Source: a candidate division Zixibacteria bacterium RBG-1 (GTDB lineage Bacteria > Zixibacteria > MSB-5A5 > DSPP01 > RBG-1). From it: a stretch of 64,000 nt of DNA. The notes under the pieces are model-generated. The model saw only the letters and a program-made list of their open reading frames with translations. It was not told the DNA's origin and searched no databases. Made by a program: the position numbers and the translations under genes. The stretch spans positions 804,106 to 868,105 of the forward strand of contig AUYT01000001.1 of assembly GCA_000447245.1 (NCBI GenBank), given 5' to 3'. Shown here one piece after another: positions 1-64,000 of this stretch; the stretch's first letter is position 1; the number at the start of each line of letters is the position of its first letter.

Positions 1-170
1 GTCCGTTTTTGGTGCCGGTTTTGAAAGTAGTGGTCTGTTCGTAGGGAACCGGTAAAATTACAAATTTAGATTTTTTAAAATCGGAATAAGGGGGAGGAAG
101 ACCCAAAAAAGAAAAAGCAGAGTTAGAGGTCATATGGTTCGACTGCGCTCACCATAAAAGGAAAATCAGA

Positions 171-1250
171 TTACCACTTGACATTAAAACCGTTCTCAAA
201 AACAAAGCTGGGTCTTTTTCGTTTGCTGATATTTTTCCCCATATTTTTAGCCAAAGCGGTCACTAAAATCGGCAACACAATAGTCGCATCACAATAAACC
301 GCGCACATCCGGGCGTCATGGCGAATTTTCCCCCAGCTTTGGGATTCCTGGAAAGTACAGCCGGACAACCCTCCCCAGTGGGGGGCATCGGTGGTGACCT
401 GAATACAATATTTGTAGCCCCAGGCCTCATACCCTAAATGAATGTTAGCGGTAACTTCGGCCTGCTGGATGAAGTTCTTGGGTGTGCCTCCTCCAATAGA
501 TATAATGGCGGTATTAGGGGAGTTAGCCACAATCAAGGCGGTTTCCTGCACGTCTTTAATCACATCAAAAGTAAAAGATTTTTTATGGCGGTGGTTATGA
601 GTGGCCAAGGCAATTCCCACCGAAGAATCCGCCACTGCCGGACAGTAAATCGGAATCCCGGCCCGGTAAGCCGAAGTCACAATCCCTTTTTGCTTTTTCA
701 TCTTCCAGATTTTTTCTCCCAGAAGATTGAAAAACTCTCGGGTGGTATAAGGTCTGGATAAATCCAGACTCTGGGTAAACTCCACGATGGTAGAATCCAG
801 ATCCCTGAACTCCAGTTCTTTGGCATAGGTATCATACACCCGGTCAATCAGCTGTTTTTGCAGTTCCACATCGTTGACATGAGGAGACCCGATGAAATGG
901 AAACGCCCCAGGGATTCGTGCATATCGTGAAAAAGATTAGCCCCGGTGGAAACCACACAGTCCACATAGCGGTTTTCAATCAGGTAGCTGACTATGTTAC
1001 GCATCCCTCCCGCCGACATGGCCCCGGCAATCCCCAGAAATATGGCCACTTCATCATTGAGCATATCTTTCCAGACCGAAAGGGCTTTCCCCAGATTTCT
1101 CCCTTGAAAGGAGATATTCTCCATTTTGCCCAAAAGCTCATCTAAATCCAGGGTAGGGTCAATTTCCAAGGGCTGGGTGGGCTGGGAGAGAAAATTTCTC
1201 TCTTTAAGCTTGGTCTTGTGATTATTTTTCATAGTTTCACTCGTTGACAA
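171..1250 (-). CDS. deoxyhypusine synthase-like protein
   Basis: 359 aa ORF; full-length resemblance to the deoxyhypusine synthase family (e.g. [24 protein letters not shown] segments); start overlaps the upstream arginine decarboxylase gene. Confidence 0.75.
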
Positions 1251-1788
1251 AGATGCAGGCGGTTATGACTGAGGTCCATAAACCGTTTTTGTCTCCCTCA
1301 GCCGATTGGGTGATGTTCATGGTCCGGTAAATCTTACCGGAAATTTTCCACAGCTCTTTTTTCTCGTCATAACTTTTTTCCACGTCGAATTCAATCCCCA
1401 GGGTAGTGGCCAGCATCCCGGCTGCCAAATCTTCGGCATATTCACCGGCTTTTTTCTCGGTCTGTCCGTAGGCGTGATGTTCCGACAGATACCCGTACAT
1501 CCTGCGGTCCTGGGGAATGGCCAGTCCGATGGAAGAAGAAATCAGACGGTTGGGTTCGTTGGTGGAATTTCGGCTCATGACACAGAAGACAATCTGTCCG
1601 TCATAAAGCATCTGCAATCCGGCGTTTCTGGAAATCAGCTTGCACTTGGGGGGAAAGATGGAAGAGACCGGGACCAAGTTAAAACGGGCAATACCGGCTG
1701 ACCTCAAAGCCAACTCAAAAGAGGAGAGGTATTCTTTATGCCTGCCCACTCCTTTGGTTAAAAAACTTTTTTTAGGGACTACTAACAT
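1237..1788 (-). CDS. pdaD: pyruvoyl-dependent arginine decarboxylase
   Basis: 183 aa; N-terminus [29 protein letters not shown] and [12 protein letters not shown] are typical of PvlArgDC proenzymes (self-cleaving Ser-Ser site); overlaps the DHS-like gene. Confidence 0.7.
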
Positions 1789-1854
1789 TTATCCTCCTTA
1801 TGTACCACCTCCCACTTTTACTATTCATCCTCCGCCCTTGGAATCTTCTCGGTT

Positions 1855-3327
1855 TTAATCCACCTGCGGCGGGACTAAGGCGATTTCTGTCACTTTCCCC
1901 AATTCCTCCAGGGATTCGTCAAAATCGGCTTTATGTCCCACCACATAAATGGTCAGGGCTTCCGGATGCAGATACTGCTGGGCCACTCTCAAAACATCCT
2001 TGGCGGACACTTTTCTGATATTGTCCAGATAATTTTTGTAATAATCGGCCGGACGCTTATCGTATTCTAAGCCCATTAGCAATCCAACAATCTGCTCGGT
2101 GGTGGTGAATCTGAACACGAAGTTGTTGATGTAGGCATCCTTGGCGGTATTTAATTCCTCCTCGGTCACCAGATTCTCCCTGATCATTTTGATTTCATCC
2201 AGCATATAACTTAAAGCTCTGCAGGTGGATTTGGTTTTGGTCTGACAGCTGGCAAAAAAGACCCCCAAATCCTGAGTGGTGAAAGGAAAGGAAGAACCGA
2301 CACTGTAAGCTAGACCTTCATCCGAACGAACCCGGGAGGTCAAGCGAGAGGAAAAGCTTCCCCCACCCAGAATAAAGTTCATCAATGACAGAGCGTATTG
2401 GTCCGGATTGTTTAAATCAGAGCCCAGATGACCCAGCATGATGTTGGACTGATTGATCTCTTTTTCAATAAAATAAATCCCGGGCTTGAATTTCTTCTCC
2501 ACTTTGGGCTTGGAAGGATAATCCATCTCTTTTTTCTGCCAATCGCCGAAGACTTTCTCCAATTTTTGCAGAATTTTAGCTTCTTTGAAATCACCGCTTA
2601 TCCCCAGCATTATTTGGTGGGGTTGAAAATATTTCTGGTGAAACCCTGCCAACTCTTTTTGGGTGATACTTTTGATATTATCCCATTCCAGACTGCGGCC
2701 GTAGGGATGGTCCCCGTAAATGGTTTTGTAGAATTCCCGGTTGATGATGGAGCCGGGGGTATCGTTGCGCCTGCGAATCTGCTCTTTGAGCTGGTCTTTG
2801 ACCAATTGCAATTTATCTTTATTGAAAGTTGGATTTCTTAGAATATCCGCCAGGAGTTTCAAGCCCTCATCTGTATCCTTGGATAGAATTGACAAGCTGG
2901 CTCGTCCGGCTTCGGTTCCAATCGAAGTTTCCACAGAGCCGGCCATATATTCCAGTTTTTGATTAATCTCATCCGGTTTTAAAGATTTGGTTCCGCCGGT
3001 CCGTAAAACCGTGCCGGTCAGTTGAGCCAAACCCGCCTTCTGGGCGGGTTCATAAACCGCACCGGTATTAATCAAGACCTGAACATTGAATAAAGGCAGG
3101 GTGTGGTCTTCTTTCAGGTAAACTATAATTCCGTTTTTCAGCTCTACTCTTTTGACTTCTTTTCCCACCTGGGGAACCTGCCATACTAAATCTTGGTACT
3201 TAAAGGTGGCGATTTTTTTAGCAGCCGGAGAGGTTTTTTGAGTTTCGGCGGCCCAGAGTAAGACAGCCAAAATCAAAACCAGAGATAAGCTGGCTACTAT
3301 CACAAATTTCCTATTTATTTTCTTCAT
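1855..3327 (-). CDS. M16 family peptidase, non-catalytic-type subunit (no HxxEH)
   Basis: 490 aa with N-terminal signal peptide; M16/pitrilysin-like length and layout but no HxxEH zinc motif; directly downstream of an HxxEH-containing M16 gene. Confidence 0.7.
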   Translation of the reverse strand: MKKINRKFVIVASLSLVLILAVLLWAAETQKTSPAAKKIATFKYQDLVWQVPQVGKEVKRVELKNGIIVYLKEDHTLPLFNVQVLINTGAVYEPAQKAGLAQLTGTVLRTGGTKSLKPDEINQKLEYMAGSVETSIGTEAGRASLSILSKDTDEGLKLLADILRNPTFNKDKLQLVKDQLKEQIRRRNDTPGSIINREFYKTIYGDHPYGRSLEWDNIKSITQKELAGFHQKYFQPHQIMLGISGDFKEAKILQKLEKVFGDWQKKEMDYPSKPKVEKKFKPGIYFIEKEINQSNIMLGHLGSDLNNPDQYALSLMNFILGGGSFSSRLTSRVRSDEGLAYSVGSSFPFTTQDLGVFFASCQTKTKSTCRALSYMLDEIKMIRENLVTEEELNTAKDAYINNFVFRFTTTEQIVGLLMGLEYDKRPADYYKNYLDNIRKVSAKDVLRVAQQYLHPEALTIYVVGHKADFDESLEELGKVTEIALVPPQVD

Positions 3328-3357
3328 TTAAACTCCTCCTCTTGCTTTCAAATTTTT

Positions 3358-4899
3358 TTAATCGCTCAGCTTCTTTTCCGGTACAAAAGAAGTGGGTTTG
3401 CTTTCGGTTTTGGTTTTGACCAGAGTAGCCACGGTGCGGTTGGCTTTATTGAAATATTTCTGGGCCACCCGCATAATCTCCTCCGGGGTCACTTTCTTAC
3501 GCTCTTCTTTCAGAGTCAGCATGAATTTCCAGCTGCCGGTGACCGCATCATAGTTGGTCAGCTGAAAAGCCAGACCGGTATTGGAATTCAAAGAACGGGT
3601 AAAATCCGCCTCCAGCTGGTTGCGGGTTTTTTCCAGTTCCCATTGGGAGACCGGTTCGGTCTTTAATTTTTCCAGCTCGGTGTAAATTTCTTCCTCTAAT
3701 TCCTGAGTAGTATGAGGTGCCAGTGGGGTGGCTTGGATAGTGAATAAATCTGGATAACGGGACTGATAACTGGAAGCGTTAACATTCAGGGCTATTTTTT
3801 TAGCCTCTACTAAGTTTTTATAATATCTGGAAGTTCTACCACGAGATAGAATGCTGGATATTACATCCAGAACATAAGTATCCGGATGTCCGGCCTGAGG
3901 GGTATGATAACCGATTAACATCTGGGGATTGGCGTCGAATTGCACTTCGATTCTTCTTTCCCCCTGTTGCTCCGGCTCGGAAGTAAAAACTGCTTCCGGA
4001 GTGGGTTGAGGCGGAATATCGCCAAAATATTTTTCCACCAGCCTAACAACTTCTTTGGGATTTATATCCCCCACAATGGCTATCACACAATTGTTGGGGG
4101 AATAATGTCTTCTAAAATATTCCTGAACCTGTTCTCGTTTGACGGTGGAAATATCCGAAGCCCAGCCCACCACCGGCCAGCCGTAAGGATGAGCGGTAAA
4201 AGCTGTGGCGGCGAACTGCTCCCACAGTTTACCCAGAGGCTGGGTGTCTGTTCTAAGCCGTCTTTCTTCAAACACCACATCTCTTTCGGAATAAAATTCT
4301 CTTAAAACCGGCTCCCGCATCCGGTCCGATTCAATATAAGCCCACATCTCCAAACGGTTGGAAGGCAAGCTCACAAAATATTGAGTTCCGTCCTCGCTGG
4401 TGGAAGCATTCAACCCGGAGCCGCCGTTTCTCATATAGGTTTCCCACAGTTCATCTTTGAGAATGAATTTCTTTTGTTTTTGCTGCAGCTCTCTCAATTT
4501 CTCCCGCAGTTGCTTTAACTTGGGTTCATCTCCGCCAGCCAAAGGATTTTGCAGTCTCTTTTCTTCTTTTTCCATTTCCGCGGCGGTCTTATCAATCTCT
4601 TTCATCAGAGACACTTCGGCCTCATAATTCCAGGTTCCGATATTTTTGGTCCCCTTGAAGAGCATATGTTCCAGAAGATGGGAAGTTCCGGTAATGCCGG
4701 GCTCTTCATCCACACTTCCGACTTTGAACCGAATTACACAGGAGACCACCGGGGCGGTGTGCTTTTCCACCATTAAAAGTTGTAGGCCGTTCTTTAAGGT
4801 GTGCTCCTGGACATCCAGTTTGAATTCACCGGCCCAGAGAAGAGAGGAAAATATTATCAGAAGACTTACTGCTACATAAACCCTGAAACTCTTTTTCAC
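3358..4899 (-). CDS. M16 family zinc peptidase (catalytic subunit)
   Basis: 513 aa, signal peptide, inverted zinc motif HLLEHMLFKGT (HxxEH). Confidence 0.8.
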   Translation of the reverse strand: MKKSFRVYVAVSLLIIFSSLLWAGEFKLDVQEHTLKNGLQLLMVEKHTAPVVSCVIRFKVGSVDEEPGITGTSHLLEHMLFKGTKNIGTWNYEAEVSLMKEIDKTAAEMEKEEKRLQNPLAGGDEPKLKQLREKLRELQQKQKKFILKDELWETYMRNGGSGLNASTSEDGTQYFVSLPSNRLEMWAYIESDRMREPVLREFYSERDVVFEERRLRTDTQPLGKLWEQFAATAFTAHPYGWPVVGWASDISTVKREQVQEYFRRHYSPNNCVIAIVGDINPKEVVRLVEKYFGDIPPQPTPEAVFTSEPEQQGERRIEVQFDANPQMLIGYHTPQAGHPDTYVLDVISSILSRGRTSRYYKNLVEAKKIALNVNASSYQSRYPDLFTIQATPLAPHTTQELEEEIYTELEKLKTEPVSQWELEKTRNQLEADFTRSLNSNTGLAFQLTNYDAVTGSWKFMLTLKEERKKVTPEEIMRVAQKYFNKANRTVATLVKTKTESKPTSFVPEKKLSD

Positions 4900-4997
4900 C
4901 GCAACCTCCTTGAGGTTAAATTTTTTGGTGGTTGATTATAATAATTTTTTGTTAACTTGTCAATAAATTTTAAAAAAATTTCGATAAAATTTAAAAC

Positions 4998-5025
4998 TTG
5001 ACTTTTGGTTTCGAAAAACTATTTT
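4998..5025 (+). promoter_or_regulatory. putative sigma70-type promoter (TTGACT-16-TATTTT) upstream of the SDR gene
   Basis: -35/-10-like hexamers with 16-nt spacer about 15 nt before the ATG at 5040. Confidence 0.3.
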
Positions 5026-5039
5026 TGTAAAAACCAACT

Positions 5040-5771
5040 ATGATTTCAGTCCAGGACAAAATTGTCATCATCACCGGCGCCAGCCGGGGAATCGGCAAAG
5101 CCACGGCTCTGCTTTTTGGTGAAAAGGGGGCTAGGGTTGTTATAGCCGCCAGAAGCCAGGATGATTCGGAAAAAACCGCTTCGGAAATGATCAAGAAAAA
5201 TCCGAAAAGTGAGGTTCTGGCCGTGGTCAGTGATGTCACCCAGGAAAAGAGTATTAAAAATTTGGTTCAACAGGCCATCCAGAAGTTCGGTGGGATCGAT
5301 ATTCTGGTCAATAACGCCGGAATCGGTATAAATAAGCCGGTGGCGGAATTTACCACTTTGGATTGGGACCTGACTCTGGATACTAATTTAAAGGGACCTT
5401 TTTTAATTTCACGGGAAGTTTTGCCGATAATGATAAAGCAGAGAGGGGGGCAGATTATCAATATCTCCTCCGGAGCCGGGAAAAACCCCATTAAAAATTA
5501 CGCGGCTTACTGTGCTTCCAAATTCGGACTGATCGGTTTTTCAGAATCCTTGGCTTTGGAAGTGAGAAATTATAATATCAAGGTATCAGTTTTGTTGCCC
5601 GGTACCACTGCCACTCATTTCGGAGATAAAAAAAGAGAATATGTGGGTCTAAGACCGAAAAACTCTTTATTGCCCAAGGAGGTAGCCGAAGCGATTTTAA
5701 CTCTGGCAACGCAGGAGCCGCAGGCCTGGACTTCTGAAATGAATTTAAGACCATTAATTATTGAACCATAA
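5040..5771 (+). CDS. short-chain dehydrogenase/reductase (SDR) family oxidoreductase
   Basis: 243 aa; TGASRGIGKA Rossmann motif, NNAG, catalytic YAAYCASK (YxxxK). Confidence 0.85.
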   Translation: MISVQDKIVIITGASRGIGKATALLFGEKGARVVIAARSQDDSEKTASEMIKKNPKSEVLAVVSDVTQEKSIKNLVQQAIQKFGGIDILVNNAGIGINKPVAEFTTLDWDLTLDTNLKGPFLISREVLPIMIKQRGGQIINISSGAGKNPIKNYAAYCASKFGLIGFSESLALEVRNYNIKVSVLLPGTTATHFGDKKREYVGLRPKNSLLPKEVAEAILTLATQEPQAWTSEMNLRPLIIEP

Positions 5772-5787
5772 AAAAGGGAGGTGCAGT

Positions 5788-6195
5788 ATGTTTAAAAAAA
5801 TAGCAGGGCTTTTAGCTCTGACGTTTTTGGCGAGTAGCCTAGCCGTGGCCCAAGAAGATACTACAGCGGCTGTCTCCGTAAATATCGACCAGATTTTATT
5901 CGGGACCGGAATCGAGAGCCGGGAAGCTATCGGCGTGGATACGGTTTTTACAGCAGATGTGGGAAATGTTTACTGCTGGGTTCTGGCAACCGGTGCCGAA
6001 GGTGAAACCCAGATTTCTTTTGTGTGGTATCACGGGGATGAACAGGTGGCGGAAGTGAATGTGCCGGTCAGGTCAGCCCGCTGGAGATGCTGGACTTCCA
6101 AGACCATAATGCCGGATATGACCGGGACCTGGAAAGTAGAAATTAAAGATGAAGCCGGAAAAGTTCTGGAATCAGCCAGTTTTCAAGTAAAATAA
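5788..6195 (+). CDS. hypothetical secreted protein
   Basis: ORF 5761..6195; likely start at ATG 5788 preceded by AAGGGAGG; N-terminal signal peptide MFKKIAGLLALTFLASSLAVAQ. Confidence 0.45.
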   Translation: MFKKIAGLLALTFLASSLAVAQEDTTAAVSVNIDQILFGTGIESREAIGVDTVFTADVGNVYCWVLATGAEGETQISFVWYHGDEQVAEVNVPVRSARWRCWTSKTIMPDMTGTWKVEIKDEAGKVLESASFQVK

Positions 6196-6238
6196 TTCAG
6201 GGAATTGAATTCTAAACAATGGTTCGTTAGTCAATAAT

Positions 6239-6280
6239 GGTCAACAATAGTCAATAATGATATTATTGTTGACCATAAAC
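6239..6280. promoter_or_regulatory. inverted repeat GGTCAACAATA-N14-TATTGTTGACC with flanking TCAATAAT direct repeats; candidate operator
   Basis: Perfect 11-bp inverted repeat arms at 6239-6249 and 6264-6274, about 30 bp upstream of the M24 start; the motif TATTGTTGACCAT recurs at 48895-48908. Confidence 0.4.
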
Positions 6281-6300
6281 TCACCATAAAGGAGAGAAAA

Positions 6301-7551
6301 TTGAGATGGAGATCAATCGGCAGGATGTTGTTTTTTACTCTGGCGATAAGTTCAGTCGCCTTTGCCAAACAGGGTTTGGAAACCAAAGTCAAAGCGGTCC
6401 AGAAATATTTAAAGGAAAATAAAATTTCCGGCTGGCTGTTATACGATTTTCACGGCAATAATCCGGTTGCCACGGAATTTGTCCAGCCCCAGGGGATGCA
6501 GACCAGAAGGTGGTATTATTTCATTCCCCAGTCCGGTTCGGCGTGGGGATTGGTGCATAGAATCGAACAGGCCAATTTCAAAGGTTTATACGGCAAGTTT
6601 GAAGTGTACTCCTCCTGGGATGAGCAGAAACGGAAGTTGAAAGAGATTTTGGCCGGACATAAAGAGATTGCCATGGAGTACTCGCCTCTGAATGCCATTC
6701 CCTATGTTTCCAGAGTGGATGCCGGTACGATTGAACTGCTCAGGTCTTTCGGGCTAAAAGTTATCTCTTCGGCTGATTTGGTGCAGTATTTCCAGGCCCG
6801 CTGGGATAAAGAAGCTTACCTGACTCACAAAGAGGCGGTCAAAGCTTTGATGGAGATTAAAGACAAGGCCTTCAACTTAGTGCGAGATAAAATCAGAAAA
6901 AATCAGAAAATTACAGAGTATGATTTACAACAATTTATCTGGAATCAGTATAAACAGTATAATATGATATCCGATTATTTTCCCATCTGTGCCGTGAACG
7001 AAAACGCCGGTAATCCGCACTATGAACCGACCAAAGAAAATCACCAGGAGATTAAAAAAGGGGATTTTCTCCTGATTGATATCTGGGCTAAAAAGAGTCA
7101 ACCTGGTTCGATTTACGGGGATATCACCTGGACGGCTTATGTGGGTGAAAAAGTGCCGGAAAAATTTGTGATGATTTTCAATATTGTCAAAGAGGCCCGG
7201 GATGCGGCGGTCAAGTTCCTGAAAGATAACTGGAAGAAGAAAACCATTTACGGCTGGCAGGTGGATGATGTTTCCAGAGGGGTAATTAAAAAAGCCGGCT
7301 ATGCTGATTTTTTCACCCACCGAACCGGGCATTCGATTGCCACGGAAGTGCACGGCAACGGGGTCAATATCGATAATTTTGAGACCAAGGATGAAAGAAA
7401 AATAATCCCCGGGGTGGGTTTTTCGATTGAGCCGGGAATCTACCTGAAAAATTTCGGAGTCCGTTCGGAAATTGATGTCTATGCCGGAGAGGATGGTATC
7501 GAGGTGACTTCGCTTCCTCTGCAGATGGAAATTATTCCTCTTTTGAAATAA
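6301..7551 (+). CDS. M24 family metallopeptidase (Xaa-Pro aminopeptidase/creatinase-like)
   Basis: 416 aa; TTG start 5 nt after AAGGAGAG; pita-bread motifs DFLLIDIW, HRTGHSIATEVHG, EPGIYL. Confidence 0.8.
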   Translation: MRWRSIGRMLFFTLAISSVAFAKQGLETKVKAVQKYLKENKISGWLLYDFHGNNPVATEFVQPQGMQTRRWYYFIPQSGSAWGLVHRIEQANFKGLYGKFEVYSSWDEQKRKLKEILAGHKEIAMEYSPLNAIPYVSRVDAGTIELLRSFGLKVISSADLVQYFQARWDKEAYLTHKEAVKALMEIKDKAFNLVRDKIRKNQKITEYDLQQFIWNQYKQYNMISDYFPICAVNENAGNPHYEPTKENHQEIKKGDFLLIDIWAKKSQPGSIYGDITWTAYVGEKVPEKFVMIFNIVKEARDAAVKFLKDNWKKKTIYGWQVDDVSRGVIKKAGYADFFTHRTGHSIATEVHGNGVNIDNFETKDERKIIPGVGFSIEPGIYLKNFGVRSEIDVYAGEDGIEVTSLPLQMEIIPLLK

Positions 7552-7980
7552 ATGAGAATATCTCCATCCAGAGTAAAAATCCAGCTCCGGAAATTTAAGA
7601 ATACCCCTTTTGCCCAGAACTTGGGGATAAAGATTGTGAAATTGAAACCGGGTTACGCAGAATTATCTTTAGCTTACCAGAAAAGAATAACACAACCCTA
7701 CGGTTTTATGCATGGAGGGGCTATTGCGGCTCTGGCAGATACTGCGGCGGCTACCTCGATTCATACTCTCTTGGAGCCGGAGGATAAGATGGTGAGTATT
7801 GAGATGAAGGTTAATTATATTGCGCCGGTGACTAAGGGGAGGATTTTTGCGGGGGCTAAAGTTATTCATAAAGGGAGGAAGACCGCGGTGACGGATGTGG
7901 ATATTAAAGATAGTGAGGGGAAGCTGTGCGCTAAGTCGATTGTGACTTATATGCTTTTTCCGGGTGGGAAGATAAAGTAA
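7552..7980 (+). CDS. PaaI/YbgC-type hotdog-fold thioesterase
   Basis: 142 aa; motif FMHGGAIAALADTAAATS typical of the PaaI thioesterase family. Confidence 0.7.
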   Translation: MRISPSRVKIQLRKFKNTPFAQNLGIKIVKLKPGYAELSLAYQKRITQPYGFMHGGAIAALADTAAATSIHTLLEPEDKMVSIEMKVNYIAPVTKGRIFAGAKVIHKGRKTAVTDVDIKDSEGKLCAKSIVTYMLFPGGKIK

Positions 7981-7995
7981 AATTAAGTTCCTTAA

Positions 7996-8850
7996 ATGCA
8001 GATTTGTCTACTTAAAGCATTATTTATTTCCTCTCATATTTTTTTTGTGACATTACTGGTGGTACAACCGTCTCTGGCATATGATGACGAAGGAGCAGTC
8101 GGATTTCAATCCTCAAAGACCAAATTGCAGAGTTTGACTGACTCACTTCCATCACAACTTGAAAAGACAAAAAAACGTTCAGATTTCGGAGTATTAGTTA
8201 ATTTCCGTCTTGGTCTTGGGCGACATGATAACTTGACTAAAGCTAAATCATGGACAGGACCTGAGCTAAAATCAAGTAATACCCATTTTACAGTTTTGAT
8301 TGAGAGTGGCGTTACCTATAAAAAAGCCTCAAGCAGTTTTTTTATTTCTTACCTGGCACCTATTCCCAGGATACAAAATATTTCCGGTTATGGACACAAG
8401 GCAGAGGCGGTGGATATCGGTTTGTTATTTAAAATGAGATTATTATCAATGAAATCTAAGGTCAACTTCACACCAGCCGTAGGATATATGTGGGCGAAAG
8501 AAATTGCGAACATTTATGACCCCAATGGGTCGCAACCAGATTCACTGGACTTGACCTATGCAGATAACGGGATGTCCTTTGGTGTGGACTTTCAATATAG
8601 ACTTGCAAAAAGCGGAAGAGTATCAGAGCATAGAATAGTCTTTGGTTACTTGCACGAAAATCTACGTAGAGAAGCGGATAGATATCAGTTGGAATGGAGA
8701 TTTTTAGGTTTTAATAAAGAGAAAGGTCAGGGAGGAAAGATGCTTTTTGACGATTTTGACTTTCTCGCTATTGGTTTGGAGCATGTAAGATGGTCAGATG
8801 GTAGAAATGACTGGTTTTTGATAGGTTCTTTTGGGGGGGTATTTAAGTAA
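7996..8850 (+). CDS. hypothetical exported protein (possible outer-membrane protein)
   Basis: 284 aa, N-terminal hydrophobic signal, no recognisable catalytic motif. Confidence 0.35.
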   Translation: MQICLLKALFISSHIFFVTLLVVQPSLAYDDEGAVGFQSSKTKLQSLTDSLPSQLEKTKKRSDFGVLVNFRLGLGRHDNLTKAKSWTGPELKSSNTHFTVLIESGVTYKKASSSFFISYLAPIPRIQNISGYGHKAEAVDIGLLFKMRLLSMKSKVNFTPAVGYMWAKEIANIYDPNGSQPDSLDLTYADNGMSFGVDFQYRLAKSGRVSEHRIVFGYLHENLRREADRYQLEWRFLGFNKEKGQGGKMLFDDFDFLAIGLEHVRWSDGRNDWFLIGSFGGVFK

Positions 8851-9069
8851 GGTATTATTTTAAGAGTTCCGTCAGGAGCTACTCCTGACGGCTATAACTG
8901 ACCTCACCCTACCCTCTCCTACAGGAGAGGGAGCAAAAATCCCTCCCATTGTAGGGGTTCACCCTGAAGGGAGGGGTCAGGATCACGAAGACACGAAAGC
9001 AACGAAAACAGTGGGTAGCCCAGCGGCTTCTGCCACTGGGTAAATGTGCGATAAATCGCACCGCTACAA
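8851..9069. repeat. composite intergenic palindromic repeat array (CCCTCTCC..GGAGAGGG hairpins plus GTGCGATAAATCGCACCGCTAC unit)
   Basis: Stacked hairpin units (CCGTCAGGAGCTACTCCTGACGG; ACCCTCTCCTACAGGAGAGGG; TCCCTCCCATTGTAGGGG) whose relatives recur at 27346, 32470, 36922, 37367, 41290, 44200, 46238, 48576, 50091. Confidence 0.6.
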
Positions 9070-9076
9070 CTTTAAA

Positions 9077-10450
9077 TTACGGTTTCGTCATCTCAATTTT
9101 CCCCAACCCCTCCAAATCCTTTCTGGTCTCTTTCGGATTGGTCACCACCACAAACACCACATCCTGATAGTCGAAATATTTATTCGCCACCCTTTTAATA
9201 TCATCCAAAGTCACCGCATCTATTTTTTGCATATAAGTATCAACATACTTGGAGTCCAAATTATAAAATTCAATATCGCTAATCTGCGAAGCCAAGGCCT
9301 CCGGTGTTTGAAGCCGGGAGGGAAAAAGCCCTTTCAAATAATTCTTAGCACCAGCCAGTTCATCTGGGCTGACCCCTTTTTCTCTAAACTTTTTCACTTC
9401 CTCTAAAGCCACATCAATAGTCTTTCTGGTAGTTTTATTCTTAGTAAAAGTAGAAATCAGATAAGCGCCGGTTTCTTTGAACATATTGAATCTGGAAGAA
9501 ACTCCATAAGTCAAACCTTGGTTGACTCTGATTTCATTGACTAATCTTGAAGAAAATCCTCCACCTAAAATAGTGTTAGCCACAACCACAGGGAAATAAT
9601 CGGGATTGTTACGAGGCACTGAAATATTCCCAATTCTAATCTGGGTTTGGGTCACGTCTGGTTTTTCCACAATCAGAAGTTTACGCCCTTTGTACTTAGT
9701 TGGAGCAGGAACTTTGTCTAGGCTAGAATTAGATTTTTGCCAATTGGCTAAAGTATTTTCAACTTTCTGTTTTACGCTCTGGGAACTGAAATCGCCTACC
9801 AAAGTTAAAATAGAATACTGGGGCACGAAATATTTTTTGTAAAAATTCATCACATCTTCGCGGGTAATGTTTTTCAAAGAAGTTTCGGTTCCAGAAACCG
9901 GATGTGAGTAAGGATTTTTTTCAAATAAAAATTGATAAAAAGCTTTAGTGGCAATGGTGGAGGGGTCATCTTTTTCTTCCTGTAAACCAGCTAAGGTCAG
10001 CTCTTTTTCCCGCTCAAACTCTTCTTGGGAAAAAACCGAATTGAGCAGAATGTCGGAAAGTAGATTCAAAGCTAAATCAACATCTTTGCTTAAAAATTCT
10101 CCACTGATAAAAGCATAATCGGGACTGGCTCCGCTGTTTAAACTCCCACCTACAAATTCAATTTCCTCTGAAATCTGTTCAAAAGATTTAGTTTTGGTCC
10201 CTTTTCTTATCAAGGTTGCGGTTAAGTCCGCCAAGCCTTCTTTTCCCAGCGGGTCATAGACAGAGCCGGCTTTGAGGACTAATCTAAAGTTTACCAAAGG
10301 GAGTTTCTTATTCTCCATTACCAGCAAAGTCAAATCATTTCCTAAGCTGGATTTTTGATAGGGGGGAAGTTTGATTTCGGATGCTAAAATTAAATTAGAA
10401 AAAACAACCAAGAGTAAAGAAACAATTATGGTAAGCTTAAATATTTTCAT
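9077..10450 (-). CDS. M16 family peptidase, non-catalytic-type subunit (no HxxEH)
   Basis: 457 aa, signal peptide, M16-like but no HxxEH; downstream of the catalytic M16 at 10486..11811. Confidence 0.7.
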   Translation of the reverse strand: MKIFKLTIIVSLLLVVFSNLILASEIKLPPYQKSSLGNDLTLLVMENKKLPLVNFRLVLKAGSVYDPLGKEGLADLTATLIRKGTKTKSFEQISEEIEFVGGSLNSGASPDYAFISGEFLSKDVDLALNLLSDILLNSVFSQEEFEREKELTLAGLQEEKDDPSTIATKAFYQFLFEKNPYSHPVSGTETSLKNITREDVMNFYKKYFVPQYSILTLVGDFSSQSVKQKVENTLANWQKSNSSLDKVPAPTKYKGRKLLIVEKPDVTQTQIRIGNISVPRNNPDYFPVVVANTILGGGFSSRLVNEIRVNQGLTYGVSSRFNMFKETGAYLISTFTKNKTTRKTIDVALEEVKKFREKGVSPDELAGAKNYLKGLFPSRLQTPEALASQISDIEFYNLDSKYVDTYMQKIDAVTLDDIKRVANKYFDYQDVVFVVVTNPKETRKDLEGLGKIEMTKP

Positions 10451-10485
10451 AAAGATTCATCTCCTTATAGTTTAAGGTCCAAATT

Positions 10486-11811
10486 TTAGATTCCAGCTTT
10501 TTCGGGCACTAAGGTTGCCACAGTCCGATTTCTATCAGTAAAATATTTTTGGGCTACTTTTTTTATATCCTCCACAGTGAGGGCTTTGTATTTATCCAAC
10601 ACTTTGTTTAAAAGAGTGTAGTCTCCGAATAAAGTCTGGTAAGTCCCAATCAAATTGGCTCTGCCGTTGTTGGTCTTCATAGATTTTATAAAGTTGGCTT
10701 CCAAAATATTTTTGGCTTTTTGCAGTTCTTTTTCAGTTACTCCAAGATTTTTGACTTTCTCTATTTCGTCATACAAAACCTTTTCCGCCTCGGTGGTATT
10801 AAAATTAGGTTTCATTCCCACATAAATATAAAACAGACCCGGGTCAATGGTGTAAAAGTAAGAAGACCAGACATCCGTAGCCATCTGTTTCTCATAAACC
10901 AAAGTTTTGTATAAGCGGGAGGATTCCCCTTCTGTCAAAATAATTTGCAAAACATCCAGAGCATAGATATCCTCACTCTGCGCACTGGGAATATGGAAGC
11001 CAGCCATAAAAGCTGGCAGTTGAGCTTCTTTGTAATATTGGACTCTTCTTTCCCCTTTTTGCTCTGGTTCGGCATTCACTACTTTAGGAATTGTAGGACC
11101 AGGTTTCAGATGTCCATAATATTTGTCTATTAACTTGAAAGCTTCAGCTGGATTTACATCTCCCACTATAATAATGGTGGCATTTCCTACTGAATAATAA
11201 GTCTTGAAGTAATTAACACAATCTTCGCGAGTGATAGCATCTAAATCCCCCATCCAACCCACCACCGGCCAATGATAAGGGTGGGCTTGAAAGGCAGCCG
11301 CGTATAATTCTTCTTCTAATTTTCCCTCATTGGAGTTGTCGGTCCGTAATCTTCTTTCTTCTTTGACCACTTCTCTTTCAGATGAAAGATTTTCTTCATT
11401 CAAAAGCAGGTTTTCCAGCCGGTCAGCATCTAGATCGATTATCAATTCTAATTTGTTAGAAGGAAAATCTTCAAAATAAGCGGTGAAATCGTTAGCGGTA
11501 TAAGCATTAGATACTCCACCATTGGATTCTAAAATTCTATCAAATTCTTTGGGACCATATCTTTTGGCACCGTTGAACATCATATGTTCAAACAGATGAG
11601 AAATTCCAGTGATGGCCTGTTTTTCGTTGCGGGAGCCGACTTTGAAGAAAGTAAAATAAGTGCAAATCGGCAAAGTATGGTCTTCTAATGTCAGAATCTT
11701 CAATCCATTCGGAAGTTGCTGGGATTTTATGTCTAAATCTAAGGCGAAAGCTAAACTGCTGAAAAATAAAAATGATATTAAGCTGGCGATTACAATTAAA
11801 CGCTTCATCAT
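10486..11811 (-). CDS. M16 family zinc peptidase (catalytic subunit)
   Basis: 441 aa, signal peptide, zinc motif HLFEHMMFNGAK (HxxEH). Confidence 0.8.
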   Translation of the reverse strand: MMKRLIVIASLISFLFFSSLAFALDLDIKSQQLPNGLKILTLEDHTLPICTYFTFFKVGSRNEKQAITGISHLFEHMMFNGAKRYGPKEFDRILESNGGVSNAYTANDFTAYFEDFPSNKLELIIDLDADRLENLLLNEENLSSEREVVKEERRLRTDNSNEGKLEEELYAAAFQAHPYHWPVVGWMGDLDAITREDCVNYFKTYYSVGNATIIIVGDVNPAEAFKLIDKYYGHLKPGPTIPKVVNAEPEQKGERRVQYYKEAQLPAFMAGFHIPSAQSEDIYALDVLQIILTEGESSRLYKTLVYEKQMATDVWSSYFYTIDPGLFYIYVGMKPNFNTTEAEKVLYDEIEKVKNLGVTEKELQKAKNILEANFIKSMKTNNGRANLIGTYQTLFGDYTLLNKVLDKYKALTVEDIKKVAQKYFTDRNRTVATLVPEKAGI

Positions 11812-11826
11812 ATTAACCCTCCTGTT

Positions 11827-12696
11827 TTAAGATTTTTTTCTTTGAGCTAAGACTACTCTTTCTATTCCGGCTAAATCTTTTTTGATTTGGATTTTCTCAA
11901 AATTGTCTGCTCGTTCAATCAACTTCACCACTTTTTTGGCTTGACCTAGAGCTACCTCTAAAGTTATTAGACCTCCCTTGCTCAAAAAATGTTTCCCCTG
12001 TTCAATTATTTGTTGCAGATAAAATAAGCCATTTTTTTTGGAAAGTAAAGCGACTTTGGGCTCGAATTTTTTTATCTCCTGAGGCAATGTTTTGAAGTCT
12101 GATTTTCTGACATAGGGGGGATTGGATACGATAGCGTCAATTTTTCCTTCCAGTTTTTTATCTAATTTCTTAAAGCCGTCACTCCGCAGGAATTTTATTT
12201 TTTTTGCAATTTTGTTGCTTAAAGCATTTTTTCGAGCCAGTTTTAACGCGGGTTGGGATACATCCAGTGCATAGACGAAGCAATTTAAATTCTTTGCCAA
12301 AGCAATGGCTATATTTCCAGAGCCGGCCCCCCAGTCAACTATTTGTAATTTTTCGCTTCTATCTTTGAAAAAGTTTATTACATTCTCCACTAAAATTTCC
12401 GTTTCCGGTCTGGGGATTAAAACATTTTTATCCACTTTTAATTTTAAACCATAAAATTCGGTCTCTCCTAAAATGTATTGTAACGGCTTACCTCTGACTC
12501 GTTCTTGAATCAATTTTTTATATTTCTGCTCTTGATTCTTGGTTAAAAACTGGTTGCCGTTGAGATACAATTCTACTTTGGGTTTTTTTACAACATGGCT
12601 TAACAGAAGTTCGGCGTTTACTCCCGGCGAACTGACTTTGCTTTTTTTGAAAATTTGTTTGGCTTTGCGAAGAGATTGTAAGTAAGTTTGATTCAT
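11827..12696 (-). CDS. prmC: release factor glutamine N5-methyltransferase
   Basis: 289 aa; SAM motif VDWGAGSGNIAIALA and catalytic NPPY (IVSNPPYV). Confidence 0.85.
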   Translation of the reverse strand: MNQTYLQSLRKAKQIFKKSKVSSPGVNAELLLSHVVKKPKVELYLNGNQFLTKNQEQKYKKLIQERVRGKPLQYILGETEFYGLKLKVDKNVLIPRPETEILVENVINFFKDRSEKLQIVDWGAGSGNIAIALAKNLNCFVYALDVSQPALKLARKNALSNKIAKKIKFLRSDGFKKLDKKLEGKIDAIVSNPPYVRKSDFKTLPQEIKKFEPKVALLSKKNGLFYLQQIIEQGKHFLSKGGLITLEVALGQAKKVVKLIERADNFEKIQIKKDLAGIERVVLAQRKKS

Positions 12697-13295
12697 TTTC
12701 GGCTGGTTAAACTCTGCAGGTATTTTTTTACTTTCTCTAAAGCTTTGGCTCGATGGCTGATTTCATTTTTTTGCTTCAATGAAAGCTGGGCAAAAGTTTT
12801 CTGCAATTTTGGGATATAAAATAAAGGGTCGTAGCCGAAACCAGATTTCCCTTTTCTTTCCGTGGCAATATAGCCGGAAATGTTTCCTTCCAAAAATTTT
12901 GCTTTTTTATCACTTAACATTAAAGCCATTACACATCTGAACCGGGCTTTCCGTTTCCGGAAGGGAACATTTTTCAATAGCTTCAACAATTTCAGATTAT
13001 TGTCTAAATAAGTGGCTTTTTCTCCGGCAAATCTTGAAGACCTGACCCCCGGTTTTCCTTTTAAGTAATCTACTTCTAAGCCGGAGTCGTCCGCTAAAAC
13101 AGGGAGCTTGGTCAATTTATAAACTTGGTCTGCTTTCTGCAGAGCGTTTTCTTCTAAAGTCTGGCCGGTCTCTTTGAGCTTGGAGATAGGTTTGAATTTA
13201 TCTAAAGTGAGTATCTGAATTTTCAAATCCGACAGGAGATTTTTTATTTCTTTGACTTTGTCTTTATTCTGGGTGGCTAAAATTAATTTCATCAA
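12693..13295 (-). CDS. rdgB: non-canonical purine NTP pyrophosphatase (RdgB/HAM1 family)
   Basis: 200 aa; N-terminus LILATQNKDKVKEI and SGFGYDPLF motif; 4-nt overlap with neighbours. Confidence 0.8.
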   Translation of the reverse strand: MMKLILATQNKDKVKEIKNLLSDLKIQILTLDKFKPISKLKETGQTLEENALQKADQVYKLTKLPVLADDSGLEVDYLKGKPGVRSSRFAGEKATYLDNNLKLLKLLKNVPFRKRKARFRCVMALMLSDKKAKFLEGNISGYIATERKGKSGFGYDPLFYIPKLQKTFAQLSLKQKNEISHRAKALEKVKKYLQSLTSRK

Positions 13296-14101
13296 TACTT
13301 GTTTATGTCAATCCTCTCAACCGAATTGACATTATTTTTTATGAATCTTCGGGCTAACTTGATAAATTTCTCTGGCAGGTCACTGACATAAAATTTTGGA
13401 TGTGGCTGGTGGTCGTTGTTCAGCAGATTTCTTTCCTCCAAAACTTTTTTGGTCTCCAAGGCAATAGCTTCTGCTGAATCCACTAGTTTAACTTTATTTT
13501 TCACCACTTTCTGAATCACATTTTTCAAAAGAGGATAATGGGTACAGCCCAAAATAATGGTATCCACTTTGGCTCTAATCAAAGGTTTCAGATAATCCTG
13601 TGCTATCAGGTAAGTGGCTTTTTTGTTGATATACCCTTCTTCAGCTAAGGAGACAAATAAAGGACAGGGGTAGGAAAAAACTTTCACACTCGGGTCAATT
13701 TGTCTGAGCGCTTCCGGGTAAGAATTGGAGGCCACAGTTCCTTCAGTTCCGATCACACCGATTCGCTTATTTTTAGTGGTCGCCAGCGCTTTTTTGACTC
13801 CCGGCTCTATCACTCCTAAAATCGGCAGAGGATAATTTTGCTTCAAAAAACTCAAGGCCTGGGCTGAAGCGGTGTTGCAAGCCACCACGATTATTTTAAC
13901 ATCCTGTCCCAGCAAAAATTTCACCGCCTGTTCGGAAAATCCCTGAATCACCTCTTTAGACCTGGTTCCGTATGGGAATCTGCCGGTATCTCCGAAGTAA
14001 ACTATTTCCTCCTGCGGAAGCTTTCTGAAAATCTCTTTGACAACCGTCAATCCTCCTACACCGGAATCAAATACCCCGACTTTCTGGGCAGGTGAATTCA
14101 T
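13292..14101 (-). CDS. murI: glutamate racemase
   Basis: 269 aa; VGVFDSGVGGLTV, VVACNTASA and ILGCTHYPLL motifs. Confidence 0.9.
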   Translation of the reverse strand: MNSPAQKVGVFDSGVGGLTVVKEIFRKLPQEEIVYFGDTGRFPYGTRSKEVIQGFSEQAVKFLLGQDVKIIVVACNTASAQALSFLKQNYPLPILGVIEPGVKKALATTKNKRIGVIGTEGTVASNSYPEALRQIDPSVKVFSYPCPLFVSLAEEGYINKKATYLIAQDYLKPLIRAKVDTIILGCTHYPLLKNVIQKVVKNKVKLVDSAEAIALETKKVLEERNLLNNDHQPHPKFYVSDLPEKFIKLARRFIKNNVNSVERIDINKY

Positions 14102-15549
14102 TTAGCTAAGGCCTCATATTTTTCTTTGAAATCCAGGATACTATTCAAAACTCCTTCGGCTATTTTTTGCTTGAAAGAAGAAGATTTCAAAAGTTTCTCT
14201 TCGCTTTTATTGGAGATGAAAGCGGTCTCCACCAAGACCGCAGGCATGTAGGCCTTGTTCAGTACAAAAAATCCGGCCTGGTCCACTCCCCGATTGGGAA
14301 TAGGCAGTTTTCTCCCCATATTCTCCTGAATCATATAAGCCAAATCGCTGGATTCTTTTAAAAACTGATTTTGCACCAGGTCCAGCAGAATGAAATCCAG
14401 ATCGGACAACTCCTCCTGATTTTCTTTTTCAAACCTCAAAGAAGAGTTTTCCAAGGCGGCCACGGCCCGGGCTTCATCATTTTTGGCTTGGTCTAGAAAA
14501 TAAGTTTCGAATCCAGAGATGTTCCGTTTCTTAGAAGAATTAGCATGGATGGAAATAAATAAATCCGCTCCGTTGCTGTTGGCTATCTGGGTTCTTTCAG
14601 CAAGAGGAATAAAAGTATCATCCTTTCTGGTCAAAATCACTTTGAAACCGGCTTTGCTCAAAAGTTTTTCCAGCCTCAGAGCCATATCCAGGGTTACATC
14701 TTTTTCAGCCAAGCCAGTGGGACCAATCGCTCCATAATCCTGTCCACCATGCCCGGCGTCAATTACAATCACATCCACTAAATTATCAAAATTTTTAGGT
14801 GAATTTTTAGGATTACCGTTGGAATTGGAAGTGGATATTGAGATTTGCAGACGCAGGGGGTCAGTTAAAATTTCATCCCGGTAGTTGACGAAAGTTTTGC
14901 TTAATCTGAAGGAAAGCTGAGTTGAGATTTCCAGCGGATAAAATTTGATTTCCGTCACCGGAGAGTTTTTCAAGACTGGGAAATCGGCCTCATTGACTTT
15001 GGCGGAGAAAAAATTGATATTAATCCAGCGGTTTTCGGAAGTATAAATCTCGTACTGCAGCTTTTCGGTCAGGAAAATCTCCAATAAAATTCCGTTGGAT
15101 TTTTCGGTGGCCTGGTAACCCAAAAGGTTTAACTCTTTTTTTTCAAACCTTAAGGACATCTGCCCCTCATCCCAGAAAACTCTTTGAGTGCAGATTAGCT
15201 CCAACACCGGAACTAAAGTGACAATGGCCAAGTAGAAATCTCCGTTTTTGAGCTGCACCGGATAGGTTAAATTATAAGGGGTCTGGTCGATTTCGATAAA
15301 AGGGGAGAACAAGCTCAGCTTGGCGGAATGGTTTTCAATTTTTACCACGGCTTTTTTGGTGATGGAGTTGAAATAAATTTCGGAGCCGAAAATTCTGGCT
15401 AAATCGGATGCTGAAATGTGTAAAATTCCCTCGATTCTTTCCGCTTCGATGGTGAAAACCTGGCCGTCTTTTTCTACCTGAACCGGTTCGGCATTACCCA
15501 AACCAATCAATGCTAATCCCCAGAACAACAAAAAGATTTTTTTTGGCAT
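14098..15549 (-). CDS. N-acetylmuramoyl-L-alanine amidase (Amidase_3, AmiC-like)
   Basis: 483 aa, signal peptide; catalytic-domain motifs VIDAGHGGQDYGA and ISIHANS. Confidence 0.8.
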   Translation of the reverse strand: MPKKIFLLFWGLALIGLGNAEPVQVEKDGQVFTIEAERIEGILHISASDLARIFGSEIYFNSITKKAVVKIENHSAKLSLFSPFIEIDQTPYNLTYPVQLKNGDFYLAIVTLVPVLELICTQRVFWDEGQMSLRFEKKELNLLGYQATEKSNGILLEIFLTEKLQYEIYTSENRWININFFSAKVNEADFPVLKNSPVTEIKFYPLEISTQLSFRLSKTFVNYRDEILTDPLRLQISISTSNSNGNPKNSPKNFDNLVDVIVIDAGHGGQDYGAIGPTGLAEKDVTLDMALRLEKLLSKAGFKVILTRKDDTFIPLAERTQIANSNGADLFISIHANSSKKRNISGFETYFLDQAKNDEARAVAALENSSLRFEKENQEELSDLDFILLDLVQNQFLKESSDLAYMIQENMGRKLPIPNRGVDQAGFFVLNKAYMPAVLVETAFISNKSEEKLLKSSSFKQKIAEGVLNSILDFKEKYEALAK

Positions 15550-15553
15550 ACTT

Positions 15554-16021
15554 TTAGTTTCTCTTCTTCATTTGTCGGGATATTTCTCTTTTGGCTTCTT
15601 TTTCTTTTATAGTTTTACGCTTGTCGTACAGTTTTTTACCTTTGACCAAAGCCAGCTCCAGTTTGGCGACCCCGTCTTTGAAATAGATTTTCAAAGGGAC
15701 TAAAGTTAGTCCTTTTTCCTGCACTTTCCCTATTAGACGGAAAATCTCCCGTTTATGTAATAATAATTTACGTATTCTCTCTGGCTCCACGTTGTAGCGG
15801 TTTCCCTTTTCATAGGGGCTGATGTGCATTTTGTTCAACCACAGCTCCCCGTCTTTAATGCTGGCGTAAGAATCTTTCAGATTCACTGTCCCCTCTCGCA
15901 AAGATTTTACCTCGGTTCCCTTCAAGACTAGCCCTGCTTCATAGGTCTCCAGAACAAAGTACTCATGCAACGCTTTGCGATTGGCGGCGATTACTTTTAT
16001 TTTATCGTCTGACTTTTCCAC
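15554..16021 (-). CDS. smpB: SsrA-binding protein
   Basis: 155 aa; highly conserved SmpB sequence ([17 protein letters not shown]). Confidence 0.9.
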
Positions 16022-16186
16022 TTTTTACAATATATTGTATGAAAAAAAGCAAGGCAAGGTAATTCACTTAGTAGGAAGTTTAGATTTTATAAAAATTTTG
16101 GGTTGAACTTAGGCGTGTTCTTTACAAAAAGATTTAATCTTTAAGTAGAAATAGGGGACTCAATTTAGGATATCGGTTGAATCTCG

Positions 16187-17212
16187 CTAATGTGAGTGAG
16201 GTGGTAAGTCATCGTGTATATGTTCAGGTATACGATGATACTTTTCACCTAAGGCGTTGGCAGGGTCAATATGGATGGTGGCATTGGATAGATGGGGTAA
16301 AAAGTGTAATAGCTGATGCCGTACCTCTTTGGCAATTTCATGCCCTTCCTCCACAGAAATCTCTGGACTCACAGCTACATTTACCTCTGCATGCAGCCGA
16401 TGCCCCACCCACCGAGCCCGTACTTCGGTCACTTCATGAACACCAGCTGTGTGCTTGGCCGTGTGAGTTATCTCATAAATTACCTTGTGGTCAACACCAT
16501 CCAGGAAGCGAGTGAAAACTGCTTTTATAGATACCCAGCAGATTCGCAAAATGGCGATGCTAATGAGAAGACCCACAATCGGGTCTGCCAGTGGGTACCC
16601 AAGCCAAACTCCAGTGGCTCCGACCAGCACAGCCAAGCTGGTCAAACCGTCTACCCGAGCGTGATACCCATCGGCTATAAGAGCAGCGCTGCCAATTTCC
16701 TTTCCAACCTTAATGCGAAGCATCGCCACGAGTTCATTGCCAAGAAAGCCGATCACTGATGCAGCGGCCACCGCCCAAAGATACTCAACTTTTTGAGGAT
16801 GAAACAGTCGATTTATGGATTCATAGCCGGTGATACAGGCACTGAACAGTATGACCAGAACAATGGTAACTCCGGCTAGATCTTCGACGCGACCGTATCC
16901 ATAAGTAAACTTTTGGCTGGGTTTCCAGCGGGCCATGGCAAAAGCAATCCAGAGAGGGATTGAAGTAGCAGCATCACCGAAGTTGTGAATAGTGTCAGCC
17001 AGAAGCGCCACACTTCCTGAAAATAATACCACAATGACTTGTAGTAAGGCAGTTACAAACAATCCCAGAAACGACCATTTGATGGCCCAGATTCCTCGTT
17101 GAGTGGTAAGAATGACCGGGTCTAGGGCGGTGTGGGTATGGTCATGAGCATGATGTCCCTGGCCCTCTCTTTTAGGTCTATTGTCTTCCGACGAATTTTT
17201 ATTTCCGAGCAT
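16187..17212 (-). CDS. cation diffusion facilitator (CDF) family metal efflux transporter
   Basis: 341 aa; His-rich N-terminus, TM helices, CDF signature SGSVALLADTIHNFGD, His-rich C-terminus. Confidence 0.8.
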   Translation of the reverse strand: MLGNKNSSEDNRPKREGQGHHAHDHTHTALDPVILTTQRGIWAIKWSFLGLFVTALLQVIVVLFSGSVALLADTIHNFGDAATSIPLWIAFAMARWKPSQKFTYGYGRVEDLAGVTIVLVILFSACITGYESINRLFHPQKVEYLWAVAAASVIGFLGNELVAMLRIKVGKEIGSAALIADGYHARVDGLTSLAVLVGATGVWLGYPLADPIVGLLISIAILRICWVSIKAVFTRFLDGVDHKVIYEITHTAKHTAGVHEVTEVRARWVGHRLHAEVNVAVSPEISVEEGHEIAKEVRHQLLHFLPHLSNATIHIDPANALGEKYHRIPEHIHDDLPPHSH

Positions 17213-17415
17213 AAATAAATGGTCTTTCAGGTATCATCCCTTTATTTAATTATATCTACGCACTAAATCGTCATCTCCATATAAAAATTTATTATATACA
17301 AAAAAACCGGCATCCGTCAAGTCAAAAATTTCGATAAATTGTAATTTGAAGCTGCTTTCATAGTTTCGACTTTCTACTTGCTTGCCAATTTAAATTAAAT
17401 TATATTTTCGCTCAA

Positions 17416-17500
17416 GCCGAAGTGGTGGAATTGGCAGACACGCTGTGTTCAGGGCGCAGTGAGGTTACCCCTCGTGCGGGTTCGACTCCCGCCTTCGGCA
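17416..17500 (+). tRNA. tRNA-Leu (anticodon CAG)
   Basis: Hand-folded cloverleaf: acceptor GCCGAAG/CTTCGGC, anticodon stem CTGTG/CGCAG with loop TTCAGGG, long variable arm, T-arm CGGG-TTCGACT-CCCG. Confidence 0.8.
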
Positions 17501-17542
17501 AAAGAGAGATTGTCACTTTAACTTAATATAGCTTACAACTTA

Positions 17543-18769
17543 ATGTTAGCGCTGACCAAACCCAGACCCAAACCCAGCCACATCTGGGACAAAGGGCTTA
17601 ATCTCAAAGAGAAAAAAGAACCCCAAATTCAAAAGCCGGACGAAGTCAAAATCGAAGTTTTGGCCAGCGGAATCTGCGGCACGGATTTGGGAATCTACAA
17701 CAGCAAAGAATCAGTAAAAAAGGAGATGGCTCACGCCCAAATTGATCCTGTCACCATCGGCCATGAATTTGGCGGCAAAATAAATCAGGCCGGAGATTCG
17801 GCTTTGGAAGATTTGGGACGAATGCTGATTGAAAAACATTGGATAACTGAAACTGAAAAACGATCTTTAGGTCTGAACAATGGCAAAGTCACCAAAAAAG
17901 CCAACCTGTTAAAGTTTCTGAGCCAAAATTTCCTGGTCTCGGCTGAGATGCATCTGACCTGTCAACACTGCCGCCAGTGTATAACCGGCCAAAAACATGC
18001 CTGCCCTTATACCAGAATCAAGGGAATACACCAGGACGGTGCCTTTGCCAAATATGTGATTGTTCCTATATCTAACTTAGTTTTGTTTAGAAAAGATGAA
18101 CTGCCCATCGAAATTATTGCTTTTATGGACGCCATTGGAAACGCCATGCATACAGTTCAGGAAGGGGGAGTATTAGGGAACAATGTGGCTGTCTTGGGGT
18201 GCGGGGTGCAAGGACTTTTGGCTACCGCTGTGGCAAGAGTTTCGGGTGCCAGCAAAATTTTTGTAACCGGGGCCTCTAATCCTCTGGTGAGAGAAAGCCA
18301 AAAAAGAATGAACAAAAAATTTCTGTTGGCCAGAAAATTGGGAGCGGATTTTTGTTTTGATGTGAGTTTTAAATCTGACCGATTAAAATTTTTGGAGCAG
18401 GTGAAAAAAGAGACCAAAGGAGTAGGGATAGATTGTGTCCTGGAGATGTCCGGCAATTACCAGGCTTATCATGATGCCTTCGAGGTCATCCGTAACGGAG
18501 GGAAAATGGCTCTCTTGGGCCTGCCGGCCGGAGAGACCAAAATTGATTTTTCCAATCAGATTATTTTTCGAGGGATTACCATACAGGGAATCATCGGCAG
18601 AAAAGTTTTTTCTTCCTGGGAAACCATGACAGCCCTTTTAAAATCCGGCTTAGCCAAAAAACTTTTAGATTTGGGGTTTGTGACCCATCAGTTGGATTTG
18701 AAAAATTATGTAAAAGGGTTCAAAGCCATGCAGGCCGGGGAAGCGATTAAAGTTCTGTTAAGACCTTAA
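17543..18769 (+). CDS. tdh: zinc-dependent L-threonine 3-dehydrogenase-like (MDR family)
   Basis: 408 aa; GICGTDLGIY, GHEFGG, structural-zinc Cys cluster CQHCRQCITGQKHAC, NAD motif GCGVQG; immediately upstream of kbl; unusually long. Confidence 0.6.
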   Translation: MLALTKPRPKPSHIWDKGLNLKEKKEPQIQKPDEVKIEVLASGICGTDLGIYNSKESVKKEMAHAQIDPVTIGHEFGGKINQAGDSALEDLGRMLIEKHWITETEKRSLGLNNGKVTKKANLLKFLSQNFLVSAEMHLTCQHCRQCITGQKHACPYTRIKGIHQDGAFAKYVIVPISNLVLFRKDELPIEIIAFMDAIGNAMHTVQEGGVLGNNVAVLGCGVQGLLATAVARVSGASKIFVTGASNPLVRESQKRMNKKFLLARKLGADFCFDVSFKSDRLKFLEQVKKETKGVGIDCVLEMSGNYQAYHDAFEVIRNGGKMALLGLPAGETKIDFSNQIIFRGITIQGIIGRKVFSSWETMTALLKSGLAKKLLDLGFVTHQLDLKNYVKGFKAMQAGEAIKVLLRP

Positions 18770-18773
18770 AAGT

Positions 18774-20006
18774 TTGAATGAAATAGTTATGCAACCCATA
18801 CTAGAAATTTTAAATAAAGCTTTAGGGGATTTTAAAACCTCGAACACTTATAAATACGAAACCCCCTTAGAATCCCCCCAAGATGCGGTGGTCAAGGTCA
18901 AAGGGAAAAAAGTGGTGATGCTGGCCTCCAATAATTACCTGGGTCTGGCCTCCCATCCTAAAATCAAAAAGGCGGTCATTGACGGTGTCAGAAAATTCGG
19001 TCCGGGAATGGCTTCGGTTCGCTTTATCTGCGGCACCAATAAAGTTCATTTAGAATTAGAGAAAAGGATAGCTTCCTTTCTGAAATGTGAGGATACTATC
19101 CTGTATTTATCCTGTTTTTCCGCCAACGAAGGACTTTTTGCCGGACTTTTAAATGATAAATTGGGGTATGAAAATTACCATGACGTTCTTTACTCCGACC
19201 GACTTAATCATGCTTCTATTATAGATGGGGGGCGGTTGTGTAAAGCTGAAACTACCGAGAGAAAAATTTATGAGCACAAAGATGTGGCACATTTACAAAG
19301 ACTTTTGGAAGAGGATAAAGATAAAAATTATCGCTTCCGAATCATCGCCACTGATGGGGTTTTTTCTATGGAGGGGGATTTAGCTCCGCTGCCAGAGTTG
19401 GTTTCTTTGGCAAGAGAATATAATGCCCTGCTTGTGGTGGATGACTCCCATGCCTTGGGAGTTTTGGGTAAGACTGGTAGAGGTACTCCCGAAGAGTTAA
19501 ACGTATTAGGCCAGGTAGATATTCTCACCGGCACTTTGGGAAAGGCCATGGGAGGAGCTGTGGGTGGATTTATTTCTGGAAAAAAAGAGATTATCTCCTA
19601 CCTGAGACAAACTTCCCGGCCTTATATTTTTTCCAATTCTCTGCCACCCTGTCTGGCGTATTCAGCTATGAAAGCCTTTGAGCTTCTGCAGAAAGATAAA
19701 TCCCTGGTGAAAAAATTAAGAGATAATACTATCTATTTCAGAAAAGAGATTAAAAATTTGGGATATAAAATTATAGATGGGATTCATCCGATTGTGCCGA
19801 TTATGTTGGGTGAGGCAGCTTTGGCGCAGAATGCCAGTTTTGAATTGCTTAAAGAAGGAGTATATATCAAAGGTTTATGGTTTCCGGTAGTGCCCAGAGG
19901 AGAAGCCCGTTTAAGAGGGCAGATTTCGGCGGCTCATTCTAAAAAAGATCTGGATAAGGCACTAAACGCTTTTCAGAAAGTAGGGAAGAGGTTGAAAATT
20001 ATTTAA
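18774..20006 (+). CDS. kbl: 2-amino-3-ketobutyrate CoA ligase (glycine C-acetyltransferase)
   Basis: 410 aa; PLP-dependent class II aminotransferase fold; DDSHALG and TGTLGKAMGG (PLP lysine) motifs. Confidence 0.85.
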   Translation: MNEIVMQPILEILNKALGDFKTSNTYKYETPLESPQDAVVKVKGKKVVMLASNNYLGLASHPKIKKAVIDGVRKFGPGMASVRFICGTNKVHLELEKRIASFLKCEDTILYLSCFSANEGLFAGLLNDKLGYENYHDVLYSDRLNHASIIDGGRLCKAETTERKIYEHKDVAHLQRLLEEDKDKNYRFRIIATDGVFSMEGDLAPLPELVSLAREYNALLVVDDSHALGVLGKTGRGTPEELNVLGQVDILTGTLGKAMGGAVGGFISGKKEIISYLRQTSRPYIFSNSLPPCLAYSAMKAFELLQKDKSLVKKLRDNTIYFRKEIKNLGYKIIDGIHPIVPIMLGEAALAQNASFELLKEGVYIKGLWFPVVPRGEARLRGQISAAHSKKDLDKALNAFQKVGKRLKII

Positions 20007-20615
20007 ATGGACCGCTTCATAAATCTTTACATCCTGTTTTACCTAATCGTGGGGAATATTATATTCGGAATTGTTAACCGAAAGTTTTCCTCTGACGATG
20101 CGCCTATTATTAAAAGAGACAAAAGCTACCGGATGCTGCATACTATCCGCTTCAGCTTACTTTTTATCTGGGCAGTGGGATTTTTTCTGGCGGAGTTAAA
20201 TCAGCTTAAATTACTTCCACAAGCAGAACCAACCCGAACTTATATAAGACTTTTCGGCTTGATTTTATTTACACTAGGAGGTTTGTGGATTTTATGGTCA
20301 CGCTGGACCTTGGGGAAATGGTTTTCCACCAAGTTTGCCATCAAAAAGGGACATCAGATTATAAAGACCGGTCCTTACAAGATTATGCGGCATCCTATTT
20401 ATTTGGGAGGCACTTTAGCCATCTGGGGATTTACTCTGGCTTTGGATAGTTTGATAACTTTGCTAATTTTGGCCATCCCCATACCCATTACCTTTTATCT
20501 GAATATCAAAGCCGAAGAGAGATTATTCCTAAAAGAGATGGCTGGCGAATATCAGAAATATCAGCAAGAAGTTCCTCGCTTAATTCCCTTTCTGAAAACA
20601 AAAGCCAAAACTTAA
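20007..20615 (+). CDS. ICMT/PEMT-family membrane methyltransferase
   Basis: 202 aa, multi-TM; C-terminal motif MRHPIYLGG...EERLFLKEMAGEYQKYQQEVPRLIP typical of isoprenylcysteine carboxyl methyltransferase-like proteins. Confidence 0.65.
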   Translation: MDRFINLYILFYLIVGNIIFGIVNRKFSSDDAPIIKRDKSYRMLHTIRFSLLFIWAVGFFLAELNQLKLLPQAEPTRTYIRLFGLILFTLGGLWILWSRWTLGKWFSTKFAIKKGHQIIKTGPYKIMRHPIYLGGTLAIWGFTLALDSLITLLILAIPIPITFYLNIKAEERLFLKEMAGEYQKYQQEVPRLIPFLKTKAKT

Positions 20616-20630
20616 TAAAAAATAGTACCA

Positions 20631-20720
20631 GTCATCCTGAACCCTTCGGCTGACTCAGGGTAAATGCAGTGAAGGATCTAGAAGGAAAAGATGAGATTCT
20701 TCGCCTACGCTCAGAATGAC
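20631..20720. mobile_element. MITE-like element with imperfect terminal inverted repeats GTCATCCTGAA / CTCAGAATGAC
   Basis: About 90 bp; related copies at 30208-30300 (same orientation) and 33268-33367, 34849-34933 (inverted). Confidence 0.55.
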
Positions 20721-20804
20721 AAAAATGAAATTCCCAGTGTTAGAAACCACTGGGCTATCCTAACTTTTTTTAAGCTCTCCCGGAGCTTATTTATTCTTGG
20801 ACCC

Positions 20805-21341
20805 TCAGCCGGCTTTAAAGGCGGGGACATAACTTTCACGGGCGAAAATATTGACCGGGGACGAACCGATTCTTTGAGCAATTTCCTGGGATATTTTGTC
20901 TAAATCCTCTTTGGCAAAGCCTTCACAGGTGAACAAAATCTCCTGATTTTTATCAATCAGAAACAAAGTCGGCACGACCGTGATTCCATAGGCATAAGAG
21001 ATTTGATAATTATTCTGGTCCAACAAGAGAGGGAAACTGATTTTGTACTCTCTGGCAAACTGCAGGGTCTCGGCCTGGTTATTCTGCGAAATTCCCCAAA
21101 GGGTGAATCCTTTTCCGGCATAATTTTTATGTAATCTTTCTAAAAAGGGAAAAGTGAACTGGCAGGTGGGGCAGTTGATTTTGAAAAAAGCGATTAAAGT
21201 TAAATCGGTGCTTAGTTTTTCCTTTCCCGACATTGTCGGATCCGCCTTTGGCGGAAAAGAGTAAGTTTTACCATCTGTTCCGCTTAATTTAAAATCCGGG
21301 GCTTTGGTTCCTGTTTCTAAAAGCGCCATTTTCACCTCCAA
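20805..21341 (-). CDS. thioredoxin-fold redoxin (TlpA/AhpC-TSA-like)
   Basis: 178 aa; CxxC motif in FFKINCPTCQF. Confidence 0.65.
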   Translation of the reverse strand: MEVKMALLETGTKAPDFKLSGTDGKTYSFPPKADPTMSGKEKLSTDLTLIAFFKINCPTCQFTFPFLERLHKNYAGKGFTLWGISQNNQAETLQFAREYKISFPLLLDQNNYQISYAYGITVVPTLFLIDKNQEILFTCEGFAKEDLDKISQEIAQRIGSSPVNIFARESYVPAFKAG

Positions 21342-21384
21342 CGTTCAGTCAATATAAAAAATTTGTTATTTGTGTCAACTGTTT

Positions 21385-21440
21385 GGGTCGGGAGACCCAA
21401 ACCTACACACAATATCCGAGTAGGTCAAGGTCTCCTGACC
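21385..21440. repeat. palindromic hairpin repeat (GGGTCAGGAGACCC family)
   Basis: Two arms (GGGTCGGGAGACCCAAACCTAC / GTAGGTCAAGGTCTCCTGACC) forming a long inverted repeat; copies at 25795, 33932, 37241. Confidence 0.6.
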
Positions 21441-21447
21441 TTGACAT

Positions 21448-21771
21448 TTATTTTTTACGATGAAACAGATGCCGGATGGTTCGTACAATCAATTTTACAT
21501 CCCCCTTCAACCCTAATTCTTTGATTTGATTGATTATTTTTTGCTGGTCTAATTCATCTTTTTGGTAGATTACCTCAATTCTACGGTTGTCTGCATCCAC
21601 TCTGGCTTCTACTACTCCCGAAAGCCCTTCCAGGACTTTTTTGGTTCTATTAGCTCAGAAGCCGCAGGGAATGCCTATTACTTCCAAGGAAAGTTGGTTT
21701 AGATTGTTCTCCTTGGGTGTATCAGAGAGGGCCTTGATTTTTAATCTGGCGAATAGATTTTTCAGTTTCAA
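21448..21771 (-). CDS. HMA (heavy-metal-associated) domain protein with in-frame TGA at the second Cys of the CxxC motif; candidate selenoprotein or pseudogene
   Basis: Hand translation of the minus strand gives ...LEVIGIPCGF[TGA]ANRTKKVLEGLSGVVEARVDADNRRIEVIYQKDELDQQKIINQIKELGLKGDV..., matching the ferredoxin-like HMA fold across the TGA (plus-strand 21655-21657); start uncertain (TTG at 21771 or 21687). Confidence 0.45.
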
Positions 21772-21912
21772 TTTGATGGCTATTTATCTTATTTACGAAT
21801 TGAAACAGGAAATCCGTAACTTCCGGTTTTATATAATACCAAGCCCTAATCTAATTTCATTCACTCTACTCAAAAACCTTTCAACTTTCGGATAAATACT
21901 TCGTAGCATAAA

Positions 21913-22251
21913 TTGAAAATGAAATTTTACCCAAAAAGTATAGCTTTTTTTCAAGCCCTGGGCTTAGCCCTCTATGTGGGCCTGTTTGCCTTTCTGGCGA
22001 TTCATATCGTGCCCTGGTTTGAAAATAATCCAGCCACGCATCCGGCCTTAGGAATCATTCTTTTTCTATTGGCCTTCGTCATTTCAGCCGTCATTTCAGG
22101 GTCGATAATTCTGGGATATCCGATTTTTCTTTTCTTTGAGGGCAAGAGAAAGGATGCCTTAAAAATAGTCTTGTGGAGTGTGGTCTGGCTCCTGCTTTTA
22201 CTAGGGATTTTTGTGGTCATGGCCCTTCTTTCCTTACCCGCTAAGAGCTAG
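21913..22251 (+). CDS. hypothetical small membrane protein
   Basis: 112 aa with three predicted hydrophobic helices. Confidence 0.35.
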   Translation: MKMKFYPKSIAFFQALGLALYVGLFAFLAIHIVPWFENNPATHPALGIILFLLAFVISAVISGSIILGYPIFLFFEGKRKDALKIVLWSVVWLLLLLGIFVVMALLSLPAKS

Positions 22252-22319
22252 AGCTTTCCTTAGTGGTTCAGGCTTACTTTAGATCGAAATCTGTGGCTGG
22301 AATTTTTGGTCTGTTTGAT

Positions 22320-22352
22320 ATAAAAAAATTAGGTCGGGTGTTATCCCGACCT
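22320..22352 (-). terminator. putative rho-independent terminator
   Basis: Hairpin AGGTCGGG-TGTTAT-CCCGACCT (22331-22352) followed on the minus strand by a T-run, downstream of the minus-strand gene 22407..22946. Confidence 0.4.
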
Positions 22353-22406
22353 AACCTAACGGGGGAAAATAGCTCCTTTATATCTTTACCCTAGTTTCAA
22401 TTTTTT

Positions 22407-22946
22407 TTAAGGCGCAGTCTGAACTAAACCCGGACCGCTGAACTCAACCAGCCCGGTGCTTAATTTCTCTTCGGTGTCAAACCTAAGTACAACTTGGTCC
22501 TGGTGGTCCTTCCCTAAATCTTCGGCTTCAATCTCCAGCATCAATCCCACAAAATCGGCGGTATTGGAGACGATAATTTCCGCCATCAGTCTGATTTTGT
22601 CATTTACCTCAAAACCGGTAAGCTCAAATTCGCTGTAGAAGCTGGAATCGTCTGACTTTTGGATATGTCCGGAACCGAAACAGTTTTTCCCATTGGTTCT
22701 ATGACCTGTCACTGTCAGATAAATCGTGCCCATCTGCCCGTTGGTCAGCTGGTTGGACTCAATGGCCACATTGTTGACTTCGGCCCGTGTGGGCCCGCCC
22801 TGGGAATTGAAGATTCTGCTGGTAGAATCACATCCCAGAAGAGCAAAACTTAAAAGCAAAAGAATTCCAAATAATCCGAGGGTTTCGGCTTCGCCAATCC
22901 TGGCGGATTGGGCTTTTATCCTGTAGGGACAAATTGACTTCTGCAC
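22407..22946 (-). CDS. hypothetical lipoprotein
   Basis: 179 aa; hydrophobic leader ending in lipobox-like LLGC. Confidence 0.4.
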   Translation of the reverse strand: MQKSICPYRIKAQSARIGEAETLGLFGILLLLSFALLGCDSTSRIFNSQGGPTRAEVNNVAIESNQLTNGQMGTIYLTVTGHRTNGKNCFGSGHIQKSDDSSFYSEFELTGFEVNDKIRLMAEIIVSNTADFVGLMLEIEAEDLGKDHQDQVVLRFDTEEKLSTGLVEFSGPGLVQTAP

Positions 22947-23188
22947 AAATCTCCTGTCTCTGAGCTTTTTTTGTCCCCCGCTCGTTATAAATATAGCTTA
23001 AAGTCGATTTTTGTCAATATGCAAAATGGAGGCAATGGGCTGATTTTAGCGTAAAATCGGGCTTTTGAGACGGGTCTACGATAGAGTAATTATCTTATTG
23101 ACTTTTCTGGAGGTTTTGATTATATTTTGAACAGGGATGGGTCAGAGGGTTGCAAAAATAGACCCTTAAGGTAAATCCGGGGGGATTT

Positions 23189-25690
23189 ATGAGATGCTGT
23201 AATAGCTACAAATTAACCAGGTGGGTGGCTGTAAGTATACTAATCCTCACCTCCAGCTTTGTTCAAGCGAAATTAAAAAGCGACCAATCTAAATCAGTTC
23301 ATCAGTATCCACAAACTGCAGCCGACCCCCTGACTCAAACCAGGGTTCATAAAATCGGGAATATCTGGCTCTCGATTACGAACTTCGGCCAAATTGGAAG
23401 TGGAGGGAAAACCTATAAAGATGTATGCACCAACCAACCAGCCCCATCTTGTCAGTTTCCGGCTGGCTCGGGGATTGAATATCTTTACATAGGGGCTCTC
23501 TGGATAGGGGCAGTGATGAATGATACGGATACTTTGGTTGCGGTGGGGCATGATGGCTGGCAGAATGTGCAGGAATTTGGTCCTACGTCAACCGGGGCCA
23601 TAGTTTCGAGAACTATCCGACCTGATGGTTATCAACAAGATAACTGTTTTGTTCCCTATTCAGATTCGGCAAAGTCGGAACTGGATTATATTGCCGTGTA
23701 TTATGATACGGTAACAAGACAGGATATCCCCAGCATACCGGAAAGAGATAGACCACTAAATTTAGAGATTACCCAAAAAAGCTACAGCTGGAGTTATGAA
23801 TATGCCAATGATTTTGTACTGTTCGATTATTCAATAAAGAATATTGGGACCAATAAATTAACCAGTGTTTATATAGGATTTTATATTGATTTTGATATCT
23901 ATAATCAGAGTTTTGATGGAGGTGGTTATTTTGATGATATTGCCGGCTTTAAGTTTTCAGTGCCTTCACCCTATGATCCCCGTCTGGAAGATACAGTCAG
24001 CATTGCCTGGGGTGCGGATAATGATGGATTATCTGCTGCGCGAGTGGAAGGAGACGTTTTCCTAGACAATTTTAGCCCTACAGGAGTCCTGGGAACGAGA
24101 GTGCTTCGGTCACCAAATCCTGATTTAAAGCATTCTTTTAACTGGTGGGTTTCTAATGGAAATCCTCAGTTGGATTTTGGACCCTGGACCCAAGCCAATC
24201 TTGCCAGGCGCCCAAACTATTTCGTTCCTAATGGCCAATCCGGAACTCCGGAATCTGATCGGTCTAAATATTTCATCATGAGTAATAATGAATTTGATTA
24301 TGACCAATTGTTTGCTGCTTTACCAGAGATTTGGGAGCGACAGGGTTGGGTAAACCAGACCCAAATTTCACCCGACAATCTGGCAGATATTGCCGACGGT
24401 TTTGATAGCCGCTATCTGTTGTCTTTCGGTCCTTTCGACATTGATTCTGGTGAGGTTCTTCCGTTGACCATCGCTTTAGTGGCCGGAGAAGATTTTCATG
24501 TTAAGCCGACTGATTTTAATTCGTATAGTGCGACTGACAGTGCGGCGGTCTTTAATTTTTACAATAAGCTTGATTTTACCTCTTTAGCCGCCAATGCCCA
24601 TTGGGCTGCCTGTGTCTATGACAATCCGGGGTTTGATACTGACGGGGACGGTTATAGAGGGGAATTCCGAATAATTGCTGGTGATACAATCTATAAATGC
24701 GGGGACGGAGTTCCAGATTTTCAAGGTCCGCCTCCCCCACCTGCTCCCCAATTGAAATTTGAAACCTCCTACGGAACCGTAAAAATCAAATGGAATGGCA
24801 AAACGACTGAAAAGTTTTTTGACCAATTTACCAATCGAAGAGATTTTGAGGGTTACCGAATCTATGGCAGCTGGACTGGAATTTTGGGGGATTTTTTTCT
24901 TCTGGATTCATTTGACAAAATGAATTATAAGTTTTTCTACTGGGATAAAGGGAGAAAAAAATGGGTTTACAAGCTTACCGACTTAAGCCTGGACTCTCTT
25001 GTGACTTTGTTTAAGCCAGACGACCCTTGTGAGGGTGCAAGACCTTGCCCCTTGGAGAGCTTATCTTTTTGTTCTGACCCTGACACTTGTGACGACTGGG
25101 ATGTTGCCAGATGGAATTTATATCATCCTTATATCTATCAGGGAACCCAAATAGAAACTTTAAGGATTGCTCCCAATTTAATCATTACCAGGGGGGATTC
25201 GATTTATTTCGACAGGCAGGACTATAACAGAGGTCTATTACCAATCAAGACTTACAAAGACAGTATCTTGAATGGGAGCATTGGTTCAGATGATGACAGA
25301 TATTATGAGTATGAATATGTAATTGATAACTTGAATCCCAATGAGCCCCTTTATTTCGCAGTTACGACTTTTGATTTCGGAGATCCAATAACACGTTTGA
25401 CCCCTTTGGAAACCAGTGTTCTGGCTAATTCTAAATTAGTTTATCCCCGAGTTTGTCTGGCTAAACCGGGGGATGTTAATGAAGATGGGGAGGTTCTGTT
25501 ATCGGACGTGATAGCTATGATTAATATCCGTTTTACATGGTGGCCCCCTCGTCCCATTCATACCTGCAGAATGGACATGAATGGTGATGGGTGGGAACTA
25601 TTTGCAGATATAATCTATCTGGTTAATTACCTATTTAAAGGTGGCCCAAAGCCACAGGTTGTTGAAGAGTGTTGTTTGGTAGGTAATTGA
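23189..25690 (+). CDS. large secreted hypothetical protein with C-terminal dockerin-like tandem repeats
   Basis: 833 aa; signal peptide; C-terminus GDVNEDGEVLLSDVIAMIN...MDMNGDGWELFADIIYLVNYLFKGGPKP...CCLVGN resembles duplicated dockerin Ca-binding loops (DxNxDGxxxxxD). Confidence 0.55.
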   Translation: MRCCNSYKLTRWVAVSILILTSSFVQAKLKSDQSKSVHQYPQTAADPLTQTRVHKIGNIWLSITNFGQIGSGGKTYKDVCTNQPAPSCQFPAGSGIEYLYIGALWIGAVMNDTDTLVAVGHDGWQNVQEFGPTSTGAIVSRTIRPDGYQQDNCFVPYSDSAKSELDYIAVYYDTVTRQDIPSIPERDRPLNLEITQKSYSWSYEYANDFVLFDYSIKNIGTNKLTSVYIGFYIDFDIYNQSFDGGGYFDDIAGFKFSVPSPYDPRLEDTVSIAWGADNDGLSAARVEGDVFLDNFSPTGVLGTRVLRSPNPDLKHSFNWWVSNGNPQLDFGPWTQANLARRPNYFVPNGQSGTPESDRSKYFIMSNNEFDYDQLFAALPEIWERQGWVNQTQISPDNLADIADGFDSRYLLSFGPFDIDSGEVLPLTIALVAGEDFHVKPTDFNSYSATDSAAVFNFYNKLDFTSLAANAHWAACVYDNPGFDTDGDGYRGEFRIIAGDTIYKCGDGVPDFQGPPPPPAPQLKFETSYGTVKIKWNGKTTEKFFDQFTNRRDFEGYRIYGSWTGILGDFFLLDSFDKMNYKFFYWDKGRKKWVYKLTDLSLDSLVTLFKPDDPCEGARPCPLESLSFCSDPDTCDDWDVARWNLYHPYIYQGTQIETLRIAPNLIITRGDSIYFDRQDYNRGLLPIKTYKDSILNGSIGSDDDRYYEYEYVIDNLNPNEPLYFAVTTFDFGDPITRLTPLETSVLANSKLVYPRVCLAKPGDVNEDGEVLLSDVIAMINIRFTWWPPRPIHTCRMDMNGDGWELFADIIYLVNYLFKGGPKPQVVEECCLVGN

Positions 25691-25794
25691 ATCTCTGAAA
25701 GCTACCCTGTAACGTCCCGTTTTACACTTAACAGTATCCCGTAGGGACACGGGACGTACGCCCTATGTAAAATAGGGGGTTACAGATATATTTT

Positions 25795-25850
25795 GGGTCA
25801 GGAGACCCAAATCTACCCAGGAATCCAGGGTAGGTCGAGGTCTCCTGACC
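25795..25850. repeat. palindromic hairpin repeat (GGGTCAGGAGACCC family)
   Basis: GGGTCAGGAGACCCAAATCTACCC...GGGTAGGTCGAGGTCTCCTGACC; a further inverted-repeat region (ACGTCCCG / CGGGACGT) lies at 25700-25790. Confidence 0.6.
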
Positions 25851-25888
25851 TCGACTGAAGCAAAAATGAAATTCCCTGAACTTTCTAC

Positions 25889-25917
25889 TTGACAAATAAT
25901 TAGCCGATAATTAAATT
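25889..25917 (+). promoter_or_regulatory. putative sigma70-type promoter (TTGACA-17-TAAATT) of the Rrf2-suf operon
   Basis: Consensus -35 hexamer and 17-nt spacer, about 55 nt upstream of the Rrf2 start. Confidence 0.4.
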
Positions 25918-25970
25918 AGTTACAGGGAAACCTAACAAATCTGTCGGGTTTTCGTATATGTAGTGTAGAT

Positions 25971-26420
25971 ATGAGGATAACTAAACAAGAAGAGTATGGG
26001 TTGCGCTGTATTTTGCAGTTAGCCCAGAATGGGACTGACTCTAAAACTACGGTGGAAATAGCGGCTAAAGAGGGGCTGTCCATGGATTACGTGACCAAAC
26101 TCTTAATCTTGTTAAGAAGACATAAGATTGTGGAGTCGGTCCGGGGTGTTAAAGGCGGTTATCGACTGGCAAGAAATCCCGAGAAAATAACTGTCGGGCA
26201 GGTGATGCGGGCTTTGGGTTGGTCGGTTCTGGATGAATCTTTATGCCGACATTATCCGGGGAAACTGGATAGCTGCATCCATCTGCAGGGCTGTGGTATC
26301 AGACCAATCTGGATGAAAGCGGCTAAGATGATGTATAAGCTTTTGGATTCAACTACCTTGGCAGGATTGTTAAAAGAAGAAGGGGTTATCACGCAAGAAT
26401 TGGAAAGCAAAGAAGCATAG
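25971..26420 (+). CDS. Rrf2 family transcriptional regulator (IscR/SufR-like)
   Basis: 149 aa; N-terminal wHTH typical of Rrf2 (ITKQEEYGLRCILQLA, GVKGGYRLAR); first gene of the suf operon. Confidence 0.8.
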   Translation: MRITKQEEYGLRCILQLAQNGTDSKTTVEIAAKEGLSMDYVTKLLILLRRHKIVESVRGVKGGYRLARNPEKITVGQVMRALGWSVLDESLCRHYPGKLDSCIHLQGCGIRPIWMKAAKMMYKLLDSTTLAGLLKEEGVITQELESKEA

Positions 26421-26539
26421 TATATTTTTTGTTGCAATAGTGGACTTTTTTGTCAGGTTTCGTATAATGAAAGATAAAAAGTTTCAATAGGTTACACTAT
26501 CCCGTAGGGAAAAGTTAAATTAAGAAATAACGAGGAGAA

Positions 26540-27310
26540 ATGAGCAAGGAACCAATTCTAAAAATTGAAGACCTGCATGTGGCAGTTGAAGGAAAAGAGA
26601 TTTTAAAAGGGTTAAACTTAACCATAAACAAAGGGGAAGTGCATGCCTTAATGGGCCCAAATGGCTCCGGGAAATCCACTCTGGCCTATGTGCTAATGGG
26701 GCATCCGAAATATCAGGTTACATCTGGTAGGGTGTGGTATAAAGGAGAAGAGATATTAGCTCTAAAACCGAATGAGAGAGCCAAGAAAGGTTTATTTTTG
26801 GCGTTTCAGTATCCAACACCGATTCCGGGTGTGACGGTAATGAACTTTTTACGGGCGGCTTTGAAAGCAGTCCAAGGGAAAGAGATTCCAGCCAAAGATT
26901 TTTTGAAACTTTTAAAAGAGAAAATGAAATTTTTGGAAATTTCGGATCAGTTTTCTAACCGCTATATCAATGATGGTTTCTCCGGCGGGGAAAAGAAAAG
27001 GCATGAGATTTTGCAGATGGCGATTTTGGAGCCGGAGATGGCGATTTTAGATGAAACTGATTCAGGTTTGGATATTGATGCTTTGAAAACTGTGGCCAAA
27101 GGAGTCAATCGTTTAATCGGACCCAATCTGGGTATTTTATTGATCACTCATTATCAGAGAATGCTGAATTACATTAAACCGGATTTCGTGCATGTCTTAG
27201 TAGATGGAAAAATTGTCCAGTCCGGTGGAGATAAATTAGCTTTGAAATTAGAAGAGTTGGGGTATGATTGGACCGTGGAGAAAACAGAAACACTTTCAGT
27301 TGAGAAATGA
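26540..27310 (+). CDS. sufC: Fe-S cluster assembly ATPase SufC
   Basis: 256 aa; Walker [13 protein letters not shown] signature FSGGEKKR; ends with TGA stop. Confidence 0.9.
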
Positions 27311-27345
27311 TTGTCTGGATATGGAGGAAATTAAATAAGGAGTGT

Positions 27346-27433
27346 TCCCTCTCCTTTAAGGAGAGGGTTAGGGAGAGGTCAGTAGTAAAATATAAAAACT
27401 GACCCCTCCTTTATCCTCCCCTCTAGGGGAGGA
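27346..27433. repeat. palindromic repeat unit (CCCTCTCC..GGAGAGGG family)
   Basis: CCCTCTCCTTTAAGGAGAGGG and TCCTCCCCTCTAGGGGAGGAG hairpins between sufC and sufB. Confidence 0.55.
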
Positions 27434-27467
27434 GATGAAAAATAAAATTAAGAAAGGAAGTAATTTT

Positions 27468-28883
27468 ATGGCAGAAAAAGAATTTACAGATGTTCAGGAC
27501 ATAGGCAAAGATTATAAATACGGATTCAAAGACCCGGAGAAACATGTTTTTAAATCCAAAAGGGGCTTAACTCGTGAAGTTGTAGAGGAAATCTCCTGGA
27601 TGAAAAAAGAACCGGAGTGGATGCGGAATTTCCGCTTAAGAGCGCTGGATATCTTTTTGAAAAAACCGATGCCTACTTGGGGAAGTCCGATTTTAGCCGA
27701 GATTGATTTCGACAACATTTTTTACTACATCAAACCCATGGAAAATCAGGGAAAATCTTGGGATGACGTTCCCGAAGATATCAAAAGGACCTATGAAAAA
27801 TTGGGGATTCCGGAAGCGGAAAGAAAATTTTTGGGCGGGGTGTCAGCTCAGTATGAATCGGAAGTGGTTTATCACAGCTTAAGAAAAGACTTGCAAGCCC
27901 AAGGAGTGATTTTCTTGGATATGGACTCAGGCTTGAGAGAATATCCAGATATTGTCAAAAAATATTTTGCAACTGTAATTCCAGCAGGTGATAACAAATT
28001 TTCGGCTTTAAATTCAGCGGTTTGGTCCGGGGGTTCATTTATCTATGTTCCAAAAGGAGTGGATGTCAAGATTCCTCTGCAGGCCTATTTCAGAATCAAT
28101 GCTGAAAATATGGGGCAGTTTGAGAGAACTTTGATTATTGCGGATGAAGGTTCATCGGTCCATTATATCGAAGGATGCACAGCACCAGTTTACTCCACCG
28201 ATTCATTGCATTCAGCGGTAGTGGAGCTGATTGCACTCAAAGGTTCAAAATTGCGATACACCACTATTCAGAACTGGTCTAAAAATGTTTACAACTTGGT
28301 CACCAAAAGAGGAATTGCTCACGAGGATGCCACGATTCGATGGGTGGATGGAAATTTAGGCAGCAAATTGACTATGAAATATCCTTCGGTTTATATGGTG
28401 GGTAAAGGTGCTTACGGTGAAGTTTTATCCATCGCTTTTGCCGGAAAAGGGCAGCATCAGGATGCCGGGGCTAAGATGGTGCACGTGGCGCCAGGTACTT
28501 CATCTACCATTGTTTCCAAATCTATTTCCAAAGATTCCGGCAGAACTTCTTATCGGGGTCTGGTTAAGGTTTACAAGGGTGCTACCGGGGTGAAATCTAA
28601 TGTCAGATGTGATGCTCTTTTGATGGATGAAGAGTCCCGTTCAGACACTTATCCTACAATGGAGATTGATGAAGAAAATGTCAATGTCGGTCACGAAGCC
28701 ACAGTTTCCAAAGTAGGGGAAGAGCAGCTGTTCTATCTAACTTCTAGAGGAATTTCAGAGCAGGAAGCAACTTTGATGATTGTGAATGGATTCATTGAGC
28801 CTTTTACCAAAGAGTTGCCTCTGGAATATGCGGTGGAGCTGAATCGTCTGATACAATTGGAGATGGAAGGTTCGGTAGGATAG
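27468..28883 (+). CDS. sufB: Fe-S cluster assembly protein SufB
   Basis: ORF 27435..28883; likely start at ATG 27468 (AAGGAAG RBS); strong SufB-family similarity throughout. Confidence 0.85.
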
Positions 28884-28892
28884 TAGAATAAA

Positions 28893-30206
28893 ATGTTTGA
28901 ATTTGAAAAAAATTTCACCAAAGAAAAATTAGAGCTACTTTCCAAATCCAGAAATGAGCCGCAGTGGGTTTTAGAAAAAAGGAAAAAGGCATTTGATGCC
29001 TTTCAAGCTTTAAACTGGCCTACCAAGCAGGAAGAGGACTGGAGAAGGACTGATTTTTCTCCATTGGAGAAGTCAAATTTTGACTTGAACAGATTTTTAA
29101 ACTCCTCTAAATTCATTACCAATGGTTCGGCTTCGCTCACCACAAGCGGTCAACCGACTGCACAGTTCTCAGCGCAACTTTTACAGTCTGATTCAGAGTC
29201 TATTTTCTCCGGTGAAGCGGAGTTTAAGTCATCCAAAATAATTTTTACTGACTTAGATTCTGCTATTAAAAATCATTCTGAAATTCTTTCAAAATATTCT
29301 GATTTAATCAATCCCAATGATGGGAAATTTTTGGCTTTCAATAAAGCTTTCTGGAATAAGGGTATGCTTCTGTATGTTCCAAAAGGAGTGACGGTATCTC
29401 TGCCACTTTATCATCAGCTAAATCTGAAATCTTCCGGCTGGGGAGTTTTTCCTTACACTATAATTATTGCAGAGCCAAATAGTAAAATAATTTTGGTGGA
29501 TGATTACACCAGCCAAGAGCAAAAAGATTGGGCTTTCTCCGATGCTCTGACAGAAATTTATCTGCAGAGAGATGCTCAATTAATTTATGTCAACTCTCAA
29601 AGATGGTCTGGGAACGTTTATCATTTGTTGAGACAAAAAGCCAAATTAGAAGCTAATGCCCAGCTGATTACTTTGACAGTCAATTTAGGCAGTCAAAAAT
29701 CCCGTTCGGAAATTGAGACAGAATTGGCAGGTTCCGGCGCTTCTGCCTACATTTTCGGTTTGACAATTGGCAACGGGCAACAAACTTTTGAGCAACATAC
29801 TCTGCAGGATCACAAAGCACCCCATACCACCAGTGATTTGTTATTCAAAACAGCTTTGCTTGATTCGGCTTATGCGGTTTATTCCGGCCTAATCAAAGTG
29901 GAAAAACAAGCCCAAAAAACTGATGCCTATCAAGCCAATCGGAATTTACTTCTCTCGGACAAAGCCAAAGCCGATACTTTGCCGAAGTTGGAAATTTTGG
30001 CCAATGATGTCCGCTGTACGCACGGTGCCACAGTCGGTCCGATTGACCCGGAGCAGTTTTTTTATTTAATTTCCCGAGGAATTGAAGACAAGGTTGCCAA
30101 ACAACTTTTGATCGAAGGGTTTTTTGATGAAGTTCTGGGTCGCATAAAAGAAAATGGATTTAAAGATAAGATTAAAGAATTTTTGGAGGAAAAGATTGTT
30201 GAATAG
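28893..30206 (+). CDS. sufD: Fe-S cluster assembly protein SufD
   Basis: 437 aa; SufB/SufD-family beta-helix region; position between sufB and sufS. Confidence 0.8.
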   Translation: MFEFEKNFTKEKLELLSKSRNEPQWVLEKRKKAFDAFQALNWPTKQEEDWRRTDFSPLEKSNFDLNRFLNSSKFITNGSASLTTSGQPTAQFSAQLLQSDSESIFSGEAEFKSSKIIFTDLDSAIKNHSEILSKYSDLINPNDGKFLAFNKAFWNKGMLLYVPKGVTVSLPLYHQLNLKSSGWGVFPYTIIIAEPNSKIILVDDYTSQEQKDWAFSDALTEIYLQRDAQLIYVNSQRWSGNVYHLLRQKAKLEANAQLITLTVNLGSQKSRSEIETELAGSGASAYIFGLTIGNGQQTFEQHTLQDHKAPHTTSDLLFKTALLDSAYAVYSGLIKVEKQAQKTDAYQANRNLLLSDKAKADTLPKLEILANDVRCTHGATVGPIDPEQFFYLISRGIEDKVAKQLLIEGFFDEVLGRIKENGFKDKIKEFLEEKIVE

Positions 30207-30207
30207 T

Positions 30208-30300
30208 GTCATCCTGAATGAAAGTGAAGGATCTGATTTTTTCAAAAGAGAGATTCTTCGCTACAGTTTACCCTGAGCCTGTCGAAGGGCTCAGAATGAC
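30208..30300. mobile_element. MITE-like element (GTCATCCTGAA...CTCAGAATGAC)
   Basis: Begins 2 nt after the sufD stop and ends 11 nt before the Rieske gene start; same family as 20631-20720. Confidence 0.55.
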
Positions 30301-30311
30301 AAATAAAAATT

Positions 30312-30620
30312 ATGGAATACAAAGTGGCTGAAATTGGAGAAGTTACTCACGGAGGGATGAAAATCGCGAAGGCTGGGGAGAAAAATTTGATGTTATGCAA
30401 CGTGGCTGGGGAATATTATTGTGTGGATAATGTTTGCACCCATGATGGAGGAACTCTAAGTGAAGGTGAATTAATCGATGATGAAATTGAATGTCCCCGG
30501 CATGGGGCTCATTTTAATGTTAAAACTGGAGCCGTGATGACTCTACCTGCAATTTTCCCAATTGCTACGTATTCGGTGAAAGTGGAAGGGAAAGATATAA
30601 AAGTCATTATTAAAGAGTAA
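30312..30620 (+). CDS. Rieske [2Fe-2S] ferredoxin-like protein
   Basis: 102 aa; CTHDGGTLSEG (CxH) and CPRHGAHF (CxxH) Rieske ligands. Confidence 0.8.
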   Translation: MEYKVAEIGEVTHGGMKIAKAGEKNLMLCNVAGEYYCVDNVCTHDGGTLSEGELIDDEIECPRHGAHFNVKTGAVMTLPAIFPIATYSVKVEGKDIKVIIKE

Positions 30621-30624
30621 AAGT

Positions 30625-31884
30625 ATGCTAAACGTTCAAAAAATCAGAGAAGATTTTCCAATATTAAATCAAAAAATTCACGACAAGCCCTTGGCTTATC
30701 TGGACAATGGCTCCACTTCCCAGAAGCCTAAAGTGGTAATTGATGCCATTACTAATTATTACAACTGGTATAATTCCAATATCCATCGGGGGATTCATAC
30801 TTTGAGTGAGAAAGCCACCGAAGCTTACGAAAATGTTAGAAAAATCGTGGCTGATTTTATAAAAGCTCCTGACCCAGAAGAAATAATTTTTACCCGCAAT
30901 GCTACCGAAGCTGTAAATTTGGTAGCTTATGCCTGGGGGAGAAAAAATATTTCTACCGGTGATGAGATTCTTTTAACTGAAATGGAACATCACTCTAATT
31001 TAATCCCCTGGCAGATTTTGGCTAAGGAGAAGAAAGCGGTCTTGCGGTTTATTCCTATCACTCAAAATTTCACTCTGGACTTAGATAAAATTGAAGATTT
31101 GATAACTTCTAAAACCAAGCTGGTAGCTGTGACCCAGATGTCCAATGTTTTGGGAACTATAAATCCGGTTAAAAAAATAGCTGGGTTGGCTCATAAGGCC
31201 AAGGCCTTATTCTTGATAGATGGAGCCCAGGGTGTGCCTCATTCTGGTATCGATGTAGCCAATGTCAACTGTGACTTTTTAGCATTCACTGCTCACAAAA
31301 TGTTAGGACCAACTGGCGTGGGAGTTCTATACGGTAAGAAAAAATTGTTAGAAGAGATGGACCCCTTTATTGCTGGGGGAAGTATGATTTTAGAGGTTTG
31401 GCAAGATCGAGCTACTTGGAACAAAGTCCCTTACAAATATGAAGCCGGAACTCCCAATATTGCAGACGTCATTGCCTTTGGTGAAGCGATAAAATATTTG
31501 CAAAATATCGGCATGGAAAATGTCAGAAACCATGAGAAAGAGTTGACCGCTTACGCTTTGAAAAAACTTTGTGAAACTGAAGACTTAACTATCTATGGTC
31601 CTAAAAATCCGGAACTTCAAGGAGGAATAATCTCTTTTAATTTCTCCGCCAAAGGCGGATCCGACTCTGTCGGAATAGATATACATCCACATGATGTTGG
31701 TACTATCGTGGATCAAGAAGGAGTAGCAATAAGAGCTGGGCATCACTGCTGTCAGCCTTTGATGAGAAAATTAGGGATTCCGGGAACTGCGCGAGCCAGC
31801 TTTTATATTTACAATACTAAAGAAGAAATTGACCAGTTGACTTTTGCTCTGGGAAAAGTCAAAGAGGTGTTTGCACGTTTATAG
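30625..31884 (+). CDS. sufS: cysteine desulfurase SufS
   Basis: 419 aa; PLP-lysine region TAHKMLGPTGVG and active-site Cys region GHHCCQPLMRK. Confidence 0.9.
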   Translation: MLNVQKIREDFPILNQKIHDKPLAYLDNGSTSQKPKVVIDAITNYYNWYNSNIHRGIHTLSEKATEAYENVRKIVADFIKAPDPEEIIFTRNATEAVNLVAYAWGRKNISTGDEILLTEMEHHSNLIPWQILAKEKKAVLRFIPITQNFTLDLDKIEDLITSKTKLVAVTQMSNVLGTINPVKKIAGLAHKAKALFLIDGAQGVPHSGIDVANVNCDFLAFTAHKMLGPTGVGVLYGKKKLLEEMDPFIAGGSMILEVWQDRATWNKVPYKYEAGTPNIADVIAFGEAIKYLQNIGMENVRNHEKELTAYALKKLCETEDLTIYGPKNPELQGGIISFNFSAKGGSDSVGIDIHPHDVGTIVDQEGVAIRAGHHCCQPLMRKLGIPGTARASFYIYNTKEEIDQLTFALGKVKEVFARL

Positions 31885-31989
31885 CACGAATAAATAGTCG
31901 GGTGCAGGGACCCGACTTCTACCCGGCTTTGGGTAGCACTGGGTCCCTGAACCCAGTGCTAAGCTCATATAAAGCGAGTGAAATAAATT

Positions 31990-32454
31990 ATGTCAGCCAT
32001 TGAAGATTTATATCGAGAAATAATTTTGGACCATTATTCTTCTCCCCGTAATCGAGGAGAATTACCGGCTCCAGCTTTAAAAATTGAAGGGGCAAATCCG
32101 CTTTGTGGGGATGAGCTGGTTTTATACATTGAAGAAAAAGATGGCCAAATCAAGCAGGTAAAAATAAATACCAAAGGTTGCTCTATCTCACAGGCCTCGG
32201 CTTCTTTGATGACCGAAGCTATCGTTGGGAAAAAAATCGAAGAAATTCAGAAAATTATTGAGAATTTTAAAGATATGATGCTAAAAGATGGTTCATTTAC
32301 TCCTACAGTTGATTTGGGGGATTTGGAGGTTCTGGAAGGGGTCAAAAAATATCCGGTCAGGATTAAATGTGCTTTGTTGGCTTGGAATACTTTGATAGAG
32401 GGGCTGAAAGCATTACAGAATCACAAAAAGCCAGAGCCGGTGGTGATGGAGTGA
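31990..32454 (+). CDS. sufU: SufU/IscU-like Fe-S scaffold / sulfur acceptor
   Basis: 154 aa; conserved Cys in NPLCGDE and KGCSISQASAS typical of SufU. Confidence 0.8.
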   Translation: MSAIEDLYREIILDHYSSPRNRGELPAPALKIEGANPLCGDELVLYIEEKDGQIKQVKINTKGCSISQASASLMTEAIVGKKIEEIQKIIENFKDMMLKDGSFTPTVDLGDLEVLEGVKKYPVRIKCALLAWNTLIEGLKALQNHKKPEPVVME

Positions 32455-32469
32455 ATATTAAAAGATATT

Positions 32470-32518
32470 TACCTCTCCCCATCCCTCCCCTAAAAGGGGA
32501 GGGTAAGGGAGGGGTTAG
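32470..32518. repeat. palindromic repeat unit (CCCTCCCCTAAAAGGGGAGGG family)
   Basis: TCCCTCCCCTAAAAGGGGAGGGTAAGGGAGGGGTTAGT between sufU and the DUF59 gene. Confidence 0.5.
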
Positions 32519-32534
32519 TTAAGAAGGTGAAATT

Positions 32535-32876
32535 ATGACGGAAAACCTGAATAATCAAAATCAACAGTCGAATAATCTGGACGCGGAGACTTTGAAAGAG
32601 CAATTGAAACAGATTGTGGACCCGGAGATTAATATCAATATCGTGGATCTAGGTTTGGTTTACAAAGTTGAAAATAAAGACGGGGATATTTTAATCGATA
32701 TGACTCTGACCTCACCGGTCTGCCCTTTTGGGGAAGTGGTGAAATCAGAAACTATCAGAATTTTAAAAGAGCTTCCCGGTGTCAAAGAAGTTCATATAAA
32801 TATCGTCTGGGACCCTCCTTGGAATCCCTGGGAGATGGCATCCGAGGAAGCAAAATTACAATTAGGTTTGTTATGA
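32535..32876 (+). CDS. DUF59/MIP18-family Fe-S assembly protein (SufT-like)
   Basis: 113 aa; motif IVDLGLVY...TLTSPVCPFG characteristic of the DUF59 family. Confidence 0.75.
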   Translation: MTENLNNQNQQSNNLDAETLKEQLKQIVDPEININIVDLGLVYKVENKDGDILIDMTLTSPVCPFGEVVKSETIRILKELPGVKEVHINIVWDPPWNPWEMASEEAKLQLGLL

Positions 32877-32895
32877 ATTTAAAGAGAGGAGTGAT

Positions 32896-33255
32896 ATGAT
32901 AACTTTAACCAAAATTGCAGCAGAAGAATTGAAAAGAGTCATCAAAGAAAATAATTTGCCGGAGAGTTCGGCTTTAAGAGTAGAAGTGAGAGAGGATGGA
33001 TGTTCTTCGCATGGAACTCCTTATTCTTACTACATTAAACTGGAAGAAAGCCCAGCCACTTCTCAGGATAATGTCTTTGAATCAGAAGGGGTAAAAGTTT
33101 TGGTTGCCCAGGCCAGCTTGCAATATATTCAGGGTCTTAGTCTGGATTTTGTGGAGTCGATCCACGGACGGGGATTTGCCTTTACCAATCCAAATGCCAA
33201 GCGCTCCTGCGGGTGCGGGCACTCATTTAGCGTAGACGAAGAAAAAGAGAATTAA
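32896..33255 (+). CDS. A-type Fe-S cluster carrier (HesB/IscA/SufA family)
   Basis: 119 aa; C-terminal SCGCGHSF signature and upstream Cys (DGCSSHG). Confidence 0.85.
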   Translation: MITLTKIAAEELKRVIKENNLPESSALRVEVREDGCSSHGTPYSYYIKLEESPATSQDNVFESEGVKVLVAQASLQYIQGLSLDFVESIHGRGFAFTNPNAKRSCGCGHSFSVDEEKEN

Positions 33256-33267
33256 CCTCTATTTTTT

Positions 33268-33367
33268 GTCATTCTGAGCCCCGACCCCTACGGGATGGTG
33301 TAACCATAAATCGGGGCGAAGAATCTCATCATTCAAAAAAAAGATCCTTCACTTCGTTCAGGATGAC
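33268..33367. mobile_element. MITE-like element (inverted orientation of the GTCATCCTGAA family)
   Basis: GTCATTCTGAGCCCCGACCCCTACGGGATGGTGTAACCAT...TTCAGGATGAC; first 45 nt identical to the copy at 34849. Confidence 0.6.
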
Positions 33368-33410
33368 CCAATTATCTTTGGAGTGGCAGAGTTAAAATAA
33401 GGGAGGAGAA

Positions 33411-33914
33411 ATGGATGTAGCCAGAATTCAGGAGTTATATAAATATAATGCCTGGGCCAATGGCCAGGTTTTTGAATCAGTCGCAAAATTAACCCCGGAG
33501 CAATTTAATAAGGATTTGGCTACCAGTTATCGTTCGGTCAAAGGTACTCTGGTTCATATCGTGGGAGCGGAATGGATCTGGCTCAGAAGGTGGCTGGGAA
33601 CTTCTCCCAAAGCTCTTTGGGACCCGGCCGAATTTTCTTCGGTAGAACAAATCAAAAACCGTTGGGAAGAGGTGGAACGGGAAAGAAAAGAATTCCTCTC
33701 CGACCTAACCGAAGACTCTCTCAGGAAACCTTTGGCTTATACCAATATCAAAGGGCAACCTTTTAGTTATCCTTTGTGGCAGGCCTTGCAGCATCTGGTT
33801 AATCATTCCACTTATCACCGGGGACAGGTTACGACCCTGCTCAGGCAATTGGGTGCCCAGCCAAAGGGGACAGACCTTCTGGCATATTACGATGCTAAAT
33901 TCGGGCAAAGATAA
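33411..33914 (+). CDS. DinB/YfiT-like family protein
   Basis: 167 aa; N-terminal YKYNAWANGQVF and His residues of the DinB_2 four-helix-bundle family. Confidence 0.65.
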   Translation: MDVARIQELYKYNAWANGQVFESVAKLTPEQFNKDLATSYRSVKGTLVHIVGAEWIWLRRWLGTSPKALWDPAEFSSVEQIKNRWEEVERERKEFLSDLTEDSLRKPLAYTNIKGQPFSYPLWQALQHLVNHSTYHRGQVTTLLRQLGAQPKGTDLLAYYDAKFGQR

Positions 33915-33931
33915 CTTGAATGCCAGGCCTT

Positions 33932-33992
33932 GGGTCAGGAGACCCAAGGCTACCCAAGAAATGCATATAGGGTAGGGTCGGGTCTCCTGACC
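33932..33992. repeat. palindromic hairpin repeat (GGGTCAGGAGACCC family)
   Basis: GGGTCAGGAGACCCAAGGCTACCC...GGGTAGGGTCGGGTCTCCTGACC. Confidence 0.6.
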
Positions 33993-34008
33993 TAACCAAA
34001 ATAAAATT

Positions 34009-34833
34009 TTATTTCACCAAAAGATTTTTTTCTTGGTAAATTTCTAATCTTCTATCTTTGAAAATATGATTCTTGGAATTTACCTGTTTAAGGTTGGCTA
34101 ATTTGGGATTAATCTCTGCCACTTGTAGTTCTTCTTTGTCAGCCGAAGCTTGAGCTAAGATATTTCCGTCCGGGTCCACTATCATACTGCGACCGGCAAA
34201 TTTTAATTTTCTTTCCACCCCTACACGGTCACTAGTGACAATAAAAATTCTATTTACAATAGCGTGTCCAGGTAAAGCTCTGAAAGATAATTTCGGGACA
34301 ATTAAATTAGAAGGATGAGCGATAATCTGTGCCCCCTTCAAAGCTAAAATTCTCCAGGCCTCCGGAAATCTCCAGTCAAAACAAACTAAAATTCCCACCT
34401 TGACTCCGTTTATCCTGAAAATCGGCAATCCTAAATTCCCCGGCTCAAATATATCCTTTTCTTTGTAGAATAAATGCAGTTTGCGGTAAGTTCCGATATA
34501 ACCTTTCGGTCCGACCAAAACTGCTGAATTGTAAAGTTTTTTCCCTTTTATGGTGAGTTTTGTCGAACCATCTTTTTCATTTATTCCGGCTACAATGAAA
34601 CATTTTTTCTGCTTGGCCAGAGAAATCAGAAATTGAGAGGATTTGCCGTGTGGTATCTCTTCAGCAAATTTAAAAGCTTCTTTCGTATCTCTGAAATTGT
34701 AACCGGAATTGCAAAGTTCCGGCAAGACTAAAAGGTTTAAATTTTTAATCCGGGAAAGACTTTTTTCAATCTTTTTTAAATTGTAATCTATTTTCCCTAA
34801 TTTAGGGTCGAACTGAAAAAAAGCGACTTTCAT
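34009..34833 (-). CDS. carbon-nitrogen hydrolase family protein (nitrilase superfamily)
   Basis: 274 aa; Glu (VLPELC), Lys and Cys (ILVCFDWRFPE) catalytic-triad contexts. Confidence 0.8.
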   Translation of the reverse strand: MKVAFFQFDPKLGKIDYNLKKIEKSLSRIKNLNLLVLPELCNSGYNFRDTKEAFKFAEEIPHGKSSQFLISLAKQKKCFIVAGINEKDGSTKLTIKGKKLYNSAVLVGPKGYIGTYRKLHLFYKEKDIFEPGNLGLPIFRINGVKVGILVCFDWRFPEAWRILALKGAQIIAHPSNLIVPKLSFRALPGHAIVNRIFIVTSDRVGVERKLKFAGRSMIVDPDGNILAQASADKEELQVAEINPKLANLKQVNSKNHIFKDRRLEIYQEKNLLVK

Positions 34834-34848
34834 CTTCTCATTTTATGT

Positions 34849-34933
34849 GTCATTCTGAGCCCCGACCCCTACGGGATGGTGTAACCATGAATCGAGGTCA
34901 GCATGACTTATATGGCACTTCGTTCAGGATGAC
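34849..34933. mobile_element. MITE-like element (GTCATCCTGAA family, inverted orientation)
   Basis: Direct repeat of the 33268-33367 copy; the two flank the DinB and CN-hydrolase genes. Confidence 0.6.
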
Positions 34934-34944
34934 AAATACAAAAC

Positions 34945-36672
34945 TTATTCCTTCAGTCTGACATAAATCACCTGACCGTCGAAAATGGTAGCTTCGACCT
35001 GGGTTTTTAAAATCTCTTCCGGGGGTAAAGTAAAAATGTCCTTGCTCAAAACCACCATGTCCGCCAATTTTCCCTCTTCCAAAGACCCTTTCAAACTATC
35101 CTGAAATTCGGCATAAGCGGCCCCGATGGTGTAGCCCTTGAGGGCTTCCATAAGTGAAATACATTCCCTCCGGTACCAGCCCGCACCCGGCTCCGGATTT
35201 TGGGGGTCTTTTCTGGTGACCGCGGCGTATAAACCAATCAAAGGATTTAAGGGTTCCACCGGCCAGTCGGTCCCGAATGCCAGATGGGCACCATTCACTA
35301 AGAGTGATTTCCAGGCATAAGCTCCTTGGCATCTTTTCTTCCCCAGCCTATCTTCGGCCCATCTCTTGTCGGAGGTGCAATGGGTTGGCTGCATGGAGGC
35401 AACCACTCCCAGCTTTCCAAACAGGGGAATATCCTCTTCCCGCAGCACCTGGGCATGCTCAATGCGGTGCCGGGAATTTTTTCTTTTGTTGGTTAAGAGA
35501 GCTTTCTCAAAGGCCTTCAAAACCAGGTAATTTCCTTTGTCACCGATGGCATGAAAGCAGATCTGAAAACCCATTTTGTCCGCTTTGGTTATCAAAGAAC
35601 CGAGCTCCTCCTGCTTATACTGGGGAATTCCCATGGTGCTGGTGTCATCTGAATACGGTTCGAATAAATAAGCAGTGCGGGAGCCCAGAGTCCCGTCTAC
35701 GTATCCTTTGAAGGGACCCAATTTCAGCAAATTTGGTCTTTCAGTGAAGGCGGACTTCAAGCTGTCTATTTTCTCCGGAGTTTTTATCCATTCAAACGGC
35801 AGCCACTCCGAAATTCTGACGGTCAGATTCCCCTGCTCGGCCAGGGTGTTATAAATCGGCAGAACATTCAAATCAGAATTATCCTGAATGCTGGTGATGC
35901 CGTTTTCTTTGGCTTCCGCGATGGCGGTTTGGATGGCTTTCTGCATATCCGCTTCTGTGGGTGGAGGGATAAGGTTAGCCACTAAATCAGCGGCGTTTTC
36001 TTTTAAAATTCCGGTGGGATTTCCCATAGAATCCCGCACAATCTCTCCCCCTTCCGGGTCGGGAATATCCTTATCAATTTTGGCTTCCAGCAAAGCTAGA
36101 CTGTTGACCCAGGCCACGTGTCCGTCGATTCTGGTCAGATAGACCGGATGCAGCGAAGTGAGTTGGTTTAAAAACTTTTTATCAGGCCACTGGCTTTTGT
36201 TAAAAAGAGTATGGTCCCAGCCCCGGCCTACAATCCAGCTTCCTTCGGGGGTTTCCTTTATTTTTTGTTTGAGTTTGGCAGTGATTTCGGCTTTGGTTTT
36301 GCAGCCGGCCAGATTGACTCGCATAAGGGATAAACCCCCGGAGAGAAAATGCAGATGGGCATCGTTGAAACCGGGAATGACTGGCTTCCCGCGCAGGTCA
36401 ATCATCTCCGTTTTTCCCTTCTCAACATAATCCATCACCTGCACGTTGTTTCCCACAAACAGGATTCTGTTTCCCTTTACCGCGATGGCATGAGCTTGGG
36501 TGTTGTGTTCGTCCAGAGTAATTATTTTTCCATTTAACAGAACCAGGTCCGCTCGTGGTGAATCCTCGCGATGAAGCGCTTTCTGATTCTGTTTTTGAGA
36601 GAAGGTTACCCCGGCCAAAGATAGGATTGTGACAAGAAATAATAAGCCCAGGATTTTTCGGTTTGGTCTCAT
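34945..36672 (-). CDS. amidohydrolase-family metal-dependent hydrolase (Amidohydro_3-like), exported
   Basis: 575 aa; signal peptide; metal-binding motif FNDAHLHFLSGG and C-terminal HxxGD-type motifs. Confidence 0.75.
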   Translation of the reverse strand: MRPNRKILGLLFLVTILSLAGVTFSQKQNQKALHREDSPRADLVLLNGKIITLDEHNTQAHAIAVKGNRILFVGNNVQVMDYVEKGKTEMIDLRGKPVIPGFNDAHLHFLSGGLSLMRVNLAGCKTKAEITAKLKQKIKETPEGSWIVGRGWDHTLFNKSQWPDKKFLNQLTSLHPVYLTRIDGHVAWVNSLALLEAKIDKDIPDPEGGEIVRDSMGNPTGILKENAADLVANLIPPPTEADMQKAIQTAIAEAKENGITSIQDNSDLNVLPIYNTLAEQGNLTVRISEWLPFEWIKTPEKIDSLKSAFTERPNLLKLGPFKGYVDGTLGSRTAYLFEPYSDDTSTMGIPQYKQEELGSLITKADKMGFQICFHAIGDKGNYLVLKAFEKALLTNKRKNSRHRIEHAQVLREEDIPLFGKLGVVASMQPTHCTSDKRWAEDRLGKKRCQGAYAWKSLLVNGAHLAFGTDWPVEPLNPLIGLYAAVTRKDPQNPEPGAGWYRRECISLMEALKGYTIGAAYAEFQDSLKGSLEEGKLADMVVLSKDIFTLPPEEILKTQVEATIFDGQVIYVRLKE

Positions 36673-36921
36673 AGCGCTCCTTTCATGGTGAGCTTAAGCC
36701 GAACCATGAGTTTTTTTAATATACGAAATTTTCGCGGCAATGCAAGCTCAAGCCATTCACCAAATCCTTTCAAAGTTGGCGATACATCACAAAATTTTGG
36801 TGATTACCAGCTGATACAAATGTGATTTACAAAATCTATTTGTCTGATTAGTTGACTGGTGGAATGTGAAATTGTTTTGGGAGCTTTGAAAAAAGTATAA
36901 CGAGATAAAAAACAAAATCAG

Positions 36922-36968
36922 ACCCTCTTTTCCCTCTCCTCTTAGGGGAGGGTAAGGGTGGGGTAAGT
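36922..36968. repeat. palindromic repeat unit (CCCTCTCC family)
   Basis: CCCTCTTTTCCCTCTCCTCTTAGGGGAGGGTAAGGGTGGGGTAAGT. Confidence 0.5.
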
Positions 36969-36994
36969 TAATCAAAAAAATGAAAACATAAACT

Positions 36995-37306
36995 ATGCCC
37001 AGAAAAATAAGCAAAGTCAGGGGGGAGCACGGCTTAAATTTTTTTATTAGCTACCAGCTGAAAAAAAGGTTACAAACCCTGGCCCAAAAATATGACACTT
37101 CTCTGGCGGAGATTGTCCGGACCCTGCTAAAAATCGGGATACCGGTTCTAGAAGGATATAAGCAAGCTCAAGAGCAGGCGGAGAAAGAGCTTGATAAATT
37201 GACCCATGTCCCTACAGGATTCAGTCGGAAAAAAATCTCTGGGTCAGGAGACCCAGAGCTGCCCCAGGGTAGGGTCAGGTCTCCTGACCTGACCAATGAA
37301 ATTTAA
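36995..37306 (+). CDS. small ribbon-helix-helix-like protein (putative DNA-binding)
   Basis: 103 aa; the segment LKKRLQTLAQKYDTSLAEIVRTLLKIGI resembles CopG/Arc RHH; the C-terminal 20 codons run through a hairpin repeat, so the true stop is uncertain. Confidence 0.35.
   Translation: MPRKISKVRGEHGLNFFISYQLKKRLQTLAQKYDTSLAEIVRTLLKIGIPVLEGYKQAQEQAEKELDKLTHVPTGFSRKKISGSGDPELPQGRVRSPDLTNEI
37241..37290. repeat. palindromic hairpin repeat (GGGTCAGGAGACCC family)
   Basis: GGGTCAGGAGACCCAGAGCTGCCCCAGGGTAGGGTCAGGTCTCCTGACC. Confidence 0.6.
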
Positions 37307-37317
37307 GCAGGGATAAA

Positions 37318-37911
37318 ATGAGAAAAATCAAATATCAGAATTGGATTTATGAGGTCATAAACGAGACCTCACCCCGGCCCTCTCCTACAGGAGAGGGAGA
37401 TTTTTCCCCTCCCCTAGTAGGGGAGGGGGATGGTTCGATAAACTCACCACAAAGGGGTGGGGTCAGTGCAGTTGACCCAGAAATTGAGAAACAGGTCAGA
37501 AAAGCTCTCGCCAGATTATCTGAAAAAGAAAAAATCTTTATCGAAGAATTTTACTATCAGGGGAGAAGCTATAAAGAAATTTCTGCGATTTTGAAAATCA
37601 ACCTCAAACAGAGCGAATATCTGCACCGCCGGGCGACATTCAAGCTGAGAAATCTTCTGGCTGGTTTTGTAGAAAGAAAATTCAAGATAAAAGTTGACCG
37701 AGTCAGCCCTGAAAAATCAGTGAAACACCGTAAATCTGTTTTTGCCTGTATCATCTGCCAGAATCCTAAGCAAAAAGAAATTGAGAAAGTTATCAGCTCC
37801 AAAAAAGATTTCCAGACCTGGGGTGTGGTTTTAAAAAAATTAAAAAACGAATTTAAGTTGCATATCAAAGCCCCTCAAATTCTTATAGGGCATATGAAGC
37901 ATAGAAGTTAA
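37318..37911 (+). CDS. sigma-70 region 4-like HTH protein with repeat-encoded N-terminal Pro/Gly-rich linker
   Basis: 197 aa; LARLSEKEKIFIEEFYYQGRSYKEISAILKINLKQSEYLHRRATFKLRNLL resembles sigma-70/ECF region 4; residues 17-45 are encoded by the palindromic repeat at 37367-37462. Confidence 0.4.
   Translation: MRKIKYQNWIYEVINETSPRPSPTGEGDFSPPLVGEGDGSINSPQRGGVSAVDPEIEKQVRKALARLSEKEKIFIEEFYYQGRSYKEISAILKINLKQSEYLHRRATFKLRNLLAGFVERKFKIKVDRVSPEKSVKHRKSVFACIICQNPKQKEIEKVISSKKDFQTWGVVLKKLKNEFKLHIKAPQILIGHMKHRS
37367..37462. repeat. palindromic repeat units (CCCTCTCC..GGAGAGGG, CCCCTCCCCTAGTAGGGGAGGGGG) lying inside ORF 37318..37911
   Basis: Same unit types as the intergenic copies; here in frame within a coding sequence. 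Confidence 0.5.
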
Positions 37912-38026
37912 AAAAGATTAGAGGCCATTTTAGTGGTAGCCGCAGACTTTAGTCTGCGCTTTAAGATTTCGCAACCTAAAGGTTGCGGCTACCAGGTTTT
38001 TTTATTAATCCTTAATCCCTGTTTTA

Positions 38027-39985
38027 TCAGGCACACCCCAGAAGAGGGGCTGTGCCGCTTTTGAAAACATAATTCACCAGATAAACAATATCTGCTAAAT
38101 TCACCGAACAATTCGCATTGGGATCTCCCAAAAACAGGGGGTTCGGTGCTGGTCCCCCTTTGAAAACAAAGTTCACCAGCCAAATAATGTCCGTCAAATT
38201 AATTCCCCCATCTGAATTGGCATCCCCGGCTAGGTAAGGAAAGGTCTTCAAACTATCCAAGGGAGACAAAATCCAATAGTTGGGGTCAAAGGTAATGGAA
38301 GTGGGATCACCGGTTACCAGGAAGAAAAAAGTCTGGTCTCTTTGGTTGTTTTGCAATGTGACGATTGTATCACCGGAGGTGGTGGAAACCTTGAATTCTA
38401 GCGGCATGGTATAAACTGAGGGGGTGGTCTGTTTCTGGCTGATGTTGAGATGAACCCTGGAGTTTCCTCCCACAGGGGTCTCAGCCCAGCTCCAGTTGTA
38501 TCTGGGAAAATTGGGGCTATAGACCCACTCATTGAAAAACCAATCCAAATCCTGTCCGGAGTAATTTTCCATTGAGGTTTGAAATTGCTGAGTATTGGCA
38601 GTGCTGTATTTATAGGTCTGTCCGTAATCCGCCATCCCGTTAAAGAACAAACTGTCGCCCAGTATGTATCTCAACATATGCAGAACCCAGGAGCCCTTGT
38701 CGTAGACCGCAGTTGAAAACCAGTAGTTGGAAGGTGGATTGTAAATCGGATAATGGACTGAGCCGTTGGGTAGCTGGTAAGAAGATTTAACGGCGTTTTC
38801 TTGCCCCGCTAACTGTGAATTTTTGGCTGATAGACCGTATTCATATTCCATCCACAAGACCTCGCAGTAGCTGGCAAACCCTTCGTTGAGCCAGATGTTG
38901 GGAAAGTCATTGCAGGTGACCATATCCCCCCACCACTGGTGGCCCAGCTCATGGGCATTCACCCATTCGTAAACAGCATTGCCGGGCATGGGAAATCCCC
39001 AGGAGGTGTTGGTCTGATGCTCCATAGCACCACCCAATTCTGCCTGCACGTTGGAGTATTTTTCACCCATAAAAGGATAAGGGACCCAGATAGAGGAGAA
39101 AAACTCAATCATCTCCGGAGTTTTTCGAAAATCCACCACTGCCGCAGCCGAATCCTCGTGATAAACCCAATAATGAACCGGCAGGGTGTCGTTGTTTACC
39201 ACCGCAAAAGAATCAATTCGGGCAAAATCACAGACCGTCAAAGAGATTAAATAAGTCACTATCGGATAATCTTCTTTCCAGTGATATGTCACTGTGGTAT
39301 CTGGATTGTTGGTAACTGAGAGAAGAGTTCCATTAGCTACCGCATAATTTCCTGCTGGAGCAGTGCAGATAATTTCTGAATAAGCTTTGTCGTTGGGAAA
39401 ATCAAAACAGGGAAACCAATAACGAGAGCCGTAAGGTTCGGTGAAGGAATAATAAATGGGAGTGCCGTAGGCATTGGCATCAAAATAAAATCCGCCACTC
39501 GGGTTTCCATGATAAAAAACTTCCACATTAAAAGAATCCCCGGGATTGTAGGGAACATCCAGGTCCACGGTCAATTTGGTGCTGGTTCTGGAAAAGGTGG
39601 TGCTGGAAAAATTGACCTTGCAGGAATCCACCGTCATACCCACAAAGTCTAAGACCAGGCTGGCCAGAAGGGAAATTTCCGACTTGGCGTGAATGGTCAC
39701 ATGCCCCCGGAATCTGTTGGTCAGGTCCGTGGGAACCAACCTGACATCTAAAATATATTTGGTAACGTCATAATCATGGGAGCTGTCGGCCGGCAGGGCT
39801 GGGGGAAAGGATTTTCCGAAGTGTAAAGATTTCCCCTCCTCCACCAGATTAGACTCCGGATCGCCTGCCGGGGAACCTGCTTGAGATTTGGGGACATAGG
39901 CAAATGCGGTAACAGTCAAGACCAGCAGGCAAATCAAAAAAATTAGACTTATAGCTTTGTTAGAGAATCTTTTTCCACCAGACAC
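38027..39985 (-). CDS. M1 family aminopeptidase (aminopeptidase N-like) with C-terminal dockerin-like module
   Basis: 652 aa; signal peptide; gluzincin motif HELGHQWWG...NEGFASY; C-terminus GDANSDGGINLTDIIWLVNFVFKGG...GDPNANCSVNLADIVYLVNYVFKSG...LLGCA. Confidence 0.8.
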   Translation of the reverse strand: MSGGKRFSNKAISLIFLICLLVLTVTAFAYVPKSQAGSPAGDPESNLVEEGKSLHFGKSFPPALPADSSHDYDVTKYILDVRLVPTDLTNRFRGHVTIHAKSEISLLASLVLDFVGMTVDSCKVNFSSTTFSRTSTKLTVDLDVPYNPGDSFNVEVFYHGNPSGGFYFDANAYGTPIYYSFTEPYGSRYWFPCFDFPNDKAYSEIICTAPAGNYAVANGTLLSVTNNPDTTVTYHWKEDYPIVTYLISLTVCDFARIDSFAVVNNDTLPVHYWVYHEDSAAAVVDFRKTPEMIEFFSSIWVPYPFMGEKYSNVQAELGGAMEHQTNTSWGFPMPGNAVYEWVNAHELGHQWWGDMVTCNDFPNIWLNEGFASYCEVLWMEYEYGLSAKNSQLAGQENAVKSSYQLPNGSVHYPIYNPPSNYWFSTAVYDKGSWVLHMLRYILGDSLFFNGMADYGQTYKYSTANTQQFQTSMENYSGQDLDWFFNEWVYSPNFPRYNWSWAETPVGGNSRVHLNISQKQTTPSVYTMPLEFKVSTTSGDTIVTLQNNQRDQTFFFLVTGDPTSITFDPNYWILSPLDSLKTFPYLAGDANSDGGINLTDIIWLVNFVFKGGPAPNPLFLGDPNANCSVNLADIVYLVNYVFKSGTAPLLGCA

Positions 39986-40327
39986 ACAGGCCTCCTTAAA
40001 GTCTAAGTAAGACTCATGCAGGTTTATTGAAAAGCACGCTCATGACCGTTATAAATATAAGCTAATTTATCCTTTTTGTAAAGGGAGAATTTTGGGTGAA
40101 ATTATGAATTAAAATGCAAGAAAATGCTGATATTTGCTCAAAAAACTTGCTTTTAAAAATCCATGGGGCATCTTTCATCAAGTTATTTTTGAATCGGGTC
40201 AATTTCCAGAGCCGAAGATACGTAGAAAATTAAACAAGAGTTTCGACAGAACCTATCATAAATGGTTCGACTCGTTCCCCCGATGAATCGGGGTCAGAGT
40301 AAACGAAGCTCACTAAAAGGAGGAGCA

Positions 40328-41176
40328 ATGAGAAGTTCGGTGAAGTGGCTGACGGTAATATTGGGCGTTTCTGCTTTTGGTGCGGCGACCGCCTCGGAGA
40401 AGATTTCCTGGAAAAAGATTGACGAGGCCTTAAGCTTAGCCAAAAGCCAGAATAAGAAATTATTAATCGATTTTTATTCCCCCACCTGAGGGGCCTGCAT
40501 AAAAATGGACAAAGAAACTTACTCGGATGACCGGGTGGTGGTTCTGTCCAAAGATTTCATCTTCGTCAAAGTCAACACCAAAGAAGATACCTTAACTAAA
40601 AAGCAATATCAAGTATTCGCCACTCCGACTGCGCTTATGGCCAATGCGGACGGGCAGGAGATAGACCGGGTGGTAGGTTTTCATCCCACCGAACAGTTTT
40701 TACCCATCATCAAAGATTACCAGAAAGGGAAAAATACTTTAGGTGATCTGGAGAAGAAAGCCGGCAAAAATCCCAAAGACGTAAAACTTTTGTACACTTT
40801 GGGGGACAAATATCAATGGCGAGGCGGTAATGAAAAAGCTGTGGAGATGTTTAACAAAGTGGTAGAGTTAGACCCGGAAAATAAATCCGGCAAAGCGGAC
40901 TCTTCGGCTTTTAATCTGGCTTACCTGAAATATCGCCAGAAAGATTATCAGAGTGCCATTGCTGATTTTGAAATGTTCAAGACCGAGTATACCAATCCCA
41001 ATCTGGTGGGTGATGCCCAGATTTACATCGCGGCCTCTTACGAAAAGTCAGATAACAAAGCCGAAGCTCTGAAACAGTACCAGAAATATCTGGAGATGTA
41101 TCCGGAGGGTGAAAACGCCGATTACGCCAAGGAGCAGATTGAAAAACTGACCCAGAAAGCGGAAAAGGCAGAATAA
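40328..41176 (+). CDS. exported thioredoxin-fold (DUF255/Thioredoxin_7-like) + TPR protein with in-frame TGA at the first Cys of the CxxC motif; candidate selenoprotein
   Basis: ATG 40328 preceded by AAAAGGAGG; signal peptide; ORFs 40262..40489 and 40505..41176 are in one frame, separated only by TGA 40487-40489; joined reading ...KKLLIDFYSPT[TGA]GACIKMDKETYSDDRVVVLSKDFIFVKV... aligns with the LLIDFYADWCGxCKxMDKE thioredoxin-like pattern. Confidence 0.5.
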
Positions 41177-41289
41177 GTTTAATTAGATTGCAATATAAAA
41201 ATTCCTGTCGGTGTCTTGTGGTTACACCATAAACTGTCAGGAATTTTTTATAATAAAAATCATTTTATGCCCCGCGTAGGGGTGGTTCA

Positions 41290-41470
41290 TTACGAGTTCG
41301 CCACGAGTGGAGCTTGTCTCCACCCGAGAAAATGGGGGAAGCTAAACTTCCGACCCCAGGTGACTGACCTCACCCCAACCCTCTCCTTAAAGGAGAGGGA
41401 GAAAATTCCCTCCCCTGTAGGGGAGGAAAAAGGAGGGGTTAGTGTTGGGTAGCTCTGGCTTCTGCCACAG
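41290..41470. repeat. composite palindromic repeat array
   Basis: GAGTGGAGCTTGTCTCCACCCG, ACCCTCTCCTTAAAGGAGAGGG, TCCCTCCCCTGTAGGGGAGG units plus GGGTAGCTCTGGCTTCTGCCACAGGG (cf. 9015-9040). Confidence 0.55.
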
Positions 41471-41493
41471 GGAGAAGGCCTCCGAAATTTCCC

Positions 41494-41522
41494 TTGACAA
41501 AAATGCTTAAAACCAATAGTAT
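41494..41522 (+). promoter_or_regulatory. putative sigma70-type promoter (TTGACA-17-TAGTAT)
   Basis: Consensus hexamers 16 nt upstream of the cbiX-like start. Confidence 0.4.
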
Positions 41523-41537
41523 CTAAAAAATATTTTT

Positions 41538-42047
41538 ATGAAGACCTTCTTAGTCTTAGCCATGCACGGGTCGCCCCCCAATGATTTCCCCAAAAATGAG
41601 CTGGCTGAGTATTTCGGTTTAAAGTCCCGCTTAGAAATGGGGGGCGGGATGAAGAACCCGGCTTTGGAAGAAAGGTATAACCAGCTGAATGAGAAAATCT
41701 GCTCCTGGCCCCGCACAGCTGAAAATGATCCCTTTTGGGCCGGCTCCCAAAAGTTAACTTTCGATCTGCAAAGAGCTACAGGTTTGGAGGTGCTTTTGGT
41801 TTTCAACGACTTCTGTTCTCCAAATTTAGAAGAGGGGATGGAAAAAGGGATCTCATCCGGGGCTGAAAAACTGATTGTCATTACTACCATGATGACTAAA
41901 GGAGGGGAGCACTCCGAGGTCGAAATCCCGGCTGCTATTCAAAAAGTTCAAAGCCATCACCCTCAAGTTAAAATTGTTTTTGCCTGGCCTTTTGAACCAA
42001 AAGAGGTGGCTTCTTTTTTAGCCCAACAGATCCAACGCTTCCTTTAG
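41538..42047 (+). CDS. CbiX/SirB-type sirohydrochlorin chelatase (small form)
   Basis: 169 aa; N-terminal LVLAMHGSP motif and overall CbiX-like architecture. Confidence 0.65.
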   Translation: MKTFLVLAMHGSPPNDFPKNELAEYFGLKSRLEMGGGMKNPALEERYNQLNEKICSWPRTAENDPFWAGSQKLTFDLQRATGLEVLLVFNDFCSPNLEEGMEKGISSGAEKLIVITTMMTKGGEHSEVEIPAAIQKVQSHHPQVKIVFAWPFEPKEVASFLAQQIQRFL

Positions 42048-42188
42048 TCTGATTAAACCCATTTACCTTTTTATTTTCTTCCTCTTTTTTCAATAGGCAC
42101 CCAAGAATTTTCCGAGAACGAAAGCTCAGGAGGTTTATTTAGGCATTTGTTAAACGAATCAATTCGACTTAAACTGTTAAAAAATCTT

Positions 42189-43232
42189 ATGCTGAGAATT
42201 GATGGAAACTACGGTGAAGGGGGAGGGCAGATTTTGCGAACTGCTCTGGCTTTGTCGCTGGTTCTACAAAAGCCGATTGAAATTTACAATATCAGAAAGG
42301 GTCGCAAAAATCCAGGGCTGGCTCCCCAGCATCTAACCAGCGTCAATGCAGCCGCTAAAATCTCCGGCGCACAGGTGGAAGGAAACAAACTAAAATCAGA
42401 AGAACTAAAATTTTCTCCCGGTCAAATAAAAGCCGGCCAGTATCTTTTCAATGTAGCCGAAGAAAGAGGTTCAGCCGGTTCGGTGGCTTTGGTTTTGCAG
42501 TCTATTTTGCTGCCACTGAGTTTAGCGGCTGGGTCTTCTAAAGTAACACTTTTAGGCGGAACGCATGTCCCTTTTTCCCCACCCTTTACTTATTATCAGG
42601 AGATTTTCTTTCCAACTTTGCAAAGATTAGGTTTAAACATTAAAAGTGAGATCAAAAGGTGTGGGTTTTACCCGAAGGGTGGAGGAGAAGTAGTTTGCGA
42701 AATTCAGCCGGTGGCTGAGATTAAAAATCTCAATCTTCTGGAAAGAGGAAAACTTTTAAAATTGTCCGGAATTTCAGCTATGGCTAATTTACCACTTTCC
42801 ATTGCCGACAGACAGAAAAATTCGGCCCTAAAACTTTTACAACAAAAAAATCTAAAAGCAGACATTAAAATTATTCCAGCTTTCTCATTCGGTCAAGGGA
42901 CATTTTTCTTTCTGAAAGCGGAATTTGAAAACTGTGCCGCTGGCTTTGGCTCCTTGGGTGAGATGGGGAAACGAGCTGAAATTGTGGCAGAAGAAGCGGT
43001 AAGTCAACTTTTACAATTTCTCTCCACAGATGCCGTCATAGAAGAACATTCGGCTGACCAGCTGATTCCGTTTTTGGCTTTGGCCAAGCAGAGTTCTGCG
43101 TTCACAGTTTCCAAGATTTCAAAACATCTATTGACTAATATTTGGGTGGTTAAACAGTTTTTGGAGATAGAGATTAGTCTGGAAGGGGAAGAGGGACAAG
43201 CCGGTAAAGTTATGATAAAACCTGCTGAGTAA
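42189..43232 (+). CDS. rtcA: RNA 3'-terminal phosphate cyclase
   Basis: ORF 42147..43232; likely ATG 42189 (MLRIDGNYGEGGGQILRTALALS); matches RtcA along its length, including the conserved His region SADQLIPFLALA. Confidence 0.85.
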   Translation: MLRIDGNYGEGGGQILRTALALSLVLQKPIEIYNIRKGRKNPGLAPQHLTSVNAAAKISGAQVEGNKLKSEELKFSPGQIKAGQYLFNVAEERGSAGSVALVLQSILLPLSLAAGSSKVTLLGGTHVPFSPPFTYYQEIFFPTLQRLGLNIKSEIKRCGFYPKGGGEVVCEIQPVAEIKNLNLLERGKLLKLSGISAMANLPLSIADRQKNSALKLLQQKNLKADIKIIPAFSFGQGTFFFLKAEFENCAAGFGSLGEMGKRAEIVAEEAVSQLLQFLSTDAVIEEHSADQLIPFLALAKQSSAFTVSKISKHLLTNIWVVKQFLEIEISLEGEEGQAGKVMIKPAE

Positions 43233-43313
43233 ATTCCCGCAGAGTTTGGCTAAGGTTCTGACTGGGCTATCTGGCTATCCGTTTGTGATACCTAAAAAAG
43301 TAAAAATAAGCCA

Positions 43314-43341
43314 TTGACAAAGATAAAACTATAGTTATACT
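43314..43341 (+). promoter_or_regulatory. putative sigma70-type promoter (TTGACA-16-TATACT)
   Basis: Near-consensus hexamers about 100 nt upstream of gene 43446. Confidence 0.4.
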
Positions 43342-43445
43342 ATTAAATAGTGAAAAAAATCACAAGCTGGAGTATAAAACAGACTGGGATGACCTTGGGG
43401 AGCGTATTAATAAGAAACAGTAGGAAAAAACATTGAGGAGGGTTT

Positions 43446-44171
43446 ATGAAAATAGTAAGAATCGCTTTACCCTGTATTTTTTTGATTCTTCTCTCTTTTT
43501 TAATCCTGACTGCTCATCCGAATTTTACCGGATATTCAGGGGCACCGGGCTGTAAAGGAACCTGCGCCTCATCCTGTCACGGTTTTGCGGGGGGAACTAT
43601 CTCAGTCAGCGGTTTTCCCAGCACCTATACTCCAGGACAAATCTATACTCTAAAGGTGAGTCATTCTGCCGGAGGAAGCATTGCCAATTTTAACGCTTCA
43701 GTCCGAATTGTAACAGACAGCAGCAATGCCGGAGTTTTATCAGCAGGACAGAGCACCGTTACCTACAATACAACCGGGGAGACCAATGGAATGCATTTTT
43801 CCAATGCCGATCAGGATAGTGGCACGTTTTCCTGGACTGCGCCGGATACTTCAGTAGGTGAAGTACGTCTTTATTTAGCCGGACATCAAGGGACTACCCC
43901 GGATGATCCCAACACTGAACTGGTATTGAGCGCCACCTCGGGGGTTTGTCTGGCGAAAGCCGGAGATGTCACCGGAGATGGCACCATTCTTTTGCCCGAC
44001 ATTATAGCCATAATAAATTTTCTATTTAGAGCCGGACCAACCCCCACCCCGCTCTGCCGGGGGGACGCCAACGGCAATGGAACTATTTTACTTCCGGATG
44101 TAATTTACTTAATCAATTTCCTGTTTAGGGCCGGCCCAGCCCCGGTTAAAACAGGGGTCTGTTGCCTGTAA
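43446..44171 (+). CDS. small secreted protein with C-terminal dockerin-like tandem repeats
   Basis: 241 aa; signal peptide; C-terminus GDVTGDGTILLPDIIAIINFLFRAGPTP...GDANGNGTILLPDVIYLINFLFRAGPAP...VCCL. Confidence 0.55.
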   Translation: MKIVRIALPCIFLILLSFLILTAHPNFTGYSGAPGCKGTCASSCHGFAGGTISVSGFPSTYTPGQIYTLKVSHSAGGSIANFNASVRIVTDSSNAGVLSAGQSTVTYNTTGETNGMHFSNADQDSGTFSWTAPDTSVGEVRLYLAGHQGTTPDDPNTELVLSATSGVCLAKAGDVTGDGTILLPDIIAIINFLFRAGPTPTPLCRGDANGNGTILLPDVIYLINFLFRAGPAPVKTGVCCL

Positions 44172-44199
44172 TATCTGATAGAAAGAGCTATTCGCATAG

Positions 44200-44305
44200 T
44201 GTGGAGACCAGCTCCACCCGAAAAATTAACCCCACCTTCACTCTCACCTCTAGGGGATGGATTTTTTGTCCCCTCTCCTGTAGGAGAGGATTAGGGTGAG
44301 GTTAG
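44200..44305. repeat. composite palindromic repeat array
   Basis: GTGGAGACCAGCTCCACCCG and CCCCTCTCCTGTAGGAGAGG units, ending GATTAGGGTGAGGTTAGT. Confidence 0.5.
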
Positions 44306-44319
44306 TATTTCATTCTCTG

Positions 44320-44348
44320 TTGACAAATCATTTGACTAAAACTATACT
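44320..44348 (+). promoter_or_regulatory. putative sigma70-type promoter (TTGACA-17-TATACT)
   Basis: Near-consensus hexamers 42 nt upstream of nadE. Confidence 0.4.
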
Positions 44349-44389
44349 TTGTGTAATTTTCATATTGAAAAAATTCGAATGAGGAAAAG

Positions 44390-46129
44390 ATGCGAATCTT
44401 AAGAGTGGGGATGGCGCAAATCAACTGCACGGTCGGGGACCTTGGGGGAAATGTCAAAAAGATTAAAGAGTATATCAGATTTGCTCAGGAGTCGGAAGTC
44501 GACATTATAGCTTTCCCTGAATTGGCCGTCACTGGCTATCCTCCCGAAGATTTACTTTTAAAACCCAAATTCATCGAAGATAATCTGGAAGCTCTGCAGG
44601 AGATTGTGCAGGAATCCCATAACATCTGCAGTATAGTCGGCTTTGTGGATAAAAAAGGTGATATCTACAACGGCGCCGCCATAATTTCCAACCAGAAACT
44701 TTTCGGAGTATTTCACAAAAAACAGCTTCCCAACTACGGGGTATTCGACGAGTACCGCTATTTCCATCCGGGAGAAGATCTGGCGGTCTATTTAATCAAC
44801 GGTGCCGTGGTAGGAATCAACATCTGCGAAGATATCTGGTATCCGGACGGTCCGGCCCATATCCAAGCAAAAAAAGGGGGAGCGGAGGTTATTCTCAACA
44901 TCAACGCCTCACCTTACCATATCGCCAAATGGAAAACCCGGGAGAAGATGCTATCCACCAGGGCTTTTGATAATGGTATCTATGTGGTGTATGTCAACTT
45001 AATCGGCGGTCAGGATGAGCTGGTGTTTGACGGGGACAGCATGATTTTCGACCCGGAAGGGGCATTGGTTGCCCGAGGCAAACAGTTTGAAGAGGATTTT
45101 ATAATCTATGATCTGGAATTAGCCAAGCCCTTAAGTGCCAAACTGCATTATCCCCGAGGAAGAGAAGAAAATCCGGAAGAAACCGAGGATAAAAATCACT
45201 TACAGCAGATTAAGATCTCCGAGAGTTCCTCTGATAAAAAGAAAAAATCCATACCCAAAAGAGAGATAACGACTCCTCATTCCACAGGTGAAATCTACAA
45301 CGCTCTGGTCTTGGGAACTTCCGATTATCTGCGGAAAAACGGCTTTGCCAAAGCGGTTATCGGGCTTTCCGGCGGAATCGATTCAGCTCTGGTTTCCACC
45401 ATTGCAGCGGATGCTATTGGTAAAGAGAATGTGATAGGTGTCTTCATGCCGTCAGTTTATACTGCGGAGCGGAGTGAAAAAGATGCTATGAAATTAGCTT
45501 CCAATTTGGGAATAAAGGTTTTGACTATCCCTATTCAGACCGTTTTTCAGGCCTATCTTTCCACCCTGCAGAAGGAGTTTAAAGGCAAGCCGGCAGATGT
45601 CACCGAAGAAAATCTGCAGGCCCGGATCAGGGGGAATATTCTTATGGCTCTTTCCAACAAATTCGGCTGGATAGTTCTTGCCACCGGCAACAAATCCGAG
45701 CTGGCCTGCGGCTATGCCACTTTATATGGAGATATGGCCGGAGGTTTTGCGGTAATCAAAGATATTTTCAAAACTTTGGTGTATGAATTAGCCAAATATA
45801 AAAATTCCACAGCCGGCAAAGAAATAATTCCTAAGTCCATTATAGAAAGGGAGCCGACCGCAGAATTGAGAGAAAAACAAAAAGATACAGACAGCCTTCC
45901 TCCCTATGATATTTTAGACCCGATTCTCAAGGCCTATGTGGAAGAGGATAAATCTTTTCAGGATATAATAGCGGCCGGATATGATGAAAAAATGGTTAAA
46001 AGGGTAATTTCCTTAGTTGACAAAAGCGAATATAAACGCCGCCAGGCACCTTTGGGGATAAAAGTTACCCAGAGGGCCTTCGGGAAGGACCGCCGGCTAC
46101 CCATTACCAATCGCTACACCGGATTTTAA
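44390..46129 (+). CDS. nadE: glutamine-dependent NAD+ synthetase
   Basis: 579 aa; N-terminal CN-hydrolase domain (FPELAVTGY, NICEDIW) plus C-terminal synthetase P-loop GLSGGIDSALVS. Confidence 0.9.
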   Translation: MRILRVGMAQINCTVGDLGGNVKKIKEYIRFAQESEVDIIAFPELAVTGYPPEDLLLKPKFIEDNLEALQEIVQESHNICSIVGFVDKKGDIYNGAAIISNQKLFGVFHKKQLPNYGVFDEYRYFHPGEDLAVYLINGAVVGINICEDIWYPDGPAHIQAKKGGAEVILNINASPYHIAKWKTREKMLSTRAFDNGIYVVYVNLIGGQDELVFDGDSMIFDPEGALVARGKQFEEDFIIYDLELAKPLSAKLHYPRGREENPEETEDKNHLQQIKISESSSDKKKKSIPKREITTPHSTGEIYNALVLGTSDYLRKNGFAKAVIGLSGGIDSALVSTIAADAIGKENVIGVFMPSVYTAERSEKDAMKLASNLGIKVLTIPIQTVFQAYLSTLQKEFKGKPADVTEENLQARIRGNILMALSNKFGWIVLATGNKSELACGYATLYGDMAGGFAVIKDIFKTLVYELAKYKNSTAGKEIIPKSIIEREPTAELREKQKDTDSLPPYDILDPILKAYVEEDKSFQDIIAAGYDEKMVKRVISLVDKSEYKRRQAPLGIKVTQRAFGKDRRLPITNRYTGF

Positions 46130-46237
46130 ATTTGAAAAAATTTAAAATTATTAAATCTTTCTAAGATTTCACTTGAAAAAAAATCAAAAAAAATGTATAT
46201 TTAGGCAACTAAAATGCTATTAAACTTTCACCTTCAC

Positions 46238-46320
46238 GGGTAGCGGTCGGATTTATCCGACTATAGATTTCATGTGCGATGAACCCCTCAGGTTCTTCGG
46301 GACAAGTCGCACCGCTACAA
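46238..46320. repeat. palindromic repeat (GTAGCGGTCGGATTTATCCGAC / GTGCGATGAA...GTCGCACCGCTAC family)
   Basis: Paired hairpin units related to 9046-9069, 48576-48659, 50091-50116. Confidence 0.55.
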
Positions 46321-46377
46321 AAAAAAGAGGGAGGATGAACGAGAAAAATTTTAACCGGTTTTATAGGATTTTTATTT

Positions 46378-46926
46378 TTGCTGACGGTCACTTTGATTTT
46401 GGCGGACCAGAACAAAGATAAAAAGGAACAGGAGGGTATGCTGATGGAAATGCCCAAACCCGGGCCGGAGTTAAAAAGATTGGATTTTTTTGTGGGAAAC
46501 TGGACGGCGGATGTGACTATGTATCCCAACGAATTTATGCCCGGAGGGAAAAGCAAGGGGAAAGAAAGTATGAAATGGGAACTGGACGGAATGTTTATCT
46601 CCATGGATTATCAGGACCAGCCCGGAGAAGAAAAGAAGATGCCGGCTTACAAGGGAAAAGGTTTTATGACTTATGATATGCAAAAGAAGACCTATCGCTC
46701 CTGGTGGATGGATAACTGGGGCTCGGCTTCCGAATCCGTGGGAGGCTGGCCAGATGACAAGACCCTGGTCTTAAGCCACCAAGGAGAATTCATGGGGAAG
46801 AAATTCCATGAAAAATTTGTGTACCAGATTTTGGACCAAAATAAGTTTCATTTCCAGATTGAGCACTCTCCGGACGGGAAAGAGTTTAAAAAAGTGATGG
46901 AAGCCACTTATACCAGGGAAAAATAA
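46378..46926 (+). CDS. DUF1579-like protein
   Basis: 182 aa; segment LDFFVGNWTADVTMYP...MKWELDGMFISMDYQD resembles the DUF1579 family; start uncertain (an upstream ATG with hydrophobic leader lies in another frame). Confidence 0.45.
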   Translation: MLTVTLILADQNKDKKEQEGMLMEMPKPGPELKRLDFFVGNWTADVTMYPNEFMPGGKSKGKESMKWELDGMFISMDYQDQPGEEKKMPAYKGKGFMTYDMQKKTYRSWWMDNWGSASESVGGWPDDKTLVLSHQGEFMGKKFHEKFVYQILDQNKFHFQIEHSPDGKEFKKVMEATYTREK

Positions 46927-47173
46927 GCTGTGTAAGGATAGTTTCAAAAAGGAGTTTTTATTTTAAAACCTGTTGTCAAAAACATACTTATCACTTACAA
47001 GTTCTCAATTTTGGCATTGATTTTGCTCATTTTCGTATCTGTGGCTTACCTAGTCAAAATCCAGGCAGGAGAAGAACCTTCTAAGAGTCAAGCCCAGCAG
47101 GGTGGATTTCCCAACCTAGTAGGTGGTTTAAAAGCAACTTAAGAGAAAAAATCATGCCCCCAAAAAACGGATA

Positions 47174-47656
47174 ATGATTCAGAGATATTTATACCAAGCC
47201 AAGCCGGAAAAAGTTTTCAAAGCTTTGACTGATGCCAAAGAGCTGACCAAATGGTTTTTAAAAGAGGCTCAGGTGCAGCTCAAGAAGGGGGGAAAGATGA
47301 GGTTTGTCTGGAGCCCCAAGGATAAGCACGAAAATAAGATTCTGGACTTAGTTCCCAATAAACGCTTAAGAATGACCTGGCCCACCATGGGCTGGGGAGG
47401 CACTCCTAAGACCGATACTTATGTCACCTTCAGTCTGACTCCTAAGGGAAAATCTACTCTTTTGCAGATAGAGCACACTGGTTTCGGACCCGGTGAGGAA
47501 TGGGTAATGTATTATGCCGGTACCTATTCGGGCTGGACTTATTATCTATTGAATTTGAAATCCTGGCTGGAGCACGGAATTGATTTGAGAGACAAAATAT
47601 CTGAAACTGTCATAACTGAAAACGATTCTGAAAAATCTAGGAAAGGGAAAAGATAG
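47174..47656 (+). CDS. SRPBCC-superfamily protein (AHSA1/START-like)
   Basis: 160 aa; pattern PEKVFKALTDAKELTKWF...TFSLTPKGKSTLLQIEHTGF typical of activator-of-Hsp90-ATPase-homologue-like proteins. Confidence 0.6.
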   Translation: MIQRYLYQAKPEKVFKALTDAKELTKWFLKEAQVQLKKGGKMRFVWSPKDKHENKILDLVPNKRLRMTWPTMGWGGTPKTDTYVTFSLTPKGKSTLLQIEHTGFGPGEEWVMYYAGTYSGWTYYLLNLKSWLEHGIDLRDKISETVITENDSEKSRKGKR

Positions 47657-47681
47657 TTTTTAAGATATCTTAAAAATTTAC

Positions 47682-48470
47682 ATGCGAAGATTTGGTTTAC
47701 ATCTGCTCCTCGGTTTCTTCCTGCTGATTTTTACAGCGGTTCAGCTTCAGGCCGGAAGACCCTTTGAGACGGAAGTTTCTGAAATTCATAATAATCAGAG
47801 GATTAAGTTCGATTTGGGGATAGATTATTCCCACATTGCTTCCCGGCAGGATTTGCTGGCTTTACCCTGGATAGGGATAAATTTTTCCACCGGTCAAATA
47901 GTGGAAATCCAGGCCTATTACGATTTTTTCTACCGCTTCACCAAGAGAGCTACCACAGTTTACGGCTCCGGGGATTTATCTTTGTGGACCAAATTAAGAT
48001 TCGTGGAAGAAAAAGGGAGTCGTCCAGCCGTCGGGTTACGCTTCGGTGTCAAACTTCCCAATGCCAAAGATGAGGTGGGATTGGGAACCGACCAGACCAA
48101 TTTCTACGCCGCTGGCTTAATCGGGAAAACCTGGAGAAAACTGGAGAATCATCTGAACTTAGGAATCGCCATCTACGACAGCCCCTTCCGGGTCAGGGAG
48201 CAAAAGGATTTGTTTACCTTAGCGTATTCTTCCATTTACAATTTTTCCCCTACCCTGCAGTTCGTTTTTGATTTCTACACCCAGCAAGGGGCCGACCTTC
48301 GCTTTAATCTGAATAAACTTACTCTGGGAAGCAGAATCGCGCATAAAAAATGGGTCTGGGAATTGGCTTTGAAAAAGGGAATCAACTCCATCAACAAAGG
48401 ATATCAGGGGGAACAATCCTTAGACTGGGGCTTAGTTTTATCCGCCAGCCGTTATTTTGATTTGAAGTAG
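47682..48470 (+). CDS. hypothetical outer-membrane beta-barrel protein
   Basis: 262 aa; signal peptide; alternating amphipathic beta-strand pattern; C-terminal aromatic-rich strand. Confidence 0.4.
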   Translation: MRRFGLHLLLGFFLLIFTAVQLQAGRPFETEVSEIHNNQRIKFDLGIDYSHIASRQDLLALPWIGINFSTGQIVEIQAYYDFFYRFTKRATTVYGSGDLSLWTKLRFVEEKGSRPAVGLRFGVKLPNAKDEVGLGTDQTNFYAAGLIGKTWRKLENHLNLGIAIYDSPFRVREQKDLFTLAYSSIYNFSPTLQFVFDFYTQQGADLRFNLNKLTLGSRIAHKKWVWELALKKGINSINKGYQGEQSLDWGLVLSASRYFDLK

Positions 48471-48497
48471 AGTTTATCACAACACACATCTTTGTAG

Positions 48498-48528
48498 GCG
48501 GGGATCTTTTCCCCGCTTTTTTTGTTTT
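48498..48528 (+). terminator. rho-independent terminator
   Basis: GCGGGGATCTTTTCCCCGC hairpin followed by TTTTTTTGTTTTG, 28 nt after the stop of gene 47682..48470. Confidence 0.6.
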
Positions 48529-48575
48529 GTCGGGAAGAGCTCGCGACCTACGAAATTGCAAGATTTGGCGATTCT

Positions 48576-48659
48576 GTAGCGGTGCGATTCATCGCACCTT
48601 AGCTGATATTTGGTTAAATCAAAGTAACCTTTTCAGGTCGGATAAATCCGACCGCTACA
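48576..48659. repeat. palindromic repeat (GTAGCGGTGCGATTCATCGCAC ... GTCGGATAAATCCGACCGCTAC)
   Basis: Same family as 46238-46320 with the units in swapped order. Confidence 0.55.
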
Positions 48660-48776
48660 TTATGTAACTATATTTGTCATAAAAAATGAAGATTAACAAA
48701 CAGGGGGGGGTAATATCCGTAAAAAGAGTAGTTAGCTGTTCTATAAAAATGCAATAAATGGGATAACATCAAGGAT

Positions 48777-48911
48777 AGTCAATAATACTCAACAATAGTA
48801 TTATTATTGACTATAGTTGAGTATTGAGGAGGTGAGGGACTAAATAGTTTAACTTCTAAATTTAAGGAAAATTAGTTAGTAGTCAAGCATATTACTATTG
48901 TTGACCATTAA
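48777..48911. promoter_or_regulatory. AT-rich interlocking inverted repeats (TAGTCAATAAT / ATTATTGACTA; CAACAATAGT) plus TATTGTTGACCAT motif; candidate operator region
   Basis: Palindromic block 48777-48830 and the motif TATTGTTGACCAT at 48895-48908 (also at 6264-6276), about 45 bp upstream of the HMA lipoprotein gene. Confidence 0.4.
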
Positions 48912-48955
48912 ATTCAAAGCGTTGAATTAGAAATTAACCTTAAAGGAGGGATTCA

Positions 48956-50017
48956 ATGAAGAGTTTCAAGGTATTGCTTTTAGCCGCCATTTTTTTGTGT
49001 AGTATGGTATTAATCGCAGCTGCCTGCGAAAAATCCTCTCAGACTTCCACCGCCCAAGCCCAATGTGACCACCAAGTTTGCAGCAAAAAAACGGCCTTGA
49101 GCAGTTCAGATAAAGAGCATAATTGTTGTGCCTCTAAAGTAAAGTCCGCTTCCTCGCATTGTGAGGGAGTTAAAGAGAGTAACTTAAATTTGAAAGCCGG
49201 AACCTGTGAAGGGAAGTTTGATGGCTCACAGACCTCAGCCCAGAATTTGTCAACCAAAGCGGATAAATGCTGTCTTAAATCCAGCTTAGCCAATGTGGAA
49301 ACCTTAGAGCCGGCCCAAAAAGCTACTTCCAACAAAGAAGAAGCCGTTACCCAGAAGGCGGTCTTAAATGTTTCCGGGATGACCTGCGGCGGTTGCGCTT
49401 CGGAAGTGAAGTCGGCTTTGACCAAAGTGAATGGGGTTAAAGAGTGTAAAGTGAGCTGGAAAGAAGGGAAAGCGGAGGTGGGATTCACAGGTGATCCAGC
49501 TAAAGCCAATGAGTTAGTAAAAGCAGTAAACAAGACCGGTTTCAAAGCCAGTTTAGCCAGTGTGGAAAGTATCACAGCGATGGAAGATGATGAGGACGAT
49601 GCCTATGACGCCGAAGATGCTGATGATTCTGATGATGGCGAAGATGCAGATGCCAAGCAGATGGTGGTCAAAGAGAAAGAGACTTTCAAAGCTACCAGTT
49701 ACGTGTGTGAAGATTGTGGTTACAGACAAGCCAAAGGTGGAAAATGTCCCAGCGGTAACTGCAAGTTAACCAAAGTTACCGAGAAACACACTTTTGTGTG
49801 TGAAGAATGTGATTATGCCCAAGCCAAAGCCGGTGTCTGTCCGAGTCATAAAACTTCTTTGGTCGAATACTCAGTCAAATATGAATGTCCGGCCTGCCAC
49901 ATGGTTTACGAGACTGCGGGAGTCTGCTCCATGTGCAAAAAGCAGTTGCAGATGGTAACCGACGAACCGATTGCGACTGGTAAAAAGATGATGAGCAAAG
50001 AGAAAGCCACTTATTAA
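48956..50017 (+). CDS. Cys-rich heavy-metal-binding lipoprotein with HMA domain and three C-terminal Cx2C...Cx3-4C modules
   Basis: 353 aa; lipobox LIAAAC; HMA motif VSGMTCGGCAS; acidic linker EDDEDDAYDAEDADDSDDGEDAD; repeats YVCEDCGY..GKCPSGNC, FVCEECDY..GVCPSH, YECPACHM..GVCSMC. Confidence 0.7.
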   Translation: MKSFKVLLLAAIFLCSMVLIAAACEKSSQTSTAQAQCDHQVCSKKTALSSSDKEHNCCASKVKSASSHCEGVKESNLNLKAGTCEGKFDGSQTSAQNLSTKADKCCLKSSLANVETLEPAQKATSNKEEAVTQKAVLNVSGMTCGGCASEVKSALTKVNGVKECKVSWKEGKAEVGFTGDPAKANELVKAVNKTGFKASLASVESITAMEDDEDDAYDAEDADDSDDGEDADAKQMVVKEKETFKATSYVCEDCGYRQAKGGKCPSGNCKLTKVTEKHTFVCEECDYAQAKAGVCPSHKTSLVEYSVKYECPACHMVYETAGVCSMCKKQLQMVTDEPIATGKKMMSKEKATY

Positions 50018-50051
50018 TTTTTTCCGAGACAATTAATGCAGTAATTCTGAA

Positions 50052-50090
50052 GGGTGTCGTTTGATAAAAAAAACGACACCCCTTTAGTTT
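50052..50090 (+). terminator. rho-independent terminator
   Basis: 11-bp stem GGGTGTCGTTT/AAACGACACCC with 8-nt loop, followed by CTTTAGTTT. Confidence 0.55.
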
Positions 50091-50245
50091 GTAGCGGTGA
50101 GATTTATCGCACATCGTTAATCTAAACCCACTGGCTTCCACCATTGGGAAATTTAAATGCTGTGAATCGCGTTTAACTAACCCCTCCCTACCCCTCTCGA
50201 TTACACTCGAGGGAAACCTCCCCTAAAAGGAGAGGGAACTCAAAA
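50091..50245. repeat. composite palindromic repeat array
   Basis: GTAGCGGTGAGATTTATCGCAC unit, CCACTGGCTTCCACCATTGGG, and CCCTCTC..GAGGG / CCCCTAAAAGGAGAGGG units. Confidence 0.5.
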
Positions 50246-50314
50246 ATGATTTGATTTTCCACCTTTTAAACTATATTTTAAGTCAAAAACATAAATCTCA
50301 ACCTTGGGGGAAAA

Positions 50315-50704
50315 ATGGAATTTGAGATAAAGAGAATCAACACCTGGTCAGCGGTCAAAATTTCTTTCGTGGTATATGGAGTCCTGGGGTTAGTCTTAGG
50401 GTTATTCTACGGTATGTTTATCTTCAGTTTGGGAGGGCTTCTGGGCGGGCTGGCCAATCAAGAGCTGGCTCCCTTTACGGGAATGTTTTCCAGCTTGGCT
50501 GGAGGGATTTTCTTCACTATTATAATTGGATTCTTTATTGCTTTCATAAGCGCGGTAGTTTATGGAGTAATTATTACCGCCATTGTGGTCTGGCTATACA
50601 ACCTATTTTCCAAGTGGACTGGAGGGATTAAAGTCAACTTGGAGAAGACCGTAACTATGGTCCCGGCCAGTTCCTCCTCAGAGTTAGGAGGTGCACCGGT
50701 TTAA
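50315..50704 (+). CDS. hypothetical integral membrane protein
   Basis: 129 aa; three to four Gly-rich hydrophobic helices; stop overlaps the gltX start. Confidence 0.4.
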   Translation: MEFEIKRINTWSAVKISFVVYGVLGLVLGLFYGMFIFSLGGLLGGLANQELAPFTGMFSSLAGGIFFTIIIGFFIAFISAVVYGVIITAIVVWLYNLFSKWTGGIKVNLEKTVTMVPASSSSELGGAPV

Positions 50705-52152
50705 TGTCTGAAATAAGAGTCAGAATCGCCCCCAGTCCTTCCGGTTACCTCCATGTAGGAACGGCACGGACCGCAGTTTACAACTGGCTTTTTGCCCAAA
50801 AGCATAAAGGGAAATTTGTTCTAAGAATCGAAGATACCGATGAAGCCCGCTCTTCCAATGAGATGGTCAAGGGAATCATTGATTCTCTGTTGTGGCTCGG
50901 CTTAAAATGGGACGAAGGACCCTTTTACCAATCCCAAAGAATGCCCTTGTATCAAAAATCCGCCCAGACGCTATTGGAGAATAAAAAGGCCTACTTCTGT
51001 TATTGCACACCGGAAGAATTGCAAACCAAAAGAGAAGAAGCCCAGAAGAAAAAAATCGCTTGGAAGTACGACCGAAAATGTTATTTTCTCTCCCAAGATG
51101 ATAAGCAAAATTTAGAGTCAAAAAAAGTTCCCAAAGCCATCAGATTGTTGGTCCCGGAAGGGAAGACATCTTTCCATGACCTTGTCTATCGGGATTTGGA
51201 AAAAGAAAATCGGAATATTGAAGACTTAATTCTGCTCCGCTCAGATGGGCGTCCTACTTATAATTTAGCTTGCGTGGTGGATGATTTGGAGATGAAAATT
51301 TCTCACGTCATCCGGGGGAACGACCATCTACCTAATACATTCAAACAGATTTTGATTTATCAAGCTTTGGGTGAAAAACCGCCGGCCTTTGCTCATTTAC
51401 CTTTAATTTTAGGTATGGATAGGGCCAAAATTTCCAAAAGATTTGACGCGGTTTCAGTCACCGATTACAGGGACCAGGGATTTTTGCCGGAAGCGGTGAT
51501 AAATTTTTTATCCCTTCTGGGCTGGTCCCCCAAAGATAATCAGGAGGTTTTATCTGTAGCTGAACTAATCGAAAAATTCTCTCTGGAAAATGTGCATCAG
51601 GCTAATCCGGTCTTCGATATCCAGAAATTGGAATGGATGAATGGGGAGTATATCAAAGCCCAGCCGGATGAAAAACTTCTGGGGCTGGTGAAAAAATTCT
51701 GGATAGAAGCCAGCCTGGTTACAGACGAAGATTTCTCCAAAAAGAAGGCATGGTTGTTGAAAATAGTGGGAATTCTGAAAGAACGATGCAAAAAGCTGAC
51801 TGATTTTGTGGATTTGGGGAAATTCTTTTTCACTTCTGAGTTTGAGTATGAAGAAAAAGCTCTGGGAAAGCAGTTTAAAAATTCGGAAGTTGTCGCAAGA
51901 TTGACCAAATTAAAAGAGAAATTCCAAGGACTTGATGGTTTTGATAAGGCCAAGTCAGAAGAATTGGTGAGAAATTTGGCTACTGACCTGAATGTGAAGC
52001 CGGCCGAGTTGATTCATCCTCTGCGTCTGGCGATTACGGGTATGTCTTTCGGTCCATCTTTGTTTGAGATTGTGGAGCTTTTGGGGAAGGAAGAGGTTGT
52101 CAAAAGATTGGAAAAAGCCGTAAATTTTATACACAATAAACTGGGAACGTAA
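50704..52152 (+). CDS. gltX: glutamate--tRNA ligase
   Basis: 482 aa; HIGH-class motif PSPSGYLHVGTAR and KMSKS-class motif KISKR. Confidence 0.9.
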   Translation: MSEIRVRIAPSPSGYLHVGTARTAVYNWLFAQKHKGKFVLRIEDTDEARSSNEMVKGIIDSLLWLGLKWDEGPFYQSQRMPLYQKSAQTLLENKKAYFCYCTPEELQTKREEAQKKKIAWKYDRKCYFLSQDDKQNLESKKVPKAIRLLVPEGKTSFHDLVYRDLEKENRNIEDLILLRSDGRPTYNLACVVDDLEMKISHVIRGNDHLPNTFKQILIYQALGEKPPAFAHLPLILGMDRAKISKRFDAVSVTDYRDQGFLPEAVINFLSLLGWSPKDNQEVLSVAELIEKFSLENVHQANPVFDIQKLEWMNGEYIKAQPDEKLLGLVKKFWIEASLVTDEDFSKKKAWLLKIVGILKERCKKLTDFVDLGKFFFTSEFEYEEKALGKQFKNSEVVARLTKLKEKFQGLDGFDKAKSEELVRNLATDLNVKPAELIHPLRLAITGMSFGPSLFEIVELLGKEEVVKRLEKAVNFIHNKLGT

Positions 52153-52213
52153 TTCCTGAACCGGTATTTTCTTGACAAGGTCTTAAATTTTTCTATTTTG
52201 ATTTTTGATTTTC

Positions 52214-52284
52214 TGGGGGATCGTCTAACGGCAGGACGAATGGCTCTGGACCATTTAATCGGGGTTCGAATCCCTGTCCCCCAG
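52214..52284 (+). tRNA. tRNA-Gln (anticodon CTG)
   Basis: Hand-folded: acceptor TGGGGGA/TCCCCCA, D-stem GTCT/GGAC, anticodon stem AATGG/CCATT with loop CTCTGGA, T-arm CGGGG-TTCGAAT-CCCTG; TTGACA -35-like hexamer about 25 nt upstream. Confidence 0.75.
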
Positions 52285-52418
52285 TTAATACCCCCGGTTC
52301 GAGAAACCTGAAATCGGTACGTCTGCATTTTTGAAATTTTACCTGACAGATAAAAAGTCGTTCGTAGTTATATTTAAGTTGCATTTTCTATCACCTTTTA
52401 TTAATTTCTGTATTCAAT

Positions 52419-52670
52419 TTGATAAAACTAGATATGAGAAAAGCCTGGTTTAAAAAATATGGATGGGTTTATTATCCTATTAGCTGGCAAGGTTGGGCCC
52501 TAACCATCTTAACTTTGCTTTTTTGTGGACAAGTATTTGTTGCCGTTGACAGTCGTTCTCACTCTGTAAGTGATACACTATATGGAGTGTTCCCTTTTGT
52601 AGTGTCAGCCCTGGTGATTTTAGGGTGGATTGCCTCTAATACAGCTGATAAAAGCAATAAATTGCAGTAA
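52419..52670 (+). CDS. hypothetical small membrane protein
   Basis: 83 aa with two hydrophobic helices; lies between tRNA-Gln and the duplicated tRNA 3' end. Confidence 0.3.
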   Translation: MIKLDMRKAWFKKYGWVYYPISWQGWALTILTLLFCGQVFVAVDSRSHSVSDTLYGVFPFVVSALVILGWIASNTADKSNKLQ

Positions 52671-52920
52671 AGACAAATTCCAGATTTTAGAGGACTACGG
52701 ACTTTTTCCAAAATGAACTGATAGTTTTTCCTTCAAGAAAAATTCCTATTTAGATATCTTTGAGTTGCATTACACCTTAAAACTTTTGTAAAGTTGGCTA
52801 TCCATGATTTGTAAAATTCTTTCTAATTGCAAAATCTCGGAAAAAAACTAAGATGGGATCTGAGAGTAGAGAAAAATATCGCAAAATGTGCCCACTAACT
52901 CAAGAATCTACCTAACGCAC

Positions 52921-53071
52921 AATTCTGGTGCAGAAATCAGAGTTCTAAAGTTGTCCGCTATTCCCAGTTTATCCCGAGCGAGCGTAGCGAGTCGAGGGAT
53001 TTATCTCGGAGCACACTGATGGAGTTTTCCTCGATTCAAGAACTCGGAACAAGCGAATCCCTGTCCCCCAG
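52921..53071. repeat. intergenic repeat (AATTCTGGTGCAGAAATCAGAGTTCTAAA...TTTCCTCGATTC...) ending in an 18-bp copy of the tRNA-Gln 3' end
   Basis: Similar to 55038-55200; the 3' 18 nt CGAATCCCTGTCCCCCAG (53054-53071) are identical to tRNA-Gln 52267-52284. Confidence 0.5.
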
Positions 53072-53081
53072 AGTTATTATC

Positions 53082-53109
53082 TTGACATATCTTCTACTTT
53101 ATCTAATAT
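53082..53109 (+). promoter_or_regulatory. putative sigma70-type promoter (TTGACA-16-TAATAT)
   Basis: Hexamers about 65 nt upstream of gene 53173. Confidence 0.35.
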
Positions 53110-53172
53110 TTAACTCCCGAGTATTTAGATAGCAACTTGAAACATTTCAACCTAATTTAGAGGAGGTTCGCC

Positions 53173-54720
53173 ATGAGAAACAAAGTTGTGTTAGCAGTGG
53201 TATTTTTATTATGGATGGGACTTGCTTGGGCAGATACTCCCCAGCTGATTAATTTTCAGGGTCGACTGACTGATTCTTTGGGAAACCCTGTGAGTAATGG
53301 TGCCTATAGTTTACGCTTCAGAATCTACGATGATTCTTTGGCTGGTAATATTTTGTGGGAAGAGACCGACCCGGTTCAGGTAAAATCTGGACTTTTTACG
53401 GTGCTTCTGGGTTCAACTAATTCAATTCCGGATAGCGCTTTTTATTCTGCTAATCGCTGGTTAGGAATAAAAATCGGTACAAACCCTGAAATTACACCCA
53501 GACAGAGATTGGCTTCCGTGGGTTACAGCTATGTTTCTTCCCAATGGAACTCGGCTGACTCGAATCTCTATCGGATAAAGGGAAAAGTCGGCATTGGAAC
53601 TTCCACTCCCACCTTCGCAAAGCTGGAGGTCGTCGCCTCCAGTGGCATCGGCGTTTTCGCTTCGGGCAGCCCTGGCGTTTACGGCACCAGCTCATCAGGC
53701 ACTGGTGTTTTTGGCGAGGGTTCCTTGTACGGCCTTTACGGCAACAGCAACGGCACTGGAGTTTTCGGCACGGGCCCCCAGTACGGCGTTCACGGTGATG
53801 GGTACAACGGCACGGGCGTTTACGGCGAGGGCGACACGGCTGGCGTTAGCGGCCAAAGTATATCAGGCACTGGCGTTCGCGCCTTATCATATAACGGCCC
53901 CGGTGTTGTCGCTTCGGGTAGCACGTACGGCGTTTCCGGCACAAGCACCGGAGGCACTGGCGTTAGAGGCATTAGCGGCAGCGGCTATGGCGTTTATGCC
54001 TCGGGCGGCCCGAACGGCGTTGTCGCTTATGCAACTAATTCTGGCGGCTCGGCTGTTTACGGCTCGGGCGTCACGTATGGTGTTTACGGTGTGGCAAGCG
54101 CCAACAACGGCTCCGGTGTTTATGGTTCAAACGGCGGGAATCCCTCGACATATGCCGGCTACTTCGTCGGAACCGTTTACGTGGCCGGTGACTTTTATGC
54201 TGTAGGAACAACCAAAAGCGCCGCCGTGAAAGTCAACAACGGCGAATATCGGGTGCTTTATGCGCAGGAATCCCCCGAAAACTGGTTTGAGGATTTCGGC
54301 ACGGCCCAGTTGGTGAATGGCCAAGCCACTGTGAATATCGATCCCCTCTATGCCCAAACGGTAAATACGGCAGTAACCTATTACGTCTTCTTGACTCCGG
54401 AAGGGGATTGTCAGGGACTTTTCGTTACCGGCAAGACCCCGGCCTGTTTTGAGGTGCGGGAACTGCAAAACGGGAAATCCAACCTGTCGGTGAGTTATCG
54501 AATCGTGGCCAAAAGGAAGGGCTATGAAAACGTCCGCCTGCCCAAACTGCCCGGCCTAACTCCGGAAGAGGTTCAAGCCAAAGACGTCAAGCTCCGGGCC
54601 GAGATGGCCAAAGAAAACGCTGGGCACCTAGAGGAACAAGCCCGAATGGAGCAGGAACGTAAGAAAATGGAAGAAGAGCGCACCAAAATGGAGCAAGAAT
54701 GTTTGCTTCCCAAGCGGTAA
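53173..54720 (+). CDS. secreted glycine-rich repeat protein with GC-rich repetitive core and C-terminal coiled-coil
   Basis: 515 aa; signal peptide; about 20 tandem G-x-GV(Y/F)G-like repeats encoded by locally GC-rich DNA (53600-54200); C-terminal globular region and charged tail EEQARMEQERKKMEEERTKMEQE. Confidence 0.5.
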   Translation: MRNKVVLAVVFLLWMGLAWADTPQLINFQGRLTDSLGNPVSNGAYSLRFRIYDDSLAGNILWEETDPVQVKSGLFTVLLGSTNSIPDSAFYSANRWLGIKIGTNPEITPRQRLASVGYSYVSSQWNSADSNLYRIKGKVGIGTSTPTFAKLEVVASSGIGVFASGSPGVYGTSSSGTGVFGEGSLYGLYGNSNGTGVFGTGPQYGVHGDGYNGTGVYGEGDTAGVSGQSISGTGVRALSYNGPGVVASGSTYGVSGTSTGGTGVRGISGSGYGVYASGGPNGVVAYATNSGGSAVYGSGVTYGVYGVASANNGSGVYGSNGGNPSTYAGYFVGTVYVAGDFYAVGTTKSAAVKVNNGEYRVLYAQESPENWFEDFGTAQLVNGQATVNIDPLYAQTVNTAVTYYVFLTPEGDCQGLFVTGKTPACFEVRELQNGKSNLSVSYRIVAKRKGYENVRLPKLPGLTPEEVQAKDVKLRAEMAKENAGHLEEQARMEQERKKMEEERTKMEQECLLPKR

Positions 54721-55037
54721 GGCAACTCTTGGCAGGTTACCGGTATCAGACAGGATGCTTATGCCAACGCCCATCGGATTCCTGTAGAAGAAGAAAAAAT
54801 AGCTAAGGAGAAAGGATATTATTTACATCCCGAACTTTTTGGCCAGCCGGAAGAAAAACAACTTGGATGGGTCCATCATCCAGAAATGATGAAACAAGCT
54901 AAAGAAAAAAGAGAGCAAGAGGCCAAGCAGATTAAAACAGAATAACTCTTGAGCAGTTGGCAAAAAATTTGTGAGTGGCCGATTATAAGATAGTTGTGAA
55001 TTTCATCCGCTAACCCCAGTTTTTTTATTTGACAGAA

Positions 55038-55200
55038 AATTCTGGTGCAAAAAATCAGAGTTCTAAACTTGTCCCAGATCCCCAATTTACACCGAGCGTA
55101 GTGGTTCGACTATGCTCACCATAAATCGAGGGACTTATGGACAAGTGTAACAAACGGGGGTTTCCTCGATTCGCTCAGGCAGGCTCGGAATAAACAAATC
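55038..55200. repeat. intergenic repeat related to 52921-53071
   Basis: AATTCTGGTGCAAAAAATCAGAGTTCTAAACTTGTCC...GGTTCGACTATGCTCACCATAAATCG...TTTCCTCGATTCGCTC; a partial relative (GGTTCGACTGCGCTCACCATAAAAGG) is at 137-162. Confidence 0.5.
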
Positions 55201-55249
55201 CTGGTCCTTCAGTAATTATTCGCCATTTTATACTTTTTTAATTTTTTAC

Positions 55250-55290
55250 TTGACAAGCCCCTTTAACCAGCGTATTCATATATATGAATA
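55250..55290 (+). promoter_or_regulatory. putative promoter (TTGACA-17-TATTCA) overlapped by perfect 18-bp palindrome TATTCATATATATGAATA
   Basis: Palindrome at 55273-55290 overlaps the -10 element upstream of the Rrf2 gene; a related motif GTATATTCATATAATATGACAT is at 55871-55892 upstream of nirK. Confidence 0.45.
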
Positions 55291-55322
55291 CAAGGTCATA
55301 TATTCTGTAAAGGAAAACAATT

Positions 55323-55757
55323 ATGATATTTACACCCAGCTTTGAATACGCCCTGCAGGCTTTGATATATCTAGCCGGGAAGGGCAATGGCAGCCCGGTT
55401 CAAGTCAAAGATATTGCCCAGGCCGAGGATATTCCTAAGTATTTTTTGGCTAAAATTCTGAATCATTTAGATCACGAAAATTTAGTAAAATCAGTCAAAG
55501 GTCCAGGAGGAGGGTTTAAACTTAGCCGGCCGGCCAATCGAATCAGGGTGAGTGAACTAATAGATGTATTTGAAGGGCTTGACCACCTAGACAAAGTTTG
55601 TATTTTAGGGTTGGATAGGTGTCAGGAACCAAACAGCTGTGCTTTGCATAAAGAGTGGAAGCAATTTCGCCAGTTGTTGAAAAAAAGGGTACAAAAATTG
55701 ACCATAGCTGATATGTGGAAAATACGGGAAACCAAAAGAGATCTCAATAAAAAATAG
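55323..55757 (+). CDS. Rrf2 family transcriptional regulator (NsrR-like by context)
   Basis: 144 aa; Rrf2 wHTH (FEYALQALIYLA, GPGGGFKLSR); two of the usual three cluster-ligand Cys visible (CILGLDRCQ). Confidence 0.75.
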   Translation: MIFTPSFEYALQALIYLAGKGNGSPVQVKDIAQAEDIPKYFLAKILNHLDHENLVKSVKGPGGGFKLSRPANRIRVSELIDVFEGLDHLDKVCILGLDRCQEPNSCALHKEWKQFRQLLKKRVQKLTIADMWKIRETKRDLNKK

Positions 55758-55820
55758 AAGATGACAGCAAATTTTAAGCCCAAACTCAAAGCCGAGGGAT
55801 TAAATTTTTATAAAAAATAC

Positions 55821-55849
55821 TTGACAAGGGTTTTTTTATTGTGTATCTA
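55821..55849 (+). promoter_or_regulatory. putative sigma70-type promoter (TTGACA-17-TATCTA) upstream of nirK
   Basis: Consensus -35 hexamer; followed by the Rrf2-site-like motif at 55871-55892. Confidence 0.4.
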
Positions 55850-55987
55850 ATAATAGATGAGTAAAGGTTCGTATATTCATATAATATGACATAATAAAAG
55901 TGAGAGAAAAAACTATAACACTAGATAACTTTTAAAAGGAGGAGCTATGTCATCTAACACATTAAAGAGCTCAAACTACCAACTATT

Positions 55988-57040
55988 ATGGTGGTCTCTC
56001 TGATGTCGGTGGTTTTATTGTTGGGTATTAGCTGGCTGGTTTCAGGTTGTGGCGGTGAAGGGCAAACCGAATCTTTGAAAGAGGCAGTTTATGGCTCCCC
56101 GGAAGCTCAAATTTCAATGGAGAAACCGACTACTTCTGAACTGTATTCGGGAGCGGCTTTGAGCATTGCGCCGGAAGTAAACCCAGTACCCAATGCCAAA
56201 GTCCATGAGGTCCGTTTGGACGTGACCCATAGCGAAATTCAGGTAACCGAAGGGGTGAAATTCGTAGCCTGGACTTTTGGTGGAACTTTACCAGGTCCGG
56301 TATTGCACGTTCGTCAAGGAGACCGAGTTAGATTTACCATGACTAATCGGTCTGACCAAACCGTATCCTTTTCACCGCCCACTCCACATTCCATCGATTT
56401 CCATGCCGCCATGGTCAATCCGGCTGACAAATATAGAGAAGTCATTCCCGGAGCCACCATCAAATTTGAATGGGTAGCCAATTATCCCGGTGTATTTATG
56501 TATCACTGCGGCTCTCCCGCAATTTTACAACATATGATTTATGGCATGATTGGGATGACCATTGTGGAGCCGAAAAATGGTTACCCCACCAAGGTAGACC
56601 GGGAATTTGCTTTAGTACAAAGCGAGTTATACTTAACTAAAATGAAAAGCGGTATGTATCTGGTGGATATGGAAGCCGCCAAACAAAAGAAAGCCACCTA
56701 TGTAACTTTTAATGGAATTCCCAAACAGTATGTCGACAAGCCCTTACAAGCTAAACCCGGTGAAAGAGTCAGAATATATATACTAAATGCGGGACCAAAC
56801 GGAACTTCCAGTTTCCATGTGGTGGGTACTTTATTCGATAAAGCCTGGTTTGATGGAAATCCACAAAATGAGCAAAGAGGGTTACAGACTGTAATTTTAG
56901 GTTCCAGCAACGGCGCTATTGTTGAATTTGTTATCCCGGAAGCGGGAACTTATACTTTTGTGGACCATGAATTTGCGGATGTAGAGTTAGGAGCAGTCGG
57001 ACAAATAGTGGCTAAAAGTGAGGCGATAGCCAGTAAGTAA
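55988..57040 (+). CDS. nirK: copper-containing nitrite reductase (NO-forming)
   Basis: 350 aa; lipoprotein-type leader (LVSGC); type-1/type-2 Cu ligand contexts HSIDFHAA and YHCGSPAILQHMIYGM (Cys-x8-His-x4-Met); C-terminal HVVG and FVDHEF regions parallel known NirK. Confidence 0.85.
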   Translation: MVVSLMSVVLLLGISWLVSGCGGEGQTESLKEAVYGSPEAQISMEKPTTSELYSGAALSIAPEVNPVPNAKVHEVRLDVTHSEIQVTEGVKFVAWTFGGTLPGPVLHVRQGDRVRFTMTNRSDQTVSFSPPTPHSIDFHAAMVNPADKYREVIPGATIKFEWVANYPGVFMYHCGSPAILQHMIYGMIGMTIVEPKNGYPTKVDREFALVQSELYLTKMKSGMYLVDMEAAKQKKATYVTFNGIPKQYVDKPLQAKPGERVRIYILNAGPNGTSSFHVVGTLFDKAWFDGNPQNEQRGLQTVILGSSNGAIVEFVIPEAGTYTFVDHEFADVELGAVGQIVAKSEAIASK

Positions 57041-57054
57041 AACAGGTTAAACCG

Positions 57055-57612
57055 ATGCGCAAATTTAGTTCCATATTTATATTAATGATCTTACCATGTC
57101 TGGTGTGGGGAAATACCTCCCTAAACGCTCCTCCTAAACAGGTTAGGAGTTTTTCCCCAGGAACCAAGGGCACAGTACTGATATTTGTTTCCAGTCTGTG
57201 CCCTTGTACTGATGCCCACAGGATTATGGTGGAAAATTTAATGACTAGAATGCCAGCCAGTGGATTCAAATTTTATGCGGTGTTCTCCAATAAAGGGGAA
57301 ACTACCGAACTGATAGAGTATTTCTATCGGACCATTGGCTGGCAGATGCCTTATATTTTGGATAGTAGCGGAACTTTGCAAAAAAAATATAAAGCCACCC
57401 ATACCCCTCAAGCCTTTGTGATAAGTCCTCAAAATAAAGTGCTTTATAGAGGACCAATCGACGACAGTAACTTAAATCAGGGACGAGTAGATAATCCTTA
57501 TTTAAAAAATGCTTTAGAGGATCTTTTGGCAGGAAGAGCTGTTAAAGCTTCTGAGGTGGCTGGGACCGGCTGCTGGATTGTTAGAAGTATTTCTTCAAAA
57601 GAACTGAAATAG
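57055..57612 (+). CDS. thioredoxin-fold protein (SCO/TlpA-like), exported
   Basis: 185 aa; signal peptide; Cys motif VSSLCPCTDAH in a thioredoxin-like context. Confidence 0.45.
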   Translation: MRKFSSIFILMILPCLVWGNTSLNAPPKQVRSFSPGTKGTVLIFVSSLCPCTDAHRIMVENLMTRMPASGFKFYAVFSNKGETTELIEYFYRTIGWQMPYILDSSGTLQKKYKATHTPQAFVISPQNKVLYRGPIDDSNLNQGRVDNPYLKNALEDLLAGRAVKASEVAGTGCWIVRSISSKELK

Positions 57613-57733
57613 AACCCGAGATGAATATAAAGCAGATTAAAACCTTAAAGATTGTGAAAAAAATCACAAAAAAAGGTAAAAAAACCTAGGTCAATTTAGA
57701 AAGTAAAAACTGTTGATAAAGAGAGGCTTGAAA

Positions 57734-58246
57734 ATGAAAAACTCAATGAAAACAATAGCTGGTTTAGCCATTGTTCTGGGATTCTTGATATTATCCGGAT
57801 GTAGTAAAAATACAAAAGTAATCTCCGGTCCCTCAAATCCTTTTGTTCTTTCAGTTCAACCAACTAATGGAGCCGTTAATGTCCCAATTTCATCTTCAGT
57901 GCAGATAATTTTCGCCTCTCCTATGGATACTCTTTCAGTAGCTCAAAACTTCTGCTTGATAGGAGGAGAGATGATGTATCAAGTGATGGATTCTTTGGAG
58001 CATGCTATGATGGATTATTCAGAGATGATGGAGTGGATGCATTCAGAGTCTTTTACTGGACAGTTTCAATGGAATTCAAAAAGAGATTCTTGTCTATTTT
58101 TACCAGATTCCAGCCTGATTCATCATACCGAATACATGATTTATATGGGAAGGAATATGGAGAGTAGGCATCGTGATATGATGATGGAACACCGAGAGAT
58201 GATGGGAGAAGATTTTATAACTCATTTTACAACCGAGGATAACTAA
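57734..58246 (+). CDS. Met/His-rich periplasmic lipoprotein (putative Cu(I)-binding)
   Basis: ORF 57713..58246; likely ATG 57734 (AGAGAGG RBS); lipobox LSGC; Met-rich stretches MMYQVMDSLEHAMMDYSEMMEWMH and HRDMMMEHREMMGED. Confidence 0.5.
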   Translation: MKNSMKTIAGLAIVLGFLILSGCSKNTKVISGPSNPFVLSVQPTNGAVNVPISSSVQIIFASPMDTLSVAQNFCLIGGEMMYQVMDSLEHAMMDYSEMMEWMHSESFTGQFQWNSKRDSCLFLPDSSLIHHTEYMIYMGRNMESRHRDMMMEHREMMGEDFITHFTTEDN

Positions 58247-58404
58247 CTCTTAGAAGAAGGAGGAAAAATGAAAAGAGTGTTAAAACTTTTATAGATTTAG
58301 AATTAACTGTCAAGAGTAATATTTTTTTCTTGACAAATTAATTCTGCTGGATGATATTTAGAGAAGTTAAAAAAAATTGAAACAAGGACGGGGAAGGAGG
58401 ACGA

Positions 58405-59319
58405 ATGAAAAAGAAAAATAAAGTTTGGGTAGGTCTGGGGGTACTCTATCTGGTTGTTTTTCTATTGTGTTGGGGAACGATAACTTCCAGAAGTCAAGAA
58501 ACTTCTGCTGGAGCTACCTATGTCGGCTCCGAGTTGTGCTTAACCTGCCACCAGGATCTTTTGGCAACCTACGAACACACCATCCATTACAAAATCGCCC
58601 AGGATCCCAGAAATGAACTGGAGCAAAAAGGGTGTGAATCCTGCCATGGTCCAGGAAGTATGCACACTGAAGACCCTAGTAATGTGAAAATTCCAGTTTC
58701 TTTTGCTAAAAAGACAAAAACTCCGGTAAAAGATCAGAATGAAGCCTGCTTACAATGTCATGAAAAAACCCACTTGAACTGGTCGGGTAGCATCCATGAC
58801 TCCAGAGAGTTAGCTTGTGCCACTTGCCATCATATTAAAGAAAATCTTACAGATAGATTTCTGTTGGCTAAGGCTAACCAGTCGGATTTATGTGGCTCCT
58901 GCCATAGGGCTCAAAAAGCCAAAACCATGAAGGCCTATCACATGACGGTAAGGGATGGAAAATTAGAATGCACTTCTTGTCATAATCCTCATGGAACTAA
59001 TACAGATAAGCTGTTAGTGGAGAACTCAGTCAATGAAACCTGCTATAAATGTCACGCTGAAAAAAGAGGCCCTTTTTTGTGGCCGCATCCTCCGGTGACG
59101 GAGAATTGTCTGAATTGTCATGACCCCCACGGCTCTAACCATAACAAGATGTTGCTTACCAAAGTGCGCCGGATCTGTCAGAGGTGCCATGTTGAAACCA
59201 GGCATCCCACCACCCCTCAGACTGCCAATAACCTTTATCTCATCAACCATGCCTGTGCTAACTGCCATTCTCAAATTCATGGTTCTAACCACCCCTCTGG
59301 GGTAAGATTTCTCAGATAG
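58405..59319 (+). CDS. decaheme c-type cytochrome (MtrA/DmsE/PioA-like)
   Basis: 304 aa; signal peptide; ten CxxCH motifs (CLTCH, CESCH, CLQCH, CATCH, CGSCH, CTSCH, CYKCH, CLNCH, CQRCH, CANCH); RBS GGAAGGAGG. Confidence 0.85.
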   Translation: MKKKNKVWVGLGVLYLVVFLLCWGTITSRSQETSAGATYVGSELCLTCHQDLLATYEHTIHYKIAQDPRNELEQKGCESCHGPGSMHTEDPSNVKIPVSFAKKTKTPVKDQNEACLQCHEKTHLNWSGSIHDSRELACATCHHIKENLTDRFLLAKANQSDLCGSCHRAQKAKTMKAYHMTVRDGKLECTSCHNPHGTNTDKLLVENSVNETCYKCHAEKRGPFLWPHPPVTENCLNCHDPHGSNHNKMLLTKVRRICQRCHVETRHPTTPQTANNLYLINHACANCHSQIHGSNHPSGVRFLR

Positions 59320-59327
59320 GAGGAAAA

Positions 59328-61538
59328 ATGAAAAAAAAGAGCTTATTTTTTTTAATCCTAAGTTTAACCCTTTTTTTGCCGGTATATAGCCAGACTACCT
59401 CCAGCGGAGATGTCGATATAGGCTTCTATCAGATTTCGGGATATACCTTATCCAACAAGTACTTAGAATACAGAGACTATAGAGAAGGAATTGCTTTAAA
59501 TGGATTATCTTATTTTCTGGGAAGCAAAATCGGGTTTCTGGATTTAAAAGCTACGGGAATTGCTAGAAATGACCAAACTTCTGCTTTGCGTTTAGGAAAA
59601 TACGGAAGATATTATCTCAATTTGAGCTGGGACCAGACTCCCCATATTTTTAGCAACCACTCTAAACTTTTCTTCAGCGAAACTCAAAAGGGAGTCTATA
59701 CACTTGCCGATTCAATCCAAGCCCGCCTGCAGGGAGCTTCCGATGCTCAAATACGGAGTTTGATGGCCAGCTACCTTTCACAAGCCCAGAGGTTCCCCCT
59801 CTCCTATCGCAGAGATAAGGCCATCGGTGAGGTAAAGATTTCTCCCACTCGGGATATAGCGCTAAAGGTTTCTTATACTAACGAGAAAAAGAAAGGATAC
59901 AAAGCCACCAGCGGGACCCCCGGAGGTTTTAACATGATTGACCTGCCGGAGCGGATTGATTTTTTGACTCATCAGGTTGATGCGCAAGCGCAGTATTCTC
60001 AAAAAAATTGGTCGATCATTGGAGATGTGGGAGTCTCGGTTTTCGACAATAAGCTGGAAGCTTTGAACTGGGATAATCCCTTCCGGCTCACCGACACAAC
60101 CGGCGGGGCCACCAGGACTTCTAAGATAAGAATGGGTGTAGCCCCGGATAACTGGTCCGGGAACACCAGTATTACCGGTTTTGCCAAGTTACCCTTTTAT
60201 AACATTCAATCCCGGGCTACCATAGGTTATGGAATAACCAGACAAGACGAAAACTTCTTGCCCCATACCAGTAACTCGGCTTTAGTGGATACCCTTGACC
60301 CCTTGATTCTGCCCAAGTCCAGTCTGGAAGGAGAAATCCGGACCGTAACCGGAAGTTATTTTGTCACCGCCCGACCGATTAAAGAACTCTTTTTGGAAGC
60401 CAATTTTAAATACGATGAATTCGACAATCAGACCGAAGAGATTATTTTCCCCAGCCGGGTGTCACAGGGCGATCAATCGCTCGACACCTTAGGCCGAGCC
60501 AGTTTACCATATGAATATATCAAGAGATACTACGGCCTCAAAGCCAATTTCAAACCGATCTCTTATGTCTCTGTAGGTCTGGGGTACAATTATGAACGCT
60601 TTTCGCGTGATTTCAGGAATGTGAGGAAGTCCGGCGAGAACAGCTATCGCTTTTCATTGGATTTGTTCCCGCTCTCCTGGGTAACGGTTCGCAACAGTTA
60701 TACCCGTTCAGAGCGAAAGGCCGAAGCTTACAACGCGGATGCAGTGGAAGAGACTTTTCCGGAAGGGGAGGCGGTGGTTAATCCACTCTTAGAAGAACTG
60801 AGGAGATTTGACCAGGCTGACCGAAATCGGGATAGATTTGTCTCTCAGGCATCGCTCGAGGTCTTTGATAAAGTGGATTTGATGTTGGGGGCTCATATTC
60901 AGTTGGATGATTATCCAGAGAGTCATTATGGGGTAAAAGAGGGTCGGTCCACGGCCCTTTCTGCGGGAGTTAATTACTATCCGATTCCCCGATTCAGTTT
61001 TTATGGAGATTACACCCGAGAATATTTGTTCACAGATATGCAGTCCCGCTATAGAAATGTGGTGGGTGGTGTCGGGACAGACGACACTTTGGATGATTGG
61101 GGTACCAAGGTCAGAGATTTGACAGATCTCTTTTCACTCGGATTTCTAGTGGACGTTATTCCCCAAAAATTGAGTTGGCAAGTCAACTACACCTATTCTT
61201 ACTCCTGGGGCAAAAACGACAACTATTTCACTCCTGGTGGAGCGCGATCCGGTGGTGGAGTGGATCCGGCCTACGATGATTCCTTACTCTGGCCTATGAC
61301 CAAAAATGAACTGCAGACAGCTAATTCCTTCATTAGGTATAAGATTTCAGAAAAGGTTTCGGTCTGGGGTGAGTACCGCTTCGAGAAATATTTTATCAAG
61401 GATTTCACCATAGATGACGTTGATCCCCAGGAGTTAGGAACCGGTGGTACTCAGGGAACTCGGTCGATATTTTTAGCTGCCACTCAGCCGGATTATGAAG
61501 GGCATTTATTTGGCTTGAAGTTGGCTTATTCATTTTGA
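59328..61538 (+). CDS. large outer-membrane beta-barrel protein (MtrB/PioB-like by context)
   Basis: 736 aa; signal peptide; long run of amphipathic beta-strands; C-terminal LKLAYSF with terminal Phe; follows the decaheme gene by 8 nt. Confidence 0.5.
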   Translation: MKKKSLFFLILSLTLFLPVYSQTTSSGDVDIGFYQISGYTLSNKYLEYRDYREGIALNGLSYFLGSKIGFLDLKATGIARNDQTSALRLGKYGRYYLNLSWDQTPHIFSNHSKLFFSETQKGVYTLADSIQARLQGASDAQIRSLMASYLSQAQRFPLSYRRDKAIGEVKISPTRDIALKVSYTNEKKKGYKATSGTPGGFNMIDLPERIDFLTHQVDAQAQYSQKNWSIIGDVGVSVFDNKLEALNWDNPFRLTDTTGGATRTSKIRMGVAPDNWSGNTSITGFAKLPFYNIQSRATIGYGITRQDENFLPHTSNSALVDTLDPLILPKSSLEGEIRTVTGSYFVTARPIKELFLEANFKYDEFDNQTEEIIFPSRVSQGDQSLDTLGRASLPYEYIKRYYGLKANFKPISYVSVGLGYNYERFSRDFRNVRKSGENSYRFSLDLFPLSWVTVRNSYTRSERKAEAYNADAVEETFPEGEAVVNPLLEELRRFDQADRNRDRFVSQASLEVFDKVDLMLGAHIQLDDYPESHYGVKEGRSTALSAGVNYYPIPRFSFYGDYTREYLFTDMQSRYRNVVGGVGTDDTLDDWGTKVRDLTDLFSLGFLVDVIPQKLSWQVNYTYSYSWGKNDNYFTPGGARSGGGVDPAYDDSLLWPMTKNELQTANSFIRYKISEKVSVWGEYRFEKYFIKDFTIDDVDPQELGTGGTQGTRSIFLAATQPDYEGHLFGLKLAYSF

Positions 61539-61766
61539 GAAATGATCACAAGAGCTTGACTACCAACTGGATAGGAGGGGTATTTAACATATATTAAGAG
61601 TGTTTGTGTCGACATAAGTCATTTAGACATACGACGTTGTAATTTACCGACGTTGGTCTAGAAGTGCAAATGAGGGAAATATTGTGAATTTTTTCACTTG
61701 CTAAGCAGATCTTACGTATGTATTATAAAGAATAGATAGAAACAGGTCTAAAAAGGAGGATAAAGT

Positions 61767-62174
61767 ATGAAGCTCAAAGAACTGGTCTTACTGATTTTGG
61801 TACTCGCAATTTCGGTCTTCGTTACTCGGTTTTTGGTTACAGTGGAACCGGCCCATGGAACAACACCGACCGGAAAAGAACTGTATCAAAAACATTGCGC
61901 TTCTTGTCATGGCGCGGATGCTAAGGGCGTGGAGAAGATGGCTAAAATGTTAAAAGTCACCATCAGGGATTTGACCAAGCTGGCTAACATTCCAGATTCC
62001 ACCAAAACCTGGCCGAAAATTATCGCAGACGGAAAAGCCAAGATGCCGGCTTTTAATAAAAAACTGAAAGAGGCAGAAGTGAGTTCCGTTATAGCCTACA
62101 TTCATACCTTGGCGCCGGCTTCAGGCAAGAGCGAGACTCCAGCAGCCAAGGATACCACTAAGGTTACAAAATAG
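61767..62174 (+). CDS. monoheme class I cytochrome c
   Basis: 135 aa; N-terminal membrane anchor or signal; single CASCHG motif; Lys/Thr-rich C-terminal tail. Confidence 0.7.
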   Translation: MKLKELVLLILVLAISVFVTRFLVTVEPAHGTTPTGKELYQKHCASCHGADAKGVEKMAKMLKVTIRDLTKLANIPDSTKTWPKIIADGKAKMPAFNKKLKEAEVSSVIAYIHTLAPASGKSETPAAKDTTKVTK

Positions 62175-62205
62175 AAACCAGAACCCAAATTTTTTAGGAG
62201 CAAAA

Positions 62206-62631
62206 ATGAAAAGCAAAAATTGGACAATATATCTGAGCCTCGTAATAATTACATCCTTAGCAGTTTTTTTGATTTTTAGAACTGGTCAGAGCCAAGCCCA
62301 AAAAGTGACTGCCAAAGATTTATACAAGAAAAGCTGTGCCGCCTGTCATGGAGAAGATGGCAAGGGTGTGGAAAAGATGGCCAAGATGCTGAAAGCCACC
62401 ATTCGAGACGTTACCAAACTAACTATGACAGCAGAGCTGTCCAAAGAATGGGATAAGGTCACTAAAGACGGAAAAGGAAAGATGCCGGCTTACAAAGCCA
62501 AACTCAAACCAGCTGAAATCGATTCGGTCCTGGCTTATATGCAAACCATGACTGTTAAACCGACTAAGTCAGAAACGGCTGAAGCTAAGGATACCACTAA
62601 GGTTTCTAAAGATACGACCAAAGTAAAATAG
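62206..62631 (+). CDS. monoheme class I cytochrome c (paralogue)
   Basis: 141 aa; CAACHG; core closely parallels the preceding gene (GKGVEKMAKMLKATIRD, DGKGKMPAYKAKLK). Confidence 0.7.
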   Translation: MKSKNWTIYLSLVIITSLAVFLIFRTGQSQAQKVTAKDLYKKSCAACHGEDGKGVEKMAKMLKATIRDVTKLTMTAELSKEWDKVTKDGKGKMPAYKAKLKPAEIDSVLAYMQTMTVKPTKSETAEAKDTTKVSKDTTKVK

Positions 62632-63257
62632 ATTTAGTTTTTAAAAATGGAATAGTAGGTTAAACCCAAGAGACTTTTCTTTGGAGGTGAAGTCTGTCTG
62701 AATAAATTATGCGGCTTTCCTGCTATTTCATCATTTTATAGATTAAATTCTCAAAGATTTCTTTCAGCAAAACAATCCTAATCCAGAACGTTTCTTAAAT
62801 GTACTTCTGTAAGAGGGGAGAGGTTTTTTACGGAAATAAATAAGGAGTTTGGGGTTCAATCATAGCCAATTCCATCTTACCCTTAAGCGGGCAAATTCTT
62901 TAATCTTTTTTACCTTCAGTTTCCTGTTCAATTTCAACCTCTTCTTTTTTTGGCTTTTCCGGTCAGCCAAGCCCAGTTCATAGGATAAACCCCGGGCTTA
63001 AATATCACCGCATAAAAGTGCCAGATAAAAATGGCTGTAAAAAAATCCGTCCTATTGTGAAAAATTTCACTAAATTTGAAAAAATGTCCTATCAAGTTGG
63101 GTTTACAATAAGTCAGGTATTTAGGTCACCGTAACTTCTTGTCAATCATAAGAATACAGACACGAAAACCTTCTTCCGCTGGCATTTCTTTTGCTATTTA
63201 AAGATTCAGTCAGTCTCTGAAGAGATTGATTCTGAAAAAGTAGGAAAGGAAGGCACG

Positions 63258-64000
63258 GTGGGAAATATCAATCGCCGCACGTTCTTAAAGTTTTCAGTAA
63301 TTGCCGCTACCTTGGGTGCAGCACCATCAGCCAAGAGTCAAGAGAATTTTTCCGGCTGGCCGGAAAGATATGGAATGCTGACAGACACTACCCTCTGCAT
63401 CGGTTTAAACTGTCGCAAATGCGAAGAAGCCTGCAAGAAGGTCAACAACCTCTCCCGAAAAAATCTTAATCTGTCAGACAACAGTGTATTTGAGCACAAG
63501 CGCCGTACTGATCCGGAAAACTATACCGTTGTCAACCGTTTTCCAAATCCCAATAAGCCTGAAACACCCTACTATGTAAAGAAGCAGTGTATGCACTGTG
63601 ATGAGCCAGCCTGCGCTTCAGCTTGTTTGGTCAAAGCTTTCAAAAAGACGCCGGAAGGACCGGTAATATATAACAAAGATGTATGTATAGGCTGCCGCTA
63701 TTGTATGGTGGCCTGCCCCTTTGGGATTCCATCTTACGATTACTTTGATGCCTATACTCCCCAGGTCAGGAAGTGCACCATGTGTTACGACCGCATCCAA
63801 CAGGGAAAAATTCCGGCTTGTGCTGAAATATGTCCCCAAGAAGCCATCACCTTCGGCAAGCGCAAAGACCTTATCGCCTTGGCTCGGGAGAGAATCCGCA
63901 GTCACCCAGAGCGCTATCATCCTCACATTTTCGGAGAAGAGGAAGCCGGCGGAACCAGCTGGCTGTACTTGACCGGACTTGACTCTGTTCAGCTGGGCTT
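63258..64000 (+). CDS. Tat-exported 4Fe-4S ferredoxin-type subunit (NrfC/HybA/PsrB/ActB-like), partial at window end
   Basis: GTG start after AGGAAAGGAAGG; twin-arginine leader NRRTFLKF; four Cys clusters (CIGLNCRKCEEAC, CMHCDEPACASAC, CIGCRYCMVACP, CTMCYDR...CAEICP); runs off the window. Confidence 0.7.
   Translation, partial: MGNINRRTFLKFSVIAATLGAAPSAKSQENFSGWPERYGMLTDTTLCIGLNCRKCEEACKKVNNLSRKNLNLSDNSVFEHKRRTDPENYTVVNRFPNPNKPETPYYVKKQCMHCDEPACASACLVKAFKKTPEGPVIYNKDVCIGCRYCMVACPFGIPSYDYFDAYTPQVRKCTMCYDRIQQGKIPACAEICPQEAITFGKRKDLIALARERIRSHPERYHPHIFGEEEAGGTSWLYLTGLDSVQLG

Follow-up and report, generated by a model that had tools for sequence, protein, structure and literature searches.

The gene at 38027-39985 on the minus strand of the window, by which is meant the whole 64,000-nucleotide stretch of Zixibacteria DNA analysed here, encodes an M1 metallopeptidase with an export signal at its N-terminus and, at its C-terminus, a domain that by sequence and predicted fold is a dockerin of type I. 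This domain most likely serves to dock the enzyme, outside the cytoplasm, to a partner that bears a cohesin. The first-pass annotation had described the protein as an M1 enzyme with a dockerin-like C-terminal module, and both parts of that description are confirmed, the former by Pfam M1 domains and the latter by profile searches, an AF2 model and Foldseek. What has been obtained here is the enzyme family, the active-site residues, the export signal, the homology and fold of the dockerin, its conservation, and the occurrence of cohesins fused to dockerins of the same subfamily.

The Gene and Its Product

The open reading frame gives a protein of 652 aa from a GTG start (ORF listing), and the Shine-Dalgarno sequence that precedes this GTG supports the long form of the N-terminus, with its charged n-region. 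The features of the gene are the following.

38027..39985, minus strand: M1 metallopeptidase with dockerin tail, complete gene (GTG at 39985, stop 38027-38029)
39991..39997, minus strand: Shine-Dalgarno AAGGAGG, separated by 5 nt from the GTG that it precedes (direct sequence reading)
39899..39985, minus strand: signal peptide, residues 1-29 (MSGGKRFSNKAISLIFLICLLVLTVTAFA, predicted cleavage before Y), no lipobox
39161..39772, minus strand: M1 N-terminal beta domain, residues 72-275 (Pfam Peptidase_M1_N; AF2 strands 72-275, pLDDT ~97)
38525..39160, minus strand: thermolysin-like catalytic domain, residues 276-487 (Pfam Peptidase_M1)
39017-39031, minus strand: GAMEH, residues 319-323, variant of the M1 exopeptidase motif
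38882-38953, minus strand: HELGH-x18-E, residues 345-368 (HELGH 345-349; E368 inside NEGFASY)
38702-38704, minus strand: catalytic Tyr428 of the M1 catalytic domain
38288..38500, minus strand: small beta-sandwich, the counterpart of M1 domain III, residues 496-566 (AF2 strands, pLDDT ~95)
38030..38227, minus strand: C-terminal type I-like dockerin, residues 587-652, the last 66 (motif scan, profile, AF2, Foldseek)

The hydrophobic 12-mer of the signal peptide scores 3.43 and has three K/R residues ahead of it, the AF2 model of the whole protein (pLDDT 91.1) has an N-terminal helix at residues 7-27, and an N-terminal hydrophobic segment is common to all orthologues. These orthologues are 46-80% identical to the window protein, and the three that come with source names are all labelled Zixibacteria; the metagenomic protein P0001 is 100% identical to it. 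Assemblies GCA_040961595.1 and GCA_964399055.1 contain orthologues at 74% and 64%, respectively.

The Catalytic Core

The protein falls in MEROPS family M1: Pfam Peptidase_M1_N (PF17900) matches residues 77-246 (1.8e-17, 64.5 bits) and Peptidase_M1 (PF01433) residues 342-487 (1.3e-29, 103.8 bits), both above cutoff. The motifs quoted in the first-pass annotation, HELGHQWWG and NEGFASY, are present, and with E368 placed 18 residues past H349 the zinc signature HEXXH-x18-E is satisfied. No variation is seen at H345, E346, H349, E368, E322, Y428 or K430 across 22 orthologue sequences and 77 homologues; Y428 and K430 stand together in a VYDKG context. In M1 enzymes, the Glu of the GXMEN motif binds the alpha-amino group of the substrate, and the catalytic Tyr stabilises the transition state. 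His stands in place of the terminal Asn of this motif in 21 of the 22 orthologues, as it does in 70 of 72 homologues from GTDB representatives, with the Glu (E322) invariant throughout. Since this Glu is retained, aminopeptidase chemistry is plausible for the window M1 on the evidence of its residues; a strict aminopeptidase specificity is only assumed, because GAMEH takes the place of GAMEN and domain IV is absent.

The absence of the helical domain IV after the beta-sandwich is seen in the AF2 model, and the length of the protein, 652 aa, may be compared with roughly 870 for enzymes of the PepN type. Foldseek alignments of the model to ERAP1 and IRAP nevertheless span about 620 columns, and the E values lie between 1e-33 and 1e-37 for these two and for 6koy, a two-domain M1 enzyme; the N-domain likewise matches all three. 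With the classical four-domain enzymes (E. coli PepN, ERAP1/2, IRAP, APN) the window M1 thus shares HEXXH-x18-E, the GXMEN Glu, the catalytic Tyr and the fold of domains I-III, and it differs from them in the missing domain IV and in GAMEH for GAMEN. Orthology with PepN or LTA4H was considered and rejected, since the NCBIfam equivalogs TIGR02412, TIGR02414 and TIGR02411 give 83.5, 59.5 and 75.8 bits, far below their cutoffs of 591, 718 and 762.

By sequence, the best solved relative is the Deinococcus radiodurans M1 enzyme (6a8z/6iff, 7e-37, query residues 43-494). The two-domain D. radiodurans structures (6a8z, 6iff, 6koy) match the model with a TM of 0.86 (target-normalised) and an rmsd of 2.9 A, and they likewise combine the N-domain and the catalytic domain without the C-terminal helical cap seen in PepN, ERAP and LTA4H. 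The window protein has in addition a signal peptide, the domain-III-like beta-sandwich and the dockerin, while the identity to 6a8z is only about 27% and the GAMEH motif is absent from the aligned segment.

The window M1 belongs to a short M1 subfamily of the FCB group, with GAMEH and without the helical cap domain IV. Other FCB-group members of this subfamily are cargo of the T9SS, with a Por_Secre_tail/FlgD_ig domain at the C-terminus; they have the motif G[GA]MEH, the short form and 35-43% identity in common with the window protein, as well as the order of domains through the beta-sandwich. The difference lies in what follows, where the window protein has an alpha-helical, Ca-binding dockerin in the very position that the beta-sandwich sorting domain occupies in its FCB-type homologues. 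The T9SS sorting domain is found on 51 of the 72 GTDB-representative homologues of the same M1 core, and in a rough NJ tree the type of tail has switched at least five times, so that this repeated exchange on one M1 core constitutes a natural experiment in the evolution of surface targeting. These homologue loci come from a profile search with the M1 alignment on GTDB representatives, from which 80 loci were kept; the best match is only 41% identical, and the window's own lineage is therefore absent from them. The presence of T9SS domains on the same M1 core suggests surface or extracellular action for the M1 family. For the window M1 the evidence favours a site of action outside the cytoplasm, because its signal peptide is accompanied by covarying Cys pairs in the tail and by the T9SS domain on most FCB-type homologues.

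A Dockerin at the C-Terminus

The tail contains two loops, D588-A-N-S-D-G-G-I-N-L-T-D599 and D621-P-N-A-N-C626-S-V-N-L-A-D632, each followed by a helix (597-609 and 630-642 in the AF2 model). Ca positions 1, 3, 5 and 12 are occupied by D588/N590/D592/D599 in the first repeat and by D621/N623/N625/D632 in the second. Pfam Dockerin_1 (PF00404) matches this copy of the domain with E=0.002 and 18.7 bits, below the gathering cutoff of 22.9, and a precomputed PF00404 annotation exists for several of the orthologues. The tail is kept in 21 of 21 orthologues at 46-80% identity, with G587, D588, D599, D621, C626, D632 and C651 invariant; as judged from this divergence, the tail is under purifying selection.

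When a profile of the tail was searched against the PDB, only dockerins were matched (6e-9 to 1e-4). In the AF2 model the tail has a pLDDT of 94.2, and the best 33 Foldseek matches of this model in the PDB are all dockerins, with probabilities of 0.75-1.00, rmsd values of 1.4-3.6 A and TM values of 0.51-0.85 when single-dockerin targets are used for normalisation (0.40-0.44 with the double dockerins 8x39/8x3a). Both by sequence profile and by fold the top PDB match is 8x39. A chance resemblance to EF-hands was rejected as the identity of the tail, since EF-hand proteins appear only at E>0.1 and dockerins come on top. Conservation among orthologues, profile matches to dockerins only, and the predicted fold together argue that the tail is a true homologue of type I dockerins in spite of its sub-threshold Pfam score. 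The tail may bind a cognate cohesin in a Ca-dependent manner, which is supported indirectly by the cohesins fused to its subfamily and by two Zixibacteria-labelled cohesin fragments (see below).

The similarity to clostridial type I dockerins (Xyn10B 1ohz/2ccl, Cel48S 2mte) comprises the duplicated 22-residue loop-helix repeat, Asp or Asn at Ca positions 1, 3, 5 and 12, the fold with its internal two-fold symmetry, and the C-terminal placement on an enzyme. The window subfamily differs from them in that its repeats bear YLINYLFKGGPxP and a covarying Cys pair in loop 2 and at the C-terminus, in that its host is a diderm bacterium of the FCB group, and in that it is carried not by glycoside hydrolases but by peptidases, beta-propellers and a CxxCH protein. 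Peptidases joined to dockerins are known also from Firmicutes, namely Clo1313_0689 of C. thermocellum, a double-dockerin serine protease (PDB 8x39), and a papain-like module with dockerin in R. flavefaciens (PMC3573020); in contrast to these, the window enzyme is an M1 metallo-enzyme and not a serine or cysteine peptidase, has a single dockerin and not a double one, and belongs to another phylum with another type of envelope.

The Dockerin Subfamily and Its Cohesins

Dockerins of the window type form a subfamily of 61,260 cluster representatives, in which the motif YLINYLFKGGPxP is strongly conserved on both helices. Among 215 unique tails, positions 1, 3, 5 and 12 of both Ca loops are 88-100% conserved, and the Cys of loop 2 and the C-terminal Cys are both present in 165, both missing in 16 and present singly in 34, the majority of these last showing an alternative, even-numbered Cys pattern. 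Disulfides are implied by this covariation of Cys pairs, and in the M1 tail a bond Cys626-Cys651, from Ca loop 2 to the C-terminus, is probably formed. The domain census of the subfamily rests on a search of representatives and a Pfam scan of 85 of them, a search for homologues of the tail having yielded almost only short fragments at contig ends. All 85 pass Pfam Dockerin_1 (best 1.5e-64), and domains carried together with the tail include LVIVD and SBBP beta-propellers, FG-GAP, PKD, Big_9 and subtilase. Two more exported proteins in the window carry the module.

25445..25687, plus strand: C-terminal dockerin module of an 833-aa exported protein (gene 23189-25690)
43938..44168, plus strand: C-terminal dockerin module in its 4-Cys variant, on a 241-aa exported protein that has CASSCH (gene 43446-44171)

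The 833-aa protein (23189-25690, plus strand) has no further Pfam family and no sequence match in the PDB.

Pfam Cohesin is found in 8 of the 85 tail-bearing representatives (best E 1.6e-15), and when cohesin-bearing representatives were scanned singly, 4 of 5 were above the gathering cutoff. A jackhmmer search with an approximate CipA cohesin as query had no match among 150 tail-bearing proteins; when this query was replaced by an HMM built on the Pfam-verified cohesins of subfamily proteins, cohesin-like domains were found in at least 25 of the best 150. To exemplify, P0289 alternates dockerin-cohesin-dockerin-cohesin-dockerin in a single polypeptide, and certain metagenomic proteins resembling those of Zixibacteria have a signal peptide, a cohesin-like domain, Ig repeats, two dockerins and a cohesin. 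Two further fragments bear Zixibacteria labels that stem from MAG binning: in P0392 the end of a window-type dockerin is followed by a cohesin, and P0394 is named 'cohesin domain-containing protein'. Because window-type dockerins are thus fused to Pfam-significant cohesins, and because of the two Zixibacteria-labelled fragments, cohesin-mediated tethering of the window M1 is plausible at the level of sequence.

Within the window itself there is no cohesin by Pfam on all larger ORFs or by the custom cohesin HMM, and PDB sequence searches with a 179-aa lipoprotein and the 833-aa and 241-aa proteins of the window returned no cohesin. Some 108 kb from close relatives and 1.26 Mb surrounding M1 homologues likewise yielded none, save for weak matches in one unrelated locus. 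The complex assembly suggested in the first-pass annotation gains indirect support from the fusion of cohesins to the same dockerin subfamily and from the two labelled fragments, and is not borne out by any cohesin gene in the window or the neighbourhoods examined.

The placement of the module depends on the set of proteins considered. It lies at most 12 aa from the C-terminus in all 42 complete ORFs that carry it in the loci examined, with a Cys nearly always among the last few residues. Of the best 150 tail-bearing proteins, 147 were scored by motif scan, and in 94 of these the module is not C-terminal; it may also be internal, N-terminal (directly after the signal peptide in P0146 and in ORF 510-1670 of L058) or in tandem arrays, with up to 12 matched stretches in P0241. 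Given that the module folds as a Ca-binding domain and occurs in all these positions, it is unlikely that the M1 tail serves as a generic secretion signal that is cleaved.

The window M1 gene by itself is an ordinary modular exoenzyme. The combination of M1 with Dockerin_1 is already widespread in public sequence data, in which, under names derived from NCBI, relatives of the M1 enzyme appear as 'M1 family metallopeptidase' and fragments related to the tail as 'dockerin type I repeat-containing protein'. A literature search returned no paper pairing Zixibacteria with dockerins, searches pairing dockerins with other candidate phyla returned nothing relevant, and a genomic survey of cellulosome-displaying bacteria included no phyla of the Zixibacteria or candidate-phylum kind.

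Proposed Docking and Its Alternatives

The explanation to which we give somewhat more credence than doubt is that the window protein is a catalytically competent, exported M1 zinc aminopeptidase, which would dock via its type I dockerin tail onto a cohesin partner outside the cytoplasm. The protein would be exported by Sec and cleaved after AFA29; outside the cytoplasm its tail would fold oxidatively, presumably with formation of the disulfide, and be loaded with Ca2+; the loaded tail would dock, in a Ca-dependent manner, on the cohesin of an adaptor or scaffold like the Zixibacteria-like metagenomic proteins described above; and the enzyme would then, as part of a cell-associated or extracellular assembly, trim N-terminal residues from peptides. 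In this scheme we infer the passage through the outer membrane, the range of substrates, and both what the partner is and where it sits. Counted against the scheme as a whole are the lack of a nearby cohesin and of an identified pathway that would secrete dockerin-tagged proteins across the outer membrane, the C-terminal tail in 42 of 42 ORFs, the alternation with the T9SS domain, which fits a sorting tag, the sub-cutoff Pfam score of this copy of the tail, the origin of the cohesin labels in MAG binning, and the combination of GAMEH with a missing domain IV.

Three other functions of the tail or sites of the enzyme may be considered. The tail could bind a target other than a cohesin (cell-envelope glycan, LPS, S-layer, the surface of a mineral or polymer, or further copies of the tail) and act as a Ca-dependent module for adhesion or stabilisation with no scaffoldin. 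The absence of cohesins near every dockerin gene examined, the great abundance of the subfamily and the tandem arrays, which are unlike classical cellulosomal enzymes, all fit this picture, and a review has called the function of non-cellulosomal dockerins unknown (PMC5244752) while others have proposed an adhesin role for dockerins (PMC10066038). We consider it unlikely, though it deserves some weight, in view of the many proteins in which cohesins are fused to the same subfamily and of the cohesins in Zixibacteria-labelled MAG fragments, which together are the signature of a cohesin-dockerin network; the same conserved motif on both helices is, moreover, what one would expect for one common partner and a dual binding mode.

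That the tail is instead a C-terminal tag for a dedicated export or attachment machinery, analogous to the T9SS domain and perhaps removed, we regard as improbable. The strictly C-terminal placement in the 42 ORFs with their nearly always terminal Cys, and the way in which M1 homologues end in either a window-type tail or a T9SS type-A domain, speak for such a tag, and an HMM built on 26 T9SS-tailed M1 homologues finds no match among the ORFs of the window and of loci L001-L004, where there are 10 non-redundant dockerin tails in all; an exosortase gene adjoins the dockerin genes of L001. A tag of this kind would, however, hardly be expected directly after a signal peptide, in internal or tandem positions, or alternating with cohesins in single polypeptides, and clostridial dockerins are mostly C-terminal too. 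Furthermore, one Zixibacterial genome encodes both a dockerin-tailed M1 orthologue and a protein with a T9SS-type tail, so that the two tags coexist and do not replace each other. That the M1 tail is itself a T9SS type-A domain (PF18962/TIGR04183), a beta-sandwich of about 80 residues whose last strand resembles K-x-x-L-L-K, was tried and rejected: the T9SS-domain HMM does not match the window M1, the tail is helical, and NCBIfam detects no T9SS domain in the protein. Least probable of all, in our judgement, is that the M1 enzyme stays in the periplasm, where it would process imported or turnover peptides together with the M16 and M24 peptidases and use its dockerin for a periplasmic interaction with no surface display. 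Sec signals alone are demonstrated, diderm bacteria do form disulfides in the periplasm, and the window showed no translocation system for the outer membrane; yet the majority of homologues travel past the outer membrane as T9SS cargo, and the other carriers of the tail (LVIVD, SBBP, FG-GAP, PKD, Big_9, subtilase) are typically surface or extracellular proteins.

From docking as the preferred reading one may go on to a wider one, which we hold only tentatively and think rather doubtful in its entirety. A non-cellulosomal cohesin-dockerin network would operate on the diderm envelope of Zixibacteria and of some related, uncultured lineages of the FCB group, with the M1 enzyme as a subunit of an extracellular proteolytic multi-enzyme assembly. 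In this network, the disulfide-stapled dockerin would tag many exported proteins (M1 peptidases, beta-propeller proteins, the CxxCH protein), the tagged proteins would dock on self-assembling adaptors that bear both cohesins and dockerins, and the network would take over part of the surface anchoring that is known from T9SS domains in sister phyla. If the tail does dock on cohesins, uncultured sediment Zixibacteria would use assembly in the style of cellulosomes for the degradation of protein and not of polysaccharide, they would do so on an envelope of the Gram-negative type and possibly for other extracellular functions as well, and this would have a bearing on the mobilisation of buried organic nitrogen.

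Peptidase Genes of the Window

The four M16 genes and the one M24 gene reported in the first-pass annotation are found by Pfam, and its assignment of signal peptides to the M1, M24 and M16 proteins is matched by signal-peptide-like N-termini in 6 of 6 window peptidases under a crude rule based on hydrophobicity and charge.

1855..4899, minus strand: first M16 pair (3358-4899 with HLLEH, 1855-3327 without HxxEH; Pfam), 33 kb from the M1 gene
6301..7551, plus strand: M24 peptidase, TTG start (Pfam Peptidase_M24 7.5e-38), signal-peptide-like N-terminus
9077..11811, minus strand: second M16 pair (10486-11811 with HLFEH, 9077-10450 without HxxEH; Pfam)

To call the neighbourhood strongly enriched in peptidases is to overstate the case, since the six genes among 47 window ORFs of at least 150 aa give P ~0.004 when counted as genes and P ~0.06 when counted as four independent loci, in both cases with an assumed background of 3%. 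We think it probable that the M1 gene lies in this company by chance and that there is no functional locus of which it is a part. It is 26 kb away from the M16/M24 cluster, and the genes between them are SmpB, MurI, PrmC, a Tdh-like/Kbl-like pair, the Suf operon, DinB and a C-N hydrolase; the four M16 genes amount to two active/inactive pairs with one HxxEH subunit each; and in relatives the 10 kb on either side of the M1 gene keep their housekeeping neighbours and contain neither M16 nor M24 genes. On the other side of the balance, two M16 pairs and an M24 gene, all with signal peptides, within 10 kb (1855-11811) are a real local cluster, and the 64 kb contain three more exported hydrolases, Amidase_3, Amidohydro_3 and the M1 enzyme.

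Two further suggestions of the first-pass annotation go beyond these data. 'Tethered extracellular peptidases', in the plural, is unsupported because only the M1 enzyme among the window peptidases bears the dockerin tail, the M16 and M24 proteins having a signal peptide only, with which they may be periplasmic. A peptide-scavenging lifestyle cannot be deduced from 64 kb in which the clustering is modest and not physically linked to the M1 gene.

Downstream of the in-frame TGA in the neighbouring gene a significantly stable SECIS-like RNA structure is not supported (z = -0.65). Upstream of the M1 gene, a promoter-like TTTACA-17-TATATT is seen at 40082-40054 on the minus strand, only as a match to consensus.

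The M1 enzyme

38027-39985, minus strand: M1 gene with dockerin tail, 652 aa, GTG start
residues 72-275: M1 beta N-domain (AF2 model)
residues 276-487: thermolysin-like catalytic domain (AF2 model)
residues 496-566: small beta-sandwich (AF2 model)
C-terminal: three-helix tail (AF2 model)

The first-pass annotation had described this gene as an M1 aminopeptidase with a dockerin-like tail, and the description is borne out by Pfam for the M1 domains (Peptidase_M1_N, residues 77-246, 1.8e-17; Peptidase_M1, residues 342-487, 1.3e-29) and by PDB profile and Foldseek dockerin matches for the tail. The zinc motif that it had named, HELGH-x18-E with the E inside NEGFASY, is present in the ORF, and the exopeptidase motif reads GAMEH, not GAMEN. 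By sequence the 652-aa protein is a member of the M1 family, but since its scores against the NCBIfam equivalogs for PepN and LTA4H fall well short of the cutoffs, orthology to PepN or LTA4H is rejected. The long N-terminus is backed by a Shine-Dalgarno sequence, AAGGAGG, five bases 5' of the GTG, and it looks like a signal peptide: the n-region is charged, the core strongly hydrophobic, and AFA|Y forms a cleavage-type site. A 103-aa ORF antisense within the gene (38939-39250, plus strand) is without support and most likely spurious.

The AF2 model of the enzyme, calculated from 77 homologues (pLDDT 91.1, pTM 0.86), contains no helical domain IV. Foldseek matches it to ERAP1 and IRAP across domains I-III and to the two-domain M1 enzyme of Deinococcus radiodurans (TM 0.86), which in sequence, too, matches best of all solved structures (7e-37) and is the closest known counterpart of the core.

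Database relatives, all from metagenomes and MAGs, comprise one 100%-identical protein and orthologues of about 645 aa at 46-80% identity; the three orthologues with a named source are all labelled candidate division Zixibacteria. When 22 orthologues are aligned, H345, E346, H349, E368, E322 and Y428 are invariant in the core, and the C-terminal module is kept throughout, with G587, D588, D599, D621, C626, D632 and C651 invariant. The conserved gene order in relatives is thioredoxin/TPR gene, M1, sigma-70-region-4-like gene, Amidohydro_3, C-N hydrolase, DinB and Suf operon. On the closest long contigs, LVIVD-repeat proteins bearing the same dockerin tail also flank the M1 gene, and another Zixibacteria MAG has two tandem M1 paralogues.

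In the locus with a 74% orthologue (L001), M1 lies within a run of four dockerin-tailed genes at 7551-20039 (LVIVD/CarboxypepD_reg, M1 and two LVIVD proteins), after which come an exosortase (EpsH) gene and one for a VWA protein that matches IPTL-CTERM faintly; a fifth dockerin-tailed gene sits at the locus edge (2-439), about 7 kb upstream of the run. These extra genes are missing from the window between M1 and the sigma-70-region-4-like gene.

The C-terminal module

Pfam Dockerin_1 matches residues 586-640 with E=0.002 and 18.7 bits, under the 22.9-bit cutoff. When a profile of 16 tails is compared with the PDB, the top matches are dockerins only (8x39 at 6e-9, 2ccl at 2.5e-7, then 3ul4, 1ohz and others), with generic EF-hand proteins confined to E>0.1. 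A tail-only AF2 model (79 sequences, pLDDT 94.2) finds dockerin structures in all of its best 33 Foldseek matches in the PDB, with 2ccl at TM 0.85 and rmsd 1.4 Å. Both 12-residue loops keep Asp/Asn at calcium positions 1, 3, 5 and 12, which are conserved at 88-100% among 215 unique tails of the subfamily, and both helices carry the motif D-[VI]-[VI]-Y-L-[IV]-N-Y-[LV]-F-K-G-G-P-x-P. On profile and model evidence the tail is a dockerin. Its closest known relatives are clostridial type-I dockerins, and the closest known architecture is that of dockerin-bearing peptidases such as C. thermocellum Clo1313_0689 (8x39).

A Cys at position 4 or 6 of loop 2 and another among the final few residues covary: 165 subfamily tails have the pair, 16 have neither and 34 have just one, the last mostly with an alternative, even-numbered Cys pattern that is also the pattern of the two other dockerin tails in the window. 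This covariation points to disulfides and hence to a tail that would fold outside the cytoplasm.

The subfamily is large. Among 1.84 billion representatives, 61,260 clusters are retrieved at E<=0.001 and 19,616 at E<=1e-10; Dockerin_1 is found in all 85 members scanned (best E 1.5e-64), and NCBI-derived records, most of them from Zixibacteria, call related tail fragments "dockerin type I repeat-containing protein". The combination of M1 and Dockerin_1 is already frequent in public data. According to the review PMC5244752, citing Peer et al. 2009, cohesins and dockerins outside cellulosomes are found across all domains of life, with function unknown; within the papers searched, dockerins are not mentioned for Zixibacteria.

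Besides the M1 enzyme, two exported proteins of the window end in the module:

23189-25690, plus strand: 833-aa exported protein with dockerin tail
43446-44171, plus strand: 241-aa exported protein with CASSCH (haem-c type CxxCH) and dockerin tail

Apart from its dockerin, the 833-aa protein matches no Pfam family and no PDB sequence. Its divergent neighbour, a 179-aa lipoprotein (22407-22946, minus strand), is likewise without matches. The 241-aa protein has a four-Cys variant of the tail (VCLAK...PLCRGD...GVCCL), and because it ends in the same dockerin, one tag may serve to address both a redox protein and the peptidase.

Across 1.26 Mb of retrieved loci the module lies at most 12 aa from the C-terminus in 42 of 42 complete tail-bearing ORFs. 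Among database proteins, one has it directly after the signal peptide (P0146), another matches the tail profile in 12 stretches, as a tandem array would (P0241), and in 94 of 147 motif-scanned proteins from the 150 top-scoring it lies away from the C-terminus. Such copies argue that the module is a modular domain and not merely a terminal signal.

Dockerin and T9SS tails on the M1 core

Of 72 M1 homologues in a census of GTDB species representatives, 51 have a T9SS type-A sorting domain at the C-terminus (Marinimicrobia, Ignavibacteria, Calditrichia, Eisenbacteria, KSB1, Gemmatimonadota, Fibrobacteraceae, Bacteroidota and others), 14 have a dockerin there (Zixibacteria, some Ignavibacteria-labelled bins and unclassified bins) and seven have neither. 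The T9SS-tailed homologues are the closest known case of the same enzyme with another address label. Zixibacteria have both kinds, and parsimony on a rough neighbour-joining tree gives at least five switches between them. From this swapping the enzyme family is read as one that would work at or beyond the outer membrane, and the two tails as putative alternative targeting or anchoring devices, not the same device. ORFs with a T9SS tail are absent from the window and from the closest relatives' loci; the genome with a 64% orthologue has, in addition, a protein that matches Por_Secre_tail/FlgD_ig/CHU_C, so that both tags coexist there.

Cohesins and the proposed mechanism

A search for cohesins in the window and in the surveyed neighbourhoods found none. 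Among high-scoring tail-bearing representatives, Pfam Cohesin is found in 8 of 85 (best E 1.6e-15), with four of five individually scanned carriers above the gathering cutoff, and with a custom HMM at least 25 of the top 150 show cohesin-like domains. One such protein (P0289) reads Doc-Coh-Doc-Coh-Doc; three others (P0297, P0309 and P0323) consist of signal peptide, cohesin-like domain, Big_9 repeats, Doc, Doc and Coh, and their dockerins share the "DVNADC...GC" signature with the M1 tail. When the database is searched with a profile of these cohesins, five proteins come up, two of them Zixibacteria-labelled: P0392, with a dockerin end ("FIFRGGPTPREGC") followed by a cohesin, and P0394, annotated as cohesin domain-containing protein. 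Judged from the fusions and these two proteins, cohesins matched to this dockerin subfamily exist, and they probably occur in the phylum Zixibacteria. Proteins that alternate dockerin and cohesin in one polypeptide could self-polymerise.

In the best-supported reading, the cap-less M1 aminopeptidase would be exported via Sec and fold oxidatively, its dockerin binding Ca2+ and docking onto a cohesin of a putative adaptor or scaffold protein. The enzyme would thereby be placed in a cell-associated or extracellular assembly, where it would presumably trim peptides. That a Zixibacterial cohesin-dockerin network partly substitutes for T9SS anchoring is conceivable but rather unlikely.

The peptidase neighbourhood

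within 1855-11811: four M16 genes and an M24 gene

The first-pass annotation had also seen four M16 peptidases and one M24 peptidase with signal peptides, and they are there, all with signal-peptide-like N-termini. The M16 genes form two adjacent pairs, each with one HxxEH subunit and one without the motif, and from this active/inactive pairing follows that they represent at most two enzymes. Since the M16 and M24 proteins have signal-peptide-like N-termini without a dockerin tail or T9SS-domain match, they are predicted to be at least periplasmic. The first-pass interpretation is borne out in part: what survives of the proposed set of tethered extracellular peptidases is a single exported M1 enzyme with a true dockerin.

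The M1 gene lies 26 kb from this cluster, with SmpB, MurI, PrmC, Ham1, a cation-efflux gene, a Tdh-like/Kbl-like pair, Suf, DinB and a C-N hydrolase in between. Against an assumed 3% background, peptidases are in excess by gene count (6 of the 47 larger ORFs, P ~0.004), but when they are counted as four independent loci the excess is only marginal (P ~0.06), so that "strongly peptidase-enriched" is overstated.

Other genes in the window

The gene divergent from M1 (40328-41176, plus strand) seems to be a single gene rather than two: an ORF of 53 codons (signal peptide ... LIDFYSPT) is in frame with a 223-aa thioredoxin/TPR ORF across a gap of TGA plus five codons. The TGA (40487-40489) takes the place of the first Cys in the thioredoxin CxxC motif (T-U-G-A-C) and in three relatives both it and the flanking residues are kept (SPT*GAC, SPT*KSC, SPT*KWC). 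The 60 nt after it fold not significantly better than shuffles in a search for a SECIS element (z = -0.65). The gene is a candidate for a selenocysteine-containing exported thioredoxin-like protein.

At 55988-61538 (plus strand) a multicopper oxidase, a thioredoxin-like protein, a Big_5 lipoprotein, a multihaem cytochrome and an MtrB/PioB porin are grouped, resembling the MtrAB/PioAB porin-cytochrome module for extracellular electron transfer:

58405-59319, plus strand: multihaem cytochrome
59328-61538, plus strand: MtrB/PioB outer-membrane porin (Pfam 7.7e-93)

A 515-aa exported protein without Pfam match (53173-54720, plus strand) contains long repeats rich in Gly ("GTGV[YF]G / SG.GV"), and its C-terminal segment is charged and coiled-coil-like (EEQARMEQERKKMEEERTKMEQE). 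At 171-1788 (minus strand) a deoxyhypusine synthase homologue (Pfam DS, 6.5e-94) adjoins a pyruvoyl-dependent arginine decarboxylase; such a polyamine-related pair is not common among bacteria.

Follow-up and report, generated by a model that had tools for sequence, protein, structure and literature searches.

Positions 40328-41176 of the window (the whole 64-kb stretch of DNA that was analysed) appear to hold one gene for an exported selenoprotein that is at present misannotated; judging from the sequence, we put the probability of this reading at about 0.9. Selenocysteine (Sec) in a thioredoxin-fold UxxC motif with a SECIS element just downstream is a textbook mechanism. Here UGA codon 54 would be decoded as Sec by SelB carrying Sec-tRNA(Sec), which the mRNA hairpin 40506-40550 would recruit; the apical loop of this hairpin begins 36 nt beyond the UGA. 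Once the signal peptide is removed, the product would reside in the periplasm and consist of a DsbD-gamma-like thioredoxin domain joined to a TPR domain, and its U-G-A-C redox centre would act as a selenenylsulfide/selenol-thiol couple. Sec insertion, export, the direction of electron flow and a client of the TPR domain are all features that we infer from sequence. The coordinates of the gene and its signals are collected in Table 1.

Table 1. Features of the Trx-TPR gene and its flanks (positions in the window)
Feature	Position	Strand	Evidence and remarks
Promoter-like site TAAACA-17-TATCAT	40231..40259	+	Consensus scan, 9/12 matches; weak, not significant alone
Shine-Dalgarno GGAGG	40319..40323	+	4 nt before ATG 40328; read from sequence
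CDS	40328..41176	+	282 codons + stop; signal peptide, thioredoxin domain with U54-G-A-C57, TPR; translation, Pfam, alignment with Cys homologues
Predicted Sec-type signal peptide (MRSSVKWLTVILGVSAFGAATA, then SEK)	40328..40393	+	Basic n-region, hydrophobic core and AxA motif read by eye; cleavage site inferred
DsbD-gamma-like thioredoxin-fold domain, residues ~28-135	40409..40732	+	PF13098, PF13899, PF00085, PF03190
In-frame TGA, proposed Sec codon, U54 of UxxC	40487..40489	+	Same TGA in 15 clade A sequences and in clades B and C; Cys column
SECIS-like hairpin	40506..40550	+	MFE -18.3 kcal/mol; RNAalifold consensus, alignment columns 20-64; within CDS
TPR domain, about three TPR units + capping helices, YbgF C-terminal/BamD-like	40733..41173	+	Pfam; NCBIfam below cutoff
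Intrinsic terminator, long hairpin then UUUUUU	41194..41252	+	MFE -25 kcal/mol, z = -5.8, 0/200 shuffles fold as well

Conservation of the in-frame TGA

The first-pass annotation had described two ORFs in a common frame with nothing but a TGA between them, and translation of the window agrees. ORFs 40262..40489 and 40505..41176 on the forward strand share one frame, and the TGA at 40487-40489 is its sole interruption. ATG 40328 is the likely start codon of the gene, and a GGAGG/GGGGG-type motif precedes the start in homologues too. The read-through product runs from MRSSVKWLTVILGVSAFGAATA and SEK, on the two sides of the proposed cleavage site, through KKLLIDFYSPT-[TGA]-GACIKMDKETYSDDRVVVLS and onwards. 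Around the TGA this gives KKLLIDFYSPT-[TGA]-GACIKMDKETY, just as the first-pass annotation wrote it.

DNA for clade A was obtained from independent metagenomes and MAGs. Exact-protein look-ups together with one GTDB genome match gave 10 distinct homologues, and a metagenome scan with the pattern TGA-N6-TGY-N6 followed by degenerate codons of MDKETY added another 5 distinct sequences. The TGA is found at the identical codon in 15/15 distinct clade A sequences (47-90% amino acid identity), and none has TAA or TAG there. Both flanks are kept, with the signal peptide and ..LLIDFYSPT upstream and xxCxKMDKETYxDxRVVVLS downstream. The TGA recurs at this codon in every homologue with readable DNA, far more than chance would give. 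At the protein level, 18 homologues (49-90% identity) are annotated at 186-228 aa, each called from the Met after the TGA.

More distant homologues (P0019-22 and P0025) are full length (277-428 aa) and contain LIDFYTxWCxxCK with the first Cys in the TGA column. The Cys forms read LIDFYTxWCGxCKKMDKETY around the active site. The TGA had been assigned to the first Cys of a CxxC motif, giving UxxC, and the alignment that had been recommended as a check on this assignment bears it out, as the U column is Cys in P0019-22, P0025 and 29 clade B proteins.

Two further clades carry the same TGA. Clade C is a high-GC lineage (L012, L013, and L027; 31% identity) that reads DFYTDW-TGA-RWCKALEES. Clade B is a second Zixibacteria paralogue group, of which L028, from MAG GCA_049694315.1, reads EFWSAG-TGA-KWCKRLEDSTF. 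At 90% identity, 29 clusters of clade B are full-length Cys forms with CxWCxRLEDST, and 77 clusters are short forms that start just after the CxxC site; the TGA has been read in the DNA of 1 of these 77. The clade B protein P0188 has a W in the TGA/Cys column, for which the simplest explanations are a TGA read with a different code table and a mutation of TGA to TGG. Both L028 (Sec form) and L014 (Cys form P0019) lie within gcvH-gcvPA-DUF2007-[gene]-gcvPB. Going by this shared gcv cluster, one and the same locus codes for Cys in one genome and has TGA in the other.

The Trx-TPR family in the wider sense is large. When 1.84 billion representatives were searched exhaustively with HMMER, with the downstream 223 aa as query, many full-length forms of ~280 aa came up that have CxxC, commonly CxWC. 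Among the best 150 matches, ~45 begin directly after the CxxC motif, and these short forms are probably Sec forms as well.

A SECIS-like hairpin downstream of the TGA

A stem-loop had been noted about 15 nt after the TGA. It exists, but its measured start is slightly further downstream, at 16-17 nt (40506-40550). The lower stem has 6 bp (UGGACA/UGUCCA), the middle stem 2 bp and the upper stem 8 bp with a bulged U. The apical loop of 6 nt starts 36 nt after the UGA, and its first position is G in 14 of the 15 distinct sequences. The bSECIS model asks for an apical loop of 3-9 nt, an upper stem of 4-16 bp, an MFE <= -7.5 kcal/mol, a G in the first two apical-loop positions and a UGA-loop distance of 16-37 nt (PMC13188914). 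The hairpin passes all four bSECIS criteria, with its 36-nt spacing near the top of the 16-37 range.

Across the 15 distinct sequences, standard pairs fill 99.2% of the cells of the consensus stem; sliding the partners by 1-3 columns lowers this to 35-47%. Covariation is seen in 2/16 pairs only, 37:48 (CG, UA, UG, and AU) and 39:46 (GC and UA), the other pairs being invariant and so uninformative about pairing. At 37:48 the covariation couples a replacement at Ser/Pro/Thr66 with a synonymous change in Arg69.

Synonymous sites inside the stem are frozen. Among the invariant degenerate amino-acid columns of 10 clade A sequences, a single codon is used at 9/11 residues inside the stem versus 0/46 outside it (Fisher p = 6e-9). 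Similarly, the part of the metagenome pattern that covers D-K-E-T (GAY AAR GAR ACN) allows 16 synonymous spellings, and 9/9 true matches have GAC AAA GAA ACT. The RVVVLS motif is kept in the Sec forms only, and the Cys forms differ there, which is expected if RNA and not protein is the constraint.

The sequences downstream of the UGA are unrelated in clades B and C, but a hairpin with a GGA apical loop is present in both, at a distance of 20 nt from the UGA in clade B and 17 nt in clade C. For their composition these hairpins are unremarkable in stability (z = -1.0 for 40506-40550, -0.8 and +0.2 for clades B and C), so the case for the structure is carried by covariation and frozen synonymous sites and not by stability. 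Together with the agreement with the bSECIS model, these two lines of evidence uphold the earlier suggestion that the hairpin is SECIS-like.

Other readings of the TGA

A stop codon may be read through more readily when an RNA structure follows it. The hairpin might thus promote insertion of a near-cognate Trp, Cys or Arg at the UGA, giving WxxC, CxxC or RxxC with no Sec involved. The W of P0188 at the TGA position would fit such a mechanism. We nevertheless regard it as highly unlikely, since all full-length homologues have the catalytic Cys where the TGA is, and bSECIS-like hairpins with a G-first loop occur in three clades of otherwise unrelated sequence. In addition, Sec for Cys at a thioredoxin-fold UxxC is the commonest selenoprotein pattern (PMC13188914, PMC2398784).

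Searches for the machinery itself covered the window and related loci. No selA, selB, selD or tRNA-Sec was found in the 64-kb window (ARAGORN, Rfam, and Pfam on 50 ORFs), and related loci contained neither tRNA-Sec (ARAGORN, 23 loci) nor SelD/SelA (tblastn over 230 kb, with the E. coli proteins as queries). As the sample is small, this is no evidence of absence. The searchable literature, including the RBG-1 genome paper and BSepDB, holds no report of Sec use in Zixibacteria.

Alternatively, the two ORFs could be two separate genes, one for a 53-residue secreted peptide and one for a cytoplasmic 223-residue TPR protein translated from ATG 40505. All gene callers split the region there, and clades A and B have an ATG or TTG 15 nt after the TGA. 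Clade C, on the other hand, lacks a start codon near the TGA, and the callers start >=30 codons later. There is also no conserved Shine-Dalgarno sequence ahead of ATG 40505, and the Met that it encodes, Met60, is the conserved M/L of CxxCxx[ML]D, which is present in the Cys forms too. The split would fall between strand 1 and helix 1 of the thioredoxin fold, at the catalytic Cys, and the stop is always TGA although synonymous sites elsewhere are saturated. Nor do the YbgF and BamD names of the downstream part argue for an independent gene, as the NCBIfam scores are about half of the cutoffs. Separate genes in the homologues had been named in advance as an observation that would speak against a selenoprotein. 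What the homologues have is the opposite, an upstream piece that always ends in TGA and directly abuts the rest of the fold. Two genes at this locus are accordingly most improbable.

The TGA is one substitution from TGC/TGT and could in principle be a corrupted Cys codon in a pseudogene or a faulty assembly. We give this hardly any credence, as there is purifying selection on both flanks of the TGA, and its presence in ~20 independent assemblies (NCBI, JGI, ENA, and Logan) from three clades excludes that resequencing would remove it. A genome-wide code in which TGA has become a sense codon (code 4 or 25), for which the in-frame TGA itself and nothing else could be cited, is likewise excluded, because TGA ends 10 of the 45 other Pfam-supported genes in the window and only one convincing in-frame TGA occurs in 64 kb.

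The stop codons of these 45 genes are 25 TAA, 10 TAG and 10 TGA. TGA-ended genes with complete domain matches include MtrB (635/635), PvlArgDC (161/161) and Ham1 (186/186). The first-pass annotation had cited sufC (26540..27310) for TGA being an ordinary stop elsewhere, and nine other Pfam-supported genes end in the same way. The other candidates for an in-frame TGA in the window were rejected, since each lies across a real gene that is read in another frame or from the opposite strand.

Domain architecture and known families

The selenoprotein reading gives a protein with the architecture proposed at the outset, an exported thioredoxin fold joined to TPR repeats; Pfam finds both domains, and the signal peptide can be read from the N-terminus. 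With Cys put at the TGA, the best Pfam match is Thioredoxin_2 (PF13098; E 2.5e-13, residues 38-127). Thioredoxin_7, Thioredoxin and Thioredox_DsbH/DUF255 match as well, and all of them span residue 54. With domains that cross the TGA and flanks that are conserved, the similarity continues on both sides of it, as had been stated. Residues ~130-280 are matched by TPR_1, TPR_2, TPR_6, TPR_12 and YfiO. The signal peptide is kept in all homologues, clades B and C carrying a lipoprotein-like Cys in its stead, and the protein should therefore be periplasmic. Most likely it would be a thiol:disulfide reductase or isomerase with Sec as the attacking nucleophile, and the TPR domain presumably binds a partner, client or substrate protein.

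The structure was modelled for the Cys homologue P0019 (AlphaFold/AF2; pLDDT 91.7, pTM 0.83). In the model, a canonical thioredoxin fold packs against a TPR domain that is all helical, and the CxxC follows strand 1, where helix 1 begins. DsbD-gamma is the best match in structure and sequence. The P0019 thioredoxin domain alone superimposes on it with TM 0.73-0.76 at ~30% identity, and the nearest PDB sequences are the DsbD C-terminal (gamma) domains 4ip1 and 2fwe, followed by 2kuc. DsbH is likewise a periplasmic reductase-type thioredoxin fold but is a weaker match (TM 0.69, 20% identity). Unlike DsbD, the protein has no membrane or alpha domains, has Sec for Cys and has gained a TPR domain. 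Membership of DsbD was rejected, as NF001419 gives 52 bits where 330 are required and the match is limited to profile positions 462-573 (gamma).

The top Foldseek match of the whole P0019 model is the E. coli chaperedoxin YbbN/CnoX (3qou). CnoX/YbbN (PDB 3qou, 3qdn) also combines an N-terminal thioredoxin fold with a C-terminal TPR part. It is, however, cytoplasmic and has no Sec, whereas the protein studied here has a signal peptide and a thioredoxin domain of the DsbD-gamma type. With TM 0.31, rmsd 22.7 A and 17% identity to 3qou and with the domains arranged differently, membership of this family was rejected too.

A thiol:disulfide interchange or 'Trx-like 2' family of selenoproteins was reportedly described by Kryukov and Gladyshev in 2004. 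In the GOS paper, 'Trx-like 2' is a thiol:disulfide interchange family with UxxC that is defined by cd02953 (DsbD-gamma) (PMC2398784), and the 2026 catalogue lists a 'Thiol:disulfide interchange protein' selenoprotein family with PF13098, UxxC and WP_011366075.1 as its representative (PMC13188914). By the cd02953 definition, the class to which the Trx-TPR protein belongs at the domain level has been known since 2004. Compared by domain type and motif, the catalogued family and the protein studied here share a DsbD-gamma-type domain with PF13098 on top, UxxC, a SECIS directly downstream within the ORF and many Cys homologues. They differ in that the catalogue gives the thioredoxin domain alone, whereas a signal peptide and a C-terminal TPR part of ~150 residues are added here.

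Among the 119 prokaryotic selenoprotein families catalogued in 2026 (PMC13188914) there is no Trx-TPR protein, and in all three clades every NCBIfam model scores below its cutoff. The highest NCBIfam scores, 52-60 bits, are for the C-terminal thioredoxin domains of TsoB and DsbD, whose models have cutoffs of 805 and 330. None of the ~140 retrieved relatives, from any source, is annotated as a selenoprotein by name. NF041199, the Trx7/PDZ domain-containing (seleno)protein, similarly joins an exported Thioredoxin_7-type Sec domain to a protein-binding domain, but with CxxU and PDZ where UxxC and TPR are found here. It was rejected at 20.2 bits against a cutoff of 300, given the UxxC and the lack of a PDZ domain. 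The first-pass annotation had not recognised this fusion as a known selenoprotein. That is correct with respect to NCBIfam and the 2026 catalogue and not for the DsbD-gamma-like UxxC domain type, which is long known. Within the thioredoxin-fold UxxC class, which is very common among bacterial selenoproteins, the proposed Trx-TPR selenoprotein is a new family or architecture.

In the databases, the downstream 223-aa ORF is the RBG-1 protein annotated as 'tol-pal system protein YbgF' (100% identical). The TPR part does resemble those of YbgF/CpoB and BamD. Its scores stay below the cutoffs for both (46.3 bits against 90.1 for TIGR02795, 49.5 bits against 81.4 for TIGR03302), and the match to YbgF is confined to the TPR part, so both identities were rejected. 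In contrast to YbgF the protein has no coiled-coil N-domain and has an N-terminal thioredoxin domain. The names YbgF, BamD and 'TolA-binding protein' are a consequence of truncation at the UGA. Reading the gene through corrects a systematic misannotation, in which every database entry for the Sec forms is without the signal peptide and active site and bears the name of an unrelated TPR protein. It also adds the combination of a DsbD-gamma-like UxxC domain with TPR, new to NCBIfam and to the catalogue of 119 families, and by implication Sec is in use in Zixibacteria, among them the reference genome RBG-1.

We lean slightly towards a broader interpretation, in which the gene belongs to a phylum-wide, uncatalogued family of exported Sec-containing Trx-TPR proteins ('periplasmic chaperedoxin-like'). 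Such a family would comprise three clades or more, every one with a SECIS of its own, with repeated Sec/Cys switching between orthologues and with one clade in a glycine-cleavage cluster. If this holds, it would be the first evidence for Sec decoding by Zixibacteria, and >100 database clusters would be truncated and misnamed YbgF, BamD or TolA-binding protein. Sec and Cys orthologues at identical loci, together with three independent SECIS solutions, would also offer a natural system for studying Sec/Cys exchange and the constraint of a SECIS on coding sequence.

The Trx-TPR gene itself looks monocistronic. The terminator behind it has a long loop and was found by folding, having been missed by a consensus terminator scan. 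The genes that recur next to the Trx-TPR gene in clade A encode an M1 peptidase, (CbiX), RtcA and NadE, which suggests synteny and not an operon.

Hairpin conservation and taxonomic reach

Clade C, the high-GC lineage of the family with TGA at the same position as the window gene, carries its own hairpin with a GGA loop on the 3' side of the UGA. Between two contigs of this lineage (L012 and L027) the hairpin is identical while nearby synonymous sites differ, a further hint of constraint at the RNA level.

The clade A gene (the group of the window gene and its close homologues) is also present, with an identical lower SECIS stem, in L001. This locus lies on contig CAYNPJ010000002.1 of the only GTDB representative genome retrieved, whose label is 'uncultured Ignavibacteria bacterium'. 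Either the family is not confined to Zixibacteria, or the bin carries the wrong label.

The clade B paralogues

In clade B, the second Zixibacteria paralogue group, the Cys and TGA forms of the Trx-TPR gene are found in one genome each at an identical locus (L014 and L028, respectively). The gene order is biotin carboxylase, gcvH, gcvPA, DUF2007, Trx-TPR and gcvPB, a glycine-cleavage cluster. A functional tie of the Trx-TPR protein to the glycine cleavage system or to lipoyl redox chemistry is possible. A further clade B protein, P0188 from ENA, has Trp at the Sec position (ADFWSEGWQWCKRLEDST); the cause is either translation of the TGA under another code table or a natural TGA-to-TGG variant.

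Other genes in the window

The window contains a complete SUF Fe-S assembly operon (25971-33255) with genes for an Rrf2 regulator, sufC, sufB, sufD, a Rieske protein, sufS, a NifU-like protein, FeS_assembly_P and a HesB/SufA-like protein; no in-frame TGA is present in the HesB-like gene of this operon.

Selenoprotein families in some bacteria include MtrB/PioB-family and multihaem ExtKL proteins. Genes for a multicopper oxidase, a thioredoxin-like protein, a multihaem cytochrome, an MtrB/PioB porin and a monohaem cytochrome c are grouped at window 55988-62631, all with uninterrupted ORFs. The group matches the Mtr-type cluster for iron respiration that Castelle et al. (2013) described in RBG-1.

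A tRNA-Leu(CAG) called by ARAGORN is missing from the Rfam gathering-threshold scan, which gives tRNA-Gln only. Two long ORFs (23189-25690, 833 aa; 53173-54720, 515 aa) are without a Pfam match at E <= 1e-6. Peptidase genes of the M16, M1 and M24 types are abundant in the window, and a deoxyhypusine synthase-like gene forms a polyamine-related pair with the adjoining gene for a pyruvoyl-dependent arginine decarboxylase.

Positions of features in the window and in homologue loci
Feature	Position	Detail
Clade C hairpin, 3' of UGA	L012 396-440; L027 819-863	GGUGUAAGGCUCU-GGA-AGAGUCUACCUACACC
Clade B Trx-TPR gene	L014 3001-3834	Cys form
Clade B Trx-TPR gene	L028 3806-4663	TGA form
Multihaem cytochrome	window 58405-59319	
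MtrB/PioB porin	window 59328-61538	
tRNA-Leu(CAG)	window 17416-17500	85 nt; ARAGORN call
tRNA-Gln	window 52214-52284	Rfam gathering-threshold scan
M16 (insulinase-type) peptidase genes	window 1855-4899 and 9077-11811	two tandem pairs
M1 peptidase	window 38027-39985	
M24 peptidase	window 6301-7551	
Deoxyhypusine synthase-like gene with pyruvoyl-dependent arginine decarboxylase gene	window 171-1788	adjoining

Follow-up and report, generated by a model that had tools for sequence, protein, structure and literature searches.

Probable repeated insertion behind a tRNA-Gln(CTG) gene in the Zixibacteria RBG-1 lineage: two element families and a fibre tip swap

The region behind the tRNA-Gln(CTG) gene of the RBG-1 lineage is probably an insertion hot spot, used several times by two element families, where in addition the tip of a fibre gene was swapped. 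The analyzed DNA, referred to below as the window, is a stretch of 64,000 nucleotides from a candidate division Zixibacteria bacterium RBG-1; the tRNA gene and all the modules and segments described downstream of it, up to 55212, lie on its plus strand. A first-pass annotation had suggested here, as possibilities, a decayed or minimal island or a repeat-mediated cassette. This was not borne out: layered remnants of two kinds of small mobile elements are found instead. The hot spot, an insertion polymorphism and the fibre tip swap are well supported.

The tRNA-Gln(CTG) gene is intact (52213-52285 according to ARAGORN; 52214-52284, 57.5 bits, according to Rfam RF00005). It lacks an encoded CCA, and its final five bases, CCCAG (52280-52284), form the junction common to all the insertions described. 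Its last 18 nt, CGAATCCCTGTCCCCCAG, are found exactly at two sites of the window, 52267-52284 and 53054-53071, while no third site is present, even allowing 3 mismatches; 0.05 sites are expected from shuffled sequences. The exact recurrence anticipated by the first-pass annotation is therefore confirmed, and its interpretation as a genuine insertion footprint in a tRNA 3' end is supported: the tRNA at one boundary is intact, and its 3' part, from T-loop to discriminator base, recurs downstream as a direct repeat. The downstream copy does not mark, as had been suggested, the boundary of an island carrying the fibre gene; instead it terminates an 86-nt mini-element with equivalents behind other tRNAs, and appears to be the duplicated target of that mini-element. 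Nor is the match part of a generic repeat present at many non-tRNA sites, the family being rare and tRNA-linked.

The copy at 53054-53071 closes the first of two direct repeats (52892-53071 and 55007-55212), about 180-200 nt long and 78% identical, with two indels. The repeat pair had been noted before and does bracket a 515-aa gene, while its length exceeds the approximately 150 bp originally proposed. Both repeats are tripartite. M1, a conserved end-module, stops at CCCAG; M2 is a mini-element of 86-109 nt; M3 is a tRNA 3'-end copy. In the first repeat, M1 (52892-52967), delimited by an alignment of six contexts out of eight overall, has the core AGAAATCAGAGTTCTAAAGTTGTCCGCTATTCCCAG and a sharp right boundary at CCCAG (52963-52967). 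M2 (52968-53053), ORF-less and 86 nt long, was delimited by comparison with the second copy and with contigs L104 and L102: it reads TTTATCCCGAGCG, followed by TCGAGGGA (left inverted repeat), TTTTCCTCGA (right inverted repeat) and CTCGGAACAAG. M3 is the exact 18-nt copy. In the second repeat, as aligned, M1 (55007-55085) ends in CCCAA (55081-55085), M2 (55086-55194; 109 nt) contains an extra hairpin, GGTTCGACTATGCTCACC, and M3 (55195-55212) is a degenerate copy, CAAATCCTGGTCCTTCAG, matching the tRNA end at 13 of 18 positions. Between the two repeats, M2+M3 is 77% identical. The two repeats were also considered as cassette ends, a possibility rejected, as each is a composite of element end, mini-element and tRNA-end copy.

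Many other palindromic repeat families are present in the window, and the inner hairpin GGTTCGACTATGCTCACC resembles palindromic repeats found elsewhere (window family I4; a match in L085). These features, along with a conserved 9-bp inverted repeat in M2 (TCGAGGGA / TTCCTCGA), would fit generic intergenic repeats of the REP or MITE type, or a structured RNA, the likeness to the tRNA being fortuitous; a related proposal is that recombination between the 180-nt units shuffles a fibre cassette. Both are very improbable. The terminal copy corresponds to the local tRNA in four independent loci; the M1 pattern is rare, being found in only five contigs in a scan of the metagenome collection, with no matches beyond chance in viral contigs; no Rfam match and no covariation were found for the repeats. 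As to cassette shuffling, no contig carries an inter-unit recombination product, and the units are only 78% identical.

Direct evidence for the use of the tRNA end as an insertion site, as the first-pass annotation had surmised, comes from population variants. Contig L083 matches the window over 50013-52284 (99.96%) and diverges exactly after 52284, where a minus-strand ORF follows. The ORF fragment, 202 aa, runs to the contig end and has PF13408 as its sole domain match (E=0.036); its homologues P0123, P0131, P0132 and P0136 carry both PF07508 and PF13408. Contig L100 comes from the same sample. In it, a third copy of M1, sharing 93% identity with copy 1, is joined at CCCAG (join from 52280/52285) to a sequence identical (100%) to 52285-53497. 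Both junctions of a variant insertion at 52284/52285 are thus observed, and the two contigs probably represent the two ends of one element. Since a third M1 copy and a recombinase gene are found at 52284/52285 in another sample of the same population, the site behind tRNA-Gln is still in use, and the window represents the uninserted state.

The first of the two families would accordingly consist of integrative elements mobilized by a large serine recombinase, whose gene abuts the tRNA end and runs antisense into the tRNA, while the far end of the element carries M1. Members of this recombinase family are associated with tRNA-Gln(CTG): four homologues (P0126, P0127, P0130, P0132) end in an antisense translation of the tRNA. 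P0127 is encoded in L093, where Rep_1, an HTH gene, a Resolvase ORF and then a Zn-ribbon ORF, the latter overlapping antisense tRNA-Gln, are found. The eight M1 contexts share a constant CCCAG boundary, with a different right flank in each, and in six of them a same-strand tRNA is found 0.6-2.8 kb upstream. M1 is taken here to be the distal, attP-left-type, end of the serine-recombinase element. This assignment meets some difficulties: M1 is also found behind a tRNA-Asn with a non-CCCAG 3' end (L107, 2503-2538), and one of the contexts, L103, has no tRNA on its contig. Moreover, L083 and L100 are short contigs, and both the element interior and the recombinase N-terminus lie outside them.

M1 is similar to the T-arm of the tRNA, except that the T-loop motif lies 5 bp further out: GTTCGAATC occupies positions 11-19 on the tRNA side, GTTCTAAAG positions 16-24 of M1. 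A 5-bp shift of the motif bound by the zinc-ribbon domain, between attP and attB half-sites, has been described for the A118/LI integrase (Rutherford et al. 2013, PMC3783163). The left half-sites follow this rule, sharing a short common core, CCCAG, with the 9-bp distal motif of M1 exactly 5 bp further out, and as in known serine integrase systems the recombinase gene adjoins the attachment site and has homologues with Recombinase and Zn-ribbon domains. Unlike in those systems, the target is a tRNA gene end, from which the last codons of the ORF derive in antisense; the proposed right half-sites do not feature the shift; no catalytic domain was seen in the local recombinase copy; and the apparent reuse of the site conflicts with a strict attP x attB reaction. 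Reuse of attL is unexpected for serine integrases, and repeated insertion at one tRNA end would require that older left ends mimic attB-right. No circular attP junction was observed among the contigs compared.

The second family, formed by M2 and M3, was recognized by comparison with four other loci, where a local-tRNA copy likewise appears to close an element placed behind a tRNA gene. M2+M3 is found behind tRNA-Gln(TTG) and tRNA-Asn in other genomes, with identities of 77-86% within the family. In L104, tRNA-Gln(TTG) is followed by 158 nt and an exact 18-nt copy of the tRNA end, and the element, directly behind the tRNA, is 84% identical to copy 1 of the window. In L107, about 120 nt separate tRNA-Asn from a copy matching at 17 of 18 positions. 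In L102, the order is M1, M2-left, a GIY-YIG gene (PF01541, E=5e-20), M2-right and a 17/18 tRNA-end copy. M2 measures 86-157 nt when ORF-less and about 520 nt with a GIY-YIG nuclease gene, and both ends of the window M2 match the 541-nt element of L102 and the 176-nt element of L104. The terminal copy tracks the local tRNA in four independent loci (18/18 in L104, 17/18 in L102 and L107), with tRNA/copy mismatches confined to the fourth base, while the cores of copies behind three different tRNAs differ at 6-7 of 18 positions. A layout analogous to the coding form is seen in L106, where tRNA-Ser is followed by a GIY-YIG gene and an exact 21-nt copy. GIY-YIG similarity was found only there and in the long M2 relative of L102; tblastn with GIY-YIG queries found none in the window. 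Short-range copies of tRNA-Ser ends, with unrelated flanks, are observed in other lineages.

M2 is located directly behind tRNA genes ending in CCCAG, always followed by a 14-18-nt copy of the tRNA's own 3' end, and this constant association accounts for the exact 18-nt duplication. Its presumed mobility is inferred from distribution, because no M2 insertion polymorphism was observed. M2 shares with MITEs and other non-autonomous elements its short ORF-less copies, whose two ends are in common with a longer coding element, its inverted repeat and the target duplication flanking it; it departs from them in that the inverted repeat is internal, not terminal, and in its very low copy number (two copies in 64 kb, five metagenome contigs). 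Casposons produce long target duplications at tRNA 3' ends. For M2, the duplication is 14-18 nt, always of a tRNA 3' end, and neither a transposase nor Cas1 is associated with it.

It is possible, though rather doubtful, that M2 belongs to an undescribed class of small bacterial mobile elements, invading the 3' ends of tRNAs which end in CCCAG (Gln-CTG, Gln-TTG, Asn-GTT). On this proposal 14-18 nt of the tRNA would be duplicated, leaving the tRNA gene intact; in its autonomous form, exemplified by L102, the element would encode nothing but a small GIY-YIG nuclease, with the tRNA-Ser locus of L106 as an analogous case; the window copies would be miniature, non-autonomous derivatives; and the tRNA/M2 junction would serve the serine-recombinase family as attachment site, the attP arm of that family mimicking the tRNA. 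The link of GIY-YIG to M2 comes from one M2 member and one analogous locus. Free-standing GIY-YIG homing endonuclease genes are known in tRNA gene regions, for instance SegB of phage T4. The small GIY-YIG genes beside tRNA genes in L102 and L106 are similar in this respect, and their predicted products could spread by cleaving alleles without the insert. Homing is not known to create target duplications, in contrast to the 14-21-nt tRNA-end copies flanking the inserts described here; moreover, the window copies are ORF-less, the context is chromosomal and bacterial, and the nuclease activity is a predicted one. No description of such a small tRNA-targeting family was found in the literature; the remaining biology of the locus is mostly familiar.

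A different origin of M2+M3, again conceivable but on the unlikely side, is the collapse of larger tyrosine-integrase islands into an attL arm, an attR arm and a core, the GIY-YIG gene of L102 being unrelated cargo. The duplication spans from T-loop to discriminator base, reportedly the typical identity block of T-loop-targeting integrases; the only tRNA/copy mismatches, at the fourth base, fall near the presumed crossover, and the short-range tRNA-Ser copies of other lineages could be explained in the same way. Yet three different tRNAs are followed by arms of 77-86% identity, and the cores differ at 6-7 of 18 positions; this would need either independent similar collapses or integrases sharing arm sites and not core sites; and no tyrosine integrase was seen near any M2 copy.

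If the insertion hot spot is taken as the preferred reading, each event would join at the terminal CCCAG of the tRNA, and older insertions would therefore be pushed downstream. The window may then be parsed as tRNA-Gln (52213-52285), a small inserted segment, E2, with its M1 (52285-52967), M2 (52968-53053), M3 (53054-53071), the fibre gene segment with its M1 (53072-55085), a second M2 (55086-55194) and a second M3 (55195-55212), after which an Rrf2 gene is found (55323-55757). A difficulty for this parse is the second M1-M2-M3 block, 3' of the fibre gene, which is absent from the counterpart locus in L107.

The body of E2 (52285-52891) is host-like in composition, and in L100 the sequence from 52285 has another left partner, the third M1 copy. 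The small membrane ORF reported by the first-pass annotation exists: from the ATG (52434-52670) it encodes a 78-aa two-helix membrane protein, as called in public assemblies, and from a TTG at 52419 a protein of 83 aa. Its family is unannotated and includes 400 representative clusters at E<=1e-3. No Pfam match was found, and a match to a PHROG holin is not significant (E=0.083).

The 1.5-kb gene at 53173-54720 exists as well and encodes 515 aa. Its upstream region (53072-53172), directly after CCCAG, contains, according to a promoter scan, a promoter-like TTGACA-16-TAATAT (53082-53109), and a GGAGG ribosome-binding site precedes the gene; in L107 an 82% identical upstream region directly follows the CCCAG of an M1 copy. 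The protein features a signal peptide (aa 1-20), a conserved N-domain of host-like GC (aa 21 to about 130), a shaft of Gly-rich beta-strand repeats (aa about 150-330), a phage-tail-related tip domain (aa 334-471) and a long helix (aa 464-511). About 17 G-V-x-G/A units are present, spaced by 9-10 residues and containing 28% Gly; the repeats had been recognized earlier, and the former count of about 20 is close enough.

The GC-richness of the central part, also noted earlier, holds at both GC and GC3 level, as a check of codon usage showed. GC is 0.586 and 0.546 within 53501-54500, compared with about 0.42 elsewhere; GC3 is 0.62 for the repeats and 0.61 for the C-terminal domain, while six flanking genes have values of 0.38-0.52; GGC accounts for 71% of the Gly codons, against 14% in the flanking genes. 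Because GC3 and GGC usage are raised, the elevated GC goes beyond what amino-acid content alone would impose.

A fibre-like nature, proposed from the repeats, and a relationship to phage tail proteins are supported by a match to the PHROG family phrog_6616, "tail protein" (E=7.6e-19), by tblastn against phages and by fold matches. The tip region alone (aa 333-489) matches phage tail proteins with 30-40% identity. NCBIfam Bdello_MAT_N (NF053851) matches aa 11-92 with E=1e-8, its score of 35.2 bits staying under the curated cutoff of 60. The AlphaFold monomer has a pLDDT of 69, falling below 60 in the repeat region, and the TM scores of the Foldseek matches, which are tailspikes and tail fibres, do not exceed 0.1-0.2. 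No phage structural genes are found around the gene, the neighbours being gltX, the tRNA, Rrf2, a multicopper oxidase and cytochromes. The product is best described as a predicted secreted fibre, of the mosaic-adhesive-trimer (MAT) or phage-tail-fibre type. With the MAT fibres of Bdellovibrio (PMC10769870) and with phage tail fibres and tailspikes it shares the signal peptide, the conserved N-domain, the Gly-rich beta-strand shaft and an exchangeable, phage-tail-related C-tip, with paralogues differing mainly in their tips and tandem arrays in relatives (L109). Unlike a MAT, it comes from a Zixibacterium, not a known predator, its N-domain falls short of the curated cutoff, it lacks an S74 chaperone domain, it ends in a long Glu/Lys-rich helix, and it is known from sequence alone.

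The exchange of tips is visible in the gene itself. Six nt after the TAA stop (54718-54720), and in frame with the gene, lies an orphan 3' end of 72 codons plus stop (about 54726-54945), left by a displaced ancestral allele; the corresponding C-end of the L107 counterpart shows 81.5% identity to it. In contigs L090 and L091, similarity to the window is confined to positions from 54726 onwards (98.9% and 99.95%); left of this point, a different fibre C-domain reads through into the orphan stretch. The window and L091 alleles thus share a downstream flank and differ in their C-domains, with the recombination junction at 54725/54726. The window-type N-domain is found with the other tip in L107, and tandem paralogues with both tips are found in L109. 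The stretch from about 53590 to 54725, repeat region plus tip, is a GC3-rich replacement module whose nearest relative is a paralogue beside tRNA-Asn. Its left junction was probably formed by homologous recombination within the conserved N-domain and its right junction by illegitimate recombination, leaving the old 3' end behind as an orphan. Invariant N-domains with swapped tips have been described in MAT fibres (Caulton et al. 2024, PMC10769870).

These data also bear on the notion of one decayed island at about 52285-55212, targeted to tRNA-Gln, which would have lost its (tyrosine) integrase, with the fibre gene as cargo and the repeats as ends. An intact tRNA at one end with a copy of its end further on, the deviant GC3 of the fibre gene, the start of both fibre paralogues right after a tRNA 3' end and the M1-M2-M3 block to the right of the gene would all fit such an island. 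It is nevertheless improbable. The exact 18-nt copy precedes the fibre gene and belongs to an 86-nt element with counterparts elsewhere; the fibre N-domain and the region upstream of it are host-like in composition and are kept behind tRNA-Gln in L107; the fibre paralogue (P0002; 64% protein and 82-86% DNA identity) shows the same GC mosaic; and the variation among strains (L090, L091) concerns the distal portion of the fibre gene, not its presence. The presence/absence pattern that an island would predict among relatives was not found: in no relative was the fibre gene shown to be absent, no contig without 52285-53071 or 53072-55212 was found, the closest other genome (L001) ending at gltX, and the polymorphisms detected are the extra insertion at 52284/52285 and the allele swap ending at 54725. 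The reported absence of an integrase was confirmed within 40.7-64 kb, and hence for 52285-55212, by precomputed Pfam matches and by tblastn with recombinase, Rep and GIY-YIG queries; ten further ORFs proved to be housekeeping, and a recombinase is present only in the variant L083.

Integrase-mediated genomic islands linked to tRNAs accrete in tandem at tRNA attachment sites. The locus behind tRNA-Gln resembles them in its intact tRNA, whose 3' part recurs downstream as a direct copy, in the reuse of one tRNA, with older insertions moved outward, and in the decay of the older elements. It differs in that the inserting element appears to carry a large serine recombinase instead of a tyrosine integrase, and in that the exact 18-nt copy flanks just 86 nt, in a window without integrase.

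If only the conservative part of these proposals is true, the locus would be no more than a usual tRNA-linked hot spot holding decayed remnants. If the hot spot is as proposed, a short stretch records three routes of genome remodelling in an uncultivated phylum, and a serine integrase targeting tRNA ends, with a T-arm-mimicking element site, would allow the 5-bp-shift rule for attP and attB to be tested on a natural system, and might supply new integrases whose target is defined and universal. Should M2 be a real family, annotation would have to recognize it, since its tRNA-end copies mimic island boundaries. MAT-type secreted fibres are used by Bdellovibrio for prey recognition; the swapping of fibre tips, if the proposed reading holds, would hint at cell-surface recognition functions in Zixibacteria.

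The last 18 nucleotides of tRNA-Gln(CTG) (52213-52285; Rfam score 57.5 bits), CGAATCCCTGTCCCCCAG, occur at exactly two sites in the 64 kb, 52267-52284 and 53054-53071, as the first-pass annotation had reported; a third site is absent from the window even at up to 3 mismatches, where shuffling predicts 0.05. The footprint of integration behind tRNA-Gln, proposed in the same annotation, is confirmed. The two direct repeats described there are also found (78% identity, two indels), while comparison with other loci extends their limits to 52892-53071 for copy 1 and 55007-55212 for copy 2, the latter terminating in a degenerate tRNA end, CAAATCCTGGTCCTTCAG. Each repeat contains three modules: M1, a conserved end-module stopping at CCCAG; M2, a mini-element; and M3, a copy of the tRNA 3' end. 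Terminal CCA is encoded by related tRNA-Gln genes (L107 at 4412, L025, L027) and by the variant in contig L083 (2273). The window gene, at 52285, reads CCCAG followed by TTA, without an encoded CCA, indicating that insertion at CCCAG removed it.

M2 and M3 form the right part of each window repeat and are a unit separate from M1. In the comparison locus L104, 158 nt directly behind tRNA-Gln(TTG) share the motifs TTYATCCCGAGCG, TCGAGGGA, TTTTCCTCGA and CTCGGAACAAG with the window M2, and are followed by an exact 18-nt copy of the local tRNA end, CGAGTCCTGGCGCCCCAG; M2 and M3 of copy 1 are 84% identical to this unit and 77% identical to copy 2. In L107, from a related genome, about 120 nt behind tRNA-Asn end in GTTTTCCTCGA...CTCGGAATAAA and precede a 17/18 copy of that tRNA's own end. 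In L102 a GIY-YIG gene (PF01541, E=5e-20) lies between the left and right ends of M2, and M2-right is followed by a copy of the tRNA-Gln(TTG) end that matches at 17/18. Since the terminal copy follows the local tRNA at each locus, it represents a duplicated target, not a fixed element sequence. Both mismatched copies, in L107 and L102, differ at the fourth base, so that the true duplication, judged from these alignments, may be 14 nt long. An analogous layout is found in the complete Zixibacteria genome CP070839.1 (L106): tRNA-Ser, a GIY-YIG gene and then the last 21 nt of the tRNA, repeated exactly. M2 is, with good probability, a family of elements which duplicate tRNA ends; no insertion polymorphism of M2 was observed in the loci compared.

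The consensus fold of M2 features a single invariant 9-bp stem, an inverted repeat, and shows no covariation; an RNA role for M2 is unsupported. The tRNA is the sole match to Rfam, at both gathering and permissive thresholds. Scans of viral contigs for patterns of M1 and M2 were negative or yielded chance matches in coding DNA, and a search for further GIY-YIG ORFs in 1.26 Mb of retrieved loci returned only the three seeds. In L106, tRNA-Ser(GGA) (12399-12490) lies between two small GIY-YIG genes, with its 3'-end copy (12829-12849) after the downstream one and fragments of its 5' half (12023-12037 and 12058-12080) before the upstream one. In two WOR-3-type genomes (L047 and L049, near 9760-9890), exact 16-nt copies of the tRNA-Ser(GCT) 3' end lie 129 and 42 nt downstream; their flanks are unrelated to M2.

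M1 is 40-80 nt long. The alignment of all its contexts shows a right boundary constant at CCCAG, with a different right flank each time. The pattern AAATCAGAGTTCTAAASTTGTCC is found in only five metagenome contigs, two of them from the window's own genome, and is absent from the viral contigs searched. In six of eight contexts, a tRNA gene of the same orientation precedes M1 by 0.6-2.8 kb: these are the two window copies, those of L102 and L104, behind tRNA-Gln(TTG), and two in L107, behind tRNA-Asn and tRNA-Gln(CTG). Alignment of M1 with the tRNA 3' half gives shuffle p values of 0.001-0.1; the reading of M1 as a decayed tRNA copy was rejected, since different tRNAs are followed by one and the same M1.

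The use of the tRNA end as an insertion site is documented by two contigs from a shared sample. L083 (ENA ERZ27254809) is 99.96% identical to window positions 50013-52284, the divergence starting precisely behind the final base of the tRNA. Past the tRNA, on the minus strand, is an ORF that is truncated where the contig ends; its final nine codons lie within the tRNA, in antisense. The incomplete ORF alone gives a weak zinc-ribbon match; two large-serine-recombinase domains, Recombinase and Zn_ribbon_recom, are present in its homologues. An antisense tRNA-Gln(CTG) recurs in L093, a contig from another organism, behind genes for Rep_1 and an HTH protein, a Resolvase ORF and a homologous zinc-ribbon ORF; translation of the antisense tRNA yields the C-terminal end of four homologues, including the L093 gene (best match 83% over 24 residues, E=3e-7). 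The second contig, L100, matches window positions 52280-53497 at 100% and starts with 54 nt of a further M1 (the left part of the repeat), a third copy with 93% identity to copy 1, joined at CCCAG to base 52285. We infer, as the simplest reading, that L083 and L100 belong to one element: they would be the two junctions of a recombinase-bearing insertion at 52284/52285, with CCCAG at both ends, the window representing the uninserted state of the site. A circular or tandem junction of 52285-52967 was also considered as an explanation of L100 and rejected: its M1 differs from copy 1 at 4/60 positions, and copy 1 is present on the same contig. Public assemblies of the population are broken within the region, at 52992, 53497-53502 and 54387; breaks of such kind are a product of strain variation and repeats. 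A hot spot with insertion polymorphism is very likely. The earlier observation that no integrase is visible holds for the window, where none was found. A truncated serine-recombinase ORF (P0122, 218 aa) is present among tRNA-gene fragments in L094 (3090-3960); its 3' end runs into a decayed tRNA-like end, which suggests an old relic of this type of element.

The left halves of the junctions can be compared with known attachment sites. Counting outward from CCCAG, the tRNA side features GTTCGAATC at positions 11-19 and M1 features GTTCTAAAG at 16-24: it is the same motif, with 6/9 matching bases, exactly 5 bp further out in M1. In serine integrases, the motif for the zinc-ribbon domain is at 16-24 in attP half-sites and 5 bp nearer the centre in attB (Rutherford et al., PMC3783163). 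By this rule the tRNA side would behave as attB-left and M1 as attP-left, if crossover is taken to occur within CCCAG. The right half-sites at these junctions do not fit the rule. Moreover, a strict attP x attB reaction does not predict the apparent repeated use of one tRNA end; such use would be explicable if the left ends of older elements mimicked attB-right, and the first bases of these ends are similar (TTAATACC, TTTATCCC, TTTACACC). The excised circle (attP) should, on this model, carry the junction of ...GTTGTCCGCGATTCCCAG with CCATTTCTCAGG...; a circular form was not observed in the contigs examined. That M1 is the end of a serine-recombinase element has slightly better than an even chance.

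A nested order of insertions is proposed for the window. M2 and M3 would have come first, directly behind tRNA-Gln, as in L104 and L107, and a small segment, E2, would later have been inserted at the tRNA/M2 junction. The observations behind this reading are that M2 follows true tRNAs elsewhere, M1 is found without M2 in L100, L103, L104 and L107, and all junctions are at CCCAG. The tRNA would accordingly be followed by E2, with a membrane-protein gene and M1 at its end (52285-52967), M2 (52968-53053) and M3 (53054-53071) of copy 1, the fibre-gene segment, again with M1 at its end (53072-55085), M2 (55086-55194) and M3 (55195-55212) of copy 2, and the Rrf2 gene (55323-55757). The composite model as a whole is moderately probable. 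The small ORF of E2 (52434-52670, 78 aa), as well as the 515-aa fibre ORF (53173-54720), is present. The small ORF is a real gene, encoding a two-helix membrane protein; its widespread family, of 70-120 aa, comprises 400 representative clusters at E<=1e-3, all lacking annotation.

The fibre protein consists of a signal peptide, an N-domain, glycine-rich strand repeats, a C-terminal domain and a long terminal helix; structure prediction gives high-confidence models for the N-domain and the C-terminal domain. The glycine-rich repeats had been recognized at first pass, with a count of about 20, where about 17 are found. The GC-rich centre is also borne out: GC climbs to 0.59 and 0.55 at 53501-54500, the level elsewhere being about 0.42. 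GC3 rises from 0.39 in the first 140 codons to 0.62 in the repeat region and 0.61 in the C-terminal domain, and GGC accounts for 71% of the glycine codons of the repeat region but for 14% of those of neighbouring genes: the GC peak is therefore not merely due to glycine content. The suggested fibre-like nature is confirmed. PHROGs assigns aa 334-471 to a "tail protein" family (E=7.6e-19); the Pfam search gave no match. Phage tblastn aligns only aa 333-489, to tail, tailspike or endopeptidase genes with 30-40% identity, and Foldseek retrieves tailspikes, tail fibres and pyocin fibres with low TM scores. The NCBIfam N-domain model for mosaic adhesive trimers (MAT) matches aa 11-92 with E=1e-8, under the model cutoff; members of the MAT family share, by definition, an N-domain that does not vary and tips that can be exchanged (PMC10769870). 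Homologues number more than 2,500, most of them from Zixibacteria or phyla close to it; an exact look-up gave no recorded protein identical to the 515-aa sequence. The number of repeats varies: in P0001, another version of this gene, the repeat region is 79 residues shorter.

Similarity of contigs L090 and L091 to the window begins at 54726 and is confined to the right of it; on the left, both contigs encode a different C-terminal domain, which reads through into 72 codons located in frame after the stop codon of the window gene. The segment 54726-54945 is therefore the orphan 3' end of another allele. In L107, where tRNA-Gln is 96% identical to that of the window, the CCCAG of an M1 copy directly adjoins a counterpart of the fibre promoter region (82% identity over 53067-53525). 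The fibre gene there joins the same N-domain to an L091-type tip, and its 3' end and the orphan share 81.5% identity; the other tip was therefore the ancestral one at this locus. The closest sequence to the repeat region and tip of the window gene is a paralogue, P0002 (64% protein, 82-86% DNA identity), with the same GC mosaic, located 42 nt behind tRNA-Asn(GTT) in the same genome (L085, 9886-11509). Both fibre paralogues of the genome, therefore, begin behind a tRNA 3' end or its copy; neither a tRNA-Asn end copy nor M1 was found in the P0002 neighbourhood. The GltX of the window is encoded residue for residue in GCA_001775405.1, which also encodes P0002, and in several metagenome assemblies. 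Since NCBI lists P0002 under candidate division Zixibacteria bacterium RBG-1, the window is assigned to that lineage. Replacement of the fibre tip is quite probable. The event is likely a tip exchange by homologous recombination within the N-domain or shaft, with an illegitimate right junction 5 nt past the donor stop codon. The orphan 3' end may alternatively derive from a deletion within a former tandem pair of fibre genes: tandem paralogues do occur in L109, but in L107 that tip belongs to a lone gene. The five tandem paralogues of L109 (4050-11510) share the N-domain and differ in their C-terminal tips, one of window type and one of L091 type; the last gene has a Peptidase_S74 domain.

The first-pass reading of a single decayed island, or a repeat-mediated cassette, carrying the fibre gene is not supported: the exact 18-nt copy flanks 86 nt, not the fibre gene, and the repeats are composites. 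In addition, the fibre N-domain and promoter resemble the host and keep their position in a related genome, and strain variation is restricted to the distal part of the gene. Synteny through gltX was compared at 80 loci, all from distant relatives, the closest (L001, 86%) being cut at gltX; the downstream Rrf2 and oxidase genes are absent from all 80.

Directly downstream of the hot spot, 55323-64000 looks like an extracellular-electron-transfer cluster, with Rrf2, multicopper oxidase, thioredoxin-like protein, multihaem cytochromes, MtrB/PioB-like porin, Fer4 and NrfD genes. Upstream, an HMA-domain protein (48956-50017) contains a duplicated Cys-rich segment (49696-49752 and 49789-49845, 72% identical). 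Several further families of intergenic palindromic repeats lie at 21382-44309; they include TCCCTCCCCTAAAAGGGGAGGG (six sites), GGGTCGGGAGACCC...GGTCTCCTGACC (four sites) and two 55-nt copies, 93% identical, at 33262 and 34843.

A literature search for GIY-YIG genes and tRNA-gene insertion in bacteria found no description of such an arrangement. Two candidate novelties, each seen in few loci and on short contigs, were likewise not found described: a family of small tRNA-3'-end elements, with 14-18-nt duplication of the local tRNA and a GIY-YIG long form, and a serine-recombinase family tied to tRNA-Gln, with an element end mimicking the T-arm. The other components, namely tRNA-linked hot spots with decayed remnants, the site architecture of serine integrases and mosaic fibres, are of already known kinds.
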